From assembly GCA_016219225.1 (NCBI GenBank), contig JACRBX010000097.1, positions 1,106-65,105 on the forward strand: a stretch of DNA of 64,000 nucleotides, in the 5' to 3' direction. Below are positions 1 to 64,000 of the stretch, piece by piece. Position numbers and translations under genes: made by a program. The notes below the pieces were generated by a model. That model had not been told where the DNA came from. It made no database searches and worked only from the letters and a program-made list of their open reading frames with translations. The stretch is from Deltaproteobacteria bacterium. Lineage in GTDB: Bacteria; Desulfobacterota; RBG-13-43-22. Numbering within the stretch: position 1 is the first letter of the stretch; the number at the start of each line of letters is the position of its first letter.

Positions 1-6
1 TTCAGC

Positions 7-22
7 ATGATCTAGATCATAG
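7..22. promoter_or_regulatory. Palindromic operator-like site (ATGATCTAGATCAT AG) upstream of the ABC importer operon
   Basis: Bases 7-20 are a perfect 14-bp palindrome. The 16-mer ATGATCTAGATCATAG matches 14 of 16 positions of a second palindrome at 9715-9730. It lies about 120 nt upstream of the start codon at 144. Confidence 0.4.
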
Positions 23-47
23 ACCCAAACAGGGGAATACCCTTATT

Positions 48-110
48 GTGCGTTCGGAGTTCGGAGTTCGGAGTTTAAAAAGGCCATTTTTATATTTCGT
101 GGACCCCCTG
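48..110 (-). repeat. Heptamer-array element: (GTTCGGA)x3 at 52-72, plus the reverse-complement core at 86-109
   Basis: Tandem GTTCGGA is read directly. The reverse complement of 86-109 is GGGGGTCCACGAAATATAAAAAT, which matches the core GGGGaCNCCACGAAGCATGAAAAT seen at 12547, 13832, 46507 and 54149. Confidence 0.75.
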
Positions 111-143
111 GAGTCTGGGGTTCAGCAGGAGAAGGAGGTCGTC

Positions 144-1364
144 ATGTGGGAAAAAAGTCTTAGAATTATGTTGCTGGTTTCATTGATGCTGGTCCCTCTG
201 GGGACCCCGGTTCACGGGGCGGAACCTCCCATTAAGATCGGGATCATCCAAGGGTTCTCCGGGGCTTTGGAGGCCTATGCCAAACAGATGCTGACCGGCT
301 TTAAAATGGGCCTGGAATATGCCACCAAAGGGAAAAACGAGGTCCTGGGCCGAAAGATTGAGCTGATTGTCGAAGACGACCAATTGAAGCCCGATGTGGC
401 CAAGAGGCTTATCACCAAATTATATGCGGACAATAAGGTGGATCTGGTCATCGGGACGACCAGCAGCGCCGCTGCTTTAGCCATGCTCCCGGTGGCCCTG
501 GAGTTTAAAAAAATCCTGTTGATCGAACCGGCTGTGGCCGATTCGATCACCGGCAGTGCCTGGAATCGCTATGTCTTCCGGACCGGCAGAAACTCCGGGC
601 AGGATGCCATTGCCAATGCCAAGGCCGTGGCCAAACCCGGGGTCTATCTGGCCGGCATCGCCCAGGATTATGCCTTTGGGAGGGACGGCGTTTCGGCTTA
701 TAAGGCTGCGGCCGAGAAATTGGGGGCCAGGGTGATCCATGAAGAATATTGCCCCATGGCCCAAAGCGACCACACTTCCTCGGTCCAGAGAATAATCGAT
801 GCCTTAAAGGATAAGCCCGGCGAAAAATATATTTTTTCTTACTGGGCGGGAAAGCATACCCCCATCGAACAATTGGGCGGCATGAAGGTGGAAAAATATG
901 GAATCAAGATCACGACCGGGGCCAACATCCTTCCGGTCTTAAAGACCTACCTTCCCCTGCTCAAGGCCTATGAAAGTCTAAGGGGGATAACCGGAGGGGC
1001 CTATTACTATTACGAGATCCCTAAAAATCCGGTGAATAATTGGCTGGTCAAGGAGCATCTTGCCCGATTCAAGGAGCCGCCGGACTTTTTCACCTGTGGA
1101 GGATTCGCAGCCGCCACGGCGGTGGTGACGGCCCTGGAAAAAGCCAAATCAACCCAGACGGAAAAATTGATATCAACCATGGAAGGGATGGAGTTCCAGA
1201 CCCCCAAAGGGAAAATGATTTTCCGAAAGGAAGACCATCAGGCCCTGCAATCCATGTACATCTTTCGATTCGAAGCCAAGGCGGATAGAGAATGGGCTGT
1301 GCCGGTTCTGGTCAGGGAGATTTCTCCGGAAGAAGGCGCACCACCCATCCAGGTCAAAAAATAG
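144..1364 (+). CDS. ABC transporter substrate-binding protein (Leu/Ile/Val-binding, type 1 periplasmic binding fold)
   Basis: This is ORF 48-1364, trimmed to ATG 144, which follows GAAGGAGG at 131-138. A signal-peptide-like N-terminus is present (MWEKSLRIMLLVSLMLVPLGTPVHG). The family resemblance is in IKIGIIQGFSGALEAY...DDQLKPDVA. The upstream part of the ORF only translates the heptamer repeat. Confidence 0.85.
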   Translation: MWEKSLRIMLLVSLMLVPLGTPVHGAEPPIKIGIIQGFSGALEAYAKQMLTGFKMGLEYATKGKNEVLGRKIELIVEDDQLKPDVAKRLITKLYADNKVDLVIGTTSSAAALAMLPVALEFKKILLIEPAVADSITGSAWNRYVFRTGRNSGQDAIANAKAVAKPGVYLAGIAQDYAFGRDGVSAYKAAAEKLGARVIHEEYCPMAQSDHTSSVQRIIDALKDKPGEKYIFSYWAGKHTPIEQLGGMKVEKYGIKITTGANILPVLKTYLPLLKAYESLRGITGGAYYYYEIPKNPVNNWLVKEHLARFKEPPDFFTCGGFAAATAVVTALEKAKSTQTEKLISTMEGMEFQTPKGKMIFRKEDHQALQSMYIFRFEAKADREWAVPVLVREISPEEGAPPIQVKK

Positions 1365-1367
1365 CCC

Positions 1368-2135
1368 ATGCGCCAAACTTCGATTATAGAAACGGTAGAT
1401 CTCACCATCCGGTTCGGCGGACATGTGGCGGTGAACCAGGTCACCCTGAAAATCCCTCCGCAGACCTTCAAATCCATTATCGGGCCGAATGGAGCGGGGA
1501 AGACCACTTTTTTTAACATCATTTCCGGTCAATATCCTCCCAGTGGAGGGAAGGTTTTTTTCAAGGGCCGCGATATCACCCAGCTCTCTCCCGCGGTCCG
1601 GACCCAGTTGGGTATCGGAAGGTCTTTCCAGCTTACCAATTTGTTTTTATCCCTGACGGTCCTGGAAAACGTCCGGTTGGCCGTTCAATCCCAAAGGAAC
1701 CTTGGGTTCAATTTTTGGAAAAATTATCTCCATTTTTCCGAATGTGAAGACCGGGCCTATCACCTTCTGGAAATGGTTTTATTGGACAAAAAATGGAATG
1801 TTCCGGCCAGCAGCCTGACCCACGGTGAACAACGGAAACTGGAAATCGCCGTACTACTGGCCCTGGAGCCGGAAGTACTCCTCTTGGATGAACCTACGGC
1901 CGGTATGTCCCTGGAAGAAGTCCCTTCCATTTTGGAACTCCTCATGGAGATCAAGGAAAAACGGGATAAAACGATTCTTCTGGTGGAGCACAAACTGGAT
2001 GTCTTGATGGCCCTCTCCGATTCCATTGCCGTCCTCCATGAAGGCAGGCTCATTGCCGATGACCGGCCTGAGGTCATCAGTCAAAACCGAATCGTCCAGG
2101 AAGCCTATTTTGGAGGAGGCCCAGCCAGTGCCTGA
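1368..2135 (+). CDS. ABC transporter ATP-binding protein (LivG-like)
   Basis: Walker A GPNGAGKTT, signature HGEQRKLEIA and Walker B LLLDEPTAGM. It sits within the operon of binding-protein and permease genes. Confidence 0.9.
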   Translation: MRQTSIIETVDLTIRFGGHVAVNQVTLKIPPQTFKSIIGPNGAGKTTFFNIISGQYPPSGGKVFFKGRDITQLSPAVRTQLGIGRSFQLTNLFLSLTVLENVRLAVQSQRNLGFNFWKNYLHFSECEDRAYHLLEMVLLDKKWNVPASSLTHGEQRKLEIAVLLALEPEVLLLDEPTAGMSLEEVPSILELLMEIKEKRDKTILLVEHKLDVLMALSDSIAVLHEGRLIADDRPEVISQNRIVQEAYFGGGPASA

Positions 2136-2847
2136 ACCCATCCTTAGGATGGAGGGGATTCACACCTTCATTGGAAAACATCATGTCTTGCAGGGTGTCT
2201 CCCTGGAGATTTATCCGGGGAATATAACGGTGCTTTTGGGAAGAAACGGGGCCGGCAAGAGTACGACCCTGCGGACCATTATGGGGTTGGTTCCTCCCAC
2301 TCAAGGGACCATTCATTTTAAGAATCAACCGATTGATCATCTGAAGCCTTTTCAAGTCGCCCGGCTGGGAATAGGGTTTGTTCCCGAAGATCGCGGCCTT
2401 TTCGATCATCTGACGGTGGAAGAGAACTTCCGGGTGGCCATGCTTGGGGAAGATGAAACCTCCTGGCAGAGACTGGAGTCCATCCTGGAAATCTTCCCGG
2501 ATCTCAAAAAATTCTGGAGGGCCAAGGCCGGAGTTTTGAGCGGCGGACAAAAGCAAATGCTGGCTATTGCCCGCCCCCTGGTCAACCCCAATGCCCTGTT
2601 ATTGATCGATGAACCCTCCAAAGGATTAGCCCCGATCATCATCGAACACCTGATCGAAGCCATCCATAAACTTAAAGAAAAAGCGGTCATTATCCTGGTG
2701 GAACAGAATTTTTATATGGCCAGCCGCTTAGGGAATGCCTTCTGTCTGTTTGACGACGGGAAGACTGTCCTTAAAGGTCCCATGGAGGAAATCATCCGGG
2801 ATGAAGATCTGAAAAAGAAATATTTGGGGATTTCAAAGACTTCTTAG
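2128..2847 (+). CDS. ABC transporter ATP-binding protein (LivF-like)
   Basis: Walker A GRNGAGKST, signature LSGGQKQMLAIA and Walker B LLIDEPSKGL. I chose the GTG start at 2128 because it follows GGAGGAGG and overlaps the upstream stop (GTGCCTGA). ATG 2149 is an alternative start. Confidence 0.85.
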   Translation: MPEPILRMEGIHTFIGKHHVLQGVSLEIYPGNITVLLGRNGAGKSTTLRTIMGLVPPTQGTIHFKNQPIDHLKPFQVARLGIGFVPEDRGLFDHLTVEENFRVAMLGEDETSWQRLESILEIFPDLKKFWRAKAGVLSGGQKQMLAIARPLVNPNALLLIDEPSKGLAPIIIEHLIEAIHKLKEKAVIILVEQNFYMASRLGNAFCLFDDGKTVLKGPMEEIIRDEDLKKKYLGISKTS

Positions 2848-2861
2848 AAAGAGAGTATGGC

Positions 2862-3848
2862 ATGACCTCTGCTGGCAGACCATGGATTCCAAGGCTTATC
2901 GGGCCGGCCCTGATCCTTCTTCCCCTTTTGTTCATCCAACCCAAGACCTATCTGACTTTGACTATCTCCGGATTGGCCATGGGGATGCTCCTCTTCCTGG
3001 TGGCTTCGGGCTTCTCTTTGATCTTCGGTTTTATGGATGTCCTGAATTTTGCCCACGGGGCCTTTTTCGCCTGGGGGGCCTATGTAGGTTATACGGCCAT
3101 GCTCTGGATCAACAAATGGTCGGGGTGGGCCACTTCGGATTCCTTCTTCTTGAATATGATCATCTTTCTTCTGGCCTTGATGGCAGCCGGATTAAGCGTG
3201 GCTGTCCTGGGGATTATTATTGAGAGACTGGTGATTCGTCGCGTCTATGGAAACCATCTGTTTCAAATTTTTATCACCGTCGGGACCATGATCGTCCTGG
3301 AGGAATTGATTCGCATCACCTGGGGGCCGGACGATGAGGTCATGTCCGTACCCCAGAGCTTCATCGGATCCTGGGATCTTTTCGATGTGGTCATCTCAAA
3401 ATACCCCATGATCGCCATTGTCATCGGACTATTGATTTACGGGGCCATGCACCTGATCCTGAAAAAAACAAAACTAGGGATGATTGTCCGGGCCGGGGTG
3501 GAAAAACCGGAGATGGTTCAGGCTATGGGGCATAATATTTACCGGTATTTTACCGGCGTATTTGCTGCCGGATCGGCCCTGGCCGCCATTGGCGGCGGCA
3601 TGTGGGCCACTTTCGTCAAATCCATTCACCCGGCCATGGGGGGAGAAGTGATCATTTTCGCCCTGGTCATCGCCATCATTGGGGGCCTGGGCAGTATGAC
3701 CGGTTCGGTGGTCGGCGCTTTGATTGTCGGGCTTTCGTACAATTACGTAGCTTACCTGATCCCTAAAGGGTCTTTAGGCATTACCATGATCCTTTTAATC
3801 GTTGTTTTATTGATCAAGCCGACCGGGTTATTTTCGGAGGGAACCTGA
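2862..3848 (+). CDS. Branched-chain amino acid-type ABC permease (LivH-like)
   Basis: Polytopic hydrophobic protein whose motifs (FGFMDVLNFAHGAFF, GGLGSMTGSVVGA) are typical of the LivH family. Confidence 0.85.
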   Translation: MTSAGRPWIPRLIGPALILLPLLFIQPKTYLTLTISGLAMGMLLFLVASGFSLIFGFMDVLNFAHGAFFAWGAYVGYTAMLWINKWSGWATSDSFFLNMIIFLLALMAAGLSVAVLGIIIERLVIRRVYGNHLFQIFITVGTMIVLEELIRITWGPDDEVMSVPQSFIGSWDLFDVVISKYPMIAIVIGLLIYGAMHLILKKTKLGMIVRAGVEKPEMVQAMGHNIYRYFTGVFAAGSALAAIGGGMWATFVKSIHPAMGGEVIIFALVIAIIGGLGSMTGSVVGALIVGLSYNYVAYLIPKGSLGITMILLIVVLLIKPTGLFSEGT

Positions 3849-3849
3849 T

Positions 3850-4953
3850 TTGGAAAAAATCCATTTGACGCCTGTTCAGGAATACCGTTTGCGCGAAAGG
3901 GCCGAAAGGACCAGCGGGTCCGTCTTTTATCTTAAACTCTTTCTGTTGGCCTTTTTTTTGTCCGTACCTTTCCTGTTTCACTCTTTTGAGATACTGGATG
4001 TGATCCTCAAGATCATTGTCTTTTCGGCCCTGGTCGCCAGTTATGATATACTCATCGGATATACCGGAATCGCCTCGCTGGGCCATACTCTATACTTTGG
4101 AATCGGGGCCTATCTGGTAGGCATCTTCATGGGGAAGTTCGGTTTGAGTTCCTATGGCCATCTGGCTCTGGCCGTCTTGATCGGTGTAGTGTTATCAGGG
4201 GTTCTATCCGTATTTATCGGGTTTTTTTCCCTCCGTATACGGACTATTTTCTTTGCCATGGTTACCCTGGCCTTTTTGGAGTTTGTCTTTATCCTCTCCA
4301 GCCAGTTACGGTTCCTGACCGGCGGGGATGACGGCCTCAGCTTTAAGCTTCCCGGCATCCTGGCCATCGATTACAGCCTGGGCCGGTTTTTAGGCCTGGA
4401 GGTTACGGGCCGCATCATAAGCTATTACCTGATCCTCCTGGTTGCCCTGATCCTCTTTCTTTTGATGCTCCGTTTTGTCCATTCCCCCTTCGGCCGGGTA
4501 CTTAAGTCCATTCGGGACAATGAACAACGCTCCATTGCTTTAGGCTATAAGACCTACCTTTTTCATATCATGGCTTCTTCTTTTGCCAGTTGTGTCGCTT
4601 CGGTTGCGGGGGGGTGTTTTGCCATCTGGGTCGGGTTCGTCAGCCCCGAATCCACCCTGGGGGTCCCTATTATGCTGGATGTGCTCCTCATGGTCATTGT
4701 CGGGGGTATGGGGACACTCTATGGAGGAATTTTCGGAGCCTCCTTTTTAATGGTTATGCGGGCTTTTCTGCCAAAGGTCCAGGGACTCGTTGCGGCTCTG
4801 CTGCCCGGTGTTCCTTTAGCCGTCCGGTTATCGGAGCGCTGGCTTTTTTATTTCGGACTGCTTTTCATCCTGATCGTCTATTTCTTTCCCAAAGGATTAG
4901 TCGGGACGGCCCAGGAGTTCGTTCATAAAAAAAGGAACGAGGAAATTGGGTAG
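3850..4953 (+). CDS. Branched-chain amino acid-type ABC permease (LivM-like)
   Basis: Polytopic protein with LivM-like motifs (GYTGIASLGHTLYFGIGAY, VGGMGTLYGGIFGA). The TTG start lies 1 nt after the LivH-like stop. Confidence 0.8.
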   Translation: MEKIHLTPVQEYRLRERAERTSGSVFYLKLFLLAFFLSVPFLFHSFEILDVILKIIVFSALVASYDILIGYTGIASLGHTLYFGIGAYLVGIFMGKFGLSSYGHLALAVLIGVVLSGVLSVFIGFFSLRIRTIFFAMVTLAFLEFVFILSSQLRFLTGGDDGLSFKLPGILAIDYSLGRFLGLEVTGRIISYYLILLVALILFLLMLRFVHSPFGRVLKSIRDNEQRSIALGYKTYLFHIMASSFASCVASVAGGCFAIWVGFVSPESTLGVPIMLDVLLMVIVGGMGTLYGGIFGASFLMVMRAFLPKVQGLVAALLPGVPLAVRLSERWLFYFGLLFILIVYFFPKGLVGTAQEFVHKKRNEEIG

Positions 4954-4960
4954 CCCCCAA

Positions 4961-5800
4961 ATGGCCAAGGCCAGGGGGGATGGCCTTCAGATCCAGACGG
5001 CCCTTTGGAAGGGGAAAGGGAAAACCATTCTATGCCTTCATGGTCTTACGGCCAATTGCCGTTGCTGGGACCATCTGGCCTCCAGTTTAACCCCCCGCCA
5101 TCAGATCATCGCCGTGGATCTCCGGGGCCGGGGGCTTTCGGACAAACCTTCCACCGGATACGCTTTGAATCATCATGTTGCCGATATGGTGGCCTTGCTG
5201 GATGATTTAAGGCTGGAATGCCCGGTGATCGCAGGACACTCCCTGGGTGCCTTCATCGCCCTGGCCCTGGCCGCTATCTATCCCCAAAGGGTTGAACGGC
5301 TGATCCTACTGGACGGCGGCGGAAAACTCTCTGAAGCACAAAGGGCCAAGGTCTTTAATGGGATCAAGCCCTCCCTGGATCGTCTGGGAAAGGTTTTCCC
5401 CGATTGGGAATCCTACCTTTCTTCTTTAAAACAAATCCCCTTTTTTCAGCCCTGGAATCCTGATCTTAACACCTATGCCCGGTATGAAGTCGAGGAGGTG
5501 GCCGGAGGCATCAGTCCGCGGATCAAAGGGGAACACATCATGGAAGAACTGTACAACATAAGAACCATCGACCCTTCTCAATTTTATCCCAAGCTGTCAT
5601 CGCCGGTTCTGATTTTGCGGGCCACCCAGGGGATGGTGACAGAAGACGACCTGGTGCTGCCTGATGAAATATTAGAACCCATGGTCCGGACCATACCAAA
5701 CGTTCGCTGTCTGGATCTGGCAGGGACCAACCACTATTCCATCCTGTTTCAACCCAACCCGATACGGGACCGGGCCATTCTGGAATTTCTGGAGTCCTGA
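4961..5800 (+). CDS. Alpha/beta-fold hydrolase
   Basis: HGLTAN oxyanion region, GHSLGA nucleophile elbow and a C-terminal NHY motif. I chose ATG 4961; an in-frame TTG at 4946 is an alternative start. Confidence 0.8.
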   Translation: MAKARGDGLQIQTALWKGKGKTILCLHGLTANCRCWDHLASSLTPRHQIIAVDLRGRGLSDKPSTGYALNHHVADMVALLDDLRLECPVIAGHSLGAFIALALAAIYPQRVERLILLDGGGKLSEAQRAKVFNGIKPSLDRLGKVFPDWESYLSSLKQIPFFQPWNPDLNTYARYEVEEVAGGISPRIKGEHIMEELYNIRTIDPSQFYPKLSSPVLILRATQGMVTEDDLVLPDEILEPMVRTIPNVRCLDLAGTNHYSILFQPNPIRDRAILEFLES

Positions 5801-5906
5801 TATTTCTGAAAAAATCTAACCAAAGATATTCGGGGATATTTTAAATTTCGGACTTCGGAGAAATTAATAGACATGTTGCCTGAAAATGAAGGGAGGCAGA
5901 TCCGGC

Positions 5907-5935
5907 TTGACATCAAAGATATAGTCATCTATTAT
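5907..5935 (+). promoter_or_regulatory. Sigma-70-type promoter for the vapBC-like module
   Basis: TTGACA (5907-5912), a 17-nt spacer, then TATTAT (5930-5935), about 20 nt upstream of the antitoxin ATG at 5956. Confidence 0.55.
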
Positions 5936-5955
5936 GACCAACATGGGGGGATGGC

Positions 5956-6183
5956 ATGAAACAGTATAATATTGCAGAAGCAAAATCCCATTTTTCCGAA
6001 CTCGTAAAGCTGGCCTTGCTGGGGGAAGAGATTGTAATCGCACGGGACAACAAACCGATCATAAGGCTTTCACCGGTAACGGGGGTAAAAAAGGCGCGAA
6101 AGCCCGGTTCAGCCAAAGGGCAGATCCTGTCTATCTCCCCGGACTTTGATGACGTGCCTGCGGATTTCAAGGAATATATCTGA
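5956..6183 (+). CDS. vapB: Type II antitoxin, Phd/YefM-like (partner of the PIN toxin)
   Basis: The N-terminus MKQYNIAEAKSHFSELV...IVIARDNKPI is characteristic of this family. It is small and overlaps the downstream PIN gene by 1 nt. Confidence 0.8.
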   Translation: MKQYNIAEAKSHFSELVKLALLGEEIVIARDNKPIIRLSPVTGVKKARKPGSAKGQILSISPDFDDVPADFKEYI

Positions 6184-6572
6184 TGGCTCGACTTCTCCTG
6201 GATACGCATGTATTCCTCTGGTGGGTTAACGACTCTCCCGAACTGACGTCGGCAGCCCGTCTGGCGATTGCCGATTCGGACAACGCCTGCTTTCTCAGCC
6301 TGGCCAGTTGCTGGGAGATGGCCATAAAATCGAGTCTCGGTAAGCTTCGCCTGGCAAAACCTGTTGAGAGATTTGTGACGGAACAACTGGCGGCAAACGG
6401 CTTTAGACTGTTGAACATCGAGCTGAGACATGCGGCAAAGGTGGAGAAGCTGCCCTTTAACCATCGCGATCCCTTTGATCGTCTGTTGATCGCACAAGCG
6501 ATGACGGATAAGCTGACGATTGTATCGGCCGACAATGTCTTTGCCGACTACACGGTGAAGCTTCTCTGGTGA
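6183..6572 (+). CDS. vapC: Type II toxin, PIN-domain ribonuclease (VapC family)
   Basis: LLLDTHVFLWW N-terminus with acidic residues in a PIN-like arrangement (D at position 7, and DPFDRLLIAQA near the C-terminus). It is coupled to the antitoxin gene. Confidence 0.85.
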   Translation: MARLLLDTHVFLWWVNDSPELTSAARLAIADSDNACFLSLASCWEMAIKSSLGKLRLAKPVERFVTEQLAANGFRLLNIELRHAAKVEKLPFNHRDPFDRLLIAQAMTDKLTIVSADNVFADYTVKLLW

Positions 6573-6590
6573 GAAGGTAGAAGCCGGCAA

Positions 6591-8093
6591 TTATTCCTGA
6601 AAAGCCTCCTCCCTTTTTTTCCGTATAGCCGGAAAGATCACCAGGAAAAGCAGCAGGGCCGAAAGGGTAAGTAAAACGGCGCTTATGGGCCGGGTCAGGA
6701 AAACCATCGGATCGCCTCGCGAGATCAGCATGGCCCGCCGCAAATTTTCCTCCATAAGCGGACCCAAAATAAAGCCGAGTAAAAAGGGCGCCCCCTCGCA
6801 GCCGGTCTTGGCAAAGACATATCCGAGAAACCCGAAAATGACCATGATCACCACTTCAGCGGTGCTGTTGTTGAGGGTGTAGACCCCGATGCAGCAAAAA
6901 ACCAGGATGGCCGGGAAAAGATAGCGGTAAGGCACCTTGAGCAGGCTTACCCAAAGCCCGATCAAGGGGAGATTAATGACGACCAGCATCAGATTTCCGA
7001 TCCACATGCTGGCCACCATCCCCCAAAACAACTCCGGCCGTTCCTGCATAACACCGGGGCCGGGGGCTATGCCCTGGATGATCATGGCCCCCATCATCAA
7101 GGCCATGACCGCATTGGAGGGCAGGCCGAGGGTCAGCAGGGGGATAAAGGAGGTCTGGGAGGCCGCATTGTTGGCTGATTCCGGCCCGGCCACCCCTTCG
7201 ATGGCGCCCTGACCGAACCGGAAGGGCTTTTTGGATAAACGTTTCTCCAGGGTATAAGAGGCGAAGGAACTGAGCACGGCCCCTCCCCCCGGCAAGACCC
7301 CGAGGATGGAACCCAGAAAGGTCCCTCGAACCACCGGCGCCCAGGATTCCTTAAAGTCCTTCCTGGACGGCCAGAGGCCACGAATCTTGGATGATACAAC
7401 CCTGCGGTCCTGTCCTTTTTCCAGGTTCAAAATGATTTCAGCCAGGCCGAAGACCCCCATGGCAATAGGTACAAAGCCGAGACCGTCGGTCAATTCAGGA
7501 ATGCCGAAGGTATAACGGGATACGCCGCTATTCAGATCCATGCCGATCAAACCCAGAAACAAACCGAAAAGAATCATGGCCACGGCCTTGATGACCGACC
7601 CATGGGCCAACACAATGGCCGATATGAGTCCCAACACCATGAGAGAAAAATATTCTGGGGAGGAAAATTTCTGGGAAAAGCTGGCCAGGGCCGGGCCGAA
7701 GAGGGCGATCAATAGGGTCGCCACCGACCCGGCAAAAAACGACCCCAAAGCGGCAATGGCCAGGGCCGCACCGGCCCGCCCCTGTTGGGCCATTCGATGG
7801 CCGTCGATGCAGGTCACCACGGAAGAGGCCTCTCCGGGCAGGTTGACGAGAATGGAGGTGGTGGAGCCTCCGTACTGGGCACCATAGTAGATGCCGGCCA
7901 GCATGATCAGGGCCGAAAGGGGGGTCAAACCGAAGGTGATGGGCAGCAACATGGCAATGGTAGCCACCGGCCCGAGACCGGGGAGCACGCCGATTAAGGT
8001 GCCGATCAGGGCACCAACCAGACAGAACAGCAGATTGGCCGGGACCAGTACCGCAGAGAATCCAAGGAGAAGGGAGTCAAAGATTTGTGTCAT
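6591..8093 (-). CDS. tctA: Tripartite tricarboxylate transporter large permease TctA
   Basis: Strong TctA family resemblance (GVLPGLGP, YGAQYGGSTTSILVN, ESANNAA). The start was moved to ATG 8093, which overlaps the tctB stop (ATGA). The ORF-track extension 8094-8321 overlaps tctB. Confidence 0.9.
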   Translation of the reverse strand: MTQIFDSLLLGFSAVLVPANLLFCLVGALIGTLIGVLPGLGPVATIAMLLPITFGLTPLSALIMLAGIYYGAQYGGSTTSILVNLPGEASSVVTCIDGHRMAQQGRAGAALAIAALGSFFAGSVATLLIALFGPALASFSQKFSSPEYFSLMVLGLISAIVLAHGSVIKAVAMILFGLFLGLIGMDLNSGVSRYTFGIPELTDGLGFVPIAMGVFGLAEIILNLEKGQDRRVVSSKIRGLWPSRKDFKESWAPVVRGTFLGSILGVLPGGGAVLSSFASYTLEKRLSKKPFRFGQGAIEGVAGPESANNAASQTSFIPLLTLGLPSNAVMALMMGAMIIQGIAPGPGVMQERPELFWGMVASMWIGNLMLVVINLPLIGLWVSLLKVPYRYLFPAILVFCCIGVYTLNNSTAEVVIMVIFGFLGYVFAKTGCEGAPFLLGFILGPLMEENLRRAMLISRGDPMVFLTRPISAVLLTLSALLLFLVIFPAIRKKREEAFQE

Positions 8094-8536
8094 GACGGCC
8101 ACACCTGCAAGGGTAAACCAAGCAGATAGATAAACAACAAAACAGACAGTCCGGCCATAAAGGTGCTCAAAAACAGGGTTTGATGCCAGCGGATTTCGTG
8201 GGTGCCAAAAGAGGAAAGGATAGTCACCAATATAATCGACAGAACCAGACCTCCCCGGGAAATCAAAAAAGCAAAGGCCAGAATGCCACCGAAAATGGAG
8301 GCCATGGGCCTCCATTTCCACCGCTCAAGGGTACTCTCGCCGAACCGGATGGATTTGAGACTGATTATCAGTCCGATAAAAACCATGGAATAGGACAGGA
8401 GTCTGGGTAAAAAACCCGGCCCCATGCGCGTGATGGTGCCGACAGTTAATGTCCATCCCAACAAAATCCCAAGGACACCAATAATAACGAAAATCAAACC
8501 GGCCAGAAAATCCTGCTTGTTTTTAAGGATAACCAT
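8090..8536 (-). CDS. tctB: Tripartite tricarboxylate transporter small membrane subunit TctB
   Basis: 148-aa protein with four hydrophobic segments. It lies between tctC and tctA with a 4-nt overlap. Confidence 0.75.
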   Translation of the reverse strand: MVILKNKQDFLAGLIFVIIGVLGILLGWTLTVGTITRMGPGFLPRLLSYSMVFIGLIISLKSIRFGESTLERWKWRPMASIFGGILAFAFLISRGGLVLSIILVTILSSFGTHEIRWHQTLFLSTFMAGLSVLLFIYLLGLPLQVWPS

Positions 8537-8619
8537 CTGGTCCTCCCCTATTTATGCAAATAAGAACCAGGAGTCAAGGTGTTTTATGTTGAATTCTGAC
8601 TTCTGAATTCTACGTATTG

Positions 8620-9594
8620 TTATTCCGCTTTGATCCCGGCGGCCTGGATCACCTTGGACCATTTATCCATTTCGGATTTCAAAAAGGCGCCGTATTCCTC
8701 CGGTGCGTTTCCGACTACTACAAATCCCTGTTTAGTGAGTTTTTGCTTGATTTCCGGTGTCCGTAAGACCTTAAGAAATTCGGCGTTCAATCTGGCCACC
8801 AGTTCCCGCGGAGTAGAGGCCGGCGCCAGGATCCCGAACCAGGCCGATGATTCAAAACCGGGAACGGTTTCGGCCAGGGCCGGCAAATCCGGCGCAATCT
8901 CCATCCGTTTGGCACTGGTAACCCCCAGGGCACGAACTTTCCCCGCCTTGATGTGCGGCTGAAGCGGCAGCAGGCTGTCGAACAGCATCTGGATCTGTCC
9001 GGTGATCAGATCAGCGGCCGCAGCCGCTCCACCTTTGTAAGGGATATGAACGATGTCGATTCCCGCTTTCATCTTAAGTAATTCCCCACCCAGATGCGAT
9101 GCACCTCCGATGGCCGCTGAGCCGTAGTTCAGTTTACCCGGGTGGGCCTTGGCATAGGCCAGAAATTCCGGAATGGTTTTCACCGGAACACTCGGATGGA
9201 CCACCAGGACCAATGGGGTGAGGCCCAGCAAGGTAACCGGGGCAAAGTCCTTAAGGCTGTCATAGGTTAATTTTTTATACAGGTAGGGGTTGATGGCGTG
9301 ACTGGTGTAATTCATCAGAACCGTATAGCCATCGGGCCCAGCCTTGGCCACTAATTGGGAGGCAATCATCCCTCCGGCACCGGGTCGGTTGTCGATGATG
9401 ATCTGTTGGCCAAGATTTTCATTCAATTTGTGGGCAATAATTCGCATGGAAATATCTGCGGTCCCCCCCGGTGGCGCCGGAACGATTATGGTGATTGGTT
9501 TGGCAGGGAATTTGGGAGATTCACCATAAAGGAGTCCCGAAAGGGAAAAGAGGGCAATAACACCGGCGATGATCATCCTGAATGTTCTTTTCAT
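8620..9594 (-). CDS. tctC: Tripartite tricarboxylate transporter substrate-binding protein TctC (Bug family)
   Basis: Signal peptide plus the PITIIVPAPPGGTADI and DNRPGAGG motifs. The start was trimmed to ATG 9594, which is preceded by AAAGGAGA. Confidence 0.85.
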   Translation of the reverse strand: MKRTFRMIIAGVIALFSLSGLLYGESPKFPAKPITIIVPAPPGGTADISMRIIAHKLNENLGQQIIIDNRPGAGGMIASQLVAKAGPDGYTVLMNYTSHAINPYLYKKLTYDSLKDFAPVTLLGLTPLVLVVHPSVPVKTIPEFLAYAKAHPGKLNYGSAAIGGASHLGGELLKMKAGIDIVHIPYKGGAAAAADLITGQIQMLFDSLLPLQPHIKAGKVRALGVTSAKRMEIAPDLPALAETVPGFESSAWFGILAPASTPRELVARLNAEFLKVLRTPEIKQKLTKQGFVVVGNAPEEYGAFLKSEMDKWSKVIQAAGIKAE

Positions 9595-9709
9595 AGGCCT
9601 TCTCCTTTTTTTAACGACTCCGTATGAACGAGTCAAAATAATTAACGGTCCCATAAGAAAAAAAATTCGTCGAAGATTGGTTCCTATTTTATCCTCTCCT
9701 TTAATTAAA

Positions 9710-9733
9710 CTTCTATGATGCAGATCATAGAAG
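9710..9733. promoter_or_regulatory. Perfect 10+10 bp inverted repeat (CTTCTATGAT gcag ATCATAGAAG) in the divergent tctC / CoA-transferase promoter region
   Basis: Read directly from the sequence. It shares the core ATGATnnAGATCATAG with the site at 7-22. Confidence 0.45.
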
Positions 9734-9820
9734 GACAAAAAAGAATGGTTTAAATTGTGCATGCTGACGTTAGACATAAATTCTAAGAATCACGATTAAA
9801 GAATTGAGCGGTTTCAAAAA

Positions 9821-11074
9821 ATGAAAGAGCAAAGTTTTCTCAGCCCCTATCGCATCCTGGATTTGACCGATGAAAAGGGACTGATCTGCGGTAAGTTCCT
9901 CAGGGATCTCGGGGCCAAGGTGATCAAGATCGAAAAACCCGGTGGGGATCCGGCCCGGAATATCGGTCCCTTCTATCATGATATCCAGGATCCCGAAAAA
10001 AGTCTTTTCTGGTTTTCCTTGAACACCGGCAAGAAGGGGATCACCCTGGATATCACTCGACCCAAAGGAAAAGAAATTTTCCGGGAATTGGTCAAAGGTG
10101 CGGACTGTGTTCTGGAATCCTTTCCACCCGGCACACTGGATGGCCTGGAACTCGGCTACAAAGCGTTATGCCTGATAAAATCCGACCTGATCATGACTTC
10201 CATCACCCCTTTCGGAGATAAGGGACCTTACCGGGATTATAAAGGATCGGATCTTATCCTCTGGGCCTTATCGGGCCTGCTCTTTATCTGCGGGGATCCG
10301 GACCGGCCTCCGGTCAGGATAAGCCTGGAACAATCATACCTGCACGCCGGTGCCGACGGGGCCGCCGGCACGGTCATGGCCCTCTTCCATCGGGGTCGAT
10401 CGGGGAAAGGGCAGCAGGTTCAGGTATCGATTCTCAAGGCCATGGAACGTGTGGCCTATACGGCCCACATCCTCTGGGACGCCCGGGGCAAAATCCTGAG
10501 AAGGCCCGGAAGCGCCTTGAGAATTCCCCCTCTTGGTACGAAGACCCCTCTCATCTGGTCCTGTAAGGACGGCTATGTGGCCTTCTATTTATTCGGAGGC
10601 GCCATGGGTGCCGTGAGTAATCCGGCCCTCACTCAATGGTTGGATGAAGAAGGTCTGGCCAGTGAAGTCATGAAGGCCATGGATTGGCCTAAATTTGATA
10701 TTGGAACAACCCTTCAAGAAGACATTGACCGTCACATTGTCGGACCGATCGCCGAATTTTTCAAAGGCCGCACCAAGAAAGAACTTTGGGAAGGCGGCAT
10801 AAAAAGACGGGTCATGGTCTATCCGGTTAATGATGCCCATGGGGTGCTGAACGACCAGCAGCTCAAGGAAAGAAATTTTTGGGCCAGGGTCGCACATACC
10901 CATCTTGAGGATACCCTGGATTATCCCGGGCCTTTTATCAAAGTGGAAGGGGAACTTTGCCAGGTCAGGGGACGGGCCCCTTTGATCGGGGAACACAACG
11001 AGGAAATCTATGTAAATGAACTCGGGCTATCGGGAGAAGATCTGGTGCGGTTAAAGGCGGAGGGGGTTATTTAG
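9821..11074 (+). CDS. Family III CoA-transferase (CaiB/BaiF family)
   Basis: The N-terminus YRILDLTDEKGLICGKFLRDLGAKVIKIEKPGGDPAR is typical of the family, and the length is about 417 aa. Confidence 0.85.
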   Translation: MKEQSFLSPYRILDLTDEKGLICGKFLRDLGAKVIKIEKPGGDPARNIGPFYHDIQDPEKSLFWFSLNTGKKGITLDITRPKGKEIFRELVKGADCVLESFPPGTLDGLELGYKALCLIKSDLIMTSITPFGDKGPYRDYKGSDLILWALSGLLFICGDPDRPPVRISLEQSYLHAGADGAAGTVMALFHRGRSGKGQQVQVSILKAMERVAYTAHILWDARGKILRRPGSALRIPPLGTKTPLIWSCKDGYVAFYLFGGAMGAVSNPALTQWLDEEGLASEVMKAMDWPKFDIGTTLQEDIDRHIVGPIAEFFKGRTKKELWEGGIKRRVMVYPVNDAHGVLNDQQLKERNFWARVAHTHLEDTLDYPGPFIKVEGELCQVRGRAPLIGEHNEEIYVNELGLSGEDLVRLKAEGVI

Positions 11075-11272
11075 ATTTTGGATTTTAGATTTCGGATTTC
11101 GGATTTAAAAGAAACAGCATTCCCATGATCCGTGGTGCTCCCCCCGGACATAAGGGTTTAGTACGAAAATAGATTTTTAACCACTTTGGCCTCTGTTGGG
11201 GCTTCGTAGGGGCGGTATTTTCATGCTTAAGGGGTTTTTCCTTTGAGCTTTGAGCTTTCAGCTTTCAGCTAT
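11074..11272 (-). repeat. Two tandem heptamer-array elements filling the intercistronic gap
   Basis: (GATTTYG)x4 at 11074-11106 and (CTTTGAG/CTTTCAG)x4 at 11241-11270. Reverse-complement cores sit at about 11125-11150 and 11213-11236. A reverse-complement tail motif (TCTATTTTCGTACTAAACC) is also present. Confidence 0.7.
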
Positions 11273-11280
11273 TTTATAGG

Positions 11281-12501
11281 GTGCAATGGATGAATAATAA
11301 AATTCTGGAAGGCATTCGTATCATCGAATTCGGTTGGGCCGTGGTGGGTCCCTTGACCACCAGTTGGGCCGGGGGTTACGGGGCCGAGGTCATTAAGATA
11401 GAGACCAAAACCCGGCCGGATATCATCCGGACCATGACCCCTTATAAAGATGACCGGGTGGACCTGGACAATTCACTCTTTTTCGGCCGGGAAAATGCCA
11501 ACAAGTACAGCCTGGCCTTGAACCTGAAACATCCCGAGGGGGTGAATATTGCCAAAAAACTGGTGGCCGAAAGTGATTGCGTGCTGGATAGCTATACCGC
11601 CGGGGTCATGGATCGCTATGGATTAGGCTATGAGGATTTAAAACAGGTCAAGCCGGATATTATCATGTTGAGTTCCTGTATGTACGGGCAGACCGGTCCC
11701 TTGAGGTCCATGCCCGGCTATGGTGTCCCCCTGACGGCCATAAGCGGTCTGACCTACCTGTGTGGCTGGCCGGATCGGCCCCCTACCGGCCCCTATGGCT
11801 CCTACACCGATTATCTGGTCCCCCGGTTGAACCTCCTGGCCCTGGTAAGCGCCCTGGAGTACCGGAGGCGGACCGGTAAAGGGACCTTCATTGATGCGGC
11901 CCAGCTTGAGGCCAGTGTGCAGTTCGTCTCCCCAGCCCTTCTGGAGTATGGAGCCAATCAACGAACCGCCATCCGTTCCGGCAACACATCAAATCGTGCA
12001 GCGCCACACGGCGTTTTTCCCTGCAAAGGGAACGACCGGTGGTGTGCTCTCAGCGTTTTTAACGAAGAAGAGTGGCAGGGGTTCTGTGAGGCCCTGGACC
12101 ATCTGCCCTGGACGAAAAGACCTGAATTTGCCTCCCTGTCGGAACGGAAGCAAAACGAAGGGGAATTAAACCGGTTAATTGAAGAATGGACCCGGCAGCG
12201 GGAAGCGGAATGGGTCATGGTTCAAATGCAAAGCCATGGCGTTCCGGCCGGGGTGGCTAATAACGGCCAGGACCTGGGGCATGATCCCCAGTTAACATAC
12301 ACCCATTATTACCGAAGGCTGGAGCATCCGGAAATGGGGGCCGTTGATTATGCCCCCCATTCCATTGAATTCTCCAATGCCCCCCAGGAAATTTTTCGTT
12401 CTCCCTGTCTGGGAGAACATACCGAATATATTTGTAAAAATATCCTTGGACTTTCCGACCAGGAATTCAAGAAGTATTCGGCTGAAGGGGTCTTCGAGTA
12501 A
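11281..12501 (+). CDS. Family III CoA-transferase (CaiB/BaiF family), second paralog
   Basis: IRIIEFGWAVVGPLTTSWAGGYGAEVIKIE N-terminus and a family-typical length. The ORF begins at GTG 11281; ATG 11287 or 11290 are alternative starts. Confidence 0.85.
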   Translation: MQWMNNKILEGIRIIEFGWAVVGPLTTSWAGGYGAEVIKIETKTRPDIIRTMTPYKDDRVDLDNSLFFGRENANKYSLALNLKHPEGVNIAKKLVAESDCVLDSYTAGVMDRYGLGYEDLKQVKPDIIMLSSCMYGQTGPLRSMPGYGVPLTAISGLTYLCGWPDRPPTGPYGSYTDYLVPRLNLLALVSALEYRRRTGKGTFIDAAQLEASVQFVSPALLEYGANQRTAIRSGNTSNRAAPHGVFPCKGNDRWCALSVFNEEEWQGFCEALDHLPWTKRPEFASLSERKQNEGELNRLIEEWTRQREAEWVMVQMQSHGVPAGVANNGQDLGHDPQLTYTHYYRRLEHPEMGAVDYAPHSIEFSNAPQEIFRSPCLGEHTEYICKNILGLSDQEFKKYSAEGVFE

Positions 12502-12546
12502 TCATCCCCAGACAGCATGTATCTGTATTAAACCCTTATACCCCTT

Positions 12547-12685
12547 GGGGACACCACGAAGCATAAAAATATTTTTTAGGGGCGATGGGCGATGGGCAAG
12601 GTTAAACGGGTTTATGGGTTATTATTCGCCTATGGCCTATAGCCTCGTGCCTATAGCCTGAATTTTTCTATTTTCGAACTAAATC
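12547..12685 (+). repeat. Heptamer-array element (core, two partly complementary arrays, tail)
   Basis: Core GGGGACACCACGAAGCATAAAAAT at 12547-12570. Arrays (GGCGATG)x2+GGCAAGG at 12581-12601 and (GCCTATR/GCCTCGT)x4 at 12628-12660. Tail CTATTTTCGAACTAAATC at 12668-12685, just before the RBS of the next gene. Confidence 0.8.
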
Positions 12686-12696
12686 ACAGGAGCAGC

Positions 12697-13851
12697 ATGA
12701 CGGATCTGAAAGAGATTATCGACAAGGGGATTGAAAAATATAACCGGGACAAGGTGGGGAAGATCATCCGCCCCCCACAGGGGAACGAATGGGCCACCAG
12801 GGATGCCATCAGACACTTCGCCAACGGGCTGGGTGACCCCAATCCCCTCTGGCGGGATGAAGACTATGCCCAAAAGAGCCCTTATGGCGGCATCATTGCC
12901 CCGCCGTTCTTTTTGAACGCCGTATCTGAAGGTCAGGCCATTATCGGACTTCCTGGTTTGATTTCAACCTTTGTGGGTTCTGAATGGGAATGGTTTAAAC
13001 CGATCCGGATCAATGATCGATTTTCCGTGACCAATAGGCTCCTGGAGCTTAAAGAGTTGCCGGATAATAACGGCCGGCGCCGTTTATTACAATCCGGCAT
13101 TCTGCGTTATTCCGATCAAAGGGGGGAAGCCGTCGGACAATGCCAATGGAATATGATGCGTACGGAAATAAAGCCGGGTCAAAGCAAACGCAATGAGACG
13201 TCTAACGAGCCGGCCCAAAAAGGATCTCAGCCCTACAGTGAAGATGCGTTAAAGAAAATCTATGCGGCTGTTGAAGCTGAAGAGATCAGAGGGAACATTC
13301 CCAGATTTTTCGAAGAAGTAAAATTGGGTGAGACGTTGAAACCGGTGGTCAAAGGACCGTTGTCTATTTCCGATATGGTGGCCTGGGCCATAGGGACCGG
13401 CTGGCACCGCATCGAATTGGCCCATGGTCCGAAATTGCTGCACTTGCGGGCCAACCCCGGTCTTTCCTATATTGATCCGGATTCGGGGAGTCCTGAGCCG
13501 ATTGCCAATTCTCATTTTTGGCCTTCGGCGGCCAGGATTCTGATGGGCTCCTCCCTTCCCCTGGATTTGGGTTTTCAACGGGTCAGTTGGCTGGGCCATC
13601 TGATTACCAACTGGATGAGTGATTTCGGTTTTCTGAAAAAACTGGCGGCCCGTCTCAAGGGCCTGGTACGATTTGGGGATACGACCTGGTGTCATGGAAA
13701 GGTTATTGGGAAAAGGCAAGAGGCAGAAGGCTGTCTGGTGGATTTGGATCTTTTTTGCAAAAACCAGCACGGGGAGATCACCACTACAGGCCAGGCCGTG
13801 GTGCAGCTCCCCTCTAAGCATTCATGCCCCAGGGGACGCCACGAAGCATGA
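12697..13851 (+). CDS. MaoC-like (R)-specific enoyl-CoA hydratase/dehydratase, double hot-dog
   Basis: The N-terminal region (RDAIRHFANGLGDPNPLWRDEDYA...GGIIAPPFF) is typical of MaoC_dehydrat_N, followed by a second hot-dog-like half. The last ~9 codons and the stop lie inside a repeat core. Confidence 0.7.
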   Translation: MTDLKEIIDKGIEKYNRDKVGKIIRPPQGNEWATRDAIRHFANGLGDPNPLWRDEDYAQKSPYGGIIAPPFFLNAVSEGQAIIGLPGLISTFVGSEWEWFKPIRINDRFSVTNRLLELKELPDNNGRRRLLQSGILRYSDQRGEAVGQCQWNMMRTEIKPGQSKRNETSNEPAQKGSQPYSEDALKKIYAAVEAEEIRGNIPRFFEEVKLGETLKPVVKGPLSISDMVAWAIGTGWHRIELAHGPKLLHLRANPGLSYIDPDSGSPEPIANSHFWPSAARILMGSSLPLDLGFQRVSWLGHLITNWMSDFGFLKKLAARLKGLVRFGDTTWCHGKVIGKRQEAEGCLVDLDLFCKNQHGEITTTGQAVVQLPSKHSCPRGRHEA

Positions 13852-13910
13852 AAATAGGTTTTCGACGAACGCCGAACGCTAAACGACGAACGTTATTTTC
13901 GCACTAAATC
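13832..13910 (+). repeat. Heptamer-array element (core, array, tail)
   Basis: Core GGGGACGCCACGAAGCATGAAAAT at 13832-13855. Array CGACGAA CGCCGAA CGCTAAA CGACGAA at 13863-13890. Tail TTATTTTCGCACTAAATC at 13893-13910. Confidence 0.85.
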
Positions 13911-13946
13911 TTCTGTTTTTAAACGCCTACAGGAGGATAAGCTTTG

Positions 13947-14765
13947 ATGAACTTTATTGAGATGGATAACAAACTCAATCGCTATTTACGGTTGTCGACC
14001 TTCCCGGTGGCGGTCAGGATGTTGGAATCCGAGCAGGAACTCACCGGGGATGGAGGGTTAAAAAAATCCAGTGGAATGCCCATGCCGGTATGCCAGGGCA
14101 TTTCCCTTTCCCGGCGCTACGGATGGAGGGTTGTCCAGGGGAGGGAGGACATGAGCTGCCCCCTTGGGGCCGTGGCCCTGGGGTTCGTCCCTCCGAAACC
14201 AAAATTTTTAGACGGCACTATCGAGGTCCCCTATTGGGTGAGAACCAGGGAGGCCCGGGCCAAAATCGCCCGGAATCTTCCCAAATTGGAATGGGGGAAA
14301 TATAAATTTCTGATCTCGGCCCCCCTGAATACCGCCGACTTTGAACCCCACTTGGTTATAGTCTATGGCAATCCGGCACAGGCGATGCGGCTGGTCCAAA
14401 GTTGTATTTATTTGACCGGGGACCCGGTTGTTTCTTCCAGCTACGGGGCAGCCGGTTGCGGAACCTATATATCGAAAACCCTCCTGACCGATGAATGTCA
14501 ATTTGTCCTTTCCGGAGCCGGGGACAGGATATTCGCAGCCACCCAGGACCATGAGGTCTGTTTCTCCATTCCCATGGGCCGGATGGAGGCGATTTTAAGG
14601 GGACTGGAAGAAACCTATCGGGCCGGCATGAGATACCCGACCCCCAGCTATCTTAAATCCCAGATAGAATTGCCCGACACCTATAAAGATCTCCTGGGAT
14701 ATTTACAGGTCGAGCAGATTCCTCAGAACTCCGGAGAATTGGCCGCCTTGCCCCCTTCCGGATAG
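13947..14765 (+). CDS. DUF169-family protein
   Basis: The FPVAVRM...PVCQGISLSRRYGW...CPLGAVALGF pattern resembles the DUF169 family. The start is ATG 13947, or the in-frame TTG 13944 that follows AGGAGG. Confidence 0.65.
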   Translation: MNFIEMDNKLNRYLRLSTFPVAVRMLESEQELTGDGGLKKSSGMPMPVCQGISLSRRYGWRVVQGREDMSCPLGAVALGFVPPKPKFLDGTIEVPYWVRTREARAKIARNLPKLEWGKYKFLISAPLNTADFEPHLVIVYGNPAQAMRLVQSCIYLTGDPVVSSSYGAAGCGTYISKTLLTDECQFVLSGAGDRIFAATQDHEVCFSIPMGRMEAILRGLEETYRAGMRYPTPSYLKSQIELPDTYKDLLGYLQVEQIPQNSGELAALPPSG

Positions 14766-14817
14766 AAAAAAGGCGGTTGTAGCCAGGGTCTTAAAATGAT
14801 AAAAAAAGGATATCATC

Positions 14818-16533
14818 ATGGAATCAAGAGATCTTAAACAGGAACTGGACCTGATGGGACTTCTGGTCAGAAAGTTTGAGGAGTGGGCCGAGGTTATCCC
14901 GGATAAAACATTTTTCTATTACGGCGAGGAGGACCGTCGCTTTACTTATCAGGAATTTAACCAGTTAGCCAATAACCTGGCCTTCCATCTGCGGGCCATG
15001 GGAGTGCAAAAAGGGGACCGGGTCTCCCTCTTTCTGCTCAACCCCACCGTCATCATTATTGCCATGTTCGCCTTGTGGAAAATCGGAGCTGTATTCTGTC
15101 CCATCAATTTTCTTTATAAAAGACGTCTTCTATCGTATCAGCTCAACGATACCAAACCCAGGCTTCTGATTACCGAAAAAGGGCGGGAACCCCTATTAAA
15201 CCAGATAAAAGCGGAAATCGGTGATTTCCCCATTGTGCTTTATCACCCCCAAAAAGGCGACCATGATTTCAAGGAGGATGATCCCGCTCTGGTTTTGGAT
15301 CAGAAGTTCCATTGGACCCCCTGGGCTGACCTGTTAAGCGGAGACCATCCAAACCCCAATATCCTCCTTAACTATTGGGATACGGCCAATATTATCTATA
15401 CCTCGGGCACTACCGGCCCGCCCAAAGGGGTGGTCCAGCCTTGTCGTTGGCTGCAGAATTACTGTTATTACGGGGTAAAGCTCCTCCATCCCGATGATGT
15501 GGTTTATTGTGACCTGCCCCTTTACCACGTGGGTGGGGCCTTTTCCCTGGTCGGACGTGCAGCCTGGCAGGGGTGTACGGTGGCGGTCTGGGACCGCTTC
15601 AGCGCTTCGGAATTCTGGAACCGGATCCGAGTCAGTGGGGCCAGTTATTGCCTTTTGCTGGATGTGATGATGCCCTGGCTGCTTCAGCCTCCGGAAAAAC
15701 CGGAAGATCGGCATAATACCCTTCGAAGGGTCCATATGCAGCCCCTGCCTGAATACCATCACCTTTTTGCCAGGAGGTTCGGTATTGATTTTGTAAATGT
15801 CGGCTATGGGGCCACGGAAATCGGTTATGCCTGTGCCGCCATGATCGATGAATCCCTTGACGGCCACGGGACCCCTGCAGAATTCCAGAAAGGTTTTTCA
15901 AGGGATGAAATCGTCGCCATTGCCGGCCGGTTGGGTCTGCCGGTGCTTCCCGGAACCGTTCCGGTCAAAAAAGGATTCATGGGTAAGGCCTGCATGTTTC
16001 ATGAGGTTTCTATTGTCAATGAACATGATGAAGAACTGGCAGCCGGAGAATACGGGCAGATTGTCTTACGGAGCCGATTGCCTTATGTTTTACTGGATGA
16101 ATATCTGAACCGGCCGGAGGCCACGAAAGAAGTATTCCGGAATCTCTGGTTTCACACCGGAGACGGCGCTTACAAAAATGAAGAGGGAATTTTTTATTTT
16201 GTGGACCGCATGGGGGGATTCATCCGGGTCCGGGGGGAAAATATTTCATCCTTTCAGATTGAGGATATGATCAATGCCCATTCCAAGATTGCCGTTTCGG
16301 CCGCCTTTCCGGTTCCGGCCGAAAAGGGATTGGAAGATGATATCGTTGTTTATATCGTCCCCGCACCGGGAGAAAATCTATCAGAAAGCGAACTCAGGCC
16401 CTGGATCGAGGCCGAAATGCCTAAATACATGTGGCCCAAACATATCCGGTTTATTGAGACCCTGCCCCAAACCCCGACTCACAAGGTGGAAAAGTACAAA
16501 CTGAAAGAGATCTTCTTGAATGAGAGAAAATAG
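14818..16533 (+). CDS. AMP-dependent acyl-CoA synthetase/ligase (adenylate-forming family)
   Basis: AMP-binding motif IIYTSGTTGPPKGV, plus the later WFHTGD and the C-terminal lysine region (PQTPTHKVEKYKL). Confidence 0.88.
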   Translation: MESRDLKQELDLMGLLVRKFEEWAEVIPDKTFFYYGEEDRRFTYQEFNQLANNLAFHLRAMGVQKGDRVSLFLLNPTVIIIAMFALWKIGAVFCPINFLYKRRLLSYQLNDTKPRLLITEKGREPLLNQIKAEIGDFPIVLYHPQKGDHDFKEDDPALVLDQKFHWTPWADLLSGDHPNPNILLNYWDTANIIYTSGTTGPPKGVVQPCRWLQNYCYYGVKLLHPDDVVYCDLPLYHVGGAFSLVGRAAWQGCTVAVWDRFSASEFWNRIRVSGASYCLLLDVMMPWLLQPPEKPEDRHNTLRRVHMQPLPEYHHLFARRFGIDFVNVGYGATEIGYACAAMIDESLDGHGTPAEFQKGFSRDEIVAIAGRLGLPVLPGTVPVKKGFMGKACMFHEVSIVNEHDEELAAGEYGQIVLRSRLPYVLLDEYLNRPEATKEVFRNLWFHTGDGAYKNEEGIFYFVDRMGGFIRVRGENISSFQIEDMINAHSKIAVSAAFPVPAEKGLEDDIVVYIVPAPGENLSESELRPWIEAEMPKYMWPKHIRFIETLPQTPTHKVEKYKLKEIFLNERK

Positions 16534-16558
16534 GGTGTGAAAACCACCCTGTTTTTTT
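16532..16558 (+). terminator. Rho-independent terminator after the acyl-CoA synthetase gene
   Basis: AGGGTG / CACCCT 6-bp stem with a 7-nt loop, followed by a run of 7 T (16552-16558). Confidence 0.6.
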
Positions 16559-16600
16559 CCCTTTCCACTGCCAAAGCACTCTATCCCTGTTTTTTCTTTC

Positions 16601-16629
16601 TTGACCTCCCCTCCCGGCTTGAGTAAAGT
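16601..16629 (+). promoter_or_regulatory. Candidate sigma-70 promoter for the DUF362 gene
   Basis: TTGACC (16601-16606), a 17-nt spacer, then TAAAGT (16624-16629). It lies downstream of the terminator and about 45 nt before ATG 16673. Confidence 0.4.
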
Positions 16630-16672
16630 TGTCTAAGCTGAGATTCAATTCTAAGGATAACCGGTAAAACTC

Positions 16673-17851
16673 ATGTCCGTTCCTCCTGTCCCTGTCCGGG
16701 TCAGCCGCTGCCCTGATTATGCGCCTGGAAACGTATTTGAAGCGGTGGAGAAGATGCTCTCCGATCTGGAGCCCCTTCCCCTCCCCCCTGGTGCCCGGGT
16801 CCTGCTCAAACCTAATGGTCTTTCGGCCCATCACGGTCCGGACCGGCCCGTTAATACCCGGGGGGAGGTGGTGGAGGCTGTAGGCCGCTACCTCCTTAAT
16901 CATCATGAGGTGCATCTGCTTATCGCCGATTCCGGCGGACTGGGCTCCTACGGGAAATCTCAGAGGGCTTTTGCTCTGATGGGTTTGGACCGGGTGGCTG
17001 TCACCCTTGGGGCCGAATTGGTCAATCTCGAAAAACTCGGCGTTATGGACATCCAAAACCCACAGGGAAAACTGTTACCCCGATTCAAGGCCACTGCCCT
17101 GTTGGACCGGGTTGATGTCATAATCAACCTGCCCAAGTTAAAAACCCATATCCTGACCGGGATAACCGGAGCCATAAAAAATTATCTGGGGCTGTTGCCC
17201 GGATCCCTGAAGCGGTCCGTCCACTTGATCGCACCCACCGGACCGGCCATGGCCCAGGCCCTGACCGATATCCTGTCCGGAATTAAAATGAAGGTACCTC
17301 TGGCCTTGCATATCATGGATGGCATAATGGCCATGGAAGGGACCGGGCCGACCCACGGCCAGGCCCGGCCGGTCAATCGGCTCCTGGCCTCAACCGATCC
17401 GGTGGCTTTGGATGTTGTTGCAGCCTTCATCATGGGATTTGAACCGGCCAGAGTTCCCACAATCGTTCAAGCCGCGGAAGCAGGACTGGGGATGGCCGAT
17501 CCGTCCCGGATCGAACTTCTGGGGACTTCCTGGCAAGACCTGCCTATCCCCGGCTTTAAACATCCCTTCACCAGGACCAGGGAATGGGCCGAGAGGATCA
17601 TACCAGCCTGGTTGATCGGCAGGGCCTTTGACTGGCTGTATGAAGCCAAACCCAAGATCAAGAAGGATCAGTGTCAGAAATGCGGCTTATGCGTCCAGGC
17701 CTGTCCGGCCCAGGCCTTGAATTTGACCGATCCGGGGCTGACCATAAATCAACAACTGTGTATCGAATGTTACTGTTGCCTGGAGCATTGTCCCTATGAA
17801 GGGTTATGGGTCCCCCGGGGTCTGTGGGACCGGATTAAAAGGGGACGCTGA
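16673..17851 (+). CDS. DUF362-domain protein with a C-terminal 2x[4Fe-4S] ferredoxin domain
   Basis: DUF362-like core (LLKPN...KTH...GIMAMEGTGP). Two CxxCxxCxxxCP-type motifs follow at the C-terminus (CQKCGLCVQACP, CIECYCCLEHCP). Confidence 0.75.
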   Translation: MSVPPVPVRVSRCPDYAPGNVFEAVEKMLSDLEPLPLPPGARVLLKPNGLSAHHGPDRPVNTRGEVVEAVGRYLLNHHEVHLLIADSGGLGSYGKSQRAFALMGLDRVAVTLGAELVNLEKLGVMDIQNPQGKLLPRFKATALLDRVDVIINLPKLKTHILTGITGAIKNYLGLLPGSLKRSVHLIAPTGPAMAQALTDILSGIKMKVPLALHIMDGIMAMEGTGPTHGQARPVNRLLASTDPVALDVVAAFIMGFEPARVPTIVQAAEAGLGMADPSRIELLGTSWQDLPIPGFKHPFTRTREWAERIIPAWLIGRAFDWLYEAKPKIKKDQCQKCGLCVQACPAQALNLTDPGLTINQQLCIECYCCLEHCPYEGLWVPRGLWDRIKRGR

Positions 17852-17871
17852 AAGCAAAAGTGCATCTTTTT

Positions 17872-18014
17872 GTTACTGGTTTCTCGTTACTCGTTTTAAT
17901 ACAAAAATAAGTTCGGGGTTTAGAGTTCGGAGCAAACCATTTTCATGATTCGAGGTGTTCCGGCGGAGCATGAGAGTTTAACCAGCAACCAGTAACCAGT
18001 AACCAGTAACGAGC
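17872..18014 (-). repeat. Nested composite heptamer-array element
   Basis: Outer inverted arrays of GTTACTG-type heptamers: 17872-17895 versus (AACCAGT)n at 17980-18014. The inner array GTTCGGG GTTTAGA GTTCGGA sits at 17911-17931. The reverse-complement core (..ATTTTCATGATTCGAGGTG..) sits at 17937-17966. Confidence 0.75.
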
Positions 18015-18089
18015 CGCAGATAACAGTGTTTACGTTAGAATAAATTCTCTGTTGAACATTTTTACCACTAATTAAAAGGAGCTATAACC

Positions 18090-19022
18090 ATGAAGGAAGT
18101 GGGTATCATCGGTGCCGGGACCATGGGTCACGGCATTGCCCAATGTTTTACCGTCAAAGGCTGGCAGGTCCGGCTTTATGATGCCAGACCGGAAACATTG
18201 AAAACAGCGCCAGACCGCATCCGGGCTAATCTGAATGTTTTTGTAGAAGCCGGGGTCATAGATCCGGACACGGCCCGGGCCGCAGCGGAGCAGGTGATCC
18301 TTTGTGATACATTAGCCTTGGCAGCCCAAGGCCCGGAACTCATCATAGAGACGATCAGCGAAGAACTGGATCTTAAGCGAAAGTTATTTACTGAACTGGA
18401 AGGACTGGTCCCCCCGGAAACCATCTTCTGCACCAACACCTCGGCCATCAGCATCACTTCCATCTGCCGCTATCTCAAACATCGGGAGCGGGCACTGGGG
18501 ACCCATTTCTGGAACCCTCCCCACGTCCTGCCCTGTGTCGAAATTATAAAAAGCCAATATACCTCCGAGGACGTCTTCGAAAAGGTGGTCTCTATCATAG
18601 CGGCTATCGGCAAAGAGCCGGTGCGGGTCCATAAAGATGTTCCGGGATTTTTGGGTAACCGGATGCAGCACGCCTTGCAGCGGGAGGCCATGAGCATCGT
18701 GGAGCAGGGCATTGCCTCCCCGGAGGAGGTGGACCGGGTCGTTAAATTCGGTTTCGGCCTGCGTCTGGCCCTTATGGGGCCTTTGGAACGAGCCGATCTG
18801 GGGGGTCTGGATATCACTTATAAGGTTCAGAAATATTTACTCCCCCATCTGTGCAACGAAATCGAACCTTCTGCGCTCTTAGCTGAAAAAGTAGCCGAAG
18901 GTCATCTGGGGGCCAAGAGCGGCCAGGGCTACTATCCCTGGCCCCCGGAAAAGACCGCTGAAACCATCAGAACCAGGGACCGTCTGCTTTTGGACCTCAT
19001 CAAATTGATCTTTGGGCCTTAA
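18090..19022 (+). CDS. 3-hydroxyacyl-CoA (3-hydroxybutyryl-CoA) dehydrogenase
   Basis: Rossmann motif IGAGTMGHGIA, the FWNPPH motif, and a C-terminal domain typical of the HBD/FadB family. Confidence 0.9.
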   Translation: MKEVGIIGAGTMGHGIAQCFTVKGWQVRLYDARPETLKTAPDRIRANLNVFVEAGVIDPDTARAAAEQVILCDTLALAAQGPELIIETISEELDLKRKLFTELEGLVPPETIFCTNTSAISITSICRYLKHRERALGTHFWNPPHVLPCVEIIKSQYTSEDVFEKVVSIIAAIGKEPVRVHKDVPGFLGNRMQHALQREAMSIVEQGIASPEEVDRVVKFGFGLRLALMGPLERADLGGLDITYKVQKYLLPHLCNEIEPSALLAEKVAEGHLGAKSGQGYYPWPPEKTAETIRTRDRLLLDLIKLIFGP

Positions 19023-19149
19023 CAGGTTGCTGAAAAAGGTCCAGATACAAGGCGCCCGAAATCCAGAGGAATGAGGCGTACATAAAAGTACGTCGCAATG
19101 ACGAAGGATGAGGGCAACACGGTAGATGGACCTTTTTGAGCAACCTGTT
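19021..19149. repeat. ~130-bp palindromic MITE-like element
   Basis: Terminal inverted repeats AACAGGTTGCTGAAAAAGGTCCA (19021-19043) and TGGACCTTTTTGAGCAACCTGTT (19127-19149), with 1 mismatch. An inner hairpin GGCGTAC..GTACGTC is present. Confidence 0.7.
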
Positions 19150-19172
19150 AAAAAAAGTTTTTTCGCATCCCG

Positions 19173-20030
19173 TTAAGGGAAGGTCTGCTTTATGGCTGCC
19201 CCCATGGCCTCAATAACCTGTTCATCGATTTTCATTCCATCAAAATCATAGACCAGGAAATGGGCCTTTTTATCCAAGGCCGCCCTGGTCATTTGGCCGG
19301 CCCGGACAGGTCCCGGATTAATCACCGGGGTGCAATCGGTGTTGTTAATGACTTCCAAACCGGCCTCTGTGGTCTTTACGGTTGACGGATCAAAATCAGT
19401 ACACCAATGCCAGTCCAGATAATCCACCTTCCCGGAAATCATCGGCCGGCCCCGCCCTCCGGGGCCATTAAGGACCTTTTTCCCAGGCCATTCCTTCAGG
19501 GCTAATTCCTGCCATTCTCGGGATTTACTGGAGCCATCAGGTTCTGAAACAGGCAAAAGGAGTACCTGGTTTATCCCGATTTGGTCCCTGATCTCCCGAA
19601 TCCGGTCCAGAAACCATTCGGTCGAGGCTTTGCTTGACCCCTCGCTGTTCCAATTCACCACACTGATCAAGGTGGTGATATGATAGGTCCGCATGGCCTT
19701 TACGAACCGTTTGGCTGCTTCCAGATCCGTCCGGCGAGATAATCCTTTTCGTCCTTCTTCATCAAACCAGGGGACATATTCGATCCCGGTCAGCGTTAGT
19801 CCATTCCGGGAAAGCAGTTCTCCCAATGCATTCGGATCAATTCGAGACCAATTATTCACCAGGCCGTATCCGATCAAGATTGATGGGCGATTAAGACGAG
19901 ATTCCTTATCAGACCGGGCGGAGGGGCTTGCCCCTGATTCCTGGGCCGAAAGGGGTCTGGCAGACAAGGTCCAGAGGCAAAAAGACAAAAAAACAGCAAT
20001 AAAAAATAGAAAATTTTTGATCGGCTTCAA
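19173..20030 (-). CDS. Secreted hypothetical protein (signal peptide; possible TIM-barrel hydrolase-like fold, unassigned)
   Basis: This is the C-terminal 285 codons of ORF 19173-20447. The in-frame TTG at 20030 gives a signal peptide (KPIKNFLFFIAVFLSFCLWTLSARPLSAQ) and overlaps the upstream MFS stop (TTGA). The upstream extension overlaps the MFS gene. Confidence 0.5.
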   Translation of the reverse strand: MKPIKNFLFFIAVFLSFCLWTLSARPLSAQESGASPSARSDKESRLNRPSILIGYGLVNNWSRIDPNALGELLSRNGLTLTGIEYVPWFDEEGRKGLSRRTDLEAAKRFVKAMRTYHITTLISVVNWNSEGSSKASTEWFLDRIREIRDQIGINQVLLLPVSEPDGSSKSREWQELALKEWPGKKVLNGPGGRGRPMISGKVDYLDWHWCTDFDPSTVKTTEAGLEVINNTDCTPVINPGPVRAGQMTRAALDKKAHFLVYDFDGMKIDEQVIEAMGAAIKQTFP

Positions 20031-21259
20031 TTTTTTGTTTTTATTCCCAGGGCCATCAGGCCCCCGAGGATGGAAACACCCCCGGCCAGAAAAAATGGGA
20101 TTGAAAAAGTCTGGGTGGCATCGGAAAGATAGCCTCCGATCCCCGGCCCCAGGGCCTGACCGATCCCAAAAAATAGGGTGACTAAACCAAGACCGGCCGG
20201 GGCCAGCCGGGGACCGACGATATCGCCGGCAGTGGCGGCCATGATGGTCGGGATGCTCCAGGCACTCAGACCGAAAAAAAAGACCGATAAATAATAGCCT
20301 GTTGGCCCCTTGATCAGGGCAAAAATCAGGTAGGCGGCCGCCAGGGTTAAATAAGCCAGGGCCGCTCCCCGGGCCCGTCCCAGATAATCGGAGATACCGC
20401 CCCAGATAATCCCGCAAAAAATGCTTAAGCCTCCGACCAAAGCCCACAGACCTCCGGCTTTGGCCGGGGTCATTCCCAATTCCTTTATCAGATAGGCGGC
20501 AAAAAAGGTCATATAGATGATATAGGAAAAGCCGTACATAAAATAGACCATCCCCAGATACCAGACGGCCTTGACTTTATAAACTTCTTTCCATCTGAGG
20601 GCGCCGGAAGCAGGGGCCGGTCCTTTGGGTAAAGACTGTGGAACTTCCTCCCCCACCTGGCAAAGGCCCAGCTCTTCAGGCCGGCTGCGAATAAACAGGG
20701 CCGCTAAAACGGCAATCAGTAGCACAGCCGCCCCCAGATAATACCAGGCGAAGCGCCAACCCTCCAGCCCATGGGCCTTGAGAATAGGCGGGATGACCAG
20801 GCTGGCGATCATGGTCCCCAAACCGATCCCGGCCGAAACGATCCCGGTAGCAAACCCCCGCCGATGGCTGGCGAACCAGGCCGAGCCCAGGGCCATAGCC
20901 GGAACGTAGGCCGCCCCGTGGCCCAGGCCGGTGAGCAGGCGCAGGCTGAAGGCCATTTCAAAGCTTTGGGCCAGGCCGGTCAGAAGCATGGTCACCCCCA
21001 TAAAGGCCAGGGCCAGGGTGATCATCCAGCGACACCCGAAATGGGCTGCCAAGGCCCCGCCGATCAAGGCCATAAGGAGATAACCGACAAAATTCCCGGT
21101 ACCGATCAGACCCAACTGGGTATAACTGAAATGGAGCCCGTCCTTCATGGCCGGGAGAATCAGGGTATAAGACATGCGCCCGAACCCATGGGCCCCGATA
21201 GTTACCAACAAACCCACAAAGATCACAATCCAGCCGTAATGCAACCTGGGTTTCTCCAT
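20027..21259 (-). CDS. MFS transporter (YbfB/YjiJ-like)
   Basis: 12-TM-like hydrophobicity, with MFS-typical loop motifs and length. Confidence 0.85.
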   Translation of the reverse strand: MEKPRLHYGWIVIFVGLLVTIGAHGFGRMSYTLILPAMKDGLHFSYTQLGLIGTGNFVGYLLMALIGGALAAHFGCRWMITLALAFMGVTMLLTGLAQSFEMAFSLRLLTGLGHGAAYVPAMALGSAWFASHRRGFATGIVSAGIGLGTMIASLVIPPILKAHGLEGWRFAWYYLGAAVLLIAVLAALFIRSRPEELGLCQVGEEVPQSLPKGPAPASGALRWKEVYKVKAVWYLGMVYFMYGFSYIIYMTFFAAYLIKELGMTPAKAGGLWALVGGLSIFCGIIWGGISDYLGRARGAALAYLTLAAAYLIFALIKGPTGYYLSVFFFGLSAWSIPTIMAATAGDIVGPRLAPAGLGLVTLFFGIGQALGPGIGGYLSDATQTFSIPFFLAGGVSILGGLMALGIKTKN

Positions 21260-21296
21260 ATACCCTCCTTGATGGGATTTCGGATAATCGGCTCAC

Positions 21297-21788
21297 CTAT
21301 TTTTTCAAAGCAGCCTCAACTTTTTTTAGCGGCAGGGTTCTCGACAGATCCCCGGGGGAAATTTCGATCAGAAAGCCCCGCTTGCCTCCGTTAATAACCA
21401 ATCGGTCAAGGGAGAAGATACTTTTTTCAGCATAAACCGGCAAGGTTTTTCTGGTCCCGAAGGGACTGATGCCCCCTACTTGATAGCCGGTGTGTTTTTG
21501 GGCTTCCCCTTCCCCACAGGGATTAATCCGTTTTACACCTATCTGACGGGCTAATTCTTTGGTGGAAACCTGACAATCGCCGTGCTGCAGAACGATAAAG
21601 GGTTGGCCGGAGTCCGCTTTCAAGACCAATGTCTTGATAATACTATGCTCCGGAATCTTAAGCATCTCGGCCGCCAGATGCGTGCCTCCATGTTCTTCAT
21701 AGGTATAGAAACGGGGCTTGAAATCTATTTTTCGCTCCCGCAGAAAACGGACAGCCGGAGTGACGGGAATGTCGGGTTTGTCCGCCAA
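21297..21788 (-). CDS. YbaK/EbsC-type aminoacyl-tRNA deacylase (Cys-tRNA(Pro) deacylase-like)
   Basis: The TPAVRFLRERKIDF...IIKTLVL...TGYQVGGISPFG pattern fits the YbaK family. The TTG start at 21788 gives a 163-aa product. The longer ORF-track version overlaps the upstream gene. Confidence 0.72.
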   Translation of the reverse strand: MADKPDIPVTPAVRFLRERKIDFKPRFYTYEEHGGTHLAAEMLKIPEHSIIKTLVLKADSGQPFIVLQHGDCQVSTKELARQIGVKRINPCGEGEAQKHTGYQVGGISPFGTRKTLPVYAEKSIFSLDRLVINGGKRGFLIEISPGDLSRTLPLKKVEAALKK

Positions 21789-21798
21789 AAAGCCCCTT

Positions 21799-22470
21799 TT
21801 ATGCTTCCGCCTTTTTTTCAGCGGCGATCCGCAAGGCTTTTGCTTCCAATTGTTCAGTGTACTTTTTCCAGGCCTGCCCCTGTTCATCAGTTGCCTTCCA
21901 AAGGGTGAAATGACAGGTAGGAGCCCCGGTCGGAATCGTGGTGTCAACGCGCACCTGAAAGCCTGGTGCCAGGCCGGCCTCCTCAAAGGCATCCAGCATC
22001 CCCTGGACCAGGTAGCGTTGAACCCGGCAATCGAAGGCCTGATAATGATCCTGGTGGGGGCACCAGAGGATATCAAAGCTGACCTGATCCGGTCCGTCGA
22101 TTTTGGGATCTTCCAGCGAGGCATAGGCGATCCGGTTGATCACCGTGACGACATAACTCAAAAACGTTTCTTCGGTCATCGAATCCGGTTTTTGAATGCC
22201 CTTGAGAATTTGCCGTCCCACATCCAAACCCACCTTTTGCAAGGCCTGACAGACCACCTTCTGACCTTCGACTCCGAACTGTTTTTCACAATCTTTGAGG
22301 ATCTCGATAACCGCCATGGCCTGCATGGTCCCCCACTGCCAGAGGGTGGCCGGGTCGAAATCGGTCTTTCCCAGGACCTCTTCGTTCAACCTCTTCAGGC
22401 CGTTAGCATAGGGTTGGTTGAACCTGAAATCCTTCCAGGCCTCCTCCGGACGATGTTCCCAGTGTTTCAT
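21799..22470 (-). CDS. Hypothetical protein (weak resemblance to the L-2-amino-thiazoline-4-carboxylate hydrolase family)
   Basis: Clean 223-aa ORF with an ordinary amino-acid composition. The family assignment comes only from remembered motif spacing and is unverified. Confidence 0.45.
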   Translation of the reverse strand: MKHWEHRPEEAWKDFRFNQPYANGLKRLNEEVLGKTDFDPATLWQWGTMQAMAVIEILKDCEKQFGVEGQKVVCQALQKVGLDVGRQILKGIQKPDSMTEETFLSYVVTVINRIAYASLEDPKIDGPDQVSFDILWCPHQDHYQAFDCRVQRYLVQGMLDAFEEAGLAPGFQVRVDTTIPTGAPTCHFTLWKATDEQGQAWKKYTEQLEAKALRIAAEKKAEA

Positions 22471-22573
22471 GGCATTTCCTTTCGTTTAAACTTGATTCTT
22501 TTGGGCCACCGAACTACACGGGCCAATATAGACATTTTGAGTCCGGCCAATAATGATGCTCACGAAAAAACCC

Positions 22574-22688
22574 GTCATTCCGACTCCGTCCCGTTGGGGA
22601 CTACGTCCCGGAGGGCGCAGGCGGGAATCCAGGCCCTATGTAACTAATTAATCCCGCCAAAAGCGGGACCCGTTTTCACGGGAATGAC
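22574..22688 (-). repeat. GTCATTCC...GGAATCC(AGG) hairpin-repeat family, two adjacent copies
   Basis: GTCATTCCGACTCCGTCCCGTTGGGGAC...GCGGGAATCCAGGCC at 22574-22635 is related to the reverse complement of 47921-48016. A second unit CCCGCCAAAAGCGGG ACCCGTTTTCACGGGAATGAC sits at 22650-22688. Confidence 0.75.
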
Positions 22689-22694
22689 GATAAT

Positions 22695-22737
22695 GGGCGC
22701 TTCTCTTGAACTTTGAGCTTTGAGCTTTCAGCTATTT
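22695..22737 (+). repeat. Heptamer array (CTTGAAC TTTGAGC TTTGAGC TTTCAGC TATTTT)
   Basis: Nearly identical to the array at 11241-11275, including the trailing CAGCTATTTT. Confidence 0.7.
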
Positions 22738-22739
22738 TC

Positions 22740-23084
22740 TCAACTCTTCCGAATAAAATGCGGTATCTCCGCCGGAACGGGGAAAACGATTTCAACAAAG
22801 CCGGCATAGCGCCCTTCCTGATACCAGGGGGTTTGATAAATGAGGCGATGCTGCCCTTCTTTTTCAATGGAATACACATTGTCCTCCTGCCGGTCCATCA
22901 GCCCCTTCAATTTTTCCCGGGCCGCCTCGGGATGGCAGTCCAGGACATTGGTGCCGATCAGGTCCTTCCCCCCCTGTTTCTCGAAGCTTTTAATAGCCCT
23001 ATCATTCATATACAGGATAATCCCCTCCGGATCGCAAACCACAATCGCCCCCGGAAATTCCTTGACCCAAGCATGTTCCGTCAT
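22740..23084 (-). CDS. Stand-alone PAS-domain protein
   Basis: 114 aa. The IVVCDPEGIILYMNDRAIKSF...VLDCHPE pattern is typical of a PAS fold. Confidence 0.65.
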   Translation of the reverse strand: MTEHAWVKEFPGAIVVCDPEGIILYMNDRAIKSFEKQGGKDLIGTNVLDCHPEAAREKLKGLMDRQEDNVYSIEKEGQHRLIYQTPWYQEGRYAGFVEIVFPVPAEIPHFIRKS

Positions 23085-23156
23085 AACTTTTTCATATCCT
23101 TTCCGGTTTTATCAACCTTCTTGTAAAATCAGTGCGGTGTCAACTCACTTTAAAAT

Positions 23157-23480
23157 TTAAATAATTCTTTCCCCGGTGGTAATAATCTCTTTTATATACG
23201 GGTTTGTTTCATCAAAGTCCGATCTGGCAAAGGCGTGGGGTTCAATACTAAGGTCAATGTCCCATCTAAGCTGCATGAGTTCGAGATCATCCTTAATTCC
23301 ATCGATATCTTCCTTATCCAGAAAAACCGCCAAGTCGATATCGCTTTCGGGGTGTTGAGTGCCTTTAGCGTAAGATCCATATAAATAGAGCCGCCATATA
23401 CCGACCCGATTGTCCTTAAGACGATCAATATACTGATTGATTTTTTGGTATATTACCTGCTTATCTGTTGCAAGAGCCAT
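23157..23480 (-). CDS. Nucleotidyltransferase-domain protein (MNT-type antitoxin of a HEPN/MNT pair)
   Basis: The GSYAKGTQHPESDIDLAVF motif is a minimal nucleotidyltransferase signature. The gene overlaps the upstream HEPN gene by 28 nt. Confidence 0.8.
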   Translation of the reverse strand: MALATDKQVIYQKINQYIDRLKDNRVGIWRLYLYGSYAKGTQHPESDIDLAVFLDKEDIDGIKDDLELMQLRWDIDLSIEPHAFARSDFDETNPYIKEIITTGERII

Positions 23481-23788
23481 TGCCTAAACTCCTTGATCTT
23501 TTTGATGGAATCCTCTGTATATTCTTTGGTGGCCATTTGAAAAAACCTGTCTTTAAAATCAGGATATCGGGTACGAAGATTATACGTCGTTACCTCATCA
23601 AGAAAAAGCATCTGTTCCTTCGTTAGTTCAAGCCCGGCGTCTTTAGCGATTTTCAAAAGATTATGAATTCGAGGCGAGGCAATATCAACATTCCTGACGT
23701 AACAGGCTTTCAATAATTTTTCCAATACCAGATGCCCGACAAACAAGGACCACCCATAATGACTGTTGCTGAACAGACTTTCCATCAC
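23453..23788 (-). CDS. HEPN-domain protein (toxin of a HEPN/MNT pair)
   Basis: HEPN-like helices and an R-x4-6-H-type region (RTRYPDF). It is paired with the MNT gene. Confidence 0.75.
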   Translation of the reverse strand: MMESLFSNSHYGWSLFVGHLVLEKLLKACYVRNVDIASPRIHNLLKIAKDAGLELTKEQMLFLDEVTTYNLRTRYPDFKDRFFQMATKEYTEDSIKKIKEFRQWLLQQISR

Positions 23789-23964
23789 CGGGTAATCCTG
23801 GTTTGATGAATTGATCCAATACTGAACATTACGTTAGGATGCCCGGCAAGCTCGGTTTTGCCCTTAAATGACATAATCTTTAGCCCAGAAAGGACCATAA
23901 CTGGTGTCCCGCCGAGTTCCACTATGCAAACTTATCAGACCGGCGTCTGCATGCAAGGCGGTTA

Positions 23965-24231
23965 CTACCCATCCCGTACAACCGATTGTTCGCTGAGATT
24001 GATTCCAATCTCGTAAAGAAAATCGGGGGAAAAATCTGCATCATTTGGCCAAGTAACGGTATTGATATCCGGATTGACAGTAAAACGGCGGAAGTACTGG
24101 GGATCTTTAAGAGGTTCGAAGACAGGGCCGTCAAGGTGCAAGGCCAAGTCAACCATTTTTTCCTGACCATTTTCAAATCGAACCATAAGCTTATAATCGG
24201 ACAGATAGGTGGCTTCAGTAACGTAATGCAT
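23965..24231 (-). CDS. DUF2442-family protein
   Basis: Family-typical pattern YKLMVRFENGQEKMVDL...FEPLKDPQYF..V..D..TVTWPNDADFSPDFLY. Confidence 0.7.
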   Translation of the reverse strand: MHYVTEATYLSDYKLMVRFENGQEKMVDLALHLDGPVFEPLKDPQYFRRFTVNPDINTVTWPNDADFSPDFLYEIGINLSEQSVVRDG

Positions 24232-24241
24232 TGGACGCCTC

Positions 24242-24502
24242 TCAATCTAACGGTGGTATTGTCAATAAATTTTCCCGACGTTCTGCTCTTTGCCAGTTCT
24301 CCATCAGTTCTTGCCGGTGCTCAAACGCCCATTCCAAAACCAGGGAGATGGCCCTGCGGGGGAGAGACCCCTCAATAATCCCGAGGTCTGAAATCGCAAA
24401 GGCGGCTCTTTGCCCTGCATATTTTGCGTGGAAATGAGGGGGGGCATGTTCCTTATAATACATGGCGATTACAATTCCAAAAAATCTACTTATTTCCGGC
24501 AT
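24242..24502 (-). CDS. DUF4160-family protein (partner of DUF2442)
   Basis: Pattern MPEISRFFGIVIAMYYKEHAPPHFHAKY...LPRRAISLVLEWA..H..EL..NW. Confidence 0.75.
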   Translation of the reverse strand: MPEISRFFGIVIAMYYKEHAPPHFHAKYAGQRAAFAISDLGIIEGSLPRRAISLVLEWAFEHRQELMENWQRAERRENLLTIPPLD

Positions 24503-24645
24503 TGAAAACCACCTCCAAAACCTCGATTACCATACCTGGTCAATAAATACCACAATTTTGTCCGTAATTCCGACGGCATGGGAAACGAAACCTCTTTAAG
24601 TTAACGGCATTGGAACCAAACCTCGACTTACACCTAAAAGAAATG

Positions 24646-25206
24646 CTAATATGCTGTGGAGACTCTATACTTCTGGTTTCCAACCAGTGCTACATATTGG
24701 AGATGAAAATATTTCCTCATACGTAATAATATTCGAAACCATGAGGACTTGAACAGCAATAGCCCTTTGTCTAAATTGCTTATTGCTATGCAGGTCACCG
24801 CCTCCTCGTTGGTTTGTAAGGTAATTTGTCTCCTACAATATTTTTGACAGAGGTCATCAAAAAATTTCAGTTCATGTGACCGATCAGCGATATCTCGGGA
24901 TGCATCAGGGTGAACAGGAAAAAGGGATGAGCACCTGAGGGGTCTCACGTTTGTTATGTATACTATAGAACCCGTATTGTTCAGAAATTTCAAATTCACT
25001 CCATCGTAATCTTTGTTATCCATGGTCAGTTTACATTGGCTGAGTGAAACTGCAAGATTTGGAACATTCCTTACTTTTCGTCGTGTCCAAATAAACAAAA
25101 CCAAAGGCCAAAAAATGCCAGTAAAAACGATCGTGAGCCAATTTGGAAGGTCGTTTAATCTTATCCACGAGTAGGCGTCCAGAAATTCACTCCCAATGTC
25201 TTTCAT
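24646..25206 (-). CDS. Hypothetical membrane-anchored protein
   Basis: 186-aa ORF in AT-rich DNA with one N-terminal TM segment (WLTIVFTGIFWPLVLFIW). I recognised no family. Confidence 0.4.
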   Translation of the reverse strand: MKDIGSEFLDAYSWIRLNDLPNWLTIVFTGIFWPLVLFIWTRRKVRNVPNLAVSLSQCKLTMDNKDYDGVNLKFLNNTGSIVYITNVRPLRCSSLFPVHPDASRDIADRSHELKFFDDLCQKYCRRQITLQTNEEAVTCIAISNLDKGLLLFKSSWFRILLRMRKYFHLQYVALVGNQKYRVSTAY

Positions 25207-25386
25207 AAGACCTCCATGGGGGACGTATTCTATCTATTGATTATCTGGTTTACGAAAATATCTTTTTTAGCTTTCCAACCTTGCATCTACTCGGCGGATC
25301 GTCCACCAATTTATTAGATTTAAATTATGGTTAGCCCTAGGAGGGCACAATATTTTTATTTAATTTTCAACTACATACCATCATAA

Positions 25387-25436
25387 ATTGTGTTTTGATT
25401 GTGTTTTGATTGTGTTGAATTCCCCTAAAAACACAA
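25387..25436. repeat. 11-bp tandem repeat (ATTGTGTTTTG x2.8) plus an inverted partial copy (AACACAAT)
   Basis: Read directly: ATTGTGTTTTG ATTGTGTTTTG ATTGTGTTG at 25387-25417, and AAAACACAAT at 25427-25436. It lies between two minus-strand genes. Confidence 0.7.
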
Positions 25437-25455
25437 TTAATTCAAACCATCCATA

Positions 25456-25801
25456 CTAAATCGCAAACCATTTACCGGCTTTAGTTCGACCTTCCACTTT
25501 TATCTTTTTTTCTCCCTTTAACTCCTTTAACAAACCATGGATCTGGTACCTGGAAAGAGAGGGTAGGACTTGGGATAACTCTTCGAATTTGCATCCCCCT
25601 GGTCCGCACTCCTGAAAATGCTTTAAATTTATTGGCCAAAGAGTTATTGGTTTTTTTAAATTGGAAATATTTTAAATCTATTCGGGTAATGAATTGCTCA
25701 ATGTCCGGGAATGCTTCAATATAGTCATTGATTATCTCCGGGAAGGCTGAAATATCAAGCTTGGGCATGATTTCATCAGTCAGCAACGCCTTTTCGCCCA
25801 T
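25456..25801 (-). pseudogene. Small winged-helix protein gene interrupted by a 1-nt frameshift at an A7 run
   Basis: ORF 25481-25801 carries the N-terminal part. The +1 frame after the A7 run reads PITLWPINLKHFQECGPGGCKFEELSQVLPSLSRYQIHGLLKELKGEKKIKVEGRTKAGKWFAI, a wHTH-like C-terminus with no start codon, ending at 25456. Removing one A fuses the two frames. Confidence 0.45.
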
Positions 25802-25940
25802 AACGGCCCTGTTAATCCTGCCCCAAGTAAAAATATTTGTTTCATTTTTTGATCTTTTCTTGCTTAAAAATTCGAAGGAATCGTCGCTTTCTCTGCCAGC
25901 CTTTCTAATAGGCGAGCATCCCTATACCCATTAACTCTCA

Positions 25941-26192
25941 TTAATCTGGCTTTTCTGATTTTTTCTCTTTTGGATATTCCGCTTGTGCCTCACGAACCTC
26001 AATTTGACCCACAGGAACCTTTCCATTGGGATATCTGATAAATCGGGTTTTTTCATTTTTAAATTCATTTAAAAATCGGTTGAGAAGAGGATATCTTGTA
26101 CAAAGGCCCTGTCCAAACTGGGAGAATACTTTGCCGCTTCGAAAACCTGCCACTCTTTCAACAAATTCAATTAATTCTCCGTTATAAGACAC
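25941..26192 (-). CDS. Hypothetical protein (GTG start), possibly a remnant of a larger gene
   Basis: 83-aa ORF in AT-rich DNA. A 26-codon ORF lies directly upstream at 26182-26262 (MLISRIILKNWRNFKILDVRLGSRVL) and resembles the N-terminus of SMC/RecF-like AAA ATPases. Confidence 0.3.
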   Translation of the reverse strand: MSYNGELIEFVERVAGFRSGKVFSQFGQGLCTRYPLLNRFLNEFKNEKTRFIRYPNGKVPVGQIEVREAQAEYPKEKKSEKPD

Positions 26193-26617
26193 GACTCCCC
26201 AAGCGAACGTCCAATATCTTGAAATTTCGCCAATTTTTTAAAATGATCCGTGAGATGAGCATCAGTCGACCTCCAAAATTTTCCAACTTTCAATAACAGG
26301 ATTTTCGATGACCACCTGTTTCATCTATCAAGCTCCGAAAAAGGTTTTGGAGAAAGGGGAGATTGGAATATTACTTCTTTTATATAGCGTCAGGTCGGAA
26401 AGTCAAGTCAAATCATTAAATTATAAATTGGAGGGAGGGGCCTACACCGGGAGGGTAGCGAAGCTTATCGATTGCTCCGCCAACGGCGGATGGGGATTGG
26501 GCTGTCCCGATGGATCAAAAAAGGAAAAACGGTCGGCCTTTGCTGAATCCTGACTGGAACTTTGGAACATAATGAAAAATTTGAGGTCTTCAGACCATAA
26601 AACAAAGGGCAGTATAG

Positions 26618-26893
26618 CTATCCTTTATAGCCTTTATAGCCTTTGTCATAGTATGGACTTTTATAGAAATCGCACTGCATACAACTGGCCACTTTCATGG
26701 CAAATTTCCCTTGCACCTTCCCCCCGCAGAGGGTGCCGGCTATCCAGGCACAATGCTTGCCGTGATTCGGGAAGGCAGGACAAACCCCCAATTCCTGGGC
26801 CTTGATTCCTCCTAATTGACGGCCACAATTTTTGAATTCCCAACAATTCACTGTATCCTCCTTGCCAATAAAATTCCTGAAGAAAAGTTTCAA
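26618..26893 (-). CDS. Small Cys-rich protein with an NCWEFKNCG motif (two-CW-domain-like)
   Basis: The NCWEFKNCGRQLGG...GVCPA...HCAWIAGTLCGGKVQG...CMQCDFY pattern has 8 Cys. The C-terminal KGYKGYKG is encoded by a 9-bp tandem repeat. Confidence 0.6.
   Translation of the reverse strand: MKLFFRNFIGKEDTVNCWEFKNCGRQLGGIKAQELGVCPAFPNHGKHCAWIAGTLCGGKVQGKFAMKVASCMQCDFYKSPYYDKGYKGYKG
26622..26648. repeat. 9-bp tandem repeat (CCTTTATAG x2 plus a partial copy) overlapping the 3' end of the Cys-rich gene
   Basis: Read directly from the sequence. Confidence 0.7.
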
Positions 26894-26980
26894 AAACTTC
26901 CCATAAAGGTTTTATCGGATTGGCCGGGAGAAAACTTAAATCCGAAGCGAAAATTCAAGCCAACTCATTGAATTATATAA

Positions 26981-27169
26981 AATAAGGATTGGAAGTACCC
27001 TGCCAAATTACGACGTCTGGCCGATACCCTGGAAGCCGGAAAGAATTTTTCCATCCAGATTTCCGGCGAACGTCTTTACGTCCCGTCGTCGGCCGTGGTC
27101 AATATCGAGCATGAGCGGGAAGGCAATTGGGAAGAGGTGGAATTCCAGATCAAATGGAAGAGGGCCTAA
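26981..27169 (+). pseudogene. Amphi-Trp-domain gene fragment (C-terminal part only, no start codon)
   Basis: The frame ending at TAA 27167-27169 reads NKDWKYPAKLRRLADTLEAGKNFSIQISGERLYVPSSAVVNIEHEREGNWEEVEFQIKWKRA. An in-frame TAA at 26978 lies directly upstream, and there is no ATG, GTG or TTG in between. Confidence 0.5.
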
Positions 27170-27204
27170 GCCGAAGGGGGAAGCTGGAAGCAGGAAGATA
27201 ATTT

Positions 27205-28377
27205 TCAGGCTTCTGAAACCGCCATCTCAAATTTTTCCACTAAAAAAAACTCCAACACTTCTCTGACCGCCCGAATCTGGTTGCCGAAAGGCAAAGGTTC
27301 CGACCCTCTGAAAAACAATCCCTTTTCAATATCTCCCCGCTGAGCGGCTGCCAGACGGGTCTCAATACAAAATTGTCCGGCAGCCGGATTGCCGGATTTG
27401 AAGCCGCAATGGATGAGGCAATTTAAATTGCGGATACATTTTGCCTGCTCCGGATCAGCGTTGGCCCTCATCTCAACTTCCTGAGCCAGATAACGCTTCA
27501 GCCAGGGTGTTCTCACCGCCCGCGCCGGAAGACCGGCCGCGCTCATAAAGGTGACGATATCCTTAGAAGTGGCTTCAGCCAGTACCCGTTTGAAGTTGAG
27601 ATGGGCATCACCTTCTTCGGTTACGGCAAAAGGGGTTCCGATTTGTGCGCCACTGGCGCCCAGGTTAAAAAGGTTCTTCAAAGTTAATAAAGAATTGATC
27701 CCGCCGGCAGGAATCAAAGGGATGCTGTTTACCTTAATCCCTAATTCCTTAAAGACGCCCCGAACCGCTTCCAACACATGGGTAAAGTCAAATTTGGGAT
27801 CCATGACTTCTTCTATCCGTGGTGATCCCAGATGTCCTCCGGCATATCGGGGGTGCTCGATCACAATGGCATCCGGCAGACGGTCTTTTCGCATCCATTT
27901 TTTCAAAACCGCCCGGACGCCACGCTCTTCGGATAATATGGGAATCAAGGCTACTTCATCAAAACCGCGTACCAGATCAGGCAGATCCATAGGCAACCCC
28001 GCTCCCATAATGATGGCATTAGCCCCACTGATACAGGCCTGACGCACCAGATCCGCGTAATGCGGCAAGGCCTTCATAACATTGACGGCCAAAAATCCGG
28101 CAGCCTTGCAGATGTCCCGGGCGCTTGTAATTTCCCGGTCCAAAGCCTCCAGATTGCTTTCGGCCAAAGTGGCATGGTCCCGGCAATTGCGCGTACGCTC
28201 CATGATGTCCGGATGCAAACGGCGCAACTCCACGCTGGCAATGGTCCCTATGGCACCTTCTTTGGCTACGGTTCCGGCCAGCCGATGGGCCGAAATCCCT
28301 ATGCCCATCCCGCCCTGGATAATGGGCAACAATTTTCGTCCTTTCAAAGTCAATAAAGGAAAAACAGATTTAATCAT
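27205..28377 (-). CDS. Nitronate monooxygenase-family FMN oxidoreductase (NPD / FabK-like)
   Basis: PIIQGGMGIGIS N-terminal motif and the later GAGLP and PAGGI motifs typical of PF03060-type TIM barrels. Confidence 0.8.
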   Translation of the reverse strand: MIKSVFPLLTLKGRKLLPIIQGGMGIGISAHRLAGTVAKEGAIGTIASVELRRLHPDIMERTRNCRDHATLAESNLEALDREITSARDICKAAGFLAVNVMKALPHYADLVRQACISGANAIIMGAGLPMDLPDLVRGFDEVALIPILSEERGVRAVLKKWMRKDRLPDAIVIEHPRYAGGHLGSPRIEEVMDPKFDFTHVLEAVRGVFKELGIKVNSIPLIPAGGINSLLTLKNLFNLGASGAQIGTPFAVTEEGDAHLNFKRVLAEATSKDIVTFMSAAGLPARAVRTPWLKRYLAQEVEMRANADPEQAKCIRNLNCLIHCGFKSGNPAAGQFCIETRLAAAQRGDIEKGLFFRGSEPLPFGNQIRAVREVLEFFLVEKFEMAVSEA

Positions 28378-28419
28378 TTGATCACCTTGTTCTTTTAAAT
28401 AGTTTGGTATTCAGGTATC

Positions 28420-28446
28420 CCAACCCGGACCAGCCGGAACCAAAAT
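28420..28446 (+). repeat. 27-nt motif CCCAACCCGGACCAGCCGGAACCAAAA (copy 1 of 3)
   Basis: The same string occurs at 63976-64000, and with small changes at 50309-50343. TGGTCCGGG at 28480-28488 can pair with CCCGGACCA. Confidence 0.7.
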
Positions 28447-28595
28447 TGGTTATCTCAAACATCGGGAAGATTTTCATTTGGTCCGGGTAGAGGGCCTGTT
28501 TTTTATAAATTCTTTCCAAGTTGCGTAGATTTTTATTCTTAAGTCACTAAAAGGAAAGAAGCAGAAAATGCGGAAAATTTCTTTCTTCTTGAATC

Positions 28596-29093
28596 TCAGG
28601 ACAGGGAAGATAAAACCTCGGCCGCTTCGTCCTGCACTTCGCCATCTTCGGCGATGGCCTTCAGAGTGCGGAGTTTGCTTAAAAAGGCCTGCTGGTCTCT
28701 CAGAGAGCGCCCGGGATAAACCGTCGCCATCTTTTTCAGCAATTCGACAACGATCTCGGGATCTTCATAATCCAGAAACAGGAACTGGGTCCCCCAATGG
28801 GTGGGAAGGCCGTATTCCTCGAGATATTGTTTGGCCAGAGCATGAAATTTACGGGATCCGAAATTCTCAAGCAAGGTACCGGCAGCCTTTTCATGGGCCG
28901 CGGTCCCCTGCTTGCCCCGGAAATGTTTATTGGCCTCTTTTAAGGCCATTTTTCGAAGCCATTCATCCTTGCCTTTTTTCCCCCGGGTCGGCCGAGGTCC
29001 TTTGGACACATGGCTGCTTCGATCCTTGCGTTGATCGATTTCCCGCCAGGACGGACGTTCCCGTTCCCGGTCTTCTTCATCGCGGTCGGACAT
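28596..29093 (-). CDS. Hypothetical protein with a highly charged N-terminus
   Basis: Clean 165-aa ORF with an ordinary C-terminal helical composition. I recognised no family. Confidence 0.55.
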   Translation of the reverse strand: MSDRDEEDRERERPSWREIDQRKDRSSHVSKGPRPTRGKKGKDEWLRKMALKEANKHFRGKQGTAAHEKAAGTLLENFGSRKFHALAKQYLEEYGLPTHWGTQFLFLDYEDPEIVVELLKKMATVYPGRSLRDQQAFLSKLRTLKAIAEDGEVQDEAAEVLSSLS

Positions 29094-29111
29094 GAAAACC
29101 CCCCCAAAAGA

Positions 29112-29180
29112 GCAAGGTGCAAGGTATAAGGTGTAGGGCTTAGAATTTTACCTTGAACCTTGGACCTTGAACCGTAAACC
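29112..29180. repeat. Hairpin built from complementary heptamer arrays
   Basis: The left arm is GCAAGGT GCAAGGT ATAAGGT GTAGGGC. The right arm is ACCTTGA ACCTTGG ACCTTGA ACCGTAA ACC. The arms pair with mismatches recurring at heptamer spacing. Confidence 0.75.
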
Positions 29181-29181
29181 T

Positions 29182-30540
29182 TTATTGATCATTCTTCAGC
29201 GGCGGTTGACCGGTTGACTCCAGGACACTCATCCACATATTGCCTCCCACATCCACTTGCTTTCTCCGGGCTCCTGCGGCCCGGATGGGGATATGAACAT
29301 ACTCATTGTTCCAGAGGCTGACCAGCATATTGGTTTTTCCGGCCATACCGGCATGGACGGCATGCTGACCCAAAAATCCGCAAAAGATACGATCGCTGGA
29401 ATTGGCCGGCTGGCTGCGAATGATATAACTGGGATCGATATATTTGAGATTGATCTCCATGTTAAGGTGGCTGAAATGCCGCCGGATGCGTTCGGCCAAA
29501 AAAATCCCGATGTCTTTTAATTTGATATTGCCGGAAGGATCTCTTTCTTCAGGGAGACCGTCCAGATATTTTTGTCCGGCCCCTTCGGCCACCACGATAA
29601 CCCCGTGCCCTCTCTCCTTCAGCCTTTTCTGCACGGCGGCTAATAACCCCTGAGGGCCTTCCAGATCAAAGTCGTATTCCGGGATCAACACAAAATTGAC
29701 CTCCCGGGAAGCCAGCGCGGCATGGGCGGCAATAAATCCGGAATAGCGCCCCATGAGCTTGACCATGCCGATACCATTGGGGGCCCCTACGGATTCGACA
29801 TGGGCGCTTCGAATTACCTTGGCGGCATCCTCTACGGCTGTTTCAAAGCCGAAAGATTTTTCCACTAACGAGATGTCATTGTCAATGGTCTTGGGGATAC
29901 CGATAACCGAAGTAATCAGCCCCCGTTTTTTTATTTCTTCGACGATGAGATCCGCCCCTCTTAATGTGCCGTCTCCTCCGATGGTAAAGAGGATATTGAT
30001 ATTGAGTTGTTGGAGGGTATCCACGATTTCTTCGACCTTATATTGACCCCTCGACGAGGAGAGGATCGTTCCCCCCAATTCATGGATATAAGAGACCCGT
30101 TCGGGAGTCAAATCAATGACCGGGTGGCCGTATTCTGGGATAAAACCTTGATATCCGTAAGGAATGCCAATAATATTCCGGACCCCGTAAATAAAATAAA
30201 GCTCTAAAACAATGGCCCGGATAACATCATTTTCCCCCGGGCATAACCCGCCGGCGGTAACGATTGCACATTTGGTCTTCTTGGGTGAAAAAAAAATTTT
30301 CTGCCGGGGCCCGGCCTTCTCAAAAGTCAAAGGGGGCTCCCCCTTCCGGAGGCATTCGAGAAAATGTTGTTCAGAAATGTCGATAAGGATCCTTTCCTGG
30401 TCATCGACAAAATTCTCGGAAGGGCGAAGGCAAGTCAGGGGATCTTCAAAAGGGAGACAGTGGACAGGGGAATCGATCTTGGGAATCCCTATTTGCTCAA
30501 TGACGGTGTTTTCCTTGGTCAATTGGTTTAAATAACTCAA
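29182..30540 (-). CDS. 6-phosphofructokinase (ATP- or PPi-dependent, long form)
   Basis: TAGGLCPGEND, TIGGDGTLRGA and GIPKTIDNDI motifs. Confidence 0.85.
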   Translation of the reverse strand: MSYLNQLTKENTVIEQIGIPKIDSPVHCLPFEDPLTCLRPSENFVDDQERILIDISEQHFLECLRKGEPPLTFEKAGPRQKIFFSPKKTKCAIVTAGGLCPGENDVIRAIVLELYFIYGVRNIIGIPYGYQGFIPEYGHPVIDLTPERVSYIHELGGTILSSSRGQYKVEEIVDTLQQLNINILFTIGGDGTLRGADLIVEEIKKRGLITSVIGIPKTIDNDISLVEKSFGFETAVEDAAKVIRSAHVESVGAPNGIGMVKLMGRYSGFIAAHAALASREVNFVLIPEYDFDLEGPQGLLAAVQKRLKERGHGVIVVAEGAGQKYLDGLPEERDPSGNIKLKDIGIFLAERIRRHFSHLNMEINLKYIDPSYIIRSQPANSSDRIFCGFLGQHAVHAGMAGKTNMLVSLWNNEYVHIPIRAAGARRKQVDVGGNMWMSVLESTGQPPLKNDQ

Positions 30541-30559
30541 AGGTCTTTCCCTCCTTGTG

Positions 30560-31531
30560 TTATCTGAATTTAAAATCCCCCTTGCCCAATAAATCGTGAA
30601 GGTGCAGAATACCGACTACCCGCCGATCCGGATCGACGATCGGCAGAATAGTAATCAGGTACTGTTCCATCATCTCCAAGGCCTCCGAAGCCTGGATCTC
30701 GGGGGATATGGATTTGGGGTTGAGGGTCATGACCTCGCCGGCCAGGGTCTCTTCCAGGGGGGCCTTTCGTTTGATAATCCGTCTCAAGTCCCCGTCAGTT
30801 ATGATCCCCGACAAAAAATGTTCTCCGCCTTCCACAACCAGAGTGGCACCCAGGTCCTTGTCGTCCATCTCCTGGATGGCTTCGATCAAGGTCTGCGCCG
30901 GAGAAACCATGGGTATCTGATCGCCGGTCAGCATGACCTCGGAGACCTTGACGGACAACCTTTCGCCTAACGTCCCTCCGGGATGGAAGCGTTTAAAATC
31001 CTGATGGTTGAACTGGCGCCGTTTTATCAGGGCTACGGCCAGAGCATCCCCCATAGCCAGGGCCGCAGTGGTACTGGTGGTCGGCGCTAATCCCAAGGGA
31101 CAGGCCTCTTTCTCCACTCCGACATCGATCACCAGGTCACTTTGTTTGGCCAGGGTCGATGCACAATTTCCGGTAAAGGTAATCAGCCTGGCCCCGATGC
31201 GCGTCAGACTGGGTAGAATAATAGTCAGCTCCCCGGTCTCGCCGCTGTTGGAAATAGCCAGAACGATATCTTTAGCAGTGACCATACCCAGATCCCCATG
31301 CATGGCCTCTACCGGATGCAAAAACAAAGCGGGGGTACCGGTACTGTTTAAAGTGGCCACGATCTTCCGGGCCACGATCCCGGACTTGCCGATACCGGTC
31401 AGGATGACCCGGCCTTTGAGCTGATAGATGGCTTCAACCGCCTTTTCAAAGGCCGGTCCCAGTTTGGGGATCAGATCCAAGATCCCCTGGGCTTCAATCT
31501 CCAAGACTTCCCTGGCTTCATCCAGAAGCAT
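30560..31531 (-). CDS. kdsD: Arabinose-5-phosphate isomerase (KpsF/GutQ/KdsD family: SIS domain plus two CBS domains)
   Basis: SIS motifs (GIGKSG, ISNSGET) followed by tandem CBS repeats. It lies in the same region as waaA. Confidence 0.88.
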   Translation of the reverse strand: MLLDEAREVLEIEAQGILDLIPKLGPAFEKAVEAIYQLKGRVILTGIGKSGIVARKIVATLNSTGTPALFLHPVEAMHGDLGMVTAKDIVLAISNSGETGELTIILPSLTRIGARLITFTGNCASTLAKQSDLVIDVGVEKEACPLGLAPTTSTTAALAMGDALAVALIKRRQFNHQDFKRFHPGGTLGERLSVKVSEVMLTGDQIPMVSPAQTLIEAIQEMDDKDLGATLVVEGGEHFLSGIITDGDLRRIIKRKAPLEETLAGEVMTLNPKSISPEIQASEALEMMEQYLITILPIVDPDRRVVGILHLHDLLGKGDFKFR

Positions 31532-31541
31532 GATCCGCCGA

Positions 31542-32951
31542 CTATCTTTCCAGACAAAGCTTGGTAAAGGCGGTATCGGGCTCTACCGAGTAGCGGCCAT
31601 TAAAACAAGCCAGGCAAAAACTGGACTCCGGCAAACCGGTAGCCTCCACCATGCCTCCCATGCTCAAATATCCCAGACTGTCCAGCTCTAAAAACTTCCT
31701 GATATCCTCGACCGAATGGTGACAGGCGATCAACTCCCCTTTGGTGGAAAAATCAATCCCGTAATAACAGGGAAACTGGTGGGGAGGACAACTGACCAGC
31801 ATGTGGACTTCACTGGCCCCGGCCGATCGGACGGCCTGGACCCGGGTACGACTGGTGGTCCCTCGAATAATGGAATCTTCGATGATGACCACCCGTTTCC
31901 CTTTAAGGACCGAACGGACCGGATTCAGCTTTACCCGAACGCCAAAATCCCGCATACTCTGGGAAGGCTGAATAAAGGTCCGCCCGACATAATGATTGCG
32001 GATGACCCCCATTTCAAAAGGGATTTTGGAGGCCTCGGCAAATCCGAGGGCGGCGTAATTTCCGGAGTCCGGAAAGGGCATGGCCAGGTCCCCCTGGGGT
32101 TGAAATTCCTTGGCCAGCATCTGCCCTAATCGTTTACGCACCTGATAGACATTTTGTCCGAAGATATAACTATCCGGCCGGGCGAAATAAATAAACTCAA
32201 AGATGCAAAAGGCACTTTGGGTCTTGGCAGCAGGCTTAACCGACCGCAGGCCGTTCTGGTTTATAAAAATAATTTCTCCGGGCTCAATATCCCTGACATA
32301 TTGGGCCTCGATCAAATCCAGGGCGCAGGTTTCGGAAGCCAGCACATAAGCCCCATTTAACTTCCCTAAGCACAGAGGCCGGAACCCATGGGGATCACGG
32401 GCCCCAATCAATTGGTCCTGGGTTAAAAGGAGCATGGAATAGGCCCCCTGGACTTGCGATAAGGCATGGATCAGGGCCGACTCAAAACCTTGTTCCATAC
32501 TATGGGCGATAAGATGGATAAAGATCTCGCTGTCCATGGTGGACTGGAAGATGGAGCCTTTCTTTTCCAGACTCTGCCGCAACTCATGGGCGTTGGTCAG
32601 ATTCCCGTTATGGGCAATGGCCAGGGCCATTCCGGCATGAGAGACCAGGAAGGGCTGGGCATTTTTCAACATGGAAGACCCGGTCGTAGAGTAACGCACA
32701 TGTCCGATAGCCAGGTTTCCATGAAGGGCGGACAGGCTCTGTTCATTAAAAACATCCGCCACCAGGCCCATGCCCTTTTGTTCCCGGACCTGGGAGCCAT
32801 CGGAGATGACAATCCCGGCGCTCTCTTCCCCACGGTGTTGGAGGGCGTAGAGGCCAAAATAGGTCAGCTTAGCGGCTTCCGGATGCCCATGGATCCCGAA
32901 AATGCCACACTCTTCTTTTAATTCCTGATCCTCATAAATCGGGTACATCAT
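31542..32951 (-). CDS. purF: Amidophosphoribosyltransferase
   Basis: CGIFGI Ntn nucleophile region, a PRTase motif (VVIIEDSIIRGTT), and C-terminal Cys residues typical of the Fe-S type PurF. Confidence 0.95.
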   Translation of the reverse strand: MMYPIYEDQELKEECGIFGIHGHPEAAKLTYFGLYALQHRGEESAGIVISDGSQVREQKGMGLVADVFNEQSLSALHGNLAIGHVRYSTTGSSMLKNAQPFLVSHAGMALAIAHNGNLTNAHELRQSLEKKGSIFQSTMDSEIFIHLIAHSMEQGFESALIHALSQVQGAYSMLLLTQDQLIGARDPHGFRPLCLGKLNGAYVLASETCALDLIEAQYVRDIEPGEIIFINQNGLRSVKPAAKTQSAFCIFEFIYFARPDSYIFGQNVYQVRKRLGQMLAKEFQPQGDLAMPFPDSGNYAALGFAEASKIPFEMGVIRNHYVGRTFIQPSQSMRDFGVRVKLNPVRSVLKGKRVVIIEDSIIRGTTSRTRVQAVRSAGASEVHMLVSCPPHQFPCYYGIDFSTKGELIACHHSVEDIRKFLELDSLGYLSMGGMVEATGLPESSFCLACFNGRYSVEPDTAFTKLCLER

Positions 32952-32975
32952 GTTTTTTCACCTGCTGATTAAAAA

Positions 32976-33153
32976 GGATTCAAGGGGTCAAGGGGTCAAG
33001 GATTCAGATGAAAGGCTTGGAATTTAAACCCTGCAGTTCCCCGGAGGGGAACCTTTTTCATAGCTCGACGAATCGGCTCCCAAAAGGGAGCCTCTTCGGA
33101 AGCTCGGCTGAGCCGAGCGGGCCGAGCGGCTGAATCCTGGAATCCTTGAACCC
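32976..33153. repeat. Structured intergenic block: inverted 8-mer arrays flanking three perfect hairpins
   Basis: GATTCAAG GGGTCAAG GGGTCAAG GATTCAG (32976-33007) opposes CTGAATCC TGGAATCC TTGAACCC (33130-33153). The hairpins are GTTCCCCggaGGGGAAC (33036-33052), GGCTCCCaaaaGGGAGCC (33075-33092) and GCTCGGCtgaGCCGAGC (33102-33118). Confidence 0.75.
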
Positions 33154-33160
33154 GCCTCTT

Positions 33161-36100
33161 CTATTTCAAATCGTTATGATACTCCTGAATAGTCCGCACC
33201 GAAAGCTTTTTCTGCTGCAGAGCCTCGATGGCCTCGGCCGTGGCCCTGGCCCCGGCTACCGTGGTGGTATAGGGGATACTATGCACCAAAGCGGTTTGCC
33301 GGATGGAATAGGATTCAGAGACGCTTTTTGAACCAACGGAGGTGTTGACGACCAGTTGGATCTCTCCGTTTTTTATTAGATCTACCACATGGGGCCGGCC
33401 TTCCCGAACTTTGTTGACCATTTGATTGGAAAGCCCGGCCTGATCAAAAAACCGCGAAGTCCCCGAGGTGGCCATAATTTTAAAACCCAGATTATATAAT
33501 TTTCGGGCCGTGGATAAAATCATTTTCTTATCCTGATCCTTGACACTGATAAAAACCGTGCCGGAAAGGGGCAGTTTGCTGCCGGCCGCCAGTTGCGATT
33601 TGGCGAAGGCCAGACCAAAGCTGCGATCGATACCCATGACCTCGCCGGTGGACTTCATCTCCGGACCGAGGAGGGTATCGACTCCGGGAAAACGCAAGAA
33701 AGGGAAAACCGATTCTTTGACCGAAATATGGGAGGGATTGATTTCACGGGTCAATCCCTGGGACTTGAGACTTACGCCCAGCATGACCCGGGTGGCCACT
33801 TTGGCCCAGGGAATCCCGGTGGCCTTGCTGACAAAAGGGATGGTCCGGGAGGCCCGGGGATTGACTTCCAGGACATAGAGGATATTGTCTTTGAGGGCAT
33901 ATTGGATATTCATCAGACCCCGAACCTCCAACTCTCCGGCCAGGGCGTAAGTATTGGCCTTGATCCGTTCGATCTGATCCGGTTTAAGGGTATAAGGAGG
34001 CAGAACACAAGCGCTGTCACCGGAGTGGATTCCGGCCTCTTCAATGTGCTCCATGATCCCGCAGATCAAGGTCTTCTCTCCGTCGGAAACGGCATCCACG
34101 TCGATTTCAATGGCCTCTTCCAGAAACTTATCAATCAGGATGGGATGTCCCGGTGAAACCAGAACCGCTTTGGCCATGAAAGTTTTCAGGGCGGCCGGCT
34201 CATAGACGATCTCCATAGCCCGGCCCCCCAGGACATAGGAAGGACGGACGACCACCGGATATCCGATGGATTCGGCCACCTTGAGGGCCTCTTCCACCGT
34301 AAAGGCGGTCCCGTTTTTCGGTTGGATTAGCCCTAATTTTTTTAAAAGTTCTTGAAACCGTTCCCGGTCTTCGGCCCGGTCGATGCTGTCCGGAGAAGTT
34401 CCGATAATCGGGGCCTGGGCTGCCTGAAGACCTACGGCCAGATTCAAAGGGGTTTGGCCCCCGAACTGAACGATGACGCCTTTAGGTTTTTCCCGATCGA
34501 TAATATGGTAGACATCTTCATGGGTCAGGGGTTCGAAGTAAAGTTTATCGGAGATATCATAATCCGTACTGACCGTCTCCGGATTGCTGTTGACCATGAT
34601 ACTGGTATAGCCCTCTTCTTTGGCCGTCATCGAGGCGTGGACACAGCAATAGTCGAATTCTATCCCCTGACCGATACGATTCGGTCCGCCCCCTAAGATC
34701 ATGATGCGCTCTTTATCGGAAGGACGGAATTCATCTTCCATCTCATATGTTGAATAATAATAGGGCGTAAAGGCCTCGAATTCAGCGGCACAGGTATCGA
34801 CCAGCTTATAGACCGGGAGGATATGGAGTTCCTGTCGGCGCCGGAATATTTCCGAAGGGGGGACCTTAAGCAGATGACCCAATTGCACATCGGAAAAGCC
34901 GAATCCTTTGGCTTGTTGCAGCAGATCCGGAGAGAGGGTTTCCAGGGTACAGCCGGCCAGGGTTTTTTCCATTTCCATGATCTGGGCCAGGTTGTGGAGA
35001 AACCAGGGATCAATCCGGGTCAGGTCATAAATTTTTTCAATGCTGAGGCCGGCTTCCAGGGCGGCTTTAAGATAAAAAATCCTTTCGGAATTGGTCTGAC
35101 GGAGTTTTTTATGGATTTCATCCAACGGGACATTGTACAAATCTTTTCCATCAGCCCCAAAGCCGAAGCGACCGATCTCCAAAGAACGGATCCCTTTTTG
35201 CAGGGCCTCTTTAAAGGTCCGGCCGATGGCCATGGCCTCCCCCACGGACTTCATGGAAGTGGTCAGATAATCTTCCGTCCCGGGAAATTTTTCAAAGGTC
35301 CAGCGGGGAATCTTGACCACACAATAGTCGATGGTCGGCTCAAAGGAGGCCATGGTTTCCTTGGTAATATCATTGGGGATTTCATCAAGGGTATAACCCA
35401 CGGCCAATTTGGCGGCAATCTTGGCAATCGGGAATCCCGGAGCCTTGGAGGCCAGGGCCGAGGAACGGGAAACCCGGGGATTCATTTCAATGACCACCAT
35501 TTCCCCGCTGCCGGGATGGACGGCAAACTGGATATTCGATCCGCCGGTCTCTACCCCGATCTCACGGATAATGGCCAGGGAGGCATCCCGCATGACCTGA
35601 TATTCTTTGTCGGTCAAGGTCTGGGCCGGGGCCACGGTTATGGAATCTCCGGTGTGGACCCCCATGGGATCGAAGTTCTCGATAGAACAGATGATCACCA
35701 CATTATCCTTGAAATCCCGCATGACTTCCAGTTCATATTCTTTCCAGCCCAGGACCGATTCTTCCAGCATGACCTGGTGGATCATGCTGGCTTCCAGACC
35801 GGCCGCCACCAGGATCTCAAACTCTTCCCGATTATAAGCCACCCCGCCGCCGGTGCCCCCCAGGGTGAAACTCGGACGGATGATAACCGGATAACCGATC
35901 TTTTCCACCAATTCCCTGGCTTGCGAAAGATCAGTGGCGATAACGCTCTCCGGGACCCTCAGTCCGATCTTCCACATGGCCCGACGAAACTCATCCCGGT
36001 CTTCTGCTTTTTTGATCACCGGCAAAGAAGCCCCGATCATTTCCACGCCGTAAGCCGTGAGGACCCCCATCTCGGCCACGGCCACAGCGGTATTGAGACC

Positions 36101-36382
36101 GGTCTGTCCGCCCAGGGTCGGGAGCAGGGCCTGGGGGCGTTCCCGCTCGATGATCTTGGCCACGACCTCCGGGGTGACCGGTTCGATATAGGTCCGATGG
36201 GCCATCTCCGGATCGGTCATGATGGTGGCCGGGTTGCTGTTGACCAGGACGATTTCAAAGCCTTCTTCCCGCAAGGCCTTGCAGGCCTGGGTGCCGGAAT
36301 AATCGAATTCGCAGGCCTGGCTGATGATGATCGGGCCGGAGCCGATGATCAGGATTTTGTTGAGATCGGTTCGCCTGGGCAT
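33161..36382 (-). CDS. carB: Carbamoyl-phosphate synthase large subunit
   Basis: 1073 aa with duplicated ATP-grasp halves and an MGS-like C-terminal domain. The sequence is unmistakably CarB throughout. Confidence 0.97.
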
Positions 36383-36385
36383 GGG

Positions 36386-37525
<1,140 letters not shown>

Positions 37526-37526
37526 T

Positions 37527-38834
37527 TCAATTCCTGATAATCTCGGCAATCATCTCTGCCGCTTTTTGGGTGAGTCCTCTTTTGGATTTCAAGGCCTGGA
37601 GGCCGGCTTCCCCTCTTTCGGCAGCCTCCTCCGGATGCTCCAAAAAATAATGCATCCCTTCCGTCAATTCAACCTCGCCGGCCACACCGATTCCGGCCCC
37701 GGCCTTTTCTAAAAAGTCCCGGGCATCCTTAAAATCATCCATATAGGGTCCGTAGAAAACCAACTTTCCCCAGGCCGCCGGCTCCAAAATGTTCTGTCCT
37801 CCCTTGGGGACCAGACTGGCCCCGCAAAAAACCAGGGTAGCCAGGCTATAGAGGGCAAAGAGGTCTCCGATTCGGTCGACAAGGATGACCGCTTCTTTCC
37901 GGAGCCCCCCGGATTGAAGAATCCGGCTGTAAAGCTGGTAAGACACCCTTTGTTTTTTTAATAAGTCCTCTATCTCCGCACATCGATTGATATGGCGAGG
38001 GGCCAGGATGAGGGCCAGATCCGGGAAATGGGTCCTTAAACGGTTATACACGGAAAGGAGAATCGCTTCTTCCCCTCCCCGGGTACTTCCGGCCACTATG
38101 ACAGGCCCTTCCTCGGAAAGAAGAAGCCTTTGCCGGATCTTGGTCTTTACAGTTTCCCGGCCCTGATCCAACAGACTGTCATATTTGATATTCCCCAGGA
38201 TATGGACCTGCTCCGCCCTGGCACCCAGGGCGATCAAATTTTTGGCGTCATCCCCATGCCTGACCATCAAGACCTTGAAATTCCTGAGCAGGGGTCCTAT
38301 GAACCAGCGGATTTTGGAATACCGTCTGAAAGAACGCTGCGAAATCCGGCCATTGACCAGGATCAGTTTACAACCCGATCGACCCGCCTGAAAAAGAAAG
38401 TTTGGCCAAAGTTCCGTTTCCAGGGCGATAAAGGCCCTGGGACGGAAAAATTTTAAGGCCCTTTTGACACATAGCCAAAAATCCAGGGGATAATAGATAA
38501 GGGGTATATCTTTTCCCAAGAGCTTTTCGGCTGTTTCCCTTCCTGCCGGGGTTGTTGTAGAAAGAAGGAGAGGAACATCGGGGAGTTGCTCTTTGATCCT
38601 CTGTGTCAGGGCCACCGCTGCCTTGACTTCGCCCACTGAGACGGCTTGAATCCAGATGGGTCTCCCATTGGGCAAGGTTGCCTCCGGCCGAAGGGATTGC
38701 GGGTAACGACCTAATCGTTCGACCAGATGGTTACTATACTTTCCTTGGGACAGATTATACAAGATTAGGAAAGGAAACCCAACTAAAAAAAGAATTCCAG
38801 CTAGGATATTATAGCAGATAAGACCTAATGGCAT
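37527..38834 (-). CDS. waaA: 3-deoxy-D-manno-octulosonic acid (Kdo) transferase
   Basis: N-terminal TM segment, the IWIQAVSVGE motif, and a GT-B C-terminal half typical of WaaA/KdtA. Confidence 0.85.
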   Translation of the reverse strand: MPLGLICYNILAGILFLVGFPFLILYNLSQGKYSNHLVERLGRYPQSLRPEATLPNGRPIWIQAVSVGEVKAAVALTQRIKEQLPDVPLLLSTTTPAGRETAEKLLGKDIPLIYYPLDFWLCVKRALKFFRPRAFIALETELWPNFLFQAGRSGCKLILVNGRISQRSFRRYSKIRWFIGPLLRNFKVLMVRHGDDAKNLIALGARAEQVHILGNIKYDSLLDQGRETVKTKIRQRLLLSEEGPVIVAGSTRGGEEAILLSVYNRLRTHFPDLALILAPRHINRCAEIEDLLKKQRVSYQLYSRILQSGGLRKEAVILVDRIGDLFALYSLATLVFCGASLVPKGGQNILEPAAWGKLVFYGPYMDDFKDARDFLEKAGAGIGVAGEVELTEGMHYFLEHPEEAAERGEAGLQALKSKRGLTQKAAEMIAEIIRN

Positions 38835-38912
38835 AAAAAAATTATTATTTTCAAATAGATAAGATAAACTGATTGTTGCTGGTTATAGTATTTTTTAGCC
38901 AAAGGGTCAAGT

Positions 38913-40496
38913 TTAAATATTTTTGGTTTCAGTTTTTATCTCCAATATCCGGTCGAGACGAAAATGACGCAGGTCCTGCCTTTCATGGCAGTAGGCGCGC
39001 AGGCCTTCGAATCGTTTTCCTCCATATTCCATCATCTCAATAGACTCGGGGCGGATGCGGCGGCGGGATTTGGTGTCATCCGGTTTGAGATAGATGATCT
39101 CCAGGTCTTTTTTTTCCTCCATCACCTCTTTAATGATCCTGACCTTGTCGACATAAGAAAGTCTTTCTTCGGCCTTTTTATATTGAAACCGGGTCAGAAA
39201 TTTAACCACCCTGAAATCCATCAGAATGTGATGCTTTTGAATGGGCTTGGAAAGAATCAGGCCTTTAAGGCTGGTGCAGCGGCTCAGGGCCACATAAACC
39301 TGCCCGTGGGCGAAGGTACCCCGGCCGATGTCGATGACCACCTTTTCAAAGGTCTTGCCCTGACTCTTGTGAATGGTAATGGCCCAGGCCAGTTTCAGGG
39401 GGTATTGGGTGAAGGCGCCCACCGGTTGGGAAAATATTTTCCGGGCATTGGCATCGTAGGTATATTTTAAGATCTCCCAGGTAACGGGCGTAACCCGGGC
39501 AACCGTATTGTCCTCCAACTCCACCTGGATGGTATCTTCTTCCCCACGGCGGGAAATGATCCCGGTGATCTTGCCGATCGAGCCGTTGACCCAGCGGCCA
39601 AGGGGATCATTATTGAGAAGCATGACCTGGGCCCCGGTTTTCACTTCCAGAATCGTCTCGGTGGGCAGGGCCGAGGGTTCGAAGTCGCCTTCGATAAGGC
39701 CTTGAAAGGTAACCGCTTTACCCGCAAGACGATCCAGTTTTTCCTGATTTCTCTGAAAGGCCTGGTCATTGGTACTGGTCAGATAAATATAAAAATCATC
39801 TGCCTCCGGAAGAAAATCCGGGGCGCAATTTTGATTGAGCCGGACCATATCGGCATCGGTGATGGAACGGTTCCGGATGGCGTTGAGAAGACCGATGAAA
39901 TCTTCATCAGTCTGGCGGTAGATCTTTTCCAGCTCCACGAATTCCATTTCAAAACGAGGGGTCGTAAAAATTCGGGAGGAAAAAAAATAAGGGGTTTCAT
40001 ATTGAAGGCGGAAAACGGCCTTTTCAGCCGAGGTGACCACGGGAGGGAGTTGATAAAGGTCGCCGATAAAAATCATCTGGATTCCGCCGAATGATTTTTT
40101 AGGCTGCCGGCCGTTGAGGCGGAGGAATTTCTCCACACAGTCCAGGAGGTCGGCCCGGACCATGGAGACTTCGTCGATAACGATGGTTTCCAGTTGTTTA
40201 TAGAGGGTCGGCCGCTTGCTGTCCTTTGGGCTCTTTTTTTTGACCTTATCCAGGGAAATATCCGGTTTAAAGCCGCAAAAGGAATGGATGGTCTGCCCCC
40301 GGACATTGAGGGCCGCCACCCCGGTAGGGGCCAGGACGGCGATCTTTTTGCGGGTCATTTTTCGAAAATGATCCAGCAAGGTCGATTTTCCCGTCCCGGC
40401 CTTCCCGGTGACAAAAAGATGCCGGTCGGTATTCTCCATCAGCTCCAGGGCCTGCTGAAATCGCTCATTGATCTCGATCGGGTTGGTTTTGGGCAT
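38913..40496 (-). CDS. PIF1/RecD-like SF1 helicase with a C-terminal WYL-like domain
   Basis: Walker A GKAGTGKST, IVIDEVSMV, AITIHKSQGKTF and VALSRC motifs. The C-terminal ~70 aa (LEIIYLKPDDTKSRRRIRPESI...LRAYCHERQDLRHFRLDRILEI) fits the WYL pattern. The start is at ATG 40496. Confidence 0.8.
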   Translation of the reverse strand: MPKTNPIEINERFQQALELMENTDRHLFVTGKAGTGKSTLLDHFRKMTRKKIAVLAPTGVAALNVRGQTIHSFCGFKPDISLDKVKKKSPKDSKRPTLYKQLETIVIDEVSMVRADLLDCVEKFLRLNGRQPKKSFGGIQMIFIGDLYQLPPVVTSAEKAVFRLQYETPYFFSSRIFTTPRFEMEFVELEKIYRQTDEDFIGLLNAIRNRSITDADMVRLNQNCAPDFLPEADDFYIYLTSTNDQAFQRNQEKLDRLAGKAVTFQGLIEGDFEPSALPTETILEVKTGAQVMLLNNDPLGRWVNGSIGKITGIISRRGEEDTIQVELEDNTVARVTPVTWEILKYTYDANARKIFSQPVGAFTQYPLKLAWAITIHKSQGKTFEKVVIDIGRGTFAHGQVYVALSRCTSLKGLILSKPIQKHHILMDFRVVKFLTRFQYKKAEERLSYVDKVRIIKEVMEEKKDLEIIYLKPDDTKSRRRIRPESIEMMEYGGKRFEGLRAYCHERQDLRHFRLDRILEIKTETKNI

Positions 40497-40637
40497 GAGG
40501 TTTAGGTAACATTGTTTAACAGGGGGTGTCAACGGCAATTGGAAAGGCTAAGGAATAGGGGGCCAATTTGTCTTGACTTTTCCTGATTTCTTTTCTACTT
40601 AAATGACGTTGATATTTTCCAATATTGGAGGGGATAG

Positions 40638-41603
40638 ATGCTCGTCTCAAAAAGCAAGTGTTTTTGGGTAGTTTTGGCATTGGTGGGGATGATGATCCCC
40701 GGTCTGGCCCATTCGGCTAATTTTCCGAACAAACCTATTACCCTGATCGTCCCTTACCCGGCCGGAGGGGCAACCGACGTGGTTATCCGGCCTCTGGCGG
40801 AAGCGGCCAAAAAATATCTCGGCCAACCGGTGATTGTGGAAAACAAAGGCGGCGGCGGCGGAGCTGTAGGCGTTGGCAGCATTATCGGGAAAAATCCGGA
40901 TGGCTACCTTCTTTCAGTAGTGGTTACCAGCCTCCACCGGGTTTCCTATATCAATAAGCTCTCTTTTGATACGGTAAAGGATATAACCCCCGTCATGCGG
41001 GTTGGCGGTTACCTTTATGGTATCCTGGTCAATCAAAATTCCCCCCATAAGACTCTGAAAGACCTGCTGGATTATGCCAAGGCCAATCCTGGAAAGCTCA
41101 GTTACATGGCTTCCGGGATCGGAACCGGTGGGCATATCGCCATGGAAGAACTGGGCTATTTTTCCGGAGGCCTCAAGTTCAATCATCTGCCTTCGAAAGG
41201 GGACCAGGAATCCTCCACAGCCCTTCTGGGCGGTCACGTAGATGCCATTTCCACGACATCCGGCTGGATCCCCCTGGTCGAGGCCGGAAAACTGCGATTA
41301 TTGGCCACCTATGGAGACAAAAGGACCAAGCGGTATCCCAACATACCCACCGTATATGAGCTGGGGTATAAATTTGTTCATACCTCTCCCATCGGTATTG
41401 TGGGCCCCAAAGGGATGCCCAAAGAGATCATCAAGGTCTTGCATGATGCCTTCAAGAAAGCCCTGGATGATCCCTTGTTTTTAGAGACCATGGCTAAATT
41501 CGAGATGCCGGTCATGTATCAAAATTCGGAGGATTTCGGGAAATATTGGGCCGAGGCTTATGGTGAAGCCGGGGAACATGTCAAAAAATATATGAAGAAA
41601 TAG
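40638..41603 (+). CDS. tctC: TctC (Bug family) substrate-binding protein, second system
   Basis: Signal peptide plus the PITLIVPYPAGGATDV and ENKGGGGG motifs. Confidence 0.85.
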   Translation: MLVSKSKCFWVVLALVGMMIPGLAHSANFPNKPITLIVPYPAGGATDVVIRPLAEAAKKYLGQPVIVENKGGGGGAVGVGSIIGKNPDGYLLSVVVTSLHRVSYINKLSFDTVKDITPVMRVGGYLYGILVNQNSPHKTLKDLLDYAKANPGKLSYMASGIGTGGHIAMEELGYFSGGLKFNHLPSKGDQESSTALLGGHVDAISTTSGWIPLVEAGKLRLLATYGDKRTKRYPNIPTVYELGYKFVHTSPIGIVGPKGMPKEIIKVLHDAFKKALDDPLFLETMAKFEMPVMYQNSEDFGKYWAEAYGEAGEHVKKYMKK

Positions 41604-41608
41604 CCGAC

Positions 41609-42064
41609 TTGAAAAAATCGTCCTCGATCATCAATATCATCTGGATCGCCTTTTCGGCTGCCGTTGCCCTGGAAGCCTGGCGTTTGGACCCGGGTAACCT
41701 CCATTCCCCCGGGCCGGGTTTTTTGCCTTTTATAGCCGCTGTGCTCCTGGGAATTCTGGCGGTAATCGCTTTTATCCAGACCCTGAAGGAAAAGGCCTCC
41801 CAGGACAAGGGATTCCTCTCCTTCGGGGATTATTTGATCAAGGTAGGTTTCCTGACCGGGGCCTTGATCGTTTACGTCTTTTTACTTAATGTACTGGGTT
41901 TTTTATTGGGGACCTTTCTCCTGCTCCTATTGTTATTCCGGATAGTCGAACCCTTAAGGTGGCGAACGGTTTTGATGGCCACTCTGATCACCTTGGGTGT
42001 CGTTTATCTCCTTTTTAACGTATTCTTGGGGACCCAGTTGCCCAAAGGGGTTTTAGGACTGTGA
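41609..42064 (+). CDS. tctB: TctB small membrane subunit, second system
   Basis: 151 aa with four hydrophobic segments and a TTG start. It lies between tctC and tctA. Confidence 0.7.
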   Translation: MKKSSSIINIIWIAFSAAVALEAWRLDPGNLHSPGPGFLPFIAAVLLGILAVIAFIQTLKEKASQDKGFLSFGDYLIKVGFLTGALIVYVFLLNVLGFLLGTFLLLLLLFRIVEPLRWRTVLMATLITLGVVYLLFNVFLGTQLPKGVLGL

Positions 42065-42095
42065 CAGACAACTCAGGATGCATGATTATTAACTT

Positions 42096-43610
42096 ATGGA
42101 TGTAATTAACCAACTCCTTCTGGGTTTTTCGGTAGCCTTTCAGCCGGTCAACCTGTTTTATTGTTTTTTGGGCTGCTTGATCGGGACACTGGTCGGGGTG
42201 CTGCCCGGTCTGGGGCCTACGGCGGCCATGTCCCTGTTGCTTCCCACCACCTTTCACGTGCCTCCGGTTTCGGCCATCATCATGTTGGCCGGGATCTATT
42301 ACGGGGCCATGTACGGCGGGTCCACTACCTCCATCCTGGTCAATATTCCAGGTGAGGCCGCTTCCGTCATGACCTCCCTGGACGGCTATGCCATGGCCCG
42401 CCAGGGGAGAGCCGGCCCGGCCCTGGGAATATCCGCTTTTGGTTCCTTTATAGCAGGCACCATTGGACTGGTTGGATTATCCTTTCTGTCTCCTCCCCTG
42501 GTCTCTTTCGCCCTCAAATTCGGACCTCCTGAATATTTTTCCCTCATGTGCCTGGGCATGGTGGTCCTCACCTTCCTGACCTCCGCTTCCATGATTCAAT
42601 CTCTAATGATGGCCTGTTTGGGGATCATTATCGGGACAGTAGGCACTGATACGGTATCGGGGTCCACCCGTTTTACCTTCGGGATAATGGAGTTGATGGA
42701 TGGTGTGGGTTTGGTCCCTTTGGTAATGGGCCTCTTTGGTATCTCCGAAATACTTCTCAATCTCGAACAGAAGATCAATCGGGATATTTTTATGACCCGG
42801 GTCAAAGGTCTGCTTCCGACGGCCCAGGATTGGCTCCAGGCCAAATGGGCCATCCTCCGGGGAACAGTGATCGGGTTTCTGCTCGGTATCCTGCCCGGCG
42901 GCGGAGCGGTCCTGGCCTCCTTTGTGGCCTATGCCATAGAAAAAAAGGCTTCCAGGACACCGGAAAAATTCGGCTCCGGTATGATTGAAGGGGTGGCCTC
43001 TCCCGAATCGGCCAATAATGCAGCGGCCCAGGCGGCCTTTATCCCCCTTTTGACCCTTGGACTTCCATCCAATGTCGTCATGGCCGTACTTTTGGGGGCA
43101 TTGATCATCCACGGCGTAACGCCGGGACCTCTTCTTTTAAGTCAACACCCCGATGTTTTCTGGGGGGTGGTGGCCAGCATGTATCTGGGCAATATGATGC
43201 TTCTGGTCTTGAACCTCCCTCTTATCGGGATCTGGGTTCAACTCCTCAAGATCCCCTATCCTTTGATGATGCCCATGATTATTATTTTCTGCCTCATCGG
43301 GGCCTATTCCATCGCCGGCAGTACTACCGATATCTATATCATGCTTTTCTTCGGGGTCATCGGCTATTTGATGAAAAAACTCCGCTATGAGGCCCCTCCC
43401 CTGGTCCTGGCCTTTGTTTTGGGGCCCATGCTGGAGTATTACCTGAAATCATCGCTCATGTTGTCCCACGGAAGTTTCCGGATCTTTTTTATCCGCCCTA
43501 TTTCAGCCGTTTGCCTGATCATTACCTTATTGCTTTTATTTCTTCCTGTTCTGAAGACCTTTCGAGGGAAACGGGTAGCCGTTGCTGAAAAAGCCGAAGA
43601 TCTCTCTTAA
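42096..43610 (+). CDS. tctA: TctA large permease, second system
   Basis: Same motifs as the first TctA (GVLPGLGP, YGAMYGGSTTSILVN, ESANNAA). Confidence 0.9.
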   Translation: MDVINQLLLGFSVAFQPVNLFYCFLGCLIGTLVGVLPGLGPTAAMSLLLPTTFHVPPVSAIIMLAGIYYGAMYGGSTTSILVNIPGEAASVMTSLDGYAMARQGRAGPALGISAFGSFIAGTIGLVGLSFLSPPLVSFALKFGPPEYFSLMCLGMVVLTFLTSASMIQSLMMACLGIIIGTVGTDTVSGSTRFTFGIMELMDGVGLVPLVMGLFGISEILLNLEQKINRDIFMTRVKGLLPTAQDWLQAKWAILRGTVIGFLLGILPGGGAVLASFVAYAIEKKASRTPEKFGSGMIEGVASPESANNAAAQAAFIPLLTLGLPSNVVMAVLLGALIIHGVTPGPLLLSQHPDVFWGVVASMYLGNMMLLVLNLPLIGIWVQLLKIPYPLMMPMIIIFCLIGAYSIAGSTTDIYIMLFFGVIGYLMKKLRYEAPPLVLAFVLGPMLEYYLKSSLMLSHGSFRIFFIRPISAVCLIITLLLLFLPVLKTFRGKRVAVAEKAEDLS

Positions 43611-44179
43611 ACAGGGAATGGGGGAGGCTCTTTGGGATTCGCTTCTACATAAAGAAAGATTAAAAACGGAAAAGCCGAATTTATCAGCCTTGAAGAATTG
43701 AAGGCTAACCGCAAATGCTGATGACTTGAACAGCGGGCGTTGGTGATAACTTTTGGGACAGTTTATATACTTAACGATGATCCTGACTGAATTTTTCAGT
43801 CACGTTTGTCAAGACCGATATTGTGAATTCTATTCCAGTATCCGCGACAACCGGACCGAGTCCCTGCAGACCATCAAATCCCAACAATTTTTTCCATACT
43901 CGGTTTGGTAGAGGATCAACTCTGATTTGCCGGGTATATCTTTTTCCATTTCCTGCCCATTTTGGTTTTCCCTCACTTTTTTCTCATGGTTCCACCTCCT
44001 CGCCGAAAAGAATAATTGTCCCGGCTTGGGGCGGAGTATCGAAACGAACCTCCCGGCAAACTAACCCGAAATAAGTCAATTCAGAATCAACGTCCCCCTT
44101 TACCCTTTACGATCATTGGCGCCCCCGCAGACGGCACCAACCAAGCCATTGGACACCGATGTTACTTGCTCGCAGGGCC

Positions 44180-45562
44180 TCAGGATTGAAAATTATCCTT
44201 GGCCAGGATACCGAACTGCTTCATTCTATTCCAGATGGTTACCCGGGAAACCCCCAGGATCCGGGCGGCTTCCGATTGATTGCCTTTGGCTTGCTTGAGG
44301 GCCTCCAGAAGTTCCTGCTTTTTCTTTTCCATGGGATTGACCGGGACTCTTTCCGGGGAAGGTGTCCTTCCGGACCTCTGGAAAAGACTGGAAGGCAGAT
44401 GGTGGGGTTGGATCAAGCCTTCCGGACAGGTCACAAAGGCGTATTCAAAAACACTCCGGAGTTCCCGGATGTTGCCCGGCCAATCGTAGCCCATGAAGAC
44501 CTCCATGGTTTCCGGGTTTATTCCCTGGATCGGTTTTCCGCTTTTAAGTTTCATCCGTCGGAAAAATGTCTCGGCCAATAAGGGGATATCCTCCCGCCTT
44601 TCTCTCAGGGCCGGCAACTGGACCGGGATGACATTGATCCTGAAGAAAAGATCCTCCCGGAAAAGCCCTTTATCCACCAGGGTTTTCAGATCCTTATGAG
44701 TTGCTGAAATAATCCGCACATCAATAGGTTTGGGTTTGTGATCCCCCACCCGTTCAATCATCTTATTTTCCAGGACCCTTAATAACTTGACCTGGGTGGA
44801 AAGGGGAAGATCCCCCACTTCATCCAAGAAGATATCGCCGCCATGGGCCGCCTCAAACCGGCCTTCCCGGTCTCGAATGGCGCCGGTGAAAGCCCCTTTC
44901 ACATGCCCGAAAAGCTCACTTTCCAGCAAGGACTCCGAAAGGGCCGCACAATTGACCTTGACAAAAGGTTTGCCCTGGCGGGGGCCGCTTTCATGAATGG
45001 CTTCGGCCGCCAACTCCTTTCCGGTGCCGCTTTCCCCGAATATAATCACCGGGGCATCGGACTGGGCCACCTTGGCCAGGAGATCAAACACCCGAACCAT
45101 GGGAGGGGACACCCCCAGCGAGCCATGGAAACCATCCCTGGACCGGAGTTCCCGGCGGAATTCCTCTATCTGGTGGTCTTTTTCAATGATCTCGGAAATG
45201 TCGGTCAGGGTTTCCACGGCCCCGATGACCTGGCCCGAACTGTCATGGAGTAAGGAAGCGTTTTTCAAAAGGTGAAAGGACTGCCTGTTTTTTTTCTTCA
45301 TGGTGCACTGCTTCATCCTGATTTCACCGGATTTAAACAGGTTGCACCAGTGTTGCCCGGCCTGATCCCGGACGATATGGCACATATTGCAATCCAGGAC
45401 GGAACAGGGTTTTCCGATCAACTCCCCTTCTTTATACCCCAGGAGCTTATCCACGGCCTTATTGACCGATACGATAACCCCCTTCCGGTCGACGATAATG
45501 ATCCCTTCCTTAATGGTGTCCACCACGGTTTTCCAATAGCGGTTCATTTCAGGTTTCAACAT
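44180..45562 (-). CDS. Sigma-54-dependent transcriptional activator (Cys-rich PAS, AAA+, Fis-type HTH)
   Basis: GESGTGKE Walker A, the GAFTGA loop, a C-terminal HTH ([17 protein letters not shown]), and an N-terminal PAS domain carrying five Cys. Confidence 0.92.
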
Positions 45563-45573
45563 AGGGCTTTACT

Positions 45574-45625
45574 CCTGTTAAATAATTAAACATTTGTTAA
45601 ATAATAAGTTAACACATTAAACAGG
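45574..45625. promoter_or_regulatory. AT-rich dyad/direct-repeat region, candidate activator binding sites (UAS)
   Basis: TGTTAAATAAT is repeated at 45576 and 45595. TGT-N11-ACA sits at 45576-45592 and TGT-N14-ACA at 45595-45614. The outer arms are CCTGTT / AACAGG. The region lies about 100-150 nt upstream of the -24/-12 promoter. Confidence 0.3.
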
Positions 45626-45721
45626 TCCTGGCAAGCCCCCTTCAGGATTTACAGGAAAAAGATAACCAGAATGCAAAGCCCTTTCCCGGAATCCGCCTGT
45701 TGAAAGACCCCCAAAACGCCT

Positions 45722-45737
45722 TGGCACCAATTATGCT
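45722..45737 (+). promoter_or_regulatory. Sigma-54 (-24/-12) promoter upstream of the tusA-like gene
   Basis: TGGCAC caatta TGCT. GG at 45723-45724 and GC at 45735-45736 are separated by exactly 10 nt. The promoter lies about 50 nt upstream of the tusA-like start, with the divergent sigma-54 activator next door. Confidence 0.7.
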
Positions 45738-45787
45738 ACACCCTAAGTCAACTGTGAAACTTACACCGAAAACCCAAAGGGAGGAAG

Positions 45788-46048
45788 ATGATCATGACCG
45801 AATCGGAATTGACAACCATGCCGATAGCTAACACCGTCGATGCCCGGGGCAGTGCCTGCCCGGGTCCTATTCTGGAAGCCAAAAAGGGGATCGGCAAGGT
45901 CAAGGTAGGGGAGATACTGGAGGTCCTGTCCGGCGACCCGGGAACCCGCACGGATATCCCGGCCTGGGCCGGTAAAGTGGGGCATGACTATTTAGGCATT
46001 TTGGAATCGGACGGCAATGACCGGCTTTTTGTGAGAAGGAAAAAATAG
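45788..46048 (+). CDS. tusA: TusA/SirA-family sulfur carrier protein
   Basis: DARGSACPGPILEAKKG carries the conserved CPxP active-site motif. The size (about 85 aa) fits. The start is ATG 45788 or 45794, after GGGAGG. Confidence 0.85.
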   Translation: MIMTESELTTMPIANTVDARGSACPGPILEAKKGIGKVKVGEILEVLSGDPGTRTDIPAWAGKVGHDYLGILESDGNDRLFVRRKK

Positions 46049-46057
46049 GACGGAACC

Positions 46058-46480
46058 ATGATCCCCAAGGATACAGAAGGGAAGATCCTCATTTTGGCCA
46101 CCGATCATTGCGCTTATCCAGGGGCCAATTCGGTCGGACAGGCCCACAGCCCTTACCCGGCCAACACCTATATCCTCAGGGTGCCTTCTCCGGTGCTCTT
46201 TCCCGAAACCTTTTATCTGGATTGTTTTCAAAAAGGGATCGGGGGCATTCTCATCATGACCTGCGGCCATGAATGCCCCTATCCCGGGGCCTACGACGCC
46301 CTGGCCAAACGAATCGACCGGGTTTACGCCTTAATGAAAAAGAAGGACCTGGATATCCGCCGGCTCCGTTTAACGGCCATCTGTACGGTCTGCAACCGGG
46401 CCTTTCTCAAAGAGGTGAACGAAATGAACAACCTGGTTAAAGGACTGGAGCCAGTGGGCGTAAGGAGCGCTGCCGCTTGA
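46058..46480 (+). CDS. MvhD/FlpD-like protein (methyl-viologen-reducing hydrogenase delta-subunit family), divergent
   Basis: It aligns by eye to MvhD (ILRV..P..F....F..G..G.L...C....C.Y..G), but several canonical Cys positions are substituted. Confidence 0.7.
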   Translation: MIPKDTEGKILILATDHCAYPGANSVGQAHSPYPANTYILRVPSPVLFPETFYLDCFQKGIGGILIMTCGHECPYPGAYDALAKRIDRVYALMKKKDLDIRRLRLTAICTVCNRAFLKEVNEMNNLVKGLEPVGVRSAAA

Positions 46481-46506
46481 GGGAGGAGGCTGGAGGCCGT
46501 TATCTG

Positions 46507-46582
46507 GGAAGGCCACGAAGCCTGAAAATGGTTTATTCCGAACTCCGAACTCTAAACTCCGAACTTTATTTTCATGTTAATC
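46507..46582 (+). repeat. Heptamer-array element (core, array, tail)
   Basis: Core GGAAGGCCACGAAGCCTGAAAAT at 46507-46529. Array TCCGAAC TCCGAAC TCTAAAC TCCGAAC at 46537-46564. Tail TTTATTTTCATGTTAATC at 46565-46582, directly before the RBS of the next gene. Confidence 0.85.
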
Positions 46583-46592
46583 TAAGGAAATT

Positions 46593-47897
46593 ATGGAGCA
46601 TAGAAAATTAAGAACATTTGATACCCTGGTTATCGGCGGCGGTATCGCCGGACTCCAGGCGGCCCTGGATCTGGCCGAACAGGGTTTCAAGGTGGCCATC
46701 GTGGAAAAGGACGCCTCTATCGGTGGGAAGATGATCCGTCTTTCCAAAGTATTTCCCACATTGGACTGTGCCAGTTGCATCACCACGCCCAAAATGGCCG
46801 CCGCCGCCCATCATGAAAATATCACCCTCTTTACCTATTGTGATCTGAAATCTCTGGACCGTCAAAACGGTCTTCTTTCCGCCAGGGTGACCCAAAAGCC
46901 CCGGTATGTGGACCCGGCCAAATGTATCGGCTGCCGGCAGTGCGAATATGGCTGTCCGGTCTATGTGCCCGATGCGGAACAGGGGGGGTTCGGTGCCCGC
47001 AAAGCCATTTATATCCCCTTTTCCAATGCCGTCCCCCAGATTGCTCTGCTGGATGTGGCCAACTGCGCCTTATGCGGCAAATGCGCCAAAATCTGTCCGA
47101 CCCAGGCCGTGGATTATTTGGAGCAGCCCGCGGATTTTGTCATCCAAAGCAAGACGGCGATTCTGGCAACCGGATTTAAGTTGACCCCTTTGAATCAAAA
47201 GGAAGAATACGGCCAGGGTCGGGTTGAAAATGTCATTACCTCCTTGCAGATGGAGCGCCTTCTGGCCCCTCACGGACCGTTCCAGCGGGTCATCCGTCCC
47301 TCCGACGGCAAGGAGCCGGGCTCCATCGCCTTTGTGCAGTGCGCCGGTTCCCGGGATAAAAGTCTGGGGATCCCTTATTGTTCCAGGGTCTGCTGCATGT
47401 ACGCCATCAAGCAGGCCATGCTCCTTTCCGGCGCTCTGCCCATGGCCGATATTACCATTTACTATATGGATATCCGGGCCTTCGGCAAAGGCTATGAACA
47501 GTTCTTTCAAAATGCCCGGGCCATGGGGATCGAGTTTGTCAAAGCCAAGATAGCCAAAATAAAATCCGGTGAAAATCAGAATGTGGTCTTGAGTTATGAA
47601 AATCAGGAAGGGGACGGCGGCCTGATGCATCGGGAACATGATCTGGTTTCCCTTTCCCTGGGGATGGTGCCGGATTGGAACCCCGGAACAGTCTGCCCGG
47701 TGACCATGGGTGACGATGCCTTTATCCAACCCTACAGAGTCCACTTGGCACCGGCCTTGACCAATATGGAAGGGGTTTTTGCCGCCGGGGTGGCCCTGGG
47801 ACCCAAAGATATCGTCGATACCATTGCCGAAGCCGGGGCCGCGGCAATGGAAGCCTCCAACTATTTAACGGCCATGAAAAGAAAAGAGGCGGCTTGA
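46593..47897 (+). CDS. hdrA: HdrA-like FAD/Fe-S oxidoreductase (short, QmoA-sized) with an inserted 2x[4Fe-4S] ferredoxin domain
   Basis: GGGIAGLQAALDLAE FAD motif, FPTLDCASCITTPKM, two CxxCxxCxxxCP motifs, and CAGSRD...YCSRVCCMYA. Confidence 0.85.
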   Translation: MEHRKLRTFDTLVIGGGIAGLQAALDLAEQGFKVAIVEKDASIGGKMIRLSKVFPTLDCASCITTPKMAAAAHHENITLFTYCDLKSLDRQNGLLSARVTQKPRYVDPAKCIGCRQCEYGCPVYVPDAEQGGFGARKAIYIPFSNAVPQIALLDVANCALCGKCAKICPTQAVDYLEQPADFVIQSKTAILATGFKLTPLNQKEEYGQGRVENVITSLQMERLLAPHGPFQRVIRPSDGKEPGSIAFVQCAGSRDKSLGIPYCSRVCCMYAIKQAMLLSGALPMADITIYYMDIRAFGKGYEQFFQNARAMGIEFVKAKIAKIKSGENQNVVLSYENQEGDGGLMHREHDLVSLSLGMVPDWNPGTVCPVTMGDDAFIQPYRVHLAPALTNMEGVFAAGVALGPKDIVDTIAEAGAAAMEASNYLTAMKRKEAA

Positions 47898-47906
47898 TGT
47901 TAATAG

Positions 47907-48016
47907 AATTAGTTAGACATGGCCTGGATTCCCGCCTCCGCCCTTCCCTCCGGCCTGTAAGCCCTACGGGCTGGAAGCGGGGACGGTGTCCCCAACGGGA
48001 CGGAGTCAGGAATGAC
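47907..48016 (+). repeat. GTCATTCC/GGAATCC hairpin-repeat family, long member
   Basis: AATTAGTTAGACATGGCCTGGATTCCCGCC...GGACGGAGTCAGGAATGAC. It is the reverse-complement relative of 22574-22650 and shares its head with 54681-54724. Confidence 0.75.
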
Positions 48017-48057
48017 GAATCTTTACAGTGTCACCAATCGTAGCAGGAGAAAAAGAT

Positions 48058-49964
48058 ATGGCCACTGAAACAGAAAACAGGCCGGAAGAAATGGAAAAAA
48101 AAGTCGGTGTCTATATCTGCCATTGCGGCGGCAATATTTCAGACCATGTGGATGTCCGGCAGTTGGCGGAAAATGCCGGACATCTTTCCGGGGTGGCAAC
48201 GGCCCGGACCAACATGTTCATGTGTTCCGATGCCGGCCAGGAACTGATCCAGGAAGACATAAAAAAGGGTCTGGTCAACCGTATCGTGGTGGCCTCCTCG
48301 CCCCCAGTCTGCATGAAACGACCTTTCGGGGGGCCATCAAACGGGCCGCTATGAACCCCTATCTGTATGAACATGCCAATATACGGGAGCAGGTCAGTTG
48401 GGTCCATCATGGAAAGCAGGCCACCGACAAAGCCACCCGGCTGGTGGCGGCGGCCGTGGCCAAGACGAAAAAGATGGAACCCCTGGACCCGATTCGGGTT
48501 GAAGCCAAAAACCATGCGGTCGTTATCGGAGGCGGGGTGGCCGGATTGCGGGCGGCTGTCGATCTTTCCCGGCGAGGCGTCGAAGTGGCCCTGATAGAAA
48601 AATCCCCCTTTTTGGGTGGCCGGGCGGCCGGCCTGGACAAACTGGTGCCCAGCGGAGAGTCGGCCCCTGAACTGATTCGCCAATTAGTCGGGGAAGTCCT
48701 GGCTGAAAAAAATATTACGATTTATTCCTGTTCCGAGATCGTCAAGGCCGACGGGTATGTGGGAAACTTTAAGCTCACCTTTCAGAGAAGACCTCCCGAA
48801 TTGAATGGGGATCCAACAAAGCAGGCCTTCCCGGATTACAAAAATGCCGCCGTGGGTGCTTTTATCCCCTTTGCCGGATACTTCCCGCAACCCATCCCGG
48901 AAATAACCGAAGAATTCACCCTCCATACCGGGGCCGTCATCCTGGCCACGGGATTTAAATCCTATGACCCCTTACCAGGGGAATATGGTTTCCAGGAACA
49001 CCCGGAAGTCATCACCCTGCCGGAGCTTATCCGGCATATGGCCCGAACCGGCTCTCAAGGGTCTCAACTGGAATTGAACGGCAAAAGGATCGAACGGCTG
49101 GCTATGATTCACTGCGTAGGCAGCCGGCAGATACCGGGTATTCATGAACCCGGTCCGGAAGGCATCCTGAACGAATATTGTTCCAGAACCTGCTGCAGCG
49201 CCACCCTCCAGGCCGCCAGCGTCATCAGGGAAAAATACCCGAAAACAAGGGTCTTTGAATACTACCGGGATATCCGCACCTACGGTCGGGGACAGGAAGA
49301 ATACTATGAACGGGCCTCGAAAAATCAGGTACTCTTTTTGCGTTTCGAGCCGGATGCCCCTCCGGTGATCGAGGCGGCTGCCGGCTCAGGACACCCTTTA
49401 AAGGTGACGGTAAAAGATACCCTGACCTTCGGAGAGGAAATTGAAGCCGAGGTGGATCTGGTGGTCCTGTCCGTAGGCATGGAGCCGAATGATATCTCGG
49501 AACTGGTGGAAATGATGAAACTGCCGGTAGGTTCCGATCGCTTTCTGCTGGAAGTCCATCCCAAGCTCCGTCCGGTGGAAGTGGCCAAGACCGGTGTCTT
49601 ATTGGCCGGGACTTGCCAGGCCCCCATGGATATCAGTGAGGCCTGCAATGCGGCCCAGGCGGCTTCGGTCAAGGCCTCGGCTTTGTTGACCAGGGGGTAT
49701 GTAGAGTTGGATCCTTATGTAGCCCAGGTCGACCTGAGCCGCTGCACCGGCAATGGCCTTTGCGCCGCCGTCTGCCCTACGGAAGGGGCCTTACAAATGA
49801 TGGACAGGGTTGTTGACGGGCAAAAGGTCCGGCGGGCCCGGGTCAACCCGGCCCTTTGCACCGGATGCGGTATCTGCGTGGCCGTCTGTCCTGATAAGGC
49901 CATCGATATCAACGGCTGGAAGCTGGAGCAGTATGAAGCCATGGTGGAAGCCATAGCAGGATAG
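48058..49964 (+). pseudogene. hdrA: HdrA-type oxidoreductase (long form with a C-terminal ferredoxin domain) interrupted by a 1-nt frameshift in a C5 run
   Basis: The N-terminal part is in the frame of ORF 48028 ([18 protein letters not shown]...[10 protein letters not shown]). The rest is in the frame of ORF 48123 (SLHETTFRG...[12 protein letters not shown]...CVGSRQ...YCSRTCC...two CxxCxxCxxxCP motifs). The frames join if CCCCC at 48301-48305 becomes C6. Confidence 0.8.
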
Positions 49965-49965
49965 A

Positions 49966-49993
49966 GTTCGGATTTCGGAATGCGGATTTCGGA
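49966..49993 (+). repeat. Heptamer array (GTTCGGA TTTCGGA ATGCGGA TTTCGGA)
   Basis: Read directly. It lies immediately after the hdrA stop. Confidence 0.7.
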
Positions 49994-50037
49994 ATTAAAA
50001 CGAGTCATGAGGAATAATTCCAAATAGAAGGAAAACC

Positions 50038-50319
50038 ATGAAAGAGATGACCGGCCAGGAGGCCTTAAAAAAGCTTAGAGACGAACGCCAAGTCTGGATA
50101 GAGCAGGCCAAGAGCCTGATAAAAGAACAGAGTTCGATCATAAAAAAAATCAAGGAGCACCTCCAGGGTGATGGCAAAACCGTGCCGGAAATCGCCCGGG
50201 CCACTGGAATCAAAAGCTCAGAGGTCCTTTGGTTTGTTATGGCCCTGAAGAAATACGGCCAGGTGCTCGAGGGTCCGAAAGATGGCGACTATTATAAATA
50301 TGAACTCACCAACCCCTAA
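50038..50319 (+). CDS. Small winged-helix-like protein
   Basis: 93-aa ORF with an RBS-like AGGAA upstream. The central TVPEIARATGIKSSEVLWFVMALKKYGQV segment looks like an HTH/wHTH. Confidence 0.55.
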   Translation: MKEMTGQEALKKLRDERQVWIEQAKSLIKEQSSIIKKIKEHLQGDGKTVPEIARATGIKSSEVLWFVMALKKYGQVLEGPKDGDYYKYELTNP

Positions 50320-50343
50320 CCCGGACAAGCCGGAACCAAAAAA
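50309..50343 (+). repeat. 27-nt motif, variant copy (CCAACCCCTAACCCGGACAAGCCGGAACCAAAAA)
   Basis: Related to 28420-28446 and 63976-64000. It overlaps the stop codon of the wHTH gene. Confidence 0.6.
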
Positions 50344-50408
50344 TTCGTAACAATTTAGCCCTTTGAAAAACTTGAAACTTTTGTTTGAAAATCCCGACTT
50401 TCGCACAC

Positions 50409-50433
50409 GTCATTCCGGTGAAAACCGGAATCC
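50409..50433 (+). repeat. Hairpin repeat GTCATTCCGGTGAAAACCGGAATCC (downstream flank of the intron)
   Basis: It is the exact reverse complement of 52409-52433 and belongs to the GTCATTCC/GGAATCC family. Confidence 0.85.
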
Positions 50434-50461
50434 AGGTGTTATGCTGCGACGAAAAGAACCT

Positions 50462-52408
50462 ATAGGGGTAGGAACGGTGCATTGGTTTGCACCGCCCCTC
50501 CCTCCGAACCGGACTGGCGGATCTCCCGCATCCGGCTCTCCAGTCGGTGGTTATCCTCATGAGGACTGAAGCAAGGCGCGATGGGCATTATAAAGGCTAA
50601 AATACCCAAGGTCCTGAAAGTATTTGTTTGGCCATCGTATGTTGTCCTTGCCCCGGCTAATCCCTTTGCCTTTGCTGTAGCCCCGCAGGATACTTCTGAG
50701 CCTGCGTCTTATCCAGCCGTCCAGTGGCTTGAAGGTCGTCCAATGGCTGTGCTTGAAGTATTCAAACCATCCTACGCTCGTTTTGTTGACCTCATCGATG
50801 ATCTCCGCAATACTGCGGCCATTGCTGCGTTTGGTCTTACGGCGAATGGTGTCTTTGAATTTCTTCATGCTCTTCTTGCGCGGCCAGCGGGTGCCCTTCT
50901 CAAAGTGATAGCCGAGAAAGTCGAAGCTCTGGCCGGCTTGTTGTGTGTTAACCAAACTGGTTTTGTCCGCGTGCAGGGTCAGACCCCGAGCTTGGACCAG
51001 TTCGTTCACCCGCGTCAATGCCGCTTGAGCTTCTGGCTGGCTCTTGCACAGGATGACGAAATCGTCCGCATAGCGAACCATCTCGTATCCCTCCGTCTTC
51101 ATGACCTTGTCCACCTCGTGCAGATAAATGTTGGACAGCAGCGGGCTGATCACCGCCCCTTGTGGCGAGCCCGTTTCCGGCGTCCACAGTTTCAGGTCTT
51201 GCAAAATCTGCTGTTTGAGAAAGCTTTCGATCAATTCCAGTACGCGGCTGTCAGCGATGCGCTGTTGCACCTCTTTCATCAGGCGTTCATGCCCGATGGT
51301 TTCAAAGTAGCTCTTAAGGTCGGCGTCCACTACCCACGTGTTGCCTGCCCTGAGCAATCGCTCGACGCTTCGAAGGGCATCCTTGCACCCTATGCCGGGC
51401 CGGAAGCCAAAGCTGGTGTCCATGAACTCATGCTCGAAGATCGGTTCGATGACCATCTTGAGCGCTGTCTGCACCACTTTGTCCCGCACCGTCGGTATTC
51501 CCAGCGGCCGCTTGTCCTTGCTGCCGGGCTTGTCGATGTAGGTGCGACGTATCGGCCTGGGCCGATATGTACCGGTGCGCAGTTCCTCTTCAAGTTTTGC
51601 CAGGTTCTTCGTCAGTTGCTCCTCAAACTGTTCCAGACTTTGTTGGTCCGATCCTACCGCGCGACCTTTGCCTCTGACCTGTTGCCATGCCTCCAGAAGG
51701 ACTTGGGGCCGGTGTACCTTGTCATTCAGGCTGAACCAAACGCCTCCTTTCACCCCCTTTTCCAGGGCCTCCAGCATACGATCCGTCCATACCGTACGTT
51801 GTACCCAGCTCCATTGACCGGAACGGATTTCTCCTGCTTGCTTAGTCCTTGCGGGCACTGTCGCAGGTTTGTTTTCGCACGCTATGTCCTTCACCTATCC
51901 ACCTTCCTGCGTCCCTTGACTCCACGGGCATTACCCCGCTTCCTTGCTAATATGGACGCTCTGACTCCTGCCCGTACGGCTCTCCGTCTACTTGTTGAGC
52001 AGACTCGATTCCAACCTTTACACAGGCAGGTCTCCCTGGTTCACATGGCGCGACCTTCAATGCATTCCGTCACCAAACACCTGACGCGTCCCGTCATCGC
52101 TTTTGTGCTGCCCGCCCAGCGTGATGGGCTTCCAGGACCATTTCGCTTCCGTGGGACTCGCAGTCGTTCACGGGGTTTATACCAACCTGGGGTAAGCTTT
52201 CGCTCCTGGTCTGGACTTCGCCTCGAATCCGCAGGCTCGTCACTACGTACGGCCGAATCGTGTTCGCACTATTACTACGGACTGCATGTTCGCCTTGGGT
52301 TGCTCCCCACCCCACCTCGCGGTGACGCAGTTACCTTTGGCTACCGGGCTCGGGCATCTCCCGGAGGAGGACTTTCACCTCCCAAATCACGCCTGCTTCC
52401 AGGCGCAC
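50462..52408 (-). mobile_element. Group II intron (about 1.95 kb) encoding an RT/maturase without an endonuclease domain
   Basis: The minus-strand 5' end reads GUGCGCC, starting at 52408. Domain V is GAGCCGGAUGCGGGAGAUCCGCCAGUCCGGUUC (50506-50538). A domain VI helix with a bulged A follows, and the 3' end ...CCCCUAU sits at 50462. The RT ORF lies in the domain IV position. Confidence 0.85.
50557..51894 (-). CDS. Group II intron reverse transcriptase/maturase
   Basis: RT motifs (RPLGIPTVRDKVVQTALKMVIEP, the YADDFVIL catalytic box) and a maturase X-domain-like C-terminus. No HNH/En domain is present. Confidence 0.93.
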   Translation of the reverse strand: MKDIACENKPATVPARTKQAGEIRSGQWSWVQRTVWTDRMLEALEKGVKGGVWFSLNDKVHRPQVLLEAWQQVRGKGRAVGSDQQSLEQFEEQLTKNLAKLEEELRTGTYRPRPIRRTYIDKPGSKDKRPLGIPTVRDKVVQTALKMVIEPIFEHEFMDTSFGFRPGIGCKDALRSVERLLRAGNTWVVDADLKSYFETIGHERLMKEVQQRIADSRVLELIESFLKQQILQDLKLWTPETGSPQGAVISPLLSNIYLHEVDKVMKTEGYEMVRYADDFVILCKSQPEAQAALTRVNELVQARGLTLHADKTSLVNTQQAGQSFDFLGYHFEKGTRWPRKKSMKKFKDTIRRKTKRSNGRSIAEIIDEVNKTSVGWFEYFKHSHWTTFKPLDGWIRRRLRSILRGYSKGKGISRGKDNIRWPNKYFQDLGYFSLYNAHRALLQSS

Positions 52409-52433
52409 GGATTCCGGTTTTCACCGGAATGAC
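52409..52433 (-). repeat. Hairpin repeat GTCATTCCGGTGAAAACCGGAATCC (5' exon side of the intron, minus strand)
   Basis: Exact inverted copy of 50409-50433. The intron starts immediately after ...GGAATCC. Confidence 0.85.
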
Positions 52434-52530
52434 GGAGAGGTTGTCGACGTTTTTTGAAAAAGCTAAACTGATACAAAAAATTCTATCCATTTTGCGTAGA
52501 AATTTATTCCTAAGTTACTAAGGGAGAACG

Positions 52531-53733
52531 ATGATGGCTGACCGGATTGATCCTGATTTGATGACCCAATTAAAAAAGTTCGGCCTGTCCGATGCCACGG
52601 AATGCTTCAATTGCGGCAATTGCACGGCCGTCTGCGCTTTGTCTTCGGAATCCACCCCCTTCCCCAGGAAGGTCATCCGCTATTTGCAGTTGGGCTTAAA
52701 ATCCAAACTGGCCGGGAGCGTGGAACCCTGGCTCTGTTATTACTGCGGCGACTGTTCCAAAACCTGTCCGCGGCAGGCCAATCCGGGGGAAGTCATGATG
52801 GGGCTCCGCCGATTTCTGACTGCATCTTATGACTGGACCGGCATTTCGCGCCTTTTCTATACCTCAAAAATATTTGAAGTCCTGTCGCTTTTGGTGGTAG
52901 CCGCCCTGGTGGGCCTGGGCTTTTATTTCTTTCACGGTCCCATGCTGACCGATCGTGTGGCCTTAAATGTCTTTGCCCCCAACACGACCATTGAGATCCT
53001 GGACCTGATTATGCTGGGCGTCCTGTCTTTTTTCCTCTTGAGCAATGCTTACCGGATGTCAAAAGCCGTTATGGCCGACGGGCCGGCAGCCGGACCGGAG
53101 TCTCGGCCCAAAGGGATATTCGGGATCCCTTTGTTAGTTTATGCCAGGGAGGCCAAGGAATTCATCCTTCAGTTTACGACCCAGAAGAGATTTAACGCTT
53201 GCGGGACCCCCTCGCAAAGGACCCAGTGGCTGGTCCATCTACTGATCATGACCGGATACTCCACCGTCTTTCTGCTGGTGGTGGTGGGCATCCGTTGGTT
53301 TCAACGGGATGAAATCTATCCTTTATGGCACCCCATCCGGTTGCTGGGCTATTATTCCACCTTTGCCATCCTCTACGGTGTCACTTACGCCCTGGTCGGC
53401 AGGATCAGGAAAAGCAAAACCGTTTACCAGCATTCCCATTCATCGGACTGGGTCTTTTTAATCATGCTTTGGCTGACCGCTTTCAGCGGCATCTTGATTC
53501 ACTTTGCCCAGTTGCTGGTTATGCCTCTGACCACCTACTTTATCTATGTCATTCACCTGATGATCGCTGTCCCTATGCTGGTCATTGAAGTCCCTTTTGC
53601 CAAGTGGACCCACCAGCTTTACAGGCCCCTGGTCCTTTATCTGACGAAAGTCAAGGAAAGGGCTCTGCAGGAGGAAACTGAATCCGAAACCATAATAGCC
53701 GTTCCCAAAGCCAATCTGGCGGAAATGGGCTAA
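52531..53733 (+). CDS. QmoC/HmeC-like membrane redox subunit: HdrC-like 2x[4Fe-4S] domain fused to a six-TM cytochrome-b-like (HdrE/NarI-type) domain
   Basis: CFNCGNCTAVC and CYYCGDCSKTCP motifs sit at the N-terminus. Six hydrophobic helices follow, with conserved-looking His residues (HLLIMTGY, ILIHFAQ, VIHLMIA, KWTHQLY). Confidence 0.72.
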   Translation: MMADRIDPDLMTQLKKFGLSDATECFNCGNCTAVCALSSESTPFPRKVIRYLQLGLKSKLAGSVEPWLCYYCGDCSKTCPRQANPGEVMMGLRRFLTASYDWTGISRLFYTSKIFEVLSLLVVAALVGLGFYFFHGPMLTDRVALNVFAPNTTIEILDLIMLGVLSFFLLSNAYRMSKAVMADGPAAGPESRPKGIFGIPLLVYAREAKEFILQFTTQKRFNACGTPSQRTQWLVHLLIMTGYSTVFLLVVVGIRWFQRDEIYPLWHPIRLLGYYSTFAILYGVTYALVGRIRKSKTVYQHSHSSDWVFLIMLWLTAFSGILIHFAQLLVMPLTTYFIYVIHLMIAVPMLVIEVPFAKWTHQLYRPLVLYLTKVKERALQEETESETIIAVPKANLAEMG

Positions 53734-53758
53734 CCGAATCAACAAAGGAGAAACACCA

Positions 53759-54133
53759 ATGGCGGAAAAAGAAGAAAAAGTCCTGTTTATCTGCACCCAC
53801 GCCGGGGATGATCCGGAAAAGGCGGCCATGCCTTTTGTCATGGCCTGCGCGGCCCTGGCCATGGACGTCAAGGCCCTGGTGGTTTTGCAGGGCGAGGGCG
53901 TTTTCCTGGCTAAAAAAGGCTACTGCGAAACCCTGGCTAAACCGGGAGGCTTTGAATCCCTGACCAAACTGATTGCTGATTTTCTGGAATTGGGAGGGGA
54001 ACTGAAGGTCTGTGTCCCCTGTATCAGGATCCGTAATATTGCCGAATCCGATCTGATTGATAAGACCGGGACAACGGCTGCCGGCCAACTCATCACCGAA
54101 TCGCTCAAGGCCAACGCCGTCTTTACCTATTAA
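53759..54133 (+). CDS. DsrE/DsrF-like family sulfur-relay protein
   Basis: The VLFICTHAGDDPEKAAMPFVMA N-terminus is typical of DsrE-like proteins. A Cys pair (CVPC) sits near the C-terminal third. The protein is 124 aa. Confidence 0.72.
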   Translation: MAEKEEKVLFICTHAGDDPEKAAMPFVMACAALAMDVKALVVLQGEGVFLAKKGYCETLAKPGGFESLTKLIADFLELGGELKVCVPCIRIRNIAESDLIDKTGTTAAGQLITESLKANAVFTY

Positions 54134-54148
54134 GCCTTCAGGTTCTGT

Positions 54149-54315
54149 GGGGCGCCACGAGGCATGAAAATGCTTCACAAGGCGATAGGCAATGGGCCAG
54201 GGGCTATAGGTTAAATGATCTTAAGATTTTTCCTTCACCCATAGCCTATAGCCTATTGCCCATCGCCATTTTGAGTTTTTTCGCACTTGAAACTTGCATC
54301 TTGCATCTTGAACCC
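54149..54315 (+). repeat. Heptamer-array element with a long imperfect hairpin and a second array
   Basis: Core GGGGCGCCACGAGGCATGAAAAT at 54149-54171. The arm GGCGATA GGCAATG GGCCAGG GGCTATA GG (54181-54211) pairs with CATAGCC TATAGCC TATTGCC CATCGCC (54237-54267). A further array ACTTGAA ACTTGCA TCTTGCA TCTTGAA sits at 54284-54311. Confidence 0.85.
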
Positions 54316-54538
54316 TTTTTTTCTTATTAAAATACCGTCTCCCCAATAGAAATATACAGGCAATACCTTATTTTTCATTTACGGAAATGAAGATAGTATC
54401 TATGAAGGTAATATTAAAAAAAAATAAAGGTTGTTGCGTTCGTAAAAAGCTATGAAACGCCGCATTGCGGGGCTGTATCAGAAAATAACTTGGCAATAAA
54501 AAAGCTAAGTTATTTGGAAGTCTAAAAGCGCCGATTAC

Positions 54539-54724
54539 GTCATTCCCGTGAAAACGGGAATCCAGTGTTTTAAATTAGGACGCTGATTTTCGCCGATACC
54601 CGCAGATAACTACTCTATATATTCAAAATCTTGGCAATCTGCGTCGATCTGCGTCCAAAAAGGAAATTCCTATACCCTTAAATTAGTTACATATAGCCTG
54701 GATTCCCGCCTTCGCGGGAATGAC
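54539..54724. repeat. Cluster of hairpin repeats (GTCATTCCCGTGAAAACGGGAATCCAG; a GGACGC..ATCTGCGTCC dyad; AATTAGTTACATATAGCCTGGATTCCCGCCTTCGCGGGAATGAC)
   Basis: Units at 54539-54565, about 54579-54656, and 54681-54724 were read directly. They are members of the same families seen at 22574-22688, 47907-48016 and 50409/52409. Confidence 0.75.
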
Positions 54725-54791
54725 GAGTTATTACGAGACCATCAAGGTTTGGATTACCAAGGGTCGACGTGGGTTGAAAGGAGTGGTTTGC

Positions 54792-56138
54792 ATGAAGAGG
54801 CCCCTTATTGGCTTGTTGGTGGTATTCTTTTTCTTTGGTGTCGTCGGGCCGGGAAAAAGTAATGGCCTGGAAAAACAAATCGCCCTGAAAGAGGCCGTTA
54901 AAACCGCCCTTGAAGAAAACCATGACCTCCGGGCCATGGGAAACAGGCTTTTCGCCCAGGAAGCCGATATCGGTATGGCCCGCAGTGCCTTCCTTCCAAA
55001 AATCGCCTTCGAGGAGAGGGCCACCCGCACCAACAACCCGCCGACGGCCTTTATGATGAAACTGAATCAAGGCCGGTTTTCCCAATCCGACTTTGAGATC
55101 GGTTCCCTCAACAACCCCCAACCGGTTACCGACCTCCAGACCCTGTTGACCCTTGAACAACCGCTTTATGACCCGAAAGTCTCCCTTGGGCTGGCTATGG
55201 CCCAAAAGGAACATGCGGCTCAGAATGAAAGCTATTACAGAAAAAAGGAGGAGCTGACCCTGAAAGTCGCCCGGGTCTATCTCCAGGTCCATACGGCTAA
55301 AGCGTTTATTGAAGTCAGCCAAAAGGCCCTCGAAGATGCCCGGGAACACTTGAGGGTCGTCGAAGTAAGATACAAAAATGGGCTGGGTCTTTACTCCGAT
55401 ATCCTGAGGGCCTCAACGGCCGTCACTTCGGCCGAGCAACAAATGGTCAGCGCCGAGAAAAATCTGGCCGTGTCTAAGAGGATGTTGGGGCTCCTCCTGG
55501 GGAAAACCGATCCTCTGGATACGGATGATCAAAATATCAGCCTCCCTTTGAACCCCATTAATTATTATACCGGGGCCTCTGAGGGAAGAAAAGACCTCAA
55601 GGCCCTGAAGATGCGCCACGAGAATGCCCAAAGCACGGTTAAGCTGGCGGAAGCCAAATATTTTCCGACCATCCATCTGGGAGGGACGTATCAGCTCAAC
55701 GACCACAATACGCCTTTGGGTTCCGAGGGAAAATCCTGGCTTTTGTCTGCCGCCCTCCGCTGGGATTTGTTTGATGGGATGAACCGCAAATATGAGCGGG
55801 CCAAAGCCCTCCAAACGGTTAAGGAAACGGAAGAGCTGCTGAAAGGCCTTGACCAGATGGTCAGCTTCAAAATCCATGAGGCCTATCTGACGGTTCAAGA
55901 AGCGCAAAAAAATGCCGAGTTGGCCAGGGCGGCCCTCAAGACCGCCGAGGAAGGCCAGCGGCTGGTCAAGAGCCGCTATGAAAATTCCCTTTCCCCCCTG
56001 GTGGACTTTCTCGATGTCCAGGTGCACCTGAACCAGGCCAGGGCCGACCGGGTGGCCAAAGAGAATGAATATCTCTTTGCCCTGATCCATCTCGGATTCG
56101 AAAGCGGCACTATCCTGAAGGATTTAAATATAGAGTAA
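54792..56138 (+). CDS. TolC-family outer-membrane efflux protein
   Basis: Signal peptide from ATG 54792 (after AAAGGAG), then the duplicated coiled-coil/beta-barrel repeat pattern typical of OEP/TolC proteins. Confidence 0.85.
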   Translation: MKRPLIGLLVVFFFFGVVGPGKSNGLEKQIALKEAVKTALEENHDLRAMGNRLFAQEADIGMARSAFLPKIAFEERATRTNNPPTAFMMKLNQGRFSQSDFEIGSLNNPQPVTDLQTLLTLEQPLYDPKVSLGLAMAQKEHAAQNESYYRKKEELTLKVARVYLQVHTAKAFIEVSQKALEDAREHLRVVEVRYKNGLGLYSDILRASTAVTSAEQQMVSAEKNLAVSKRMLGLLLGKTDPLDTDDQNISLPLNPINYYTGASEGRKDLKALKMRHENAQSTVKLAEAKYFPTIHLGGTYQLNDHNTPLGSEGKSWLLSAALRWDLFDGMNRKYERAKALQTVKETEELLKGLDQMVSFKIHEAYLTVQEAQKNAELARAALKTAEEGQRLVKSRYENSLSPLVDFLDVQVHLNQARADRVAKENEYLFALIHLGFESGTILKDLNIE

Positions 56139-56167
56139 AGTTAGTGACAATGAACTCGTGAAAAATC

Positions 56168-56199
56168 GTCATTCCCTCGCAGGTTTTCGCGAGAATGAC
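56168..56199. repeat. Intercistronic palindromic hairpin GTCATTCCCTCGCaggttttcGCGAGAATGAC
   Basis: Read directly. It is a GTCATTC...GAATGAC family variant lying between the TolC and MFP genes. Confidence 0.7.
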
Positions 56200-56233
56200 A
56201 AAATTGGGCTATTGATGATTGGAGGCATGTTTG

Positions 56234-57340
56234 ATGAAAAGGCCCCTTCCCTTCTGGCTCATGGCCATGCTCTTGCTTTTTATAGGTTGCCGGGAAAAAG
56301 AACCCCATCCTTCTTCCCAAGCCCAAAGACCAATTGTGACCGGTGTATCCCTGCTCAAGGTTTCTCCTTCTTCAATAGATTCCTTCTATGAAACATCGGG
56401 CACCGTCAAGGCCGGGGCAATCAGTATCGTGGCCAGCCGCAGTCTGGGAACGGTAACGGCCGTCAAGGTCCGGGAAGGCGATCTGGTAAAGGCCGGAGAG
56501 GTCCTGGTTACCATAGACGACCGGGATCTGGCCCAGAAGGTGGTTCAGGCCGAAACAGCCAACCAGGAGGCCTTAAAGGCCCTTGAGGTGGCCGGGCAGA
56601 ACAGATCCCTGGCCGAGGTTACCTTCCGGCGATACGCCAATCTCCATTCGGAAAAAGTGATCACCCAGCAGGAGATGGACCAGATAGAAACCCGGAAAAA
56701 GGTGGCCGAGACGGAATATGACCGTTTCCAGGAAACCGTCAAGCGGACCAGGGCCGCTGTGGAGGAAGCCAGGATCTATCATGGATTTACCAGGGTGACT
56801 GCCCCGGTCTCCGGCCTGATTACCGAGAAGAAGATCGATCCGGGGAGTCTGGCTGCTCCGGGGATGCCCCTTTTGACTATTGAAGATACCTCCCAATTCA
56901 AAGTTGAAGCCTCAGTGGATGAACGTTTGGTCCAAAAAATAAAGAATGGGAGCCCGGTCTCTATTCTCCTTAATTCCAGCGGTGAACGGATTTCCGGTTT
57001 CATCAGGGAAATCGTTCCGGCCATCGATCCGGCCTCCAGGACCTTCCTGATCAAGATTCCCCTGAAAGGACGGGGCTTAAAAAGCGGCCTCTACTGTAAA
57101 GTCCTTATTCCGGAAGGGCAAAAAGAAACAATCCTGGTTCCGAAAAAAGCTGTGGTGGAAAAGGGGCAACTGGAAGGGGTCTATGTGGTGGATGACCGGA
57201 AGGTGATGACCTTCCGCCTCATCAGGACAGGGAAAGCCCATGAAGACCGGAGAGAGGTTCTTTCCGGACTGAAGGGCGGAGAAGAGGTGGTCGTGGAGGG
57301 TGTGGAGCGGGCCATTGACGGAGGATGGGTAAAACCGTGA
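56234..57340 (+). CDS. RND efflux periplasmic adaptor (membrane fusion protein)
   Basis: Lipobox-like LLFIGC, then HlyD/AcrA-like lipoyl, hairpin and beta-barrel segments. It is followed by the RND pump gene. Confidence 0.85.
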
Positions 57341-60300
57341 GTCTCAGAATACTCGGATTTGCCGGAACGGTCGCCAAGACCTTCATCAAATCAAAGCTGA
57401 CGCCTCTCATCGTCATCGCCTCGATCTTTCTCGGCCTGTTTGCCATAGTGGTGACCCCCAGGGAGGAAGAGCCCCAGATTATCGTTCCCATGATCGACGT
57501 TATGGTCCACTATCCCGGGGCCTCGGCCCAGGAGGTGGATGAACGGGTCACCAAACCCATGTCCAAGTTCCTCTGGGAAATAAAAGGGGTGGAATACATC
57601 TATACCCTGTCGAAACCGGGGATGAGCATGGCCATCGTCCGGTTTTATGTCGGCCAGGACCTGGAGAAAAGCCTGGTCAACCTCTACAACAAGCTCATGT
57701 CGAATTACGACAAGATCCCTCCCGGCGTTTCACAGCCCCTGGTCAAACCCAAATCCATAGACGATGTCCCCATCCTTTCCTTTACCCTCTGGAGTTCCTC
57801 CTATACCGGCTATGAACTGCGCAGGGTGGCCCAGGAGGTGGGCGATGAGCTGAAAAAGGATAAGGACGTCGCCGAATTCCAGATCATCGGCGGCCAAAAA
57901 AGGCAGATCCGGATTGTCTGGGAGCCCCTTCGCCTGAACGCTTTTCATCTGACACCCGGCCAGCTTGAGGGGGCTTTGCGGAAGGCCAATTTCCTTTTAC
58001 CTTCCGGCCGATTTCCGGCCGGAAGCCAGGAATTCATTGTGGAGACCGGCGGGTTTTTAAAAGAGGTTCAGGAAGTGGGCAATCTGGTCCTGATCGTGGC
58101 CGACGGGAGACCGGTCTATTTGAGGGATGTGGCCCGGATTATCGACGGTCCCGAGGAGCCGTCAAACTATGTTTTTATGGGTTTCGGTCCGGGGGAGAAA
58201 AAGGCCCCCGGAGGGACTTTCGAAGCCGTCACCCTGTCCATTGCCAAAAAAAAGGGGACCAATGCCACGCAGATTGCCGAAAGGGCTATGGAAAAGATAG
58301 AAGCCCTGAAAGGCAACCGGATCCCCTCGGGAATTGAGATCACCACCACCAGAAATTATGGCGAGACGGCCAGGGATAAATCCAATGAATTGCTCAAGCA
58401 CATGTTTCTGGCGGCCCTATCGGTCACCATCCTCATTGCCCTGGCCCTGGGCTGGCGGGAGGCCATCGTGGTGGCCGTGGCTGTTCCGGTCACCCTGGCC
58501 CTGACCATTCTGGTGACTTATCTGGTGGGCTATACCCTGAACCGGGTAACCCTCTTTGCCCTCATCTTCTCCATCGGCATTCTGGTGGATGATGCCATCG
58601 TGGTGGTCGAAAATATCCACCGTCATTTCAAGATGAGCCGGGTGGATCCGGAAGTGGCCGTCCTGGCCGTCGATGAGGTGGGCAACCCCACGGTACTGGC
58701 CACCTTTGCAGTTATAGCCGCCCTGCTTCCCATGGCGGCGGTCTCGGGACTCATGGGGCCTTATATGAGACCCATCCCGGTAGGGGCCTCGGCGGCCATG
58801 GTCATCTCCCTGCTCATTGCCTTCATCATCAGTCCCTGGCTGAGCTTCATCGTCCTGAAAGGAACGAAAGGTGGCACAGCCGGCGAAAAAGAAGAAGGAA
58901 AGATTCTGGCCAAATTCAACCATCTCTATGAACGAAACCTCCGTTCCCTTCTGGAGAACAAAAAAAAGAGGATCGGGTTTTTCATCCTGATCATTGTGCT
59001 CTTGTTGGCAGCCTTCTCCCTGATCCCGCTCAAATGGATGACGGTCAAGATGCTTCCTTTTGACAACAAGAGTGAACTCCAGGTGGTCATCGACCTTCCG
59101 GAAAGTGCCAGCCTGGAAGAAACAGCGGCCCTGACCCGAAAGATCAGCGACTATCTCCGGACCGTACCGGAAGTGACCAACACCCAATCGTACATCGGCA
59201 CCTCGGCCCCCTTCAATTTTAACGGTCTGGTGCGCCATTATTTCTTGAGGTCCGCCGGCAACCAGGCCGATATTCAGGTCAATTTCGTGGTCAAGGAAGA
59301 AAGGAAGGCCCAAAGCCACGAAATCGCCAAAAGGATCAGACCGGAGATCAAGAGACTGGGCGACCAATACCAGGCCCGGGTAAAGGTGGTGGAGATCCCC
59401 CCGGGGCCTCCGGTTTTAAGCACCCTGGTGGCCGAGATCTACGGACCGGATCATGGCCGACAAATCGAGATCGCCCGGCAGGTCAAGGATATTTTCACCC
59501 GGGCCCCGGGGGTGGTCGATGTCGACTGGTATGTGGAACAGGACCAGAAAAAAATCTTTTTCATGGTCGATAAAGAAAAAGCGGCCTTTAATGGAATCGG
59601 TACCGAGGAGGTCGCCCGGGCCGTTCAAACGACCCTGAACGGGACCGTGGCCGGCCTGGCCCACCTGGTCAGGGACAAGGAGCCGGTAGAGCTTCTTCTC
59701 CGATCCCCTCTTTCAGAGCGGGCCGGAACAAAGGCCCTGGGAGGGATAACCCTCCTATCCGCCACCGGTAAAGCCGTGCCCCTGGCCGAACTGGTCAAGG
59801 TCCAGGAAGGGATCGAAGATAAAACCATCTATCGGAAGAACCTGAAGCGGGTGGTCTACGTCATCGGGGATGTGGCAGGCACCGAGGAAAGTCCGGTCTA
59901 TCCTATACTGAAGATGAAGGAACAGGTCAGGAACCTGAAACTCCCGGAAGGCTATGAGCTGAAACAATATTCTGCGGTCCAACCCTGGATGGAAGATAAA
60001 TACTCTATGAAATGGGACGGCGAATGGCACATCACCTATGAGGTCTTCCGCGACCTGGGGTTGGCCTTCGGGGTGGTCCTGATACTGATTTACGTCATGG
60101 TCGTGGGCTGGTTTAAATCCTTTCTGGTGCCGCTGGTGATCATGGCCCCAATCCCTTTGTCCCTGATCGGTATCCTGCCGGGACATGCCGTGATGGGGGC
60201 CTTCTTTACCGCCACCTCCATGATCGGTTTTATCGCCGGGGCCGGGATCGTGGTCCGCAATTCCATCATCCTGGTGGATTTTGTCGATCTCAAAATCGCC

Positions 60301-60594
60301 GAGGGGGTGCCCCTTAAGGAGGCGGTGATCCAGGCCGGCATCATCCGCTTCAGACCCATGCTCCTGACCGCCGCCGCCGTGGTTGTCGGCTCTTCCGTGA
60401 TCCTTTTCGACCCGATCTTTCAGGGTATGGCCATTGCCCTCATGTCGGGCGAAGTGGCGGCCACCTTTCTTTCCAGGACCATGGTGCCGGTCCTGTGCTA
60501 CCTGCTGCGGGCCAGGCAGTCCGAAGGCCTGTTAAAGTGCGACATCGATACGGCCCCCCCGGACCCCCAAAAAACCGAGGAGTGTCCGACATGA
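57325..60594 (+). CDS. RND-family efflux permease (AcrB/CzcA superfamily)
   Basis: 1089 aa with a 12-TM architecture, two large periplasmic loops and ACR_tran-type motifs throughout. Confidence 0.92.
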
Positions 60595-60953
60595 GGGTTA
60601 AAAAAAACTCCAAATCCAACGACACACAAAACTCATTTTCCTCTTTTGCTGGATGCCTCCTATTTATGCACCTTCCTTTAAAGAGTTGACACACACCTAC
60701 CAAATGGATAGGATTAATAATCCAGCAATTTCGGAAGCGATGGATTCGTAAAAAGTGGGAAAACGCCACTTGGTCATTTCGAATTGTCTCTTCTGTCATT
60801 TCGACTAAAGGAGAACCCTTGCCTGATCCGGTTGTTCTGAGATCCCTGACATGCATTCGGAATAACAGAAGGGATTTTTTTCAAACTTATCGTAGATGCA
60901 AATTTCCTGATTCCCCAATCCCCTGAATTCCTAACTCGCTGAAGGAAAAAGGC

Positions 60954-62540
60954 ATGACCAAAATCCTTGTTGTCGATGATCGGCCCATGGACCGGGAGCT
61001 TTTAAAGACTCTGCTCCAATATGCCCGGTACCAGATTCTTGAGGCCGCCGATGGTGCCGAGGCGTTGCAAATGGTCCGGACCGAACACCCTGATCTGGTT
61101 ATCTCCGACGTTCTCCTGCCTAAAATGGATGGCTACGAACTGGTGCAGCGGCTGCGGGCCGATCCATCGACCGCTCAGACCTTGGTCATCTTCTATACGG
61201 CGGTGTTTAACGAGCAAGAAGCTCGAGTCCTGGCTTCAGAGGTGGGTGTAACCCGCATACTCATAAAACCGACGGACCCGCAAAAAATCCTGGATATGGT
61301 AGCTGAGGTCCTTCAGGCCAAAAGAACCGAGGTCATTCTTTCTCCACCCCCCAATTTCGATCAAAAACACTATCAACTGCTGATAGACAAACTCATTCTC
61401 CAGGTTGATGCCTTCCGCCAAAGTGAGGAACGATATCGTTCACTATTTGAAAACATGTTGGAAGGATTTGCTTATTGTCGGATGTTGTTTGTGGATGACA
61501 GGCCCCAGGACTTTGTCTACCTCGACGTCAACGACAAATTTGTAGAACTGACCGGACTAAAAAATGTCGTCGGCAGGCAGGCCACCGTGGTCATCCCGGG
61601 CCTCAAGACCTCCAATCCGGAATTGTTTGAGATTTATGGAAGGGTGGCCCGAACCGGGAAACCCGAACGGTTTGAAATCTATTTGGAGTCTTTGGGAATC
61701 TGGCTCTCCATAGCAGCCTATAGTCCGAAAAAAAATCATTTTGTGGCCGTTTTTGATAACATCACCGAGAGGAAGGAAGCCGAGGCGGAAATCCGCCGGC
61801 TTAATGTTGACTTGGAACAACGGGTCCTCGAACGAACGATCCAGTTGGAGGCGGCCAACAGGGAGTTGGGGTCCTTTTCCTATTCCGTATCCCATGACCT
61901 GCGTGCCCCCCTAAGGGCCATTGACGGCTTCAGCCGGGCCTTGTTGGAAGATTACCGTATGGCCTTAGACGAAAAAGGGCGGAAATACCTGGACCGGGTG
62001 CGCGCCGCCACCCAGCGGATGGGGCAGTTGATTGATGATTTGCTTAAACTCTCGCGAGTGACCCAGGCCGAGATGACCCGTCAGCAGGTGAATCTCAGCC
62101 GGATAATTGAGGTGTTGGCTCGTGAATTGGAGATATGCCAGCCGGAGCGGCGGGTGGAATGGGTTATCGCCCCAAACGTCATGGCTGACGGAGACGAACG
62201 GTTATTAGAGATCGCCCTGAAAAATCTCCTGGACAATGCCTGGAAATTCACCGGACGAAAACCTTCCTTTCGCATAGAATTCGGCGTCCGGCACCAGGAG
62301 GGATCAGTGGTTTATTTTATACGGGATGACGGCGCCGGCTTTGACCAGACTTACAGCGGCAAACTGTTCGGCACTTTTCAGCGCCTTCACAGCAGAGAGG
62401 AATTCGAAGGAACCGGAGTGGGGCTAGCCATTGTGCAGCGCATCATCCACCGCCACGGCGGACACATCTGGGCTGAAGGGGTCGTCGACCTGGGAGCCAC
62501 TTTTTATTTTACCCTTGAACCGGCCGCCAAAGGTTTATGA
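60954..62540 (+). CDS. Hybrid sensor: response-regulator receiver, PAS, then HisKA/HATPase histidine kinase
   Basis: REC domain (ILVVDD...DLVISDVLLPKMDG...KP), a PAS segment, the H-box SHDLRAPL, and N/G boxes (LDNAWKF, DDGAGFD, GTGVGLA). Confidence 0.88.
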   Translation: MTKILVVDDRPMDRELLKTLLQYARYQILEAADGAEALQMVRTEHPDLVISDVLLPKMDGYELVQRLRADPSTAQTLVIFYTAVFNEQEARVLASEVGVTRILIKPTDPQKILDMVAEVLQAKRTEVILSPPPNFDQKHYQLLIDKLILQVDAFRQSEERYRSLFENMLEGFAYCRMLFVDDRPQDFVYLDVNDKFVELTGLKNVVGRQATVVIPGLKTSNPELFEIYGRVARTGKPERFEIYLESLGIWLSIAAYSPKKNHFVAVFDNITERKEAEAEIRRLNVDLEQRVLERTIQLEAANRELGSFSYSVSHDLRAPLRAIDGFSRALLEDYRMALDEKGRKYLDRVRAATQRMGQLIDDLLKLSRVTQAEMTRQQVNLSRIIEVLARELEICQPERRVEWVIAPNVMADGDERLLEIALKNLLDNAWKFTGRKPSFRIEFGVRHQEGSVVYFIRDDGAGFDQTYSGKLFGTFQRLHSREEFEGTGVGLAIVQRIIHRHGGHIWAEGVVDLGATFYFTLEPAAKGL

Positions 62541-62549
62541 AGATCAATA

Positions 62550-63782
62550 TTGGTCCGCCAGGAGATCGACTTGATATACAAATTACCGGGAGAGAAACCA
62601 TTGAACCAAGAAGAAAAACGAATCATCACCTTGACCACGGCCTCCCATTCCCTGATCCATCTTTTAGAAGGCGTCCTGCCTCCTTTGATCCCCCTGCTCA
62701 TGCTGGAGTTCGGCACCGATTATTTCCACCTGGGCCTGGTGGTGACTGTATTTTCTTATGCCTTCGGTATCGGCTCGTTACCGGCCGGCTATCTGGCGGA
62801 TAAAATCGGTCCCAGACGTTTAATCACGCTCTACCTTTTCGGTGCCGGTATCCTGGCGATGGGGGCCTGGTCCATGAATTCCCTGGTCAACTACGGGATT
62901 CTCATGGGGGGGATCGGCCTTTTCTGCAGCACCTATCACCCGGCCGCGAACACCCTCATCTCCCTGGCCATCCAGGAAAAAGGGAAGGCCTTCGGCCTCC
63001 ATGGAATCGCCGGAAGTCTGGGGGTTGCCTCGGTCCCGGTGCTCTCGGCCTGGATCGGGTCGGCCTTGGGTTGGAGGATGCCTCACGTCCTCTATGGGTT
63101 TATCGGGATTCTCGCCGGGTTCTATTCCCTGACCATTCCCAAACATCTGGAAATCAGGGAAAAGGAAGGCGCTTCGGCCGGAAGCCGCCCCCCCGCGATC
63201 TTTTCCTGTTTCAATCTGATCGTCTTTTTCCTTTCGGCCATGGCCCTGGGGTTGACTTACAAAGGCATCATGACTTTTCTTCCGGCCTATATGGGAGAAA
63301 GTATTCATCTCGGCGGACTCCAATTGGGCAAGGTGGCCCTGGGGGGGACTGTAGCCACCATTGCCCTCCTGTCGGGTGCCCTGGGCCAGTATGTGGCCGG
63401 CCGCGGCGTGGATCGTTTTCAGGCTGAAGGGCTCTATCTTGGGGCAATCCTTCTGGGAACGGTCTTTGTATTTCTGATGGCTGTTTCCCAAAACCTGATT
63501 TTGGTAGGATCGGCCGTGATGTACGCCTTTTTCTATTTCTCCACCCAGCCCCTGCAGAATTACCTGTTGTCAACCTACCTGCCGACCCACCGGCATGGTC
63601 TGGGCTATGGCATTCATTTTTTCATCACTTTCGGGATCGGCTCCACCGCGGCGGCGGTATCGGGCTATCTTGCGGATCACTACGGCCTGCGCTCGGTCTT
63701 TTATGCCATGACCCTTTGTTTCCTTTTTTCTGCAGCCATGGCTTTCGCGCTGTTTATCCGAGTGCATAAAAGGCGGCCTTAG
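62550..63782 (+). CDS. MFS transporter
   Basis: 12-TM-like hydrophobic profile with the MFS loop motif GYLADKIGPRR. The start is uncertain: TTG 62550 or TTG 62571. Confidence 0.8.
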   Translation: MVRQEIDLIYKLPGEKPLNQEEKRIITLTTASHSLIHLLEGVLPPLIPLLMLEFGTDYFHLGLVVTVFSYAFGIGSLPAGYLADKIGPRRLITLYLFGAGILAMGAWSMNSLVNYGILMGGIGLFCSTYHPAANTLISLAIQEKGKAFGLHGIAGSLGVASVPVLSAWIGSALGWRMPHVLYGFIGILAGFYSLTIPKHLEIREKEGASAGSRPPAIFSCFNLIVFFLSAMALGLTYKGIMTFLPAYMGESIHLGGLQLGKVALGGTVATIALLSGALGQYVAGRGVDRFQAEGLYLGAILLGTVFVFLMAVSQNLILVGSAVMYAFFYFSTQPLQNYLLSTYLPTHRHGLGYGIHFFITFGIGSTAAAVSGYLADHYGLRSVFYAMTLCFLFSAAMAFALFIRVHKRRP

Positions 63783-63975
63783 ATTCGGATTCGGACCATT
63801 CAGATCCCCCTTCCGCTGAGCAAAAGTAAAAGGGGGTCTTCCCTTAACTGATTGACCTCGAATTTTAAAGCATTCTCTACACGAACCCTTTTCGTCCCTA
63901 ATTTCTTTCTTGACGTGGGGATTATGGGGTGTCCTATTTTTTATCGGTTAGAAGTCCCAAGGTCTGGGTTATTCA

Positions 63976-64000
63976 CCCAACCCGGACCAGCCGGAACCAA
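63976..64000 (+). repeat. 27-nt motif CCCAACCCGGACCAGCCGGAACCAA (copy 3, cut by the window end)
   Basis: Identical to 28420-28444. The upstream GGTTATTCA also resembles GGTATTCA before copy 1. Confidence 0.7.

Follow-up and report, generated by a model that had tools for sequence, protein, structure and literature searches.

Short heptamer arrays recur between the genes of the window, a 64-kb stretch of DNA from a Smithella-like bacterium that was analysed as a whole, and the locus raises the question of whether these arrays and the conserved sequences beside them belong to one kind of element, and if so, of which kind. A sequence-only reading had described a dispersed family in which a variable stretch of heptamers lies between a conserved 5' part and a conserved tail, and this description was upheld by matches of a covariance model, of the core and of the tail. 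Small non-coding repeat elements with heptamer arrays are thus a real family in this bacterium, apparently one without prior description. In a mismatch search (up to 3 mismatches) the core GGGGACNCCACGAAGCATGAAAAT was found at 12547, 13832, 46506 and 54148 on the plus strand with 0 matches expected from 100 shuffles, which recovered the four positions claimed earlier (12547, 13832, 46507 and 54149). The tail TATTTTCGNACTAAA gave 6 matches in the window versus 0.46 expected; it is exact at 11157 (minus strand), 12669 and 13894 and has two mismatches at 17895 (minus strand). The tail had also been said to lie 10-35 nt ahead of a start codon in three cases, and the distances measured were 11, 33 and 10 nt (tail end 12685 to start codon 12697, 13910 to 13944 and 46582 to 46593). 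Altogether, the window holds 6 confident and about 5 degenerate copies of a composite element, a density of about 1 per 6-10 kb. The copies, scored with a covariance model of the full 5' module, and their parts are as follows.

48-135, minus strand: degenerate copy at the window edge, below the model threshold and visible by eye, with a GTTCGGA array of 3.4 units at 52-75 and a decayed core (reverse complement GGGGGTCCACGAAATATAAAAATGG) at 85-109
11070-11280, minus strand: two tandem, partly degenerate copies (22.3 bits, E = 0.0095; 13.6 bits, E = 0.92)
11070-11106, minus strand: AATCCGA-type array of these tandem copies
11119-11177, minus strand: 5' module of the tandem copies, including a perfect S at 11157-11171
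11217-11228, minus strand: partial core AAGCATGAAAAT, with a marginal model match at 11217-11277
11241-11270, minus strand: CTTTGAG/CTTTCAG array of the tandem copies
12512-12685, plus strand: E1, a complete copy; module at 12512-12570 (55.8 bits, E = 1.7e-10)
12520-12533, plus strand: left S of E1, degenerate TATCTGTATTAAAC
about 12539-12553, plus strand: hairpin of E1, the core ending at 12570
12580-12659, plus strand: slot of E1, a G.U-rich hairpin of GGGCGAT and GCCTATA heptamers
12668-12685, plus strand: right S of E1, CTATTTTCGAACTAAATC, followed by the start codon at 12697
13798-13910, plus strand: E2, within the 3' end of a MaoC-like gene; module match at 13798-13855 (48.6 bits, E = 8.1e-09), inside which element-derived sequence begins at about 13822
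13863-13892, plus strand: direct array GACGAAC/GCCGAAC/GCTAAAC/GACGAAC of E2
13893-13910, plus strand: right S of E2, TTATTTTCGCACTAAATC
17872-18014, minus strand: E5; module at 17939-17997 (34.8 bits, E = 1.2e-05)
17895-17909, minus strand: S of E5, TATTTTTGTATTAAA
about 17913-17935, minus strand: internal TCCGAAC/TCTAAAC array of E5
17872-17895 and 17979-18014: inverted arrays GTTACTN and AACCAGT that enclose E5 (24-nt arms, 88% complementary)
22695-22745, plus strand: solitary CTTTGAG/CTTTCAG array without the hairpin module, followed by CTATTTTC; a homologue of the array at 11241-11270
27201-27253, minus strand: marginal covariance-model match
29091-29195, plus strand: bracket-only remnant with ACATGAAAAC at the stop of the upstream gene and CTTTATTGATC after the arrays
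29112-29133 and 29150-29182: inverted CAAGGT and ACCTTGA arrays of this remnant, its right arm being homologous to the slot of locus L023
46468-46582, plus strand: E3; model match at 46468-46529 (17.7 bits, E = 0.1), hairpin degenerate, core intact at 46506-46529
46537-46565, plus strand: array of E3, TCCGAAC twice, TCTAAAC, TCCGAAC
46565-46582, plus strand: tail of E3, TTTATTTTCATGTTAATC, followed by the start codon at 46593
49966-50012, minus strand: remnant with CCTCATG (reverse complement of 50005-50011), TTTTAAT and a TCCGAAA/TCCGCAT array at 49967-49995
54114-54315, plus strand: E4; module at 54114-54171 (53.5 bits, E = 5.9e-10)
54181-54210 and 54238-54267: inverted GGCNATR and YATNGCC heptamer arms of E4, a stem of about 30 bp inside GAAAAT...ATTTT; the inverted repeat spans 54166-54282 (49-nt arms, 73% complementary)
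54268-54286, plus strand: tail-like ATTTTGAGTTTTTTCGCAC of E4, then a TTGAAAC/TTGCATC array at 54287-54315

The element opens with an end motif S, (T)ATTTTCGTANTAA, which is followed by AACCCTCATG, a hairpin, a near-invariant CCACGAAGCATGAAAAT, a variable slot and a second S. The right S is a direct copy of the left one; the ends are therefore direct repeats of about 14 nt and not inverted repeats. The conserved motif with its covarying hairpin spans about 45 nt. In the hairpin (stem of 4-9 bp) pairing is kept while the sequence varies, and the core and S are conserved as sequence and not as pairs. The stretch previously called the core is indeed conserved, but it comprises only the 3' arm of the hairpin and the motif after it. 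TAA stands at the left junction and, on the right, precisely where conservation ends; it is common at both junctions. The slot measures between 2 and about 300 nt and may be empty or filled with direct heptamer arrays, with inverted heptamer arrays forming long hairpins, or with other small repeats; in other genomes it carries a GTCATTCCCGCGAAAGCGGGAATCC repeat or GC-rich hairpins. Elements occur singly, in tandem or nested with other small repeats. Tandem units were seen in L109, L116, L071 and L100, those of L109 being 60-78 nt long with spacers of 8-26 nt that resemble one another, and in JBLIRP01 unit arrays are enclosed by 27-bp terminal inverted repeats belonging to another repeat.

Comparison with orthologous operons showed how the window copies arose. 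Neither L121-L127 (65-76% protein identity) nor L149-L153 (76-81%, including Smithella sp. PtaU1.Bin162) carries the module, the nearest relative having 81% protein identity. We conclude that the copies in the window are insertions. Three operon junctions that measure 206, 195 and 92 nt in the window correspond in relatives to 73-111 nt, 48 nt and overlapping or abutting genes, respectively; the orthologous gap of E1 is 48 nt in L149, L150 and L153. E2 replaced the last 10 codons of the MaoC-like gene, which now stops at the element's own TGA (13849-13851), its C-terminus reading ...LPSKHSCPRGRHEA before the stop in the window versus ...LPSKSPVNESPKEDKF in relative L150, and the ancestral end of the gene is still recognisable downstream of E2 at 13911-13946. 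No identical copy of this MaoC-like protein was on record in an exact-protein lookup. The single resolved empty site has CTAA/TCTAA on both sides and on its own establishes no clean target-site duplication. The family reshapes operons by uncoupling genes, rewriting gene ends and creating spurious ORFs. Metagenome assembly and annotation of Syntrophales and their neighbours will be broken or confused by it. Effects on the host would be by-products, namely the uncoupling of previously overlapping genes and the widening of operon gaps; the added hairpins with their flanking A- and T-runs could attenuate or stabilise transcripts in either direction.

Tandem Repeats Finder (TRF) located period-7 arrays in the window at 52, 11070, 11241, 12580, 12628, 13866, 17872, 17979, 22706, 29112, 29150, 46537, 49967 and 54241, and the array at 54287-54315, which is below the TRF score threshold, was seen by eye. 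Inverted pairs form hairpins at 54166-54282, at 29113-29169 and between 17872-17895 and 17987-18010. Arrays outside the confident copies lie mostly beside degenerate remnants. Over all loci there were 69 period-7 arrays of 2.8-5.3 copies each and at most 11 arrays of any other period. The arrays could be microsatellites made by ordinary slippage that happen to occupy the same AT-rich intergenic stretches as a repeat unrelated to them, and in many bacteria no long simple-sequence repeat is as common as the heptamer (Mrazek 2007, according to the summary in PMC4679880). This would fit the 37 of 69 arrays that lie more than 200 nt from any module match, as well as the presence of both bracket motifs at only 9 of 61 array sites. 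However, the other 32 arrays fall within 200 nt of a module, in zones that make up 7.2% of bases (binomial p = 1e-18), a 6-fold enrichment that arrays of other periods do not show (4/38; Fisher p = 2e-4 versus period 7). The association of core and arrays therefore exceeds chance, as had been claimed, and the same holds for the bracketing of arrays by GAAAAT and ATTTTC, since the 9 sites with both motifs compare with 0.27 expected. Per 100 kb there are 12 period-7 arrays, compared with 3.7 for unrelated loci; relatives that lack the element have 1.1 and are almost devoid of them. Finally, identical array patterns recur across loci and genomes, including an odd TCTAAAC unit that keeps its position in the array. 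Simple slippage is thus largely refuted and extremely improbable. With about half of the arrays more than 200 nt from a module, the arrays are nevertheless a wider phenomenon than the core.

The window by itself contains at least 12 unit types, and 38 canonical units were counted over 79 loci. The units had been taken as specific to single loci, and here the earlier account has to be revised, since unit types, and sometimes an entire core-array-tail element, reappear at other loci and in other genomes, so that the units are specific to subfamilies. Window positions 13837-13914 are 86% identical to L053, arrays of TCCGAAC/TCTAAAC are also present in L015, L064 and L102, and AACCTTG-type arrays were found in 8 loci. 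Most units fit the form NNNNAAC. This common form, the excess of period 7 over every other period and the conservation of core and S as sequence rather than as pairs would suit an array of binding sites with a host function, in which the heptamers or S are occupied by a protein that covers about 7 nt, be it a regulator or a nucleoid-associated or single-strand-binding protein. There are precedents, as such binding has been suggested both for elements of four heptamers in Geobacter metallireducens (PMC2700814) and for the TAACTGA repeats of Beggiatoaceae (PMC4679880). However, the units differ so widely between sites (GGCGATG, CAAGGT, CTTTGAG, TCCGAAC, AACCAGT) that one binding protein is unlikely, the orthologous operons work without the inserted elements, and the genes beside the elements are functionally unrelated (CoA-transferases, Hdr-like and DsrE-like proteins, an outer membrane efflux protein, a periplasmic binding protein). 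Taken with these points, we consider a binding-site array quite improbable.

The family is not private to the source genome. A pattern scan detected the hairpin module in about 40 species-level genomes from at least 6 phyla (Thermodesulfobacteriota, Acidobacteriota, Chloroflexota, Bacillota, Planctomycetota and Schekmanbacteria). These are mostly uncultured anaerobes. As a rule, a small mosaic repeat does not extend beyond one species or genus. Lineage-specific variants of S occur at both ends, and left and right S change together, which argues that S is part of the element. Subfamilies, heptamer arrays included, are common to genomes of several phyla. The window copies differ among themselves as much as from copies in other genomes, indicating that the spread is old, and copies may be under selection for a host function. 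All 19 pattern matches in IMG/VR lacked the module and were dismissed as chance matches, leaving no case of phage carriage there, and PLSDB gave no match that would point to plasmids. Literature searches with the core string returned unrelated matches only, and those on heptamer, MITE, Syntrophus and Smithella repeats yielded analogues and not the family itself.

The hairpin was tested with an explicit structure and pair counts. RNAalifold predicted no structure on the raw MAFFT alignment, owing to misalignment of the hairpin. Of the hairpin cells, 80.8% were paired versus 70.0 +/- 1.2% in shuffles, 51 were changed on both sides versus 17.8 in shuffles, and sliding the partner columns left 31-61% paired. 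Such covariation would be expected of a structured RNA, whether a small RNA gene or a signal that acts in cis on polycistronic mRNAs to process, stabilise or terminate them, with the hairpin and the GCAUGAAAAU/AUUUUCGUAC bracket functioning at the RNA level. In line with this, U.G is common at the closing position (on DNA, T.G in 20 copies versus C.A in 1), and the commonest form of the bracket needs a U.G pair. The G.U-rich hairpin of E1 at window position 12553 folds with -34.9 kcal/mol in the sense and -20.8 kcal/mol in the antisense direction, and the three best-scoring window copies are co-directional with their operons, ending 10-33 nt before the next start codon. Against an RNA speaks the lack of orientation bias among about 110 copies: relative to genes, 21 copies are co-directional and 17 antisense (9 and 12 with stricter gene calls), and orientations are mixed within the window and within single contigs, including CAZVHO010000052 and CAZVHO010000013. 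Nor does folding show a consistent asymmetry (sense favoured in 25 versus antisense in 16 copies, mean difference -1.4 kcal/mol). Within the stem, G.U (18) is as frequent a mismatch as A.C (25), and in 6 copies a G to A change in the core has no compensating change in the tail. A copy every 6-10 kb or so is not what an RNA gene would show, and no Rfam family matched the elements of the window at the gathering threshold or at E values up to 10, the sole gathering-threshold match in the window being a group II intron. We therefore regard an RNA function as unlikely. The scan for intrinsic terminators did not flag the elements, although its 8-nt loop limit makes it uninformative for such long hairpins. 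Hammerhead and other known self-cleaving ribozyme cores were ruled out by inspection and by the lack of an Rfam match. A sigma-54 promoter was rejected by inspection, since in the core the GG-to-GC spacing falls short by one base and the GG is part of the variable stem.

In our assessment the feature is probably a composite, non-coding and non-autonomous repeat element that acts at the level of DNA and is built in the mosaic style of BOX, BIME and BrickBuilt. Copies would spread in trans through a putative enzyme encoded outside the element, which may recognise conserved single-stranded motifs beside a folded hairpin. An enzyme reading single strands next to a hairpin would explain why the flanks are kept as sequence and the stem only as structure. 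The slot between GAAAAT and ATTTTC may be a tolerated or preferred site for further insertions, and the heptamer arrays may be modules of the slot or the flanks that are copied together with the element. Their length (2-5 units) would change by slipped-strand mispairing, and some could be seeded from the element's own (A)CTAAAC end. Against this reading stand the direct-repeat ends, the failure to find a transposase or recombinase in the 8-kb flanks and the age of the spread. Tolerance of T.G at the closing position and one heptamer hairpin that is much more stable on one strand are also counted against it, as both hint at a single-stranded form of one particular strand.

A specific version of the composite-element reading holds that the element moves as folded single-stranded DNA by means of an HUH/Y1 enzyme of the REP-RAYT or IS200/IS605 type, or of an attC-like tyrosine recombinase, with YTAA as cleavage or target motif on both sides. 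It is consistent with the lack of terminal inverted repeats, with a structure-conserved hairpin adjoining conserved single-stranded motifs, with a T.G at the foot of the stem that is tolerated on one strand only, with TAA at the left junction and at the right end of conservation, with CTAA on both sides of the empty site and with the joint change of left and right S between lineages. However, known Y1 enzymes read hairpins of conserved sequence, and here the stem sequences vary between copies of one genome. IS200/IS605 palindrome-associated elements have similar subterminal hairpins at both ends, insert 3' of a fixed tetra- or pentanucleotide and show a strong replication-strand bias. The present elements have YTAA at their junctions. 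The hairpins that come into question, a GC-rich stem and an AT-rich bracket, do not resemble one another, and copies of either orientation lie close together, which misfits that bias. A co-occurring transposase or RAYT-like gene, which the sequence-only reading proposed to look for, was seen neither in the 8 kb around each copy nor in the 64-kb window, where BLAST with approximate query sequences for the Y1 transposases IS200, IS608 and YafM, a weak search, gave no match. Clustering of the ORFs in the 8-kb flanks likewise revealed no transposase, recombinase or recurrent neighbour family, only common families such as sigma-54 activators and ABC ATPases, and no ORF-bearing long version of the element was present in the fetched loci. 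This version of the reading carries a low probability.

Classical REP/BIME elements had been set aside earlier. Mosaic repeats such as BIME, BOX and BrickBuilt are not homologous to the element, but they are objects of the same general kind. BOX of Streptococcus pneumoniae is laid out as boxA, n copies of boxB and boxC. The BrickBuilt MITE of Porphyromonas gingivalis consists of a leader, 23-nt tandem repeats and a tail (PMC4596501). Both thus follow the same plan as our element, a conserved 5' module, variable short tandem units and a conserved 3' module, and like it they are intergenic, multicopy and non-coding, have stable secondary structure, and cluster with and insert into other small repeats (PMC10969869). 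The match is one of architecture without sequence similarity. Units are 7 nt long and subfamily-dependent here and 45 or 23 nt there, the slot may here be empty or carry inverted arrays or unrelated repeats, the ends are direct and not inverted repeats, and the element occurs in several phyla. As BOX and BrickBuilt are species-level families and show no sequence homology to it, the element is not a member of either. The REP/BIME sequences of enterobacteria and pseudomonads with their RAYT transposases (PMC2817692) are likewise abundant extragenic hairpin repeats that form mosaics with other motifs and are located between operon genes and at gene ends. In REP, however, the palindrome is conserved in sequence, is preceded by GTAG and alternates in orientation between copies, whereas here it is the flanks and not the stem that keep their sequence, and copies in tandem are direct repeats.

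Like classical MITEs, the elements are small, non-coding, multicopy and absent from orthologous sites. Their ends, however, are direct copies of (T)ATTTTCGTANTAA instead of terminal inverted repeats, and the fetched loci yielded no autonomous IS that is related to them and shares their ends. Chunjie, a MITE from Geobacter uraniireducens, according to the summary of Chen et al. (2008) in PMC10969869, has terminal inverted repeats and target-site direct repeats and is known from one species. By that summary it resembles our element as a small non-autonomous repeat of related anaerobes, inserted within an operon and present in numerous copies, both full and partial; the lack of terminal inverted repeats and the multi-phylum distribution set ours apart by description and not by sequence. 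Integron attC sites share short conserved boxes that flank a variable folding centre, a position between consecutive genes and recognition that would be by structure; the RYYYAAC...GTTRRRY boxes are absent from the elements and no integrase was found. The flanking genes are not cassettes, since relatives without elements keep the same gene order. CRISPR arrays combine identical 24-48-nt repeats with unique spacers of similar length, and were rejected because the units here are 7 nt long and directly abutting and the spacers in L109 resemble one another. The earlier exclusion of CRISPR, attC and classical REP thus stands.

We know of no explanation for the origin of bacterial heptamer arrays. 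A bolder reading, which we judge decidedly improbable, is that the module with its invariant CCACGAAGCATGAAAAT and S ends is the site of a structure-specific single-strand enzyme that has moved between anaerobe phyla, and that the arrays arise from the same machinery, for example by templated addition or by nicking and slippage at the (A)CTAAAC end, and not by ordinary replication slippage. If so, the family would represent a new class of mobile element and possibly help to explain, in mechanistic terms, the heptamer repeats that cyanobacteria, Beggiatoaceae and Geobacter carry. If a dedicated enzyme were found, the family would define a new mobilisation system and the question of heptamer repeats would become experimentally approachable. 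The STRR, TAACTGA and Geobacter metallireducens four- and five-heptamer systems likewise consist of short arrays of 2-6 units, mostly intergenic and often just upstream of start codons, with many per genome in scattered lineages. The likeness to cyanobacterial STRR noted at the outset holds for the period of 7 and the short intergenic arrays, but not for the number of unit types given above: STRR, TAACTGA and the Geobacter elements have one or a few fixed units per genome, whereas many types coexist here. The descriptions of these systems include no conserved hairpin module or bracket, whereas here a large share of the arrays is attached to one element. TAACTGA itself rotates into the form NNNNAAC (TGATAAC), as do most units of the present family.

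The sequence-only reading of 12547-12685 as a core of about 24 nt, heptamer arrays and a tail is borne out by the sequence itself. Scanning of the window gave four plus-strand matches to the 24-nt core at up to three mismatches, where shuffles expect none, and six matches to the tail motif at up to two mismatches (0.46 expected). A species-level pattern scan with the 17-mer CCACGARGCMTRAAAAT as query (one genome per species, 596 Gb) yielded at least 120 stretches. In a search of this size some 555 matches would arise by chance, and about 40 of the 120 listed stretches are of that kind; in the remaining ~80, similarity extends far beyond the 17-mer. These carry, in order, (T)ATTTTCGTANTAA, AACCCTCATG and a hairpin on the 5' side, and ATTTTCGTANTAA recurs on the 3' side after 2 to ~300 nt. 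The proposed core is real, except that its GGGGAC merely forms the hairpin's 3' arm. Because conservation at the right ends directly after TAA and the left end motif (S) occurs in some 70% of 106 copies, the element is bounded by direct rather than inverted terminal repeats, each about 14 nt long.

The covariance model R1, which describes the 5' module, was run on the window with filters off and detected six copies and two marginal ones. Overall, element density is roughly one copy per 6-10 kb.

Element copies and remnants in the window
48-135: element remnant
11070-11280, minus strand: two tandem units
12512-12685: heptamer hairpin within the element's own slot
17872-18014: inverted heptamer pair with the element in its loop
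22695-22745: element remnant
29091-29195: element remnant
49966-50012: element remnant
54114-54315: heptamer hairpin within the element's own slot

Since the element lies in a heptamer loop at one site and holds heptamer hairpins in its slot at two others, nesting goes both ways round.

For the window MaoC-like protein, relatives were found at 81% identity (on contigs from Logan and JGI) and at 76% (Smithella sp. PtaU1.Bin162); the window thus represents a Smithella-like member of the Syntrophales. The gene order CoA-transferase, CoA-transferase, MaoC, DUF169 is kept in these relatives and in others at 65-76%, and R1 found no copy in the same-order loci of any of them.

Junction lengths in the close relatives L149-L153 and in the window
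CoA-transferase / CoA-transferase: 73-111 nt; window 206 nt
CoA-transferase / MaoC: 48 nt; window 195 nt
MaoC / DUF169: overlapping or abutting; window 92 nt

By this comparison the window copies are insertions. The element at the 3' end of MaoC sits within ancestral coding sequence: the window protein ends ...LPSKHSCPRGRHEA, its stop being the TGA of GCATGAAAAT, the L150 relative ends ...LPSKSPVNESPKEDKF, and the former MaoC tail and ribosome-binding site are still found 3' of the element. At this sole resolved empty site, counterparts of the ancestral TCTAAATC flank the element on both sides, which would fit a duplication of 4-5 bp (CTAA) or else recombination at an S-like site.

In another lineage (L124, ~2010-2130) the same CoA-transferase/MaoC gap, upstream of the MaoC orthologue, is filled by a MITE of a different kind (terminal inverted repeats CCCCGTTAGAAA / TTTCTAACGGGG); these operon gaps have thus been colonised repeatedly by unrelated small elements. 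A MITE of ~190 bp at window 54538-54727, with terminal inverted repeats that are hairpins in their own right (CGTCATTCCCGTGAAAACGGGAATCCAG / CTGGATTCCCGCCTTCGCGGGAATGACG), belongs to a family with one copy in the orthologous gap of L125 and single arms that occupy the studied element's slot in L007, L083, L082 and L087. A separate MITE of ~130 bp at 19022-19151 (terminal inverted repeats of ~23 bp, AACAGGTTGCTGAAAAAGGTCCA / TGGACCTTTTTGAGCAACCTGTT) has copies in two different genomes, at 88% identity in L033 (3753-3882) and 81% in L024.

Selection acts on the hairpin as a structure. Its stem varies among copies (TGCCCC/GGGGCA, TGACCC/GGGTCA, TGCCGC/GCGGCG, TGCTCC/GGAGCA, TGGCC/GGCCA). Over six pairs in an alignment of 85 sequences, 80.8% of cells were paired versus 70.0 +/- 1.2% in shuffles, with 31-61% in slid-partner controls, and changes on both sides occurred in 51 cells versus 17.8 in shuffles. 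The GAAAAT/ATTTTC bracket around the slot is able to pair and closes most predicted folds. Six copies carry GCATAAAAAT with no compensating change in the tail, which leaves the bracket proven as conserved sequence and not as a pair. Within the element at 12512-12685, TAAACCCTTATACCC of the 5' module (12529-12543) and GGTTAAACGGGTTTA at the tip of the heptamer hairpin (12600-12614) show 80% complementarity, which could mean long-range pairing or an inverted partial module copy.

Among 112 copies, 21 were co-directional with both neighbours and 17 antisense (9 and 12 with stricter gene calls, conservation being equal). Folding energies showed no consistent asymmetry between sense and antisense, and G.U-type mismatches in the stem interior were not in excess of A.C-type ones. 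Two hints of strand-specificity stand beside these results: at the stem foot T.G is frequent but C.A scarce, and the hairpin at 12580-12659 is G.U-rich. Action at the DNA rather than the mRNA level is best supported, and we assign a lower probability to a function at the RNA level.

TRF found 14 period-7 arrays in the window, at the places given in the sequence-only reading. Inverted array pairs form hairpins at 54166-54282 (49-nt arms), at 29113-29169 and between 17872-17895 and 17987-18010, the last enclosing a whole element. Element-bearing loci totalling 575 kb contained 69 period-7 arrays, and no other period exceeded 11. The association of core and arrays goes beyond chance, 32 of the 69 lying within 200 nt of a module, in zones that make up 7.2% of bases (binomial p = 1e-18), versus 4 of 38 arrays of other periods (Fisher p = 2e-4). 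Density per 100 kb was 12; unrelated control loci had 3.7, and relatives lacking the element 1.1. Unrelated slippage microsatellites are essentially excluded. Perfect repeats of other periods in the window, at 25387-25416 (11 nt x 2.7), 26622-26644 (9 nt x 2.6) and 32980-33001 (8 nt x 2.8), are unattached to the element.

The heptamer units had been taken as locus-specific, which did not hold: units recur among genomes, most in the form NNNNAAC, and the pattern TCCGAAC, TCCGAAC, TCTAAAC, TCCGAAC is found at 46537, 17913 (minus strand) and 13863 and in L015, L053 and L102. Entire core-array-tail elements of the window share 86% identity with those of L053 or L015. This recurrence argues that arrays, with copy numbers of 2 to 5, are inherited within subfamilies and length-variable, not generated anew at each locus. 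Since about half of the period-7 arrays lie away from any module and both bracket motifs occur at only 9 of 61 array sites (0.27 expected), the arrays are a wider feature of these genomes than the element. That they serve as host protein-binding arrays is a reading of lower probability.

True copies occur in at least ~40 species-level genomes among the matches listed.

Hosts of true copies
Thermodesulfobacteriota, many: Syntrophales, Smithellaceae, Syntrophobacteraceae, Desulfobacteraceae, Desulfofustis
Acidobacteriota
Chloroflexota: Anaerolineae, Dehalococcoidia
Bacillota: Ca. Acetocimmeria, 8 copies on 7 contigs
Ca. Scalinduaceae
Ca. Schekmanbacteria

Lineage-specific S variants stand at both ends (GTAGTAGTG in Acetocimmeria, GRAACAAAC in JBLIRP01), which argues against mis-binning and for S as part of the element. 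In the MAG JBLIRP01 (L109 4840-5175, L116 6850-7115), two to four tandem module units lie within 27-bp terminal inverted repeats from another repeat family (GGGGTCAGGTCTTGAAATATCAGTTTT / AAAACTGACAATTCAAGACCTGACCCC), together forming a composite element.

The element has no match in Rfam, its core string was not found in the literature searched, and IMG/VR and PLSDB held no true copies. We consider a non-autonomous, DNA-level mosaic repeat the best-supported interpretation. It resembles BOX and BrickBuilt in architecture (leader, tandem units, tail) and BIMEs as mosaics around a hairpin, but differs from all three in its direct-repeat ends, in a variable stem between fixed flanks, in a slot that takes heptamer arrays, hairpins or other repeats, and in spanning phyla. 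Such a repeat would be mobilised by a structure-reading enzyme, its arrays would grow via slippage and operon expression might be affected as a side-effect. The flanks of copies held no recurrent transposase and, with approximate query sequences and in flanks only, no Y1 enzyme, and the loci examined contained no ORF-bearing version. A specific HUH or attC-like mechanism is a less probable form of mobilisation.

Elsewhere in the window, two overlapping minus-strand ORFs, one with a HEPN domain (23453-23788) and one for a nucleotidyltransferase (23157-23480), make up a candidate toxin-antitoxin pair, adjoining the lowest-GC stretch (24000-26000, GC 0.41), which holds several small ORFs without Pfam matches. 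A group II intron (50440-52520, minus strand) with domain V at 50462-50540 (Rfam RF00029, 52.2 bits) and a reverse transcriptase/maturase ORF at 50557-51894 (RVT_1 + GIIM) lies amid an Hdr-like gene cluster, with the degenerate element at 49966-50012 about 430 nt away.

Follow-up and report, generated by a model that had tools for sequence, protein, structure and literature searches.

A widespread gene cluster groups TusA and DsrE-type sulfur carriers with a rearranged, Qmo-like candidate redox module under putative sigma-54 control

The gene cluster found in the 64-kb stretch of DNA analyzed here (the window) is a damaged copy of a widespread, uncharacterized gene cluster. The order tusA-MvhD-hdrA1-hdrA2-wHTH-qmoC, together with a DsrE-family gene, is found again at practically all of 80 related loci from at least four phyla, with Desulfobacterota, Phycisphaerae and Chloroflexota among the hosts; hence, the arrangement is not a product of chance. 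From its sequence, the cluster is tentatively read as a sigma-54-controlled module, a rearranged paralogue of QmoABC whose complex would exchange electrons between menaquinone and carrier-bound sulfane sulfur, with the reductive direction favored. Our confidence in this reading is slightly short of even. We know of no dedicated route for cytoplasmic sulfane sulfur in strict anaerobes living in sulfide or polysulfide and, to our knowledge, the entry step of sulfur disproportionation has not been resolved. The cluster may show how microbes process reactive sulfur without O2: the module would link sulfur carriers with a quinone-coupled HdrA machine, under regulators whose classes respond to sulfide or persulfide in other systems. 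No published account of this TusA/DsrE-Qmo-like linkage was found in the literature.

The genes and the sigma-54 promoter given in the preliminary description were all recovered at their positions:

44180-45562, minus strand: sigma-54 enhancer-binding activator with PAS, AAA+ (GAFTGA) and Fis-type HTH domains
45722-45737, plus strand: -24/-12 sigma-54 promoter TGGCAC-N5-ATGCT (TGGCACCAATTATGCT), about 50 nt upstream of tusA
45788-46048, plus strand: tusA, sulfur carrier with Cys24 in CPGP (PF01206, 70.7 bits)
46058-46480, plus strand: stand-alone MvhD/FlpD-like protein (PF02662, 63.5 bits)
46593-47897, plus strand: hdrA1, QmoA-sized (434 aa), FAD domain with an inserted 2x[4Fe-4S] ferredoxin domain
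48058-49964, plus strand: hdrA2, QmoB-like without the MvhD domain, 635 aa after repair of a 1-nt deletion after 48298 (FRAMESHIFTED)
50038-50319, plus strand: 93-aa winged-helix protein with a long N-terminal helix (AF2 pLDDT 93.1)
50320-52517, minus strand: strain-specific insertion of 2198 bp, a hairpin-repeat element with a group II intron
50462-52408, minus strand: complete group II intron, 1947 nt (RF00029, RVT_1, GIIM)
52531-53733, plus strand: qmoC-like subunit, HdrC-like 2x[4Fe-4S] domain followed by about six TM segments with conserved His
53759-54133, plus strand: DsrE3-like sulfurtransferase with an invariant CVPC motif (Cys85, Cys88; PF02635, 55.4 bits)

The divergent gene had been taken for a sigma-54 activator, and its product indeed matches Sigma54_activat (PF00158) with 231 bits, as well as PAS_9 and HTH_8; the GAFTGA motif is readable in the translation. 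Five cysteines of the PAS domain (Cys53, Cys58, Cys61, Cys73 and Cys86) are invariant in 40/40 orthologs, and a divergent ortholog of the activator is present at 43 of 53 loci. The promoter, described as well spaced, is the sole match to TGGCAC-N5-WTGCW in the 64 kb (TGGCACCAATTATGCT; 0.08 expected). A GG-N10-GC promoter of the sigma-54 pattern TGGCAC-N5-TTGCW lies upstream of the first gene. Of 45 Desulfobacterota relatives, 40 have an element with at least 9 of 11 positions matching in the corresponding intergenic region. The sigma-54 activator class adjoins the cluster in Desulfobacterota and Phycisphaerae; the Anaerolineae loci carry an ArsR protein, the best PDB relatives of which are YgaV, BigR and SqrR.

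The linkage of TusA and DsrE proteins to the cluster, central to the preliminary description, is conserved: wherever the flank suffices, TusA (58/58 loci) and a DsrE-family gene (52/52) were found, the latter varying by lineage in position and type, yet never missing. Two HdrA genes are present at 63/64 loci, a FlpD/MvhD gene at 61/61 and the winged-helix gene at 73/76. Within Desulfobacterota, the QmoC orthologs are 70-98% identical, and about 50% between phyla; among TusA-linked loci, identity ranges from 57 to 93% for HdrA1 and from 43 to 93% for HdrA2. The module is common, with relatives in 486 of 185,579 species genomes and metagenomic homologs numbering in the thousands. The same gene set is found in the cultured Desulfomarina profundi, which makes the idea testable; further carriers belong to the Desulfocapsa, Desulfopila and Desulfobulbus lineages. 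Anaerolineae, Phycisphaerae and one Bacteroidota MAG also carry it, which argues against a role confined to sulfate reducers or disproportionators. One variant locus has an extra GltD/HdrL-like NAD(P)H flavoprotein (L083). No other conserved oxidoreductase was found near the cluster in the related loci, and no conserved thiosulfate or tetrathionate enzymes were found adjoining it.

The carrier proteins retain their reactive residues: Cys24 of TusA is kept in 19/19 orthologs, and Cys85 and Cys88 of the DsrE protein in 31/31. The only PDB match of the latter is DsrE3A of S. solfataricus (3MC3, E = 5e-5), with the active-site cysteine aligned. Sulfur is passed from DsrE3 proteins to TusA in vitro (PMC11094781). 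DsrE3A is described as an established thiosulfonate carrier (PMC11094781) and is reported to hand thiosulfonate to TusA (PMC4175335); the bacterial DsrE3B/C proteins bind persulfide sulfur, taken from polysulfide (PMC11094781). The MvhD/FlpD-like protein matches MvhD in the PDB at 1e-10. As reported earlier, its gene is separate and divergent: C109 and C112 are invariant, and two cysteines at canonical positions, one of the N-terminal pair and one of the RVmCsG motif, are missing. The winged-helix protein has no cysteine, and its gene always lies between hdrA2 and qmoC. A Foldseek search with its model returned generic wHTH matches only. The protein is a candidate complex subunit or a candidate regulator.

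The two HdrA proteins are complementary and jointly contain one copy of each HdrA accessory domain. HdrA1 retains the FPTxDCxxC motif of HdrA, and its PDB matches are HdrA proteins (1e-107 to 1e-114), aligned over HdrA residues 145-562. HdrA2 starts with the HdrA N-terminal Fe-S domain, continues with an FAD domain that lacks the ferredoxin insert and closes with a 2x[4Fe-4S] domain; in the 5ODC HdrA, the matching residues are 3-236 and 319-647. Compared with M. wolfeii HdrA, HdrA1 is 41% identical (326 bits) and HdrA2 38% (398 bits). The corresponding values are 33% (211 bits) for HdrA1 against apr-linked QmoA and 27% (177 bits) for HdrA2 against apr-linked QmoB, the two percentages being medians over 47 QmoA and 42 QmoB taken from apr loci (comparison set of 80 aprA loci). 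Judged by sequence similarity, both flavoproteins are thus nearer to methanogen HdrA than to canonical QmoA/B, and the pair is not orthologous to the latter. The sHdrA structure (6TJR) aligns with the FAD core only, at 3e-36 versus 1e-114 for methanogen HdrA.

The membrane subunit aligns with positions 4-358 of the 360-position NCBIfam qmoC model (NF038018), but with 187 bits against the equivalog cut-off of 300. The D. profundi ortholog scores 193 bits, and apr-linked type I QmoC proteins 396-403 bits. In the membrane subunit, the eight Fe-S cysteines and His236, His303 and His324 are invariant (73/73), and His135, His342 and His361 are kept in 71-72 of 73; conserved histidines are predicted to bind haem b. 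The monomer model has a pLDDT of 45. Identity of the subunit with type I QmoC is 20-30%. In a neighbor-joining tree of 95 sequences, type I QmoC is monophyletic in 100/100 bootstraps, and the TusA-linked proteins form one clade with the apr-linked class II QmoC, also in 100/100. The sat-aprBA-qmoAB clusters L081, L098, L115, L129 and L137 draw their membrane subunit from this same type II clade. Since the clade also serves genuine sat-aprBA-qmoAB clusters, the predicted role of the subunit as a quinone-linked anchor is well founded.

The gene string had been described as co-oriented; the gene identities stand, but two lesions had been missed. In hdrA2, a G is missing after 48298 from the codon of Cys81, a residue kept in 65/65 orthologs; the relative L005 has GCCTCCTGCGCC. 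The insertion of 2198 bp separates the winged-helix gene from the qmoC-like gene and is absent from all three closest relatives (L005, L086 and L003). Its hairpin motif CATTCCGGTGAAAACCGGAATCC lies at 50411-50433 on the plus strand and at 52409-52431 on the minus strand, and the group II intron sits exactly after GGAATCC of the hairpin repeat. With 52.2 bits against RF00029 (gathering score 40), this intron starts with GTGCG at 52408-52404 and ends in ...CCTAT at 50462, in line with the 5' GUGYG and 3' AY boundaries. Domains V/VI span 50540-50462, and the intron-encoded reverse transcriptase-maturase (51894-50557, 445 aa) is intact (RVT_1 133.8 bits, GIIM 51 bits). Two lesions probably cripple the module in the window genome: the hdrA2 frameshift, which may render it non-functional, and the 2.2-kb intron/repeat element, inserted in antisense before qmoC and dsrE. 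As the insertion splits the gene string, it is doubtful whether the genes are transcribed together from the -24/-12 promoter here. The window copy is of little value in itself, being apparently damaged.

The earlier view that the cluster matches neither QmoABC nor an sHdr system is borne out. That it would simply be the QmoABC with which the organism supplies APS reductase during sulfate reduction is very improbable. In the JGI annotation and in that of one depositor, the membrane protein is called QmoC, and it spans the full length of the QmoC model; however, its score is below both the cut-off and the apr-linked type I proteins, HdrA1 and HdrA2 share little identity with apr-linked QmoA and QmoB, MvhD is unfused, and the cluster occurs in phyla without described sulfate reducers. 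AprA, AprB and Sat have no match in the 64-kb window, and none of their genes lies within 10 kb at any of the 79 TusA-linked loci; L081 is the only related locus with apr, and its QmoAB differ. As far as computation goes, the canonical QmoABC reading was refuted by the missing apr linkage, the low QmoC score, the separate QmoC clade and the low flavoprotein identity. Of the refuting observations named in the preliminary description, none that can be computed was made. A sulfur-oxidizing heterodisulfide-reductase-like system of the sHdr type is suggested by the co-occurrence of TusA, DsrE3-like and HdrA-like proteins, as in shdr clusters (PMC11094781), but the chance of this is almost negligible: no CCG-domain match (HdrB1/B2) was obtained among the cluster proteins, soluble HdrC is missing, no lipoate-binding protein (LbpA) was found among the seven genes and their immediate neighbors, sHdrA resembles the FAD core only, and a membrane QmoC is present instead.

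Other readings differ on the reaction. The complex could run oxidatively, forming TusA persulfide from sulfide or thiols and splitting the electrons between menaquinone and ferredoxin, as a cytoplasmic SQR-like enzyme feeding Dsr-type disproportionation or oxidation. Its anatomy and thermodynamic midpoint would be identical to those of the favored reductive reading; the FPTxDCxxC motif of HdrA1, the closeness of both flavoproteins to bifurcating HdrA and the presence of the cluster in Desulfocapsa, Desulfopila and Desulfobulbus lineages fit as well. The direction of electron flow is, however, unreadable from sequence, the cluster encodes no enzyme converting sulfane sulfur to sulfite, and it also occurs in Anaerolineae and Phycisphaerae, in which we know of no sulfur oxidation; we regard this version as unlikely. 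Canonical Qmo, which passes electrons between menaquinol and APS reductase, docks onto AprAB and has no catalytic site of its own. By analogy, the cluster could encode a generic menaquinone:ferredoxin (or NAD(P)H) hub with its true partner encoded elsewhere, TusA and DsrE being accessory, regulatory or donors of cofactor sulfur. Such a hub would agree with the type II QmoC shared with apr-linked QmoAB, with the NAD(P)H flavoprotein of L083 and with the lack of an HdrB-like catalytic subunit, but it is quite unlikely given that TusA and a DsrE-family gene accompany the complex at all loci with sufficient flank, in different phyla and even where the gene order changes, and that no other oxidoreductase is conserved nearby. 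Finally, the carriers could hold thiosulfonate (R-S-SO3-) derived from thiosulfate or tetrathionate, as archaeal DsrE3A and TusA do, with the complex cleaving it to sulfide and sulfite. The only solved DsrE relative is such a carrier, and its transfer to TusA is reported; the similarity is nevertheless weak (E = 5e-5), the bacterial DsrE3B/C proteins take up persulfide sulfur from polysulfide, and no conserved thiosulfate or tetrathionate enzymes stand beside the cluster, which leaves this chemistry improbable.

In the favored reductive reading, FlpD, HdrA1, HdrA2 and QmoC would form one membrane-bound complex. Electrons would pass through it between the menaquinone pool and the sulfane sulfur that TusA/DsrE carry as a persulfide. 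A low-potential carrier, for example ferredoxin, would probably be coupled as well through the HdrA-type flavin: with about -270 mV, the S0/HS- couple falls halfway between the potentials of menaquinone (about -75 mV) and ferredoxin (about -450 mV). MKH2 and reduced ferredoxin would together turn carrier-bound sulfane sulfur into H2S, resulting in an O2-independent removal or respiration of persulfide or polysulfide sulfur. Induction would follow the sensing of sulfane sulfur or of the redox state by the activator's PAS domain with its five cysteines. We infer that carrier-bound sulfur is what the complex would reduce or oxidize, and any tie to disproportionation or to polysulfide or thiosulfate is likewise inferred; TusA and DsrE could instead act in maturation or signaling and not deliver substrate. 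For the persulfide chemistry, the cluster has no HdrB-type catalytic (CCG) subunit, a point against the proposed mechanism.

If the proposed chemistry is right, the sulfur cycle would gain a respiratory or detoxifying reaction, flavin-based bifurcation would extend to a protein-persulfide substrate, and a function could be assigned to the "type II Qmo" proteins, whose present annotation is QmoC or ferredoxin. A bolder proposal, possible but on the unlikely side, is that of an unrecognized membrane-bound flavin-based bifurcating or confurcating enzyme with TusA/DsrE sulfane sulfur as its direct substrate, coupling S0/HS- to menaquinone and ferredoxin. Such an enzyme would correspond, in anaerobes, to the SQR/persulfide-dioxygenase system and would be a candidate for the still missing step that opens sulfur disproportionation.

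The cluster shares with QmoABC the logic of two HdrA-derived flavoproteins combined with a 2x[4Fe-4S]/six-TM haem-b-type subunit. QmoA is colinear with HdrA1, and residues 3-593 of QmoB with HdrA2. QmoB, however, carries a fused C-terminal MvhD domain, whereas HdrA2 ends after its ferredoxin domain and MvhD is a separate gene: the architecture corresponds to QmoA + QmoB (minus MvhD) + MvhD + QmoC. Furthermore, QmoABC adjoins aprBA/sat, unlike the present cluster, which has winged-helix, TusA and DsrE genes in addition and is under putative sigma-54 control. The methanogen MvhAGD-HdrABC complex (5ODC) likewise has HdrA, an MvhD and an HdrC-like domain; here, two polypeptides share the HdrA domains between them, each accessory domain occurring once, HdrB and the hydrogenase are absent, and the HdrC-like domain forms a fusion with a membrane domain. 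As in sHdr-LbpA systems (PMC11094781), a TusA and DsrE3-type pair stands beside HdrA-like proteins, but a membrane anchor replaces HdrB1/B2, soluble HdrC1/C2 and LbpA, and the hosts are anaerobes.

"Type II" QmoA/B/C are known from Neukirchen et al., where their role was left open (PMC10504309). The flavoproteins described here are likewise closer to HdrA than to bacterial QmoAB, and their QmoC is likewise apart from type I, in a tree built without those authors' reference sequence. The type II QmoC clade here includes the QmoC of Gram-positive-type sat-aprBA-qmoAB clusters. That paper reports no linkage to TusA, DsrE, MvhD or winged-helix genes and no regulation (PMC10504309); here, type II QmoC goes together with type II flavoproteins and with sulfur carriers instead of Apr. 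Persulfide-responsive control of sulfide detoxification operons is exerted by FisR, a sigma-54 activator, and by the ArsR-type BigR, SqrR and YgaV (PMC7315123). Both regulator classes adjoin the present cluster. Compared with FisR, the candidate sensor is a PAS domain with five cysteines, and the regulated genes encode a Qmo-like complex here and SQR, PDO and TauE in the FisR and BigR operons.

The cluster encodes a Qmo-type redox protein set with a membrane anchor, and this set is always encoded alongside TusA and a DsrE-family carrier. Every element named in the preliminary description, namely the activator, the promoter and the seven-gene string, is present according to the ORF listing and the profile searches:

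44180-45562, reverse strand: sigma-54 activator, divergent, with PAS domain, AAA+ domain with GAFTGA, and Fis-type HTH (ORF listing, profile searches)
45722-45737: sigma-54 promoter TGGCACCAATTATGCT, a match to TGGCAC-N5-WTGCW
45788-46048: tusA (profile searches)
46058-46480: FlpD/MvhD-like gene (profile searches)
46593-47897: hdrA1, HdrA-type, 434 aa (profile searches)
48058-49964: hdrA2, the second HdrA-type gene (profile searches)
50038-50319: winged-helix gene, 93 aa (ORF listing)
52531-53733: QmoC-like gene (profile searches)
53759-54133: dsrE (profile searches)

The promoter is the single match to its motif in the 64-kb window (expected 0.08). Profile searches of the whole 64-kb window found no apr, sat or dsr genes, the first two having already been reported as absent from view. 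The preliminary description was nevertheless incomplete: a frameshift in hdrA2 and an insertion before qmoC were missed. The remaining window genes encode transporters, CoA-transferases, fatty-acid enzymes, an RND pump and a small toxin-antitoxin islet. This low-GC islet (22600-27200, GC 0.41-0.47) holds an MNT-HEPN pair (23157-23788), a DUF2442-DUF4160 pair (23965-24502) and four small ORFs with no family match, one of them encoding a Cys-rich 91-aa protein (26618-26893). A block at 38913-43610, between a glycosyltransferase gene and the sigma-54 activator, is additional to the gene content of the syntenic locus in the close relative L003. It encodes a TctC homologue, a WYL-domain helicase of the PIF1-like type, and two membrane ORFs of 151 and 504 aa, read as putative TctB and TctA.

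The hdrA2 gene is split over two frames, the N-terminal 80 codons in one and the remainder in another. Alignment to the closest relative, L005, shows that the Cys81 codon has lost one G after position 48298: L005 has GCCTCCTGCGCC where the window has GCCTCCT-CGCC. The deletion at 48298/48299 thus removes an invariant codon and shifts the frame; when the missing base is put back, a 635-aa HdrA2 is obtained. Cys81 lies in the motif VVASCAPSLHE, is kept in 65/65 orthologs and aligns with the cysteine of AACSPRLHE in the N-terminal Fe-S domain of HdrA (PDB 5ODC). The assembly is not generally error-prone, as the 13 other genes common to the window and L003 are all full length in the window. A check for an independent assembly over 48298 found no database record with a truncated HdrA2 product or an identical HdrA1, and the Logan contig L085 ends 22 bp past the winged-helix gene. 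The frameshift may be a real mutation or a sequencing or assembly error, no independent assembly spanning the site. The copy of the cluster in the window is probably inactive.

An insertion of 2198 bp (50320-52517) lies between the winged-helix gene and qmoC in the window; it is lacking in the closest relatives L005, L086 and L003, where the two genes are 12-27 bp apart. The insertion contains a group II intron, and a family of hairpin repeats, CGTCATTCC[C/G]GTGAAAAC[C/G]GGAATCCAGG, is spread over the intergenic spacers of the window:

50462-52408, reverse strand: complete group II intron
22622-22688, about 47932, 50409-50435, 52409-52433, 54539-54565 and 54700-54724: hairpin-repeat copies

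The intron starts with GTGCG (52408-52404), and its domains V/VI (50540-50462) score 52.2 bits against an Rfam gathering score of 40. It encodes a 445-aa RT-maturase (51894-50557) in which no endonuclease domain was detected. The insertion point lies exactly past the GGAATCC of a hairpin repeat, CGTCATTCCGGTGAAAACCGGAATCC^AGG; other copies occur in the hdrA1-hdrA2 spacer and downstream of dsrE. An intron in this orientation, antisense to the operon, cannot splice out of the operon mRNA, and the distance from the promoter to qmoC and dsrE is now 2.2 kb longer.

Beyond the window, the cluster is widespread. A search with the QmoC-like protein returned 3197 homologs at E<=1e-10, with identities of 75% or more for each of the top 120, and a Desulfocapsa ortholog returned 4478 at E<=1e-50; a scan of one genome per species placed relatives in 486 genomes. 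Neighbours were counted around the best 80 loci with HMMs built from the cluster families, the denominators being the loci with enough flank. Two HdrA genes are present at 63/64 loci, FlpD at 61/61, the winged-helix gene at 73/76 and the divergent sigma-54 activator at 43/53. The TusA/DsrE linkage, whose conservation had been proposed as a check on the preliminary description, held at every locus scored (TusA, 58/58; DsrE-family gene, 52/52). The position and type of the DsrE gene vary by lineage: in Desulfobacterales and Anaerolineae dsrE lies downstream of qmoC, in Desulfobulbales and Phycisphaerae a different DsrE is found upstream of tusA, and part of the loci have the DrsE_2 type. The hosts are Desulfobacterales, Desulfobulbales (Desulfocapsa, Desulfopila, Desulfobulbus), Phycisphaerae, Anaerolineae, other Chloroflexota and single MAGs elsewhere. 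Searches for cultured relatives with Desulfobacterales proteins gave MAGs only; a Desulfobulbales query found the full gene set in the cultured sulfate reducer Desulfomarina profundi, where it falls within 3,983,020-4,004,192 of AP024086.1.

Several loci carry additional or variant genes. A conserved Cys/His-rich protein of ~235 aa, with no Pfam/NCBIfam match, is encoded after dsrE in 38/65 related loci (L002, 11748-12455; L020, 11709-12410; L050, 7569-8276; and 30 other loci); no remnant of it was found in the window, and it is also absent from the closest relatives. A second Qmo-like pair, distinct from the cluster and made up of an HdrA-like protein (410 aa) and a protein that bears an MvhD domain at its C terminus (528 aa), lies 1-3 kb downstream in the Desulfobacterales MAG locus L020 (12559-16108) and also in L010, L015, L032, L050 and L061. 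The order in L083 (3870-11125), from a Draconibacterium-labelled MAG, is DrsE_2, TusA, FlpD, an NAD(P)H-binding flavoprotein resembling GltD/HdrL (5186-7060, scored as 625 aa), an HdrA and QmoC; the winged-helix gene was not detected there. This variant hints that NAD(P)H may be an electron partner in some lineages.

Cys24 of TusA is invariant, as is the CVPC motif of DsrE (Cys85 and Cys88), whose sole solved relative is DsrE3A of S. solfataricus (3MC3), with the active-site cysteine aligned. Sulfur is passed from DsrE3 proteins to TusA in vitro (PMC11094781). FlpD has an invariant CxxC at 109 and 112 and lacks two cysteines at canonical MvhD positions; MvhD is, as first described, a separate and divergent gene. 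The QmoC-like protein has eight invariant Fe-S cysteines, together with invariant (236, 303, 324) and near-invariant (135, 342, 361) histidines within or beside hydrophobic segments, which were taken from a hydropathy scan (the AlphaFold2 model, from a 12-sequence alignment, reached a pLDDT of only 44.7). The predicted fold of the 93-aa protein is a long helix followed by a winged helix (pLDDT 93). Foldseek gave generic wHTH matches only (YgaV, MarR, Zalpha, E about 3e-3), with no specific match to DsrD or any regulator family; this protein may be a subunit or a regulator.

A -24/-12 element with at least 9/11 matching positions is present at 40/45 Desulfobacterota loci, and the PAS domain of the activator has five invariant cysteines (C-x4-C-x2-C-x11-C-x12-C). 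The sigma-54 activator is found at 0/10 Anaerolineae loci, where its place is taken by a gene of ArsR type upstream and one of LysR type in divergent orientation; among the Chloroflexota, the core cluster with this flank occurs at loci L070-L073, L079, L080, L082 and L084 (Anaerolineae). The best solved (PDB) relatives of the ArsR protein are YgaV, BigR and SqrR. The putative regulators of the cluster belong to classes with sulfide- or persulfide-sensing members in other systems, namely FisR and BigR (PMC7315123).

The cluster proteins would form a single complex linking menaquinone with carrier-bound sulfane sulfur. By the usual textbook figures, the potential of S0/HS- (about -270 mV) is midway between that of menaquinone, at about -75 mV, and that of ferredoxin, at about -450 mV; hence, a bifurcating flavin of the HdrA type could couple all three. 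The favoured direction would be reductive, from sulfane sulfur to H2S: the hosts are strict anaerobes without the persulfide dioxygenase route, which needs oxygen, and many of them do not respire sulfur. Operation in the oxidative direction is a live rival. The main weakness of the proposed complex is that it has no HdrB-like catalytic site. Thiosulfonate chemistry, or a partner enzyme whose gene lies elsewhere, are likewise live alternatives. The preliminary interpretation, a Qmo-like quinone-interacting complex supplied by a TusA/DsrE persulfide relay, is partially supported: the linkage is conserved, and the set is neither canonical QmoABC nor sHdr.

The sHdr reading was rejected on profile searches of the cluster proteins, which include no HdrB-like subunit. 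Canonical QmoABC was rejected on the lack of apr/sat in the window, the QmoC score and the flavoprotein identities. The window QmoC-like protein scores 187 bits on NCBIfam qmoC, for a cut-off of 300. At 80 metagenomic aprA loci, apr-linked QmoC falls into two classes: identity to the window protein is 20-30% for class I, with scores of 396-403 bits, and 40-63% for class II, with scores of 200-256 bits. The latter, being below the cut-off, will be missed by automatic annotation. In a neighbour-joining tree of 95 QmoC sequences, class I is monophyletic (100/100 bootstraps) and the TusA-linked proteins form the other clade with class II (100/100), being monophyletic by themselves in just 4/100. 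Some organisms, such as Desulfofundulus thermobenzoicus (L081), therefore use this kind of membrane subunit in genuine sat-aprBA-qmoAB clusters; a QmoC of this clade was also observed in the sat/aprBA-qmoAB clusters L098, L115, L129, L137 and L146.

Apr-linked QmoA and QmoB are all of one kind. HdrA1 is 33% identical to QmoA (211 bits) and HdrA2 27% to QmoB (177 bits; medians), versus 41% (326 bits) and 38% (398 bits) to M. wolfeii HdrA; the pair is therefore nearer to HdrA than to canonical Qmo proteins. HdrA1 spans residues 145-562 of methanogen HdrA, a range that takes in the ferredoxin insert as well as the FPTxDCxxC motif, whereas HdrA2 spans residues 3-236 and 319-647, a Cys-free stretch replacing the insert and the motif missing. 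Jointly, they have one copy of each HdrA accessory domain. No description of the TusA-MvhD-HdrA-HdrA-wHTH-QmoC-DsrE set was found in the searchable full-text literature, and the Desulfolithobacter proteome supplement held nothing assignable to it. The HdrF and HdrA3 loci of Desulfobacterium autotrophicum (PMC2702500) are different clusters, as is the YTD cluster, another TusA/DsrE set. Relative to QmoABC, the window set amounts to QmoA, QmoB minus its MvhD domain, a separate MvhD, and QmoC. Type II Qmo proteins are nearer HdrA than bacterial QmoAB and occur both alongside Apr and Dsr and in their absence; the publication assigned them no role and mentioned no linkage to TusA or MvhD (PMC10504309). 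HdrA1 and HdrA2 fit this description, and the system is a type II Qmo/HdrA module with a linked sulfur relay.

Follow-up and report, generated by a model that had tools for sequence, protein, structure and literature searches.

A group II intron lies within the qmo operon of the window, the 64-kb stretch of DNA analyzed here. In the reading we consider likely, the intron is intact, encodes a reverse transcriptase (RT) without an En domain, and targets DNA hairpins in the mode of IIC introns, yet has a ribozyme and RT outside class C and is nested in a carrier element inside the operon.

Intron boundaries and operon context

The coordinates of the intron, its structural elements and its surroundings are collected in Table I. 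A group II intron on the minus strand from 52408 to 50462 had been proposed in a preliminary description of this DNA, and these boundaries stand. Besides the terminal sequences themselves, the Rfam model of domains V and VI (RF00029) matches over its full length (50540–50462; 52.2 bits, gathering threshold 40) and terminates precisely at the 3′ splice site, and the boundaries are homologous across ~130 relatives. Joining the exons regenerates the repeat consensus, GGAATCC+AGG, a restored repeat end that had also been described. Features general to group II introns are present: 3′-terminal domains V and VI that include a bulged branch A, a 5′ GUGYG, an RT/maturase ORF in domain IV, and EBS1–IBS1 and α–α′ pairings backed by covariation. 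The candidate branch-point A, 8 nt from the intron 3′ end at 50469, is deduced from its bulge. No other intron fragments are found in the 64-kb window.

The intron-encoded protein contains RVT_1 and GIIM domains and a YADD motif, and passes TIGR04416 (384 bits against a cut-off of 300). A domain search of the ORF finds no En domain, in agreement with the earlier claim. The non-ORF RNA had been put at about 600 nt, which holds when counted from the longest ORF (~609 nt) but rises to ~726 nt with the homologue-supported ATG. A 98%-identical copy of the intron (L001) occupies an unrelated site, upstream of lysA; its RT differs from that of the window by 6 of 406 amino acids, and 16 of the 23 nucleotide differences are at third codon positions. 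As read from the sequences, the RT is under purifying selection, and the intron is intact, has been mobile recently and is apparently active.

The operon has the order tusA–flpD–qmoA–qmoB–(93 aa)–qmoC–dsrE, with the intron antisense. HTH matches of the 93-aa gene are sub-threshold only. The product of the qmoC-like gene carries the JGI name QmoC, is 98% identical to P0121, and scores 187 bits with NF038018, under the cut-off of 300. The intron-less locus envisaged in the preliminary description exists in a relative (L090; QmoC 98% identical, DNA ~96%): a spacer of 12 nt separates the 93-aa gene from qmoC, and the junction, aligned with the window, reads ..CCCCTAA|GGGAGAACGATG. The 89% relatives have the same gene order with spacers of 27–37 nt. 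The intron thus splits, as first described, a tightly packed operon to which it is antisense. Because it is nested in a ~251-nt carrier, the insert between the genes amounts to 2,202 nt; the ~2 kb previously placed between a wHTH and the QmoC-like gene was correct as a physical split, but the exact figure includes the carrier. The ends of the carrier recur at 28424–28550. Scans around the insert for an intron promoter, an outward or qmoC promoter, and a hairpin terminator gave nothing above shuffle level.

Table I. Features of the intron, its target and the surrounding operon (nt, intron numbering; coordinates are window positions)
Feature	Coordinates	Strand	Details
Complete group II intron, 1,947 nt	50462..52408	−	5′ end GTGCG (GUGCG) at 52408; 3′ end ...CCCCUAU at 50462 (minus-strand sequence)
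Domain I, approx. nt 1–375	52034..52408	−	RNAalifold consensus, 20 relatives; boundaries approximate
α, nt 53–58	52351..52356	−	UGCCCG; terminal loop of nt 45–65 hairpin
EBS1, nt 179–184	52225..52230	−	GGAUUC; loop of hairpin GCCUGC-EBS1-..AGGC
α′, nt 295–300	52109..52114	−	CGGGCA; terminal loop of nt 281–320 stem-loop
EBS3, nt 332	52077	−	U; motif CAGGUG[N]UUGGUGAC; pairs with IBS3 = A at 50461, first 3′ exon base
Domains II (approx. nt 376–443) and III (approx. nt 450–500)	51909..52033	−	RNAalifold, approximate
RT/maturase, intron-encoded, domain IV, 406 aa	50557..51777	−	ATG 51777, stop 50557–50559; protein P0001
Domain V, 33 nt	50506..50538	−	GAGCCGGAUGCGG-GAGAU-CCGCCAGUCCGGUUC; AGC triad, 5-nt loop
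Domain VI and 3′ tail	50463..50505	−	Rfam alignment structure line
5′ exon target hairpin	52409..52433	−	GTCATTCCGGTGAAAACCGGAATCC; 8-bp stem, GAAA loop, 2-nt tail; DNA fold dG −8.2
IBS1	52414–52409	−	GAAUCC; overlaps 3′ arm of target stem
3′ exon	50409..50461	−	28-nt spacer 50434–50461 and inverted partner hairpin 50409–50433
Carrier element, ~251 nt	50320–50461 + 52409–52517		Holds hairpin doublet and intron
Whole insert, 2,202 nt	50320..52521		Relative to L090; direct repeat CTAA 50316–50319 / 52518–52521
93-aa gene, upstream of insert	50038..50319	+	Conserved between qmoB and qmoC in relatives
qmoC-like gene, 400 aa, downstream of insert	52531..53733	+	Intact; RBS GGGAG directly after insert
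Further repeat copies	22573–22690, 47907–48017, 54538–54566, 54697–54725, 56167–56199		

Ribozyme, exon pairings and reverse transcriptase

The intron had been assigned to class C (IIC), an assignment that is not supported, and it is unlikely to be an ordinary class C intron in which the differences in domains V and I are within-class variation. In class C, CGC takes the place of the AGC triad of domain V, and the distal stem is shortened by 2 bp relative to IIA and IIB (PMC1702495). Both features are missing here. 60/60 relatives, like the window, have the AGC triad, and the distal stem-loop spans 13 nt (GCGG/CCGC plus a 5-nt loop) in a domain that is 33 nt long in nearly all relatives, 1 nt below the Rfam consensus length. 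Throughout the intron family the domain V loop is GAGAU or GAAAU, the five-nucleotide replacement of a GNRA tetraloop that is idiosyncratic to classes E and F. The α–α′ pairing, which at five positions holds in 25/25 relatives and shows compensatory changes from C-G to U-A, places α′ in a terminal loop, which is again of the IIE/IIF type (criterion from PMC3753933).

The consensus fold was obtained with RNAalifold on a 20-sequence subfamily; the fold of all 56 relatives was poor and gappy. At ~375 nt, domain I is at odds with class C membership. It includes a lineage-variable insertion, seen in the alignment, at ~nt 200–270. An end of domain I near nt 297 was ruled out, given that EBS3 sits at nt 332. 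Class C introns carry a conserved AGGAA in an 11-nt bulge of the ε′ region; none was located here. The CGAACACGAUUCGG at nt 143–156, which is conserved, may resemble the ε′ region of O.i.I1. The one match to the Rfam D1–D4 models, which is sub-threshold (RF02003, 35 against 49 bits), also speaks against class C; no published mapping of these models to intron classes was found.

Recognition of the 5′ exon is by EBS1. The GGAUUC proposed earlier at 52230–52225 proves to complement the six exon bases before the splice site and to covary with them. EBS1 pairs with exon positions −1 to −5 in 127, 124, 126, 120, and 110 of 127 distinct sites, respectively, and with position −6 in 55, the window included, where class C introns have an EBS1–IBS1 pairing of 3–4 bp. 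None of 2000 shuffles reaches the observed values, and in an unbiased scan of alignment columns by exon position the five strongest signals are the EBS1–exon pairs. The location of EBS1 nearly matches that in the E.r. IIC intron (nt 184–188), a point in favor of class C. EBS3, however, lies 150 nt beyond EBS1, compared with ~45 nt in the solved IIC intron, in which IBS1 is single-stranded after a spacer (PMC10190682). EBS3–IBS3 pairing is seen in 25/25 close relatives and 55/55 of the genome set, and is Watson–Crick in 96/98 of the combined set (32 U:A, 61 G:C, 3 A:U), a single-base contact of the kind found in IIB and shared by class C. Its signal was absent from the scan of a 300-nt alignment and emerged in a longer subfamily alignment. 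No EBS2 was detected: the column scan of intron against exon positions shows no diagonal, and complementarity is no higher for true intron–exon pairs (8.18) than for mismatched ones (8.35). The covarying, IIB-like EBS2–IBS2 duplex of classes E and F is thus lacking as well.

Class C membership would account for the En-less RT of ~406 aa, for stem-loop insertion, and for recognition through EBS1 and EBS3 without EBS2, but the RT itself stands no nearer to that class than to LtrA. It is 35% identical to each of two class C RTs (E.r. and GsI, both Firmicutes), which are themselves 46% identical; by these pairwise identities to two references the IEP would fall outside the class C clade. Its fingers/palm region is equidistant from LtrA (39.8%) and class C (39.5–39.7%; pairwise identities, two class C references). 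The best PDB matches of the RT by total score are IIC RTs. This ranking was dropped as evidence for class C, since the distance comparison shows that it reflects alignable length, not closeness. Ribozyme and RT therefore appear not to be of class C, the ribozyme having IIE/IIF idiosyncrasies; the intron is IIC-like in action without being demonstrably IIC.

Hairpin targets and their repeat family

The target hairpin belongs to a dispersed repeat. GTCATTCC-N(4–30)-GGAAT occurs four times in the window against 0.18 expected, and further copies were located (Table I), in keeping with the repeat family first described. The exact inverted 25-mer reported 28 nt beyond the 3′ splice site is likewise present: 52433–52409 and 50409–50433 form a perfect 26-nt inverted repeat (chance expectation 0), and the two hairpins together make a REPIN/NIME-like doublet. 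In the sub-lineage of the window, the start of an inverted partner hairpin (GGAnnCC) is found at most 45 nt downstream in 15/21 sites. Insertion into a hairpin repeat is as originally proposed; insertion at its outer edge is not, given that the intron interrupts the conserved unit itself, GGAATCC|AGG. The 20-bp palindrome ATTCCC-N8-GGGAAT occurs exactly at 54541–54560 and 54703–54722, and the intron-bearing copy reads ATTCCG-N8-CGGAAT. Inverted repeat pairs in the window have spacers of 28 and 132 nt and form no long arrays. Since it has no T-run, the target hairpin is not a terminator as far as prediction goes. The missing T-run and the nesting in a second small element are two points absent from the preliminary description.

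The survey of relatives covers 129 distinct insertion sites. The relatives are for the most part from MAGs or contigs of metagenomes, and the lineage is widespread, with members in Desulfobacterota, Acidobacteriota, Planctomycetota, Nitrospirota, and other phyla. Nearly all sites follow a stem-loop, and other copies do recur behind this hairpin, as had been anticipated. In the genome set, 69/69 distinct sites have a hairpin ending 0–12 nt (mode 2) before the splice site, with a mean dG of −9.7 compared with −5.0 in controls. The metagenome set, in which the 3′ boundary was anchored on a CYTAT end, is likewise hairpin-associated, with one apparent ectopic site (L120). Stem sequences vary: the near-identical introns of the window and L001 follow GGTGAAAACC and GGCGAAAGCC, respectively, and intron copies in Isosphaeraceae follow GCCGG and GGGGG stems. 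Sister sub-lineages insert one base earlier (‘..GGAATC|CAG’, EBS1 GAUUC(A), EBS3 G) or on the opposite strand of the repeat (‘CTGGATTCC..GGAATGA|CG’, EBS1 UCAUUC, EBS3 G).

Stem-loop sites, EBS1 and EBS3 pairing, and the lack of EBS2 make the predicted targeting IIC-style: an upstream stem-loop, a 5–6-bp EBS1–IBS1 and a 1-bp EBS3–IBS3 pairing. That the intron instead retrohomes by sequence alone into a multicopy GGAATCC|AGG, with the hairpin incidental, is very unlikely. IBS1 does lie partly inside the conserved ATTCC/GGAAT clamp of the repeat, every sub-lineage stays on one sequence edge, and a 6–7-bp pairing, fully accounted for by EBS1 and EBS3, would suffice. Yet a match of just 6–7 bp is expected at thousands of places in a genome, whereas insertions are found behind hairpins; distant relatives with entirely different IBS1 sequences remain hairpin-associated (the 69 genome sites); and within a single genome identical introns lie behind hairpins of differing stem sequence. 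It is highly improbable that the hairpin, or the whole 251-nt carrier, travels with the intron as part of the mobile unit: carrier and intron are both missing from the empty site, so that joint arrival is conceivable in principle, and many sites have hairpins on either side of the intron, but stems, loops and spacers vary among sites of near-identical introns, unoccupied hairpins or doublets exist in the window (54538–54725, 22573–22690, 47907–48017), a carrier-type element with neither hairpin nor intron lies at 28424–28550, and EBS1 and EBS3 change together with the flanking sequence, the pattern predicted for reverse splicing into DNA that was already in place.

Under the favored IIC-style targeting, we infer that the intron splices and that it recognizes the hairpin. 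About 3 nt of IBS1 lie within the 3′ arm of the target stem in this intron family, so that the geometry of recognition may differ from that of the solved IIC complex. The lower target stem must open, or the effective stem would be only ~5 bp.

Relation to other systems and proposed history

Class C introns such as B.h.I1, O.i.I1, E.r.I1, and GsI-IIC share with the intron family an En-less IEP, insertion a few nucleotides past a stem-loop, usually in intergenic DNA, and exon recognition that uses EBS1 alone for the 5′ exon and EBS3 for the 3′ exon and lacks EBS2 (PMC1702495; PMC10190682; PMC4424553). The solved IIC RNP is bound to a DNA stem-loop through EBS1 and EBS3 pairings, with lagging-strand priming (PMC10190682; PMC1702495). 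In contrast to class C, the family here has the AGC triad, 5-nt domain V loop, terminal-loop α′ and ~375-nt domain I described above, an EBS1 pairing that overlaps the stem, an RT equally far from class C and class ML, and REP/dRS3-like palindromes rather than terminators as targets. IIC-attC introns (e.g. S.ma.I2) are also a sub-lineage specialized on one multicopy family of structured palindromes, and are typically oriented opposite to transcription of the neighboring genes. However, they target attC bottom strands in integrons and have a class C ribozyme and IEP. Outward promoters have been described for them, as judged from the reference list of PMC4424553, whereas scans at the window's intron found none above shuffle level.

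Classes E and F (Cl.be.I2, Pe.th.I2, Ge.ur.I1; g2–g5) have En-less IEPs, an AGC triad and 5-nt domain V loop, an α′ that caps a DId3 stem-loop, and a small ribozyme of 450–700 nt, and their hosts overlap with those found here (Geobacter, Acidobacteria, Brocadiaceae, Deltaproteobacteria; PMC3753933; PMC3552965; PMC4244168). By description, to which this comparison is confined, they are IIB-like with an apparent EBS2–IBS2 and site-specific homing, whereas the family of the window has no EBS2 and lies consistently behind hairpins. The non-C IEP types g6, U1, and U2 (Miura et al. 2022; Toro & Nisa-Martinez 2014) reportedly sit directly behind Rho-independent terminators and lie near class C on IEP trees (PMC8919778); the RNA structure of g6 is C-like (PMC4244168). 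[quoted passage not shown] The tables of Miura et al. 2022 hold no genomes matching the loci of the relatives.

The target itself resembles Neisseria dRS3, whose consensus is a 20-bp inverted repeat, ATTCCC-N8-GGGAAT, and which, in dRS3/NIME arrays, flanks 50–150-bp RS spacers in pairs (PMC1797815). As in dRS3/NIME and REP/REPIN, inverted palindrome pairs surround short spacers, are intergenic and strain-polymorphic, and serve as a landing pad for mobile DNA. A phage recombinase uses dRS3 and IS elements use REPs, and 2/9 group II introns of P. putida are REP-associated (PMC1797815; PMC1525189). In contrast to the Neisseria elements, those described here have their hosts in Desulfobacterota and other phyla, and the likeness is one of sequence pattern.

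A history in two steps may be proposed. The ~251-nt repeat carrier would have inserted first, between the 93-aa gene and qmoC, with duplication of CTAA. The intron, of a sub-lineage whose EBS1 (GGAUUC) and EBS3 (U) are tuned to GGAATCC|A, the conserved 3′ edge of a dRS3/REP-like palindrome, would then have reverse-spliced into one hairpin of the carrier's doublet. This would have been the minus-strand hairpin, leaving the intron antisense and hence not spliceable from the operon mRNA. Expression of qmoC–dsrE would now rely on 2.2-kb read-through or on a promoter within the insert. By analogy with the IIC paradigm, the intron may enter hairpin DNA that is briefly single-stranded at a replication fork, the nascent strand serving as primer.

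Reviews recognize homing sites, terminators, and attC as the three target specificities of bacterial group II introns and attribute structure-based targeting solely to class C (PMC4424553); according to a 2021 paper, reports of a role for upstream secondary structure are lacking for IIB-type introns (PMC7923331). More tentatively, and with somewhat less than even confidence, we suggest that the intron may represent a previously uncharacterized, phylum-spanning clade with IIE/IIF-type ribozymes, non-C RTs and EBS2-less, structure-guided hairpin targeting, whose radiation proceeded through retuning of EBS1 and EBS3 to one or another edge or strand of REP/dRS3-type palindromes. If so, hairpin targeting would have arisen more than once, or would be ancestral to several En-less lineages, and outside Firmicutes REP-like repeats would offer retroelements a safe haven of major importance. 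The 129 sites provide a natural covariation set in which E/F-type ribozyme hallmarks and a non-C RT coincide with IIC-like behavior, and in which specificity is legible from EBS1 and EBS3; the evolution of DNA-shape recognition in retroelements, and its separability from the IIC ribozyme and RT, are thereby opened to testing. For anaerobic sulfur-cycling bacteria, the finding points to REP/dRS3-like palindromes as landing pads for retroelements, and offers a clean natural case of nested mobile DNA in the middle of a qmo (dissimilatory-sulfur) operon, in a non-spliceable orientation and with the empty site preserved in a 96%-identical relative.

Intron boundaries and the empty site in the qmo operon

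Both ends of the intron fall exactly on the bases first proposed for them. A full-length match to the Rfam group II domain V/VI model (50540-50462; 52.2 bits, gathering score 40 bits) ends on the final intron base. The domain IV ORF encodes 406 residues from ATG 51777, a start on which gene callers and all homologues agree, and comprises RVT_1 and GIIM, with no further domain found in a domain search. This reverse transcriptase (RT) scores 384 bits against the NCBI equivalog model of group II RT/maturases, whose cut-off is 300 bits.

The locus was reached in relatives through homologues of the downstream protein (JGI name QmoC). An intron-less locus is present in one relative, L090, which has a 98% identical QmoC and about 96% identical DNA. 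Here the stop codon of the 93-aa gene and the qmoC ribosome-binding site are contiguous (...CCCCTAA followed directly by GGGAGAACGATG), with a spacer of 12 nt; in 89%-identical relatives 27-37 nt lie between the two genes. The gene order of relatives, σ54 activator(-)/tusA-flpD-qmoA-qmoB-(93 aa)-qmoC-dsrE-OEP, was confirmed for the same genes in the window, where qmoC and dsrE are intact. The claim of the preliminary description that an operon has been split by the intron is thus well founded, and a separate promoter would not have fitted into the original spacer between the 93-aa gene and qmoC. Its further claim, that the intron cannot be spliced from the operon mRNA, follows from the position of the intron on the opposite strand. 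Promoter-like matches around the insert (e.g., a candidate -35/-10 at 52454-52481) are no commoner than in shuffles.

Relative to the empty site the window contains 2,202 extra bases (50320-52521), with a direct repeat of 4 nt, CTAA, at either side. The insert minus the intron is a carrier element of ~251 nt bearing a hairpin doublet. Both carrier ends recur in a ~127-nt element at 28424-28550, round a different, hairpin-free core, which may make this a three-level nesting. The left end is also matched at the window edge (63981-64000), and the right ends of both copies directly precede the ribosome-binding site of a gene. A MITE-like family is one possible identity of the carrier, a mobile promoter/5'-UTR module another. 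Downstream, dsrE and OEP are separated by 152 nt in L090 (2045-2198) versus 586 nt in the window (54176-54270, 54403-54760); the extra DNA includes a hairpin pair (54538-54565/54698-54725), which indicates that small repeat elements are polymorphic between close relatives, on a short timescale.

Features of the intron, its target and its carrier in the window
Feature	Position	Strand	Sequence or remark
Intron	52408→50462 (1,947 nt)	minus	starts GUGCG, ends ...CCUACCCCUAU
Predicted exon junction		minus	...ACCGGAAUCC^AGGUUCUUUU
Candidate lariat branch point	A50469	minus	
Target hairpin (end of 5' exon)		minus	GTCATTCCGGTGAAAACCGGAATCC
EBS1	52230-52225 (intron nt 179-184)	minus	GGAUUC, loop of a conserved hairpin
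EBS3	52077 (intron nt 332)	minus	within CAGGUG[N]UUGGUGAC
Carrier left end	50320-50341		CCCGGACmAGCCGGAACCAAAA
Carrier right end	52478-52521		ATTCTwTCCAwgTTGCGTAGAwwTTTATTCyTAAGTyACTAA
Carrier end pair			CCCGGAC.../...GTTACTAA
Further repeat copies	22573-22690, 47907-48017, 54538-54566, 54697-54725		
Variant repeat copy	56167-56199		

The target hairpin and other insertion sites

The hairpin that ends the 5' exon has a perfect inverted copy 28 nt into the 3' exon, giving a doublet of 26+28+26 nt; no comparable match to this 26-nt perfect inverted repeat arose in 100 shuffles. The hairpin belongs to a dispersed repeat, CGTCATTCC-(variable stem-loop)-GGAATCCAGG, in which the stems covary between copies through compensatory changes (e.g., GGT...ACC vs CGT...ACG). 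Several window copies match exactly the Neisseria dRS3 consensus ATTCCCNNNNNNNNGGGAAT (PMC1797815), and like NIMEs and REPINs the repeats form inverted pairs about short spacers (28 nt, 132 nt). REPs are known as landing pads for mobile DNA, with a loose group II intron association in P. putida (PMC1525189). Insertion is at the hairpin repeat, as the preliminary description stated, but not at its outer edge, since the junction between GGAATCC and AGG is internal to the conserved unit. The hairpin has no T-run and is thus not an intrinsic terminator.

The copies at 22573-22690 and 47907-48017 are long variants in opposite orientation, 25 kb apart, in which a CGTCATTCC...GGGAATCCAGG clamp surrounds a GC-rich insert of 45-75 nt (GACTCCGTCCCGTTGGGGAC...); the tail behind them, CCyATrTCTAACTAATT, is common to both. 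The window also contains intergenic 7-nt tandem units (GTTCGGA/TTTCGGA/TTTAGAG type) on both strands, often beside gene ends (41-79, 11058-11110, 17903-17961, 46541-46572 and, directly behind qmoB, 49948-50000), and two short tandem families, GAGCTTT (11228-11275 and 22691-22738) and CCTATAGCC (12599-12658 and 54208-54267). A 275-nt inverted repeat (6928-7202 vs 42984-43258; 72% complementary, arms 36 kb apart) probably represents paralogous genes in opposite orientation.

Relatives of the RT number thousands, and most are on contigs of ~2 kb, which is what a multicopy element should give. Loci were drawn from exact-protein look-ups, a species-representative genome scan and a metagenome scan, and mapping of both splice sites by profile searches gave 129 distinct insertion sites. 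Other copies likewise follow a hairpin, which ends 0-12 nt (mode 2) upstream of the splice site at 69/69 distinct genome sites; the mean DNA folding energy at these sites is -9.7 kcal/mol, versus -5.0 in control 45-mers. Under deliberately strict patterns (splice site marked /), 28 sites are of the window type, GTCAynCC-hairpin-..TCC/, eight are shifted one base earlier (..GGAATC/CAG), and in 18 the repeat is the same but its other strand is used (CTGGATTCC-hairpin-GGAATGA/CG). The rest are behind other GC-rich palindromes, some of them REP-like families; an Isosphaeraceae genome provides an example, GATCGCCGGRCGGAGCCGGCTCCTA/CAA, with identical introns behind stems of differing sequence. A 98%-identical copy in another assembly lies upstream of lysA, behind a hairpin that differs in its stem (GGCGAAAGCC). 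It differs from the window ORF at 23 positions, 16 of them third codon positions, and only 6 of 406 residues are changed; the RT is thus subject to purifying selection, and movement of the element was recent.

Some collected loci have peculiarities of their own. Locus L063 contains two same-orientation copies (1468-3313; 4892-) within 3.5 kb, each behind its own GTCATTCC...GGAATC hairpin, the stems differing. L120 (5' exon ...CTGCGCAAGCAGATCTTCC/) is the sole site where the hairpin is weak (4 bp, followed by a tail of 7 nt) and EBS1 pairs at just 3 of 6 positions, and looks like an ectopic (off-target) insertion. In L035 (3318-3390) the 3' exon repeats the last ~45 intron nt, a DVI fragment ending CCTCTAT, after which the same 3' exon start (AGTGTTTTTGCCCAA) occurs again, forming a short tandem duplication over the 3' splice site. 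The element shared by L008 (about 2418-4316) and L009 lacks the first ~55-63 nt of the intron, while its 3' exon retains a dRS3-like partner hairpin (CCTGGATTCCGGCTAAGGGCATGCCGGAATGACGG); incomplete reverse transcription or a later deletion could account for this 5' truncation. A family member on a 2-kb contig of a 'Candidatus Woesearchaeota archaeon' MAG (L072, JBBIPM010000134.1) is likely mis-binned, as the contig has the length of an intron alone.

Recognition of the target

The EBS1 proposed in the preliminary description is upheld by covariation with the 5' exon. Pairing is observed at exon positions -1 to -5 in 127, 124, 126, 120, and 110 of the 127 scorable sites, respectively, and at -6 in 55. 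For the first 61 unique combinations, the values seen at -1 to -6 are reached in none of 2,000 shuffles; position -7 pairs at chance level. When all columns of the DI alignment were compared, without bias, with each exon position from -14 to +3, the five EBS1 pairs gave the five strongest signals, and there was no second diagonal that would correspond to EBS2. Upstream of IBS1, true intron-exon pairs are no more complementary than mismatched ones (mean longest run 8.18 vs 8.35). The EBS3 base matches the start of the 3' exon (U with A, G with C, A with U) in 25/25 close relatives, 55/55 members of the genome set and 96/98 of the combined set.

Together, the hairpin, the two pairings and the lack of an EBS2 signal argue that the target is recognised through a hairpin, EBS1 and EBS3. 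IIC introns are described as using this mode (PMC1702495), and a cryo-EM structure shows it for a IIC RNP bound to its DNA stem-loop (PMC10190682). In contrast to that structure, dRS3-type sites here have only a 2-nt tail behind an 8-bp stem. IBS1 therefore takes in three bases of the stem 3' arm, the conserved GGAAT clamp, and hence each sub-lineage keeps to the dRS3-type family rather than to hairpins in general. By implication, either the lower stem opens or the helical part being read is limited to the upper ~5 bp.

After excision, the intron-RT particle probably inserts by reverse splicing while the DNA is transiently single-stranded and the palindrome has folded out as a hairpin; the exact phosphodiester would be set by EBS1 and EBS3. 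The RT, having no endonuclease, would prime from the nascent strand at a replication fork, as is established for En-less introns (PMC4424553; PMC10190682); such priming should favour insertion on the lagging-strand template. As the repeat occurs in inverted pairs, either orientation is possible at a locus; use of the minus-strand hairpin would have produced the antisense, non-spliceable arrangement.

Ribozyme class

The initial reading of the intron as class C (IIC) is not sustained by its ribozyme or its RT. Toor et al. 2006 (PMC1702495) characterise IIC ribozymes by a CGC triad, a distal DV stem shortened by 2 bp, an EBS1 of 3-4 bp, an ε′ bulge with AGGAA and the lack of EBS2. The DV of this intron and of 60/60 relatives has an AGC triad, 33 nt and a distal GCGG-GAGAU-CCGC with a 5-nt loop, and EBS1 is 5-6 bp. 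DI is about 375 nt, and EBS3 lies 150 nt beyond EBS1 (~90 nt in relatives without a variable insertion), compared with about 45 nt in the solved IIC intron (PMC10190682). The pairing of α (nt 53-58) with α′ (nt 295-300) holds in 25/25 sequences and includes compensatory changes; α′ is located in a terminal loop. Two idiosyncrasies are listed for IIE/IIF ribozymes (Nagy et al. 2013, PMC3753933), a DV loop of 5 nt and an α′ that caps a stem-loop of DId3, and this intron shares both.

A PDB search ranked IIC RTs first for the window RT, but the class C affinity this might suggest is not borne out by sequence identity. The two class C enzymes compared, with sequences recovered from printed PDB alignments, are 46% identical to one another (51.5% in fingers/palm). 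Identity of the window RT to either enzyme is 35% overall and 39.5-39.7% in fingers/palm, the latter no higher than the 39.8% to LtrA (class ML).

Relatives occur in Geobacteraceae, Acidobacteriota, Brocadiaceae and many Desulfobacterota, the same hosts as named class F/g5 introns (PMC4244168). The ribozyme appears E/F-like by comparison with published descriptions of those classes, and the element is not assigned to a class. Classes E and F are described with an apparent EBS2-IBS2 and site-specific homing, which is one argument against simple E/F membership. A second is that other non-C IEP types (g6, U1, U2) are also reported directly behind terminators (Miura et al. 2022, PMC8919778), and this lineage might therefore be one of those types.

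Group II introns are known behind stem-loops 'or other inverted repeats'. New here are targeting in the IIC style, as covariation documents, by a lineage that does not pass as IIC and has E/F ribozyme hallmarks; specialisation on a dRS3/REP-like palindrome; sister lineages retuned to the opposite strand and to a 1-nt-shifted site; and a clean nested-insertion/empty-site pair in the qmo operon. The targeting behaviour extends a paradigm that is already known, and the class mismatch is real and testable.
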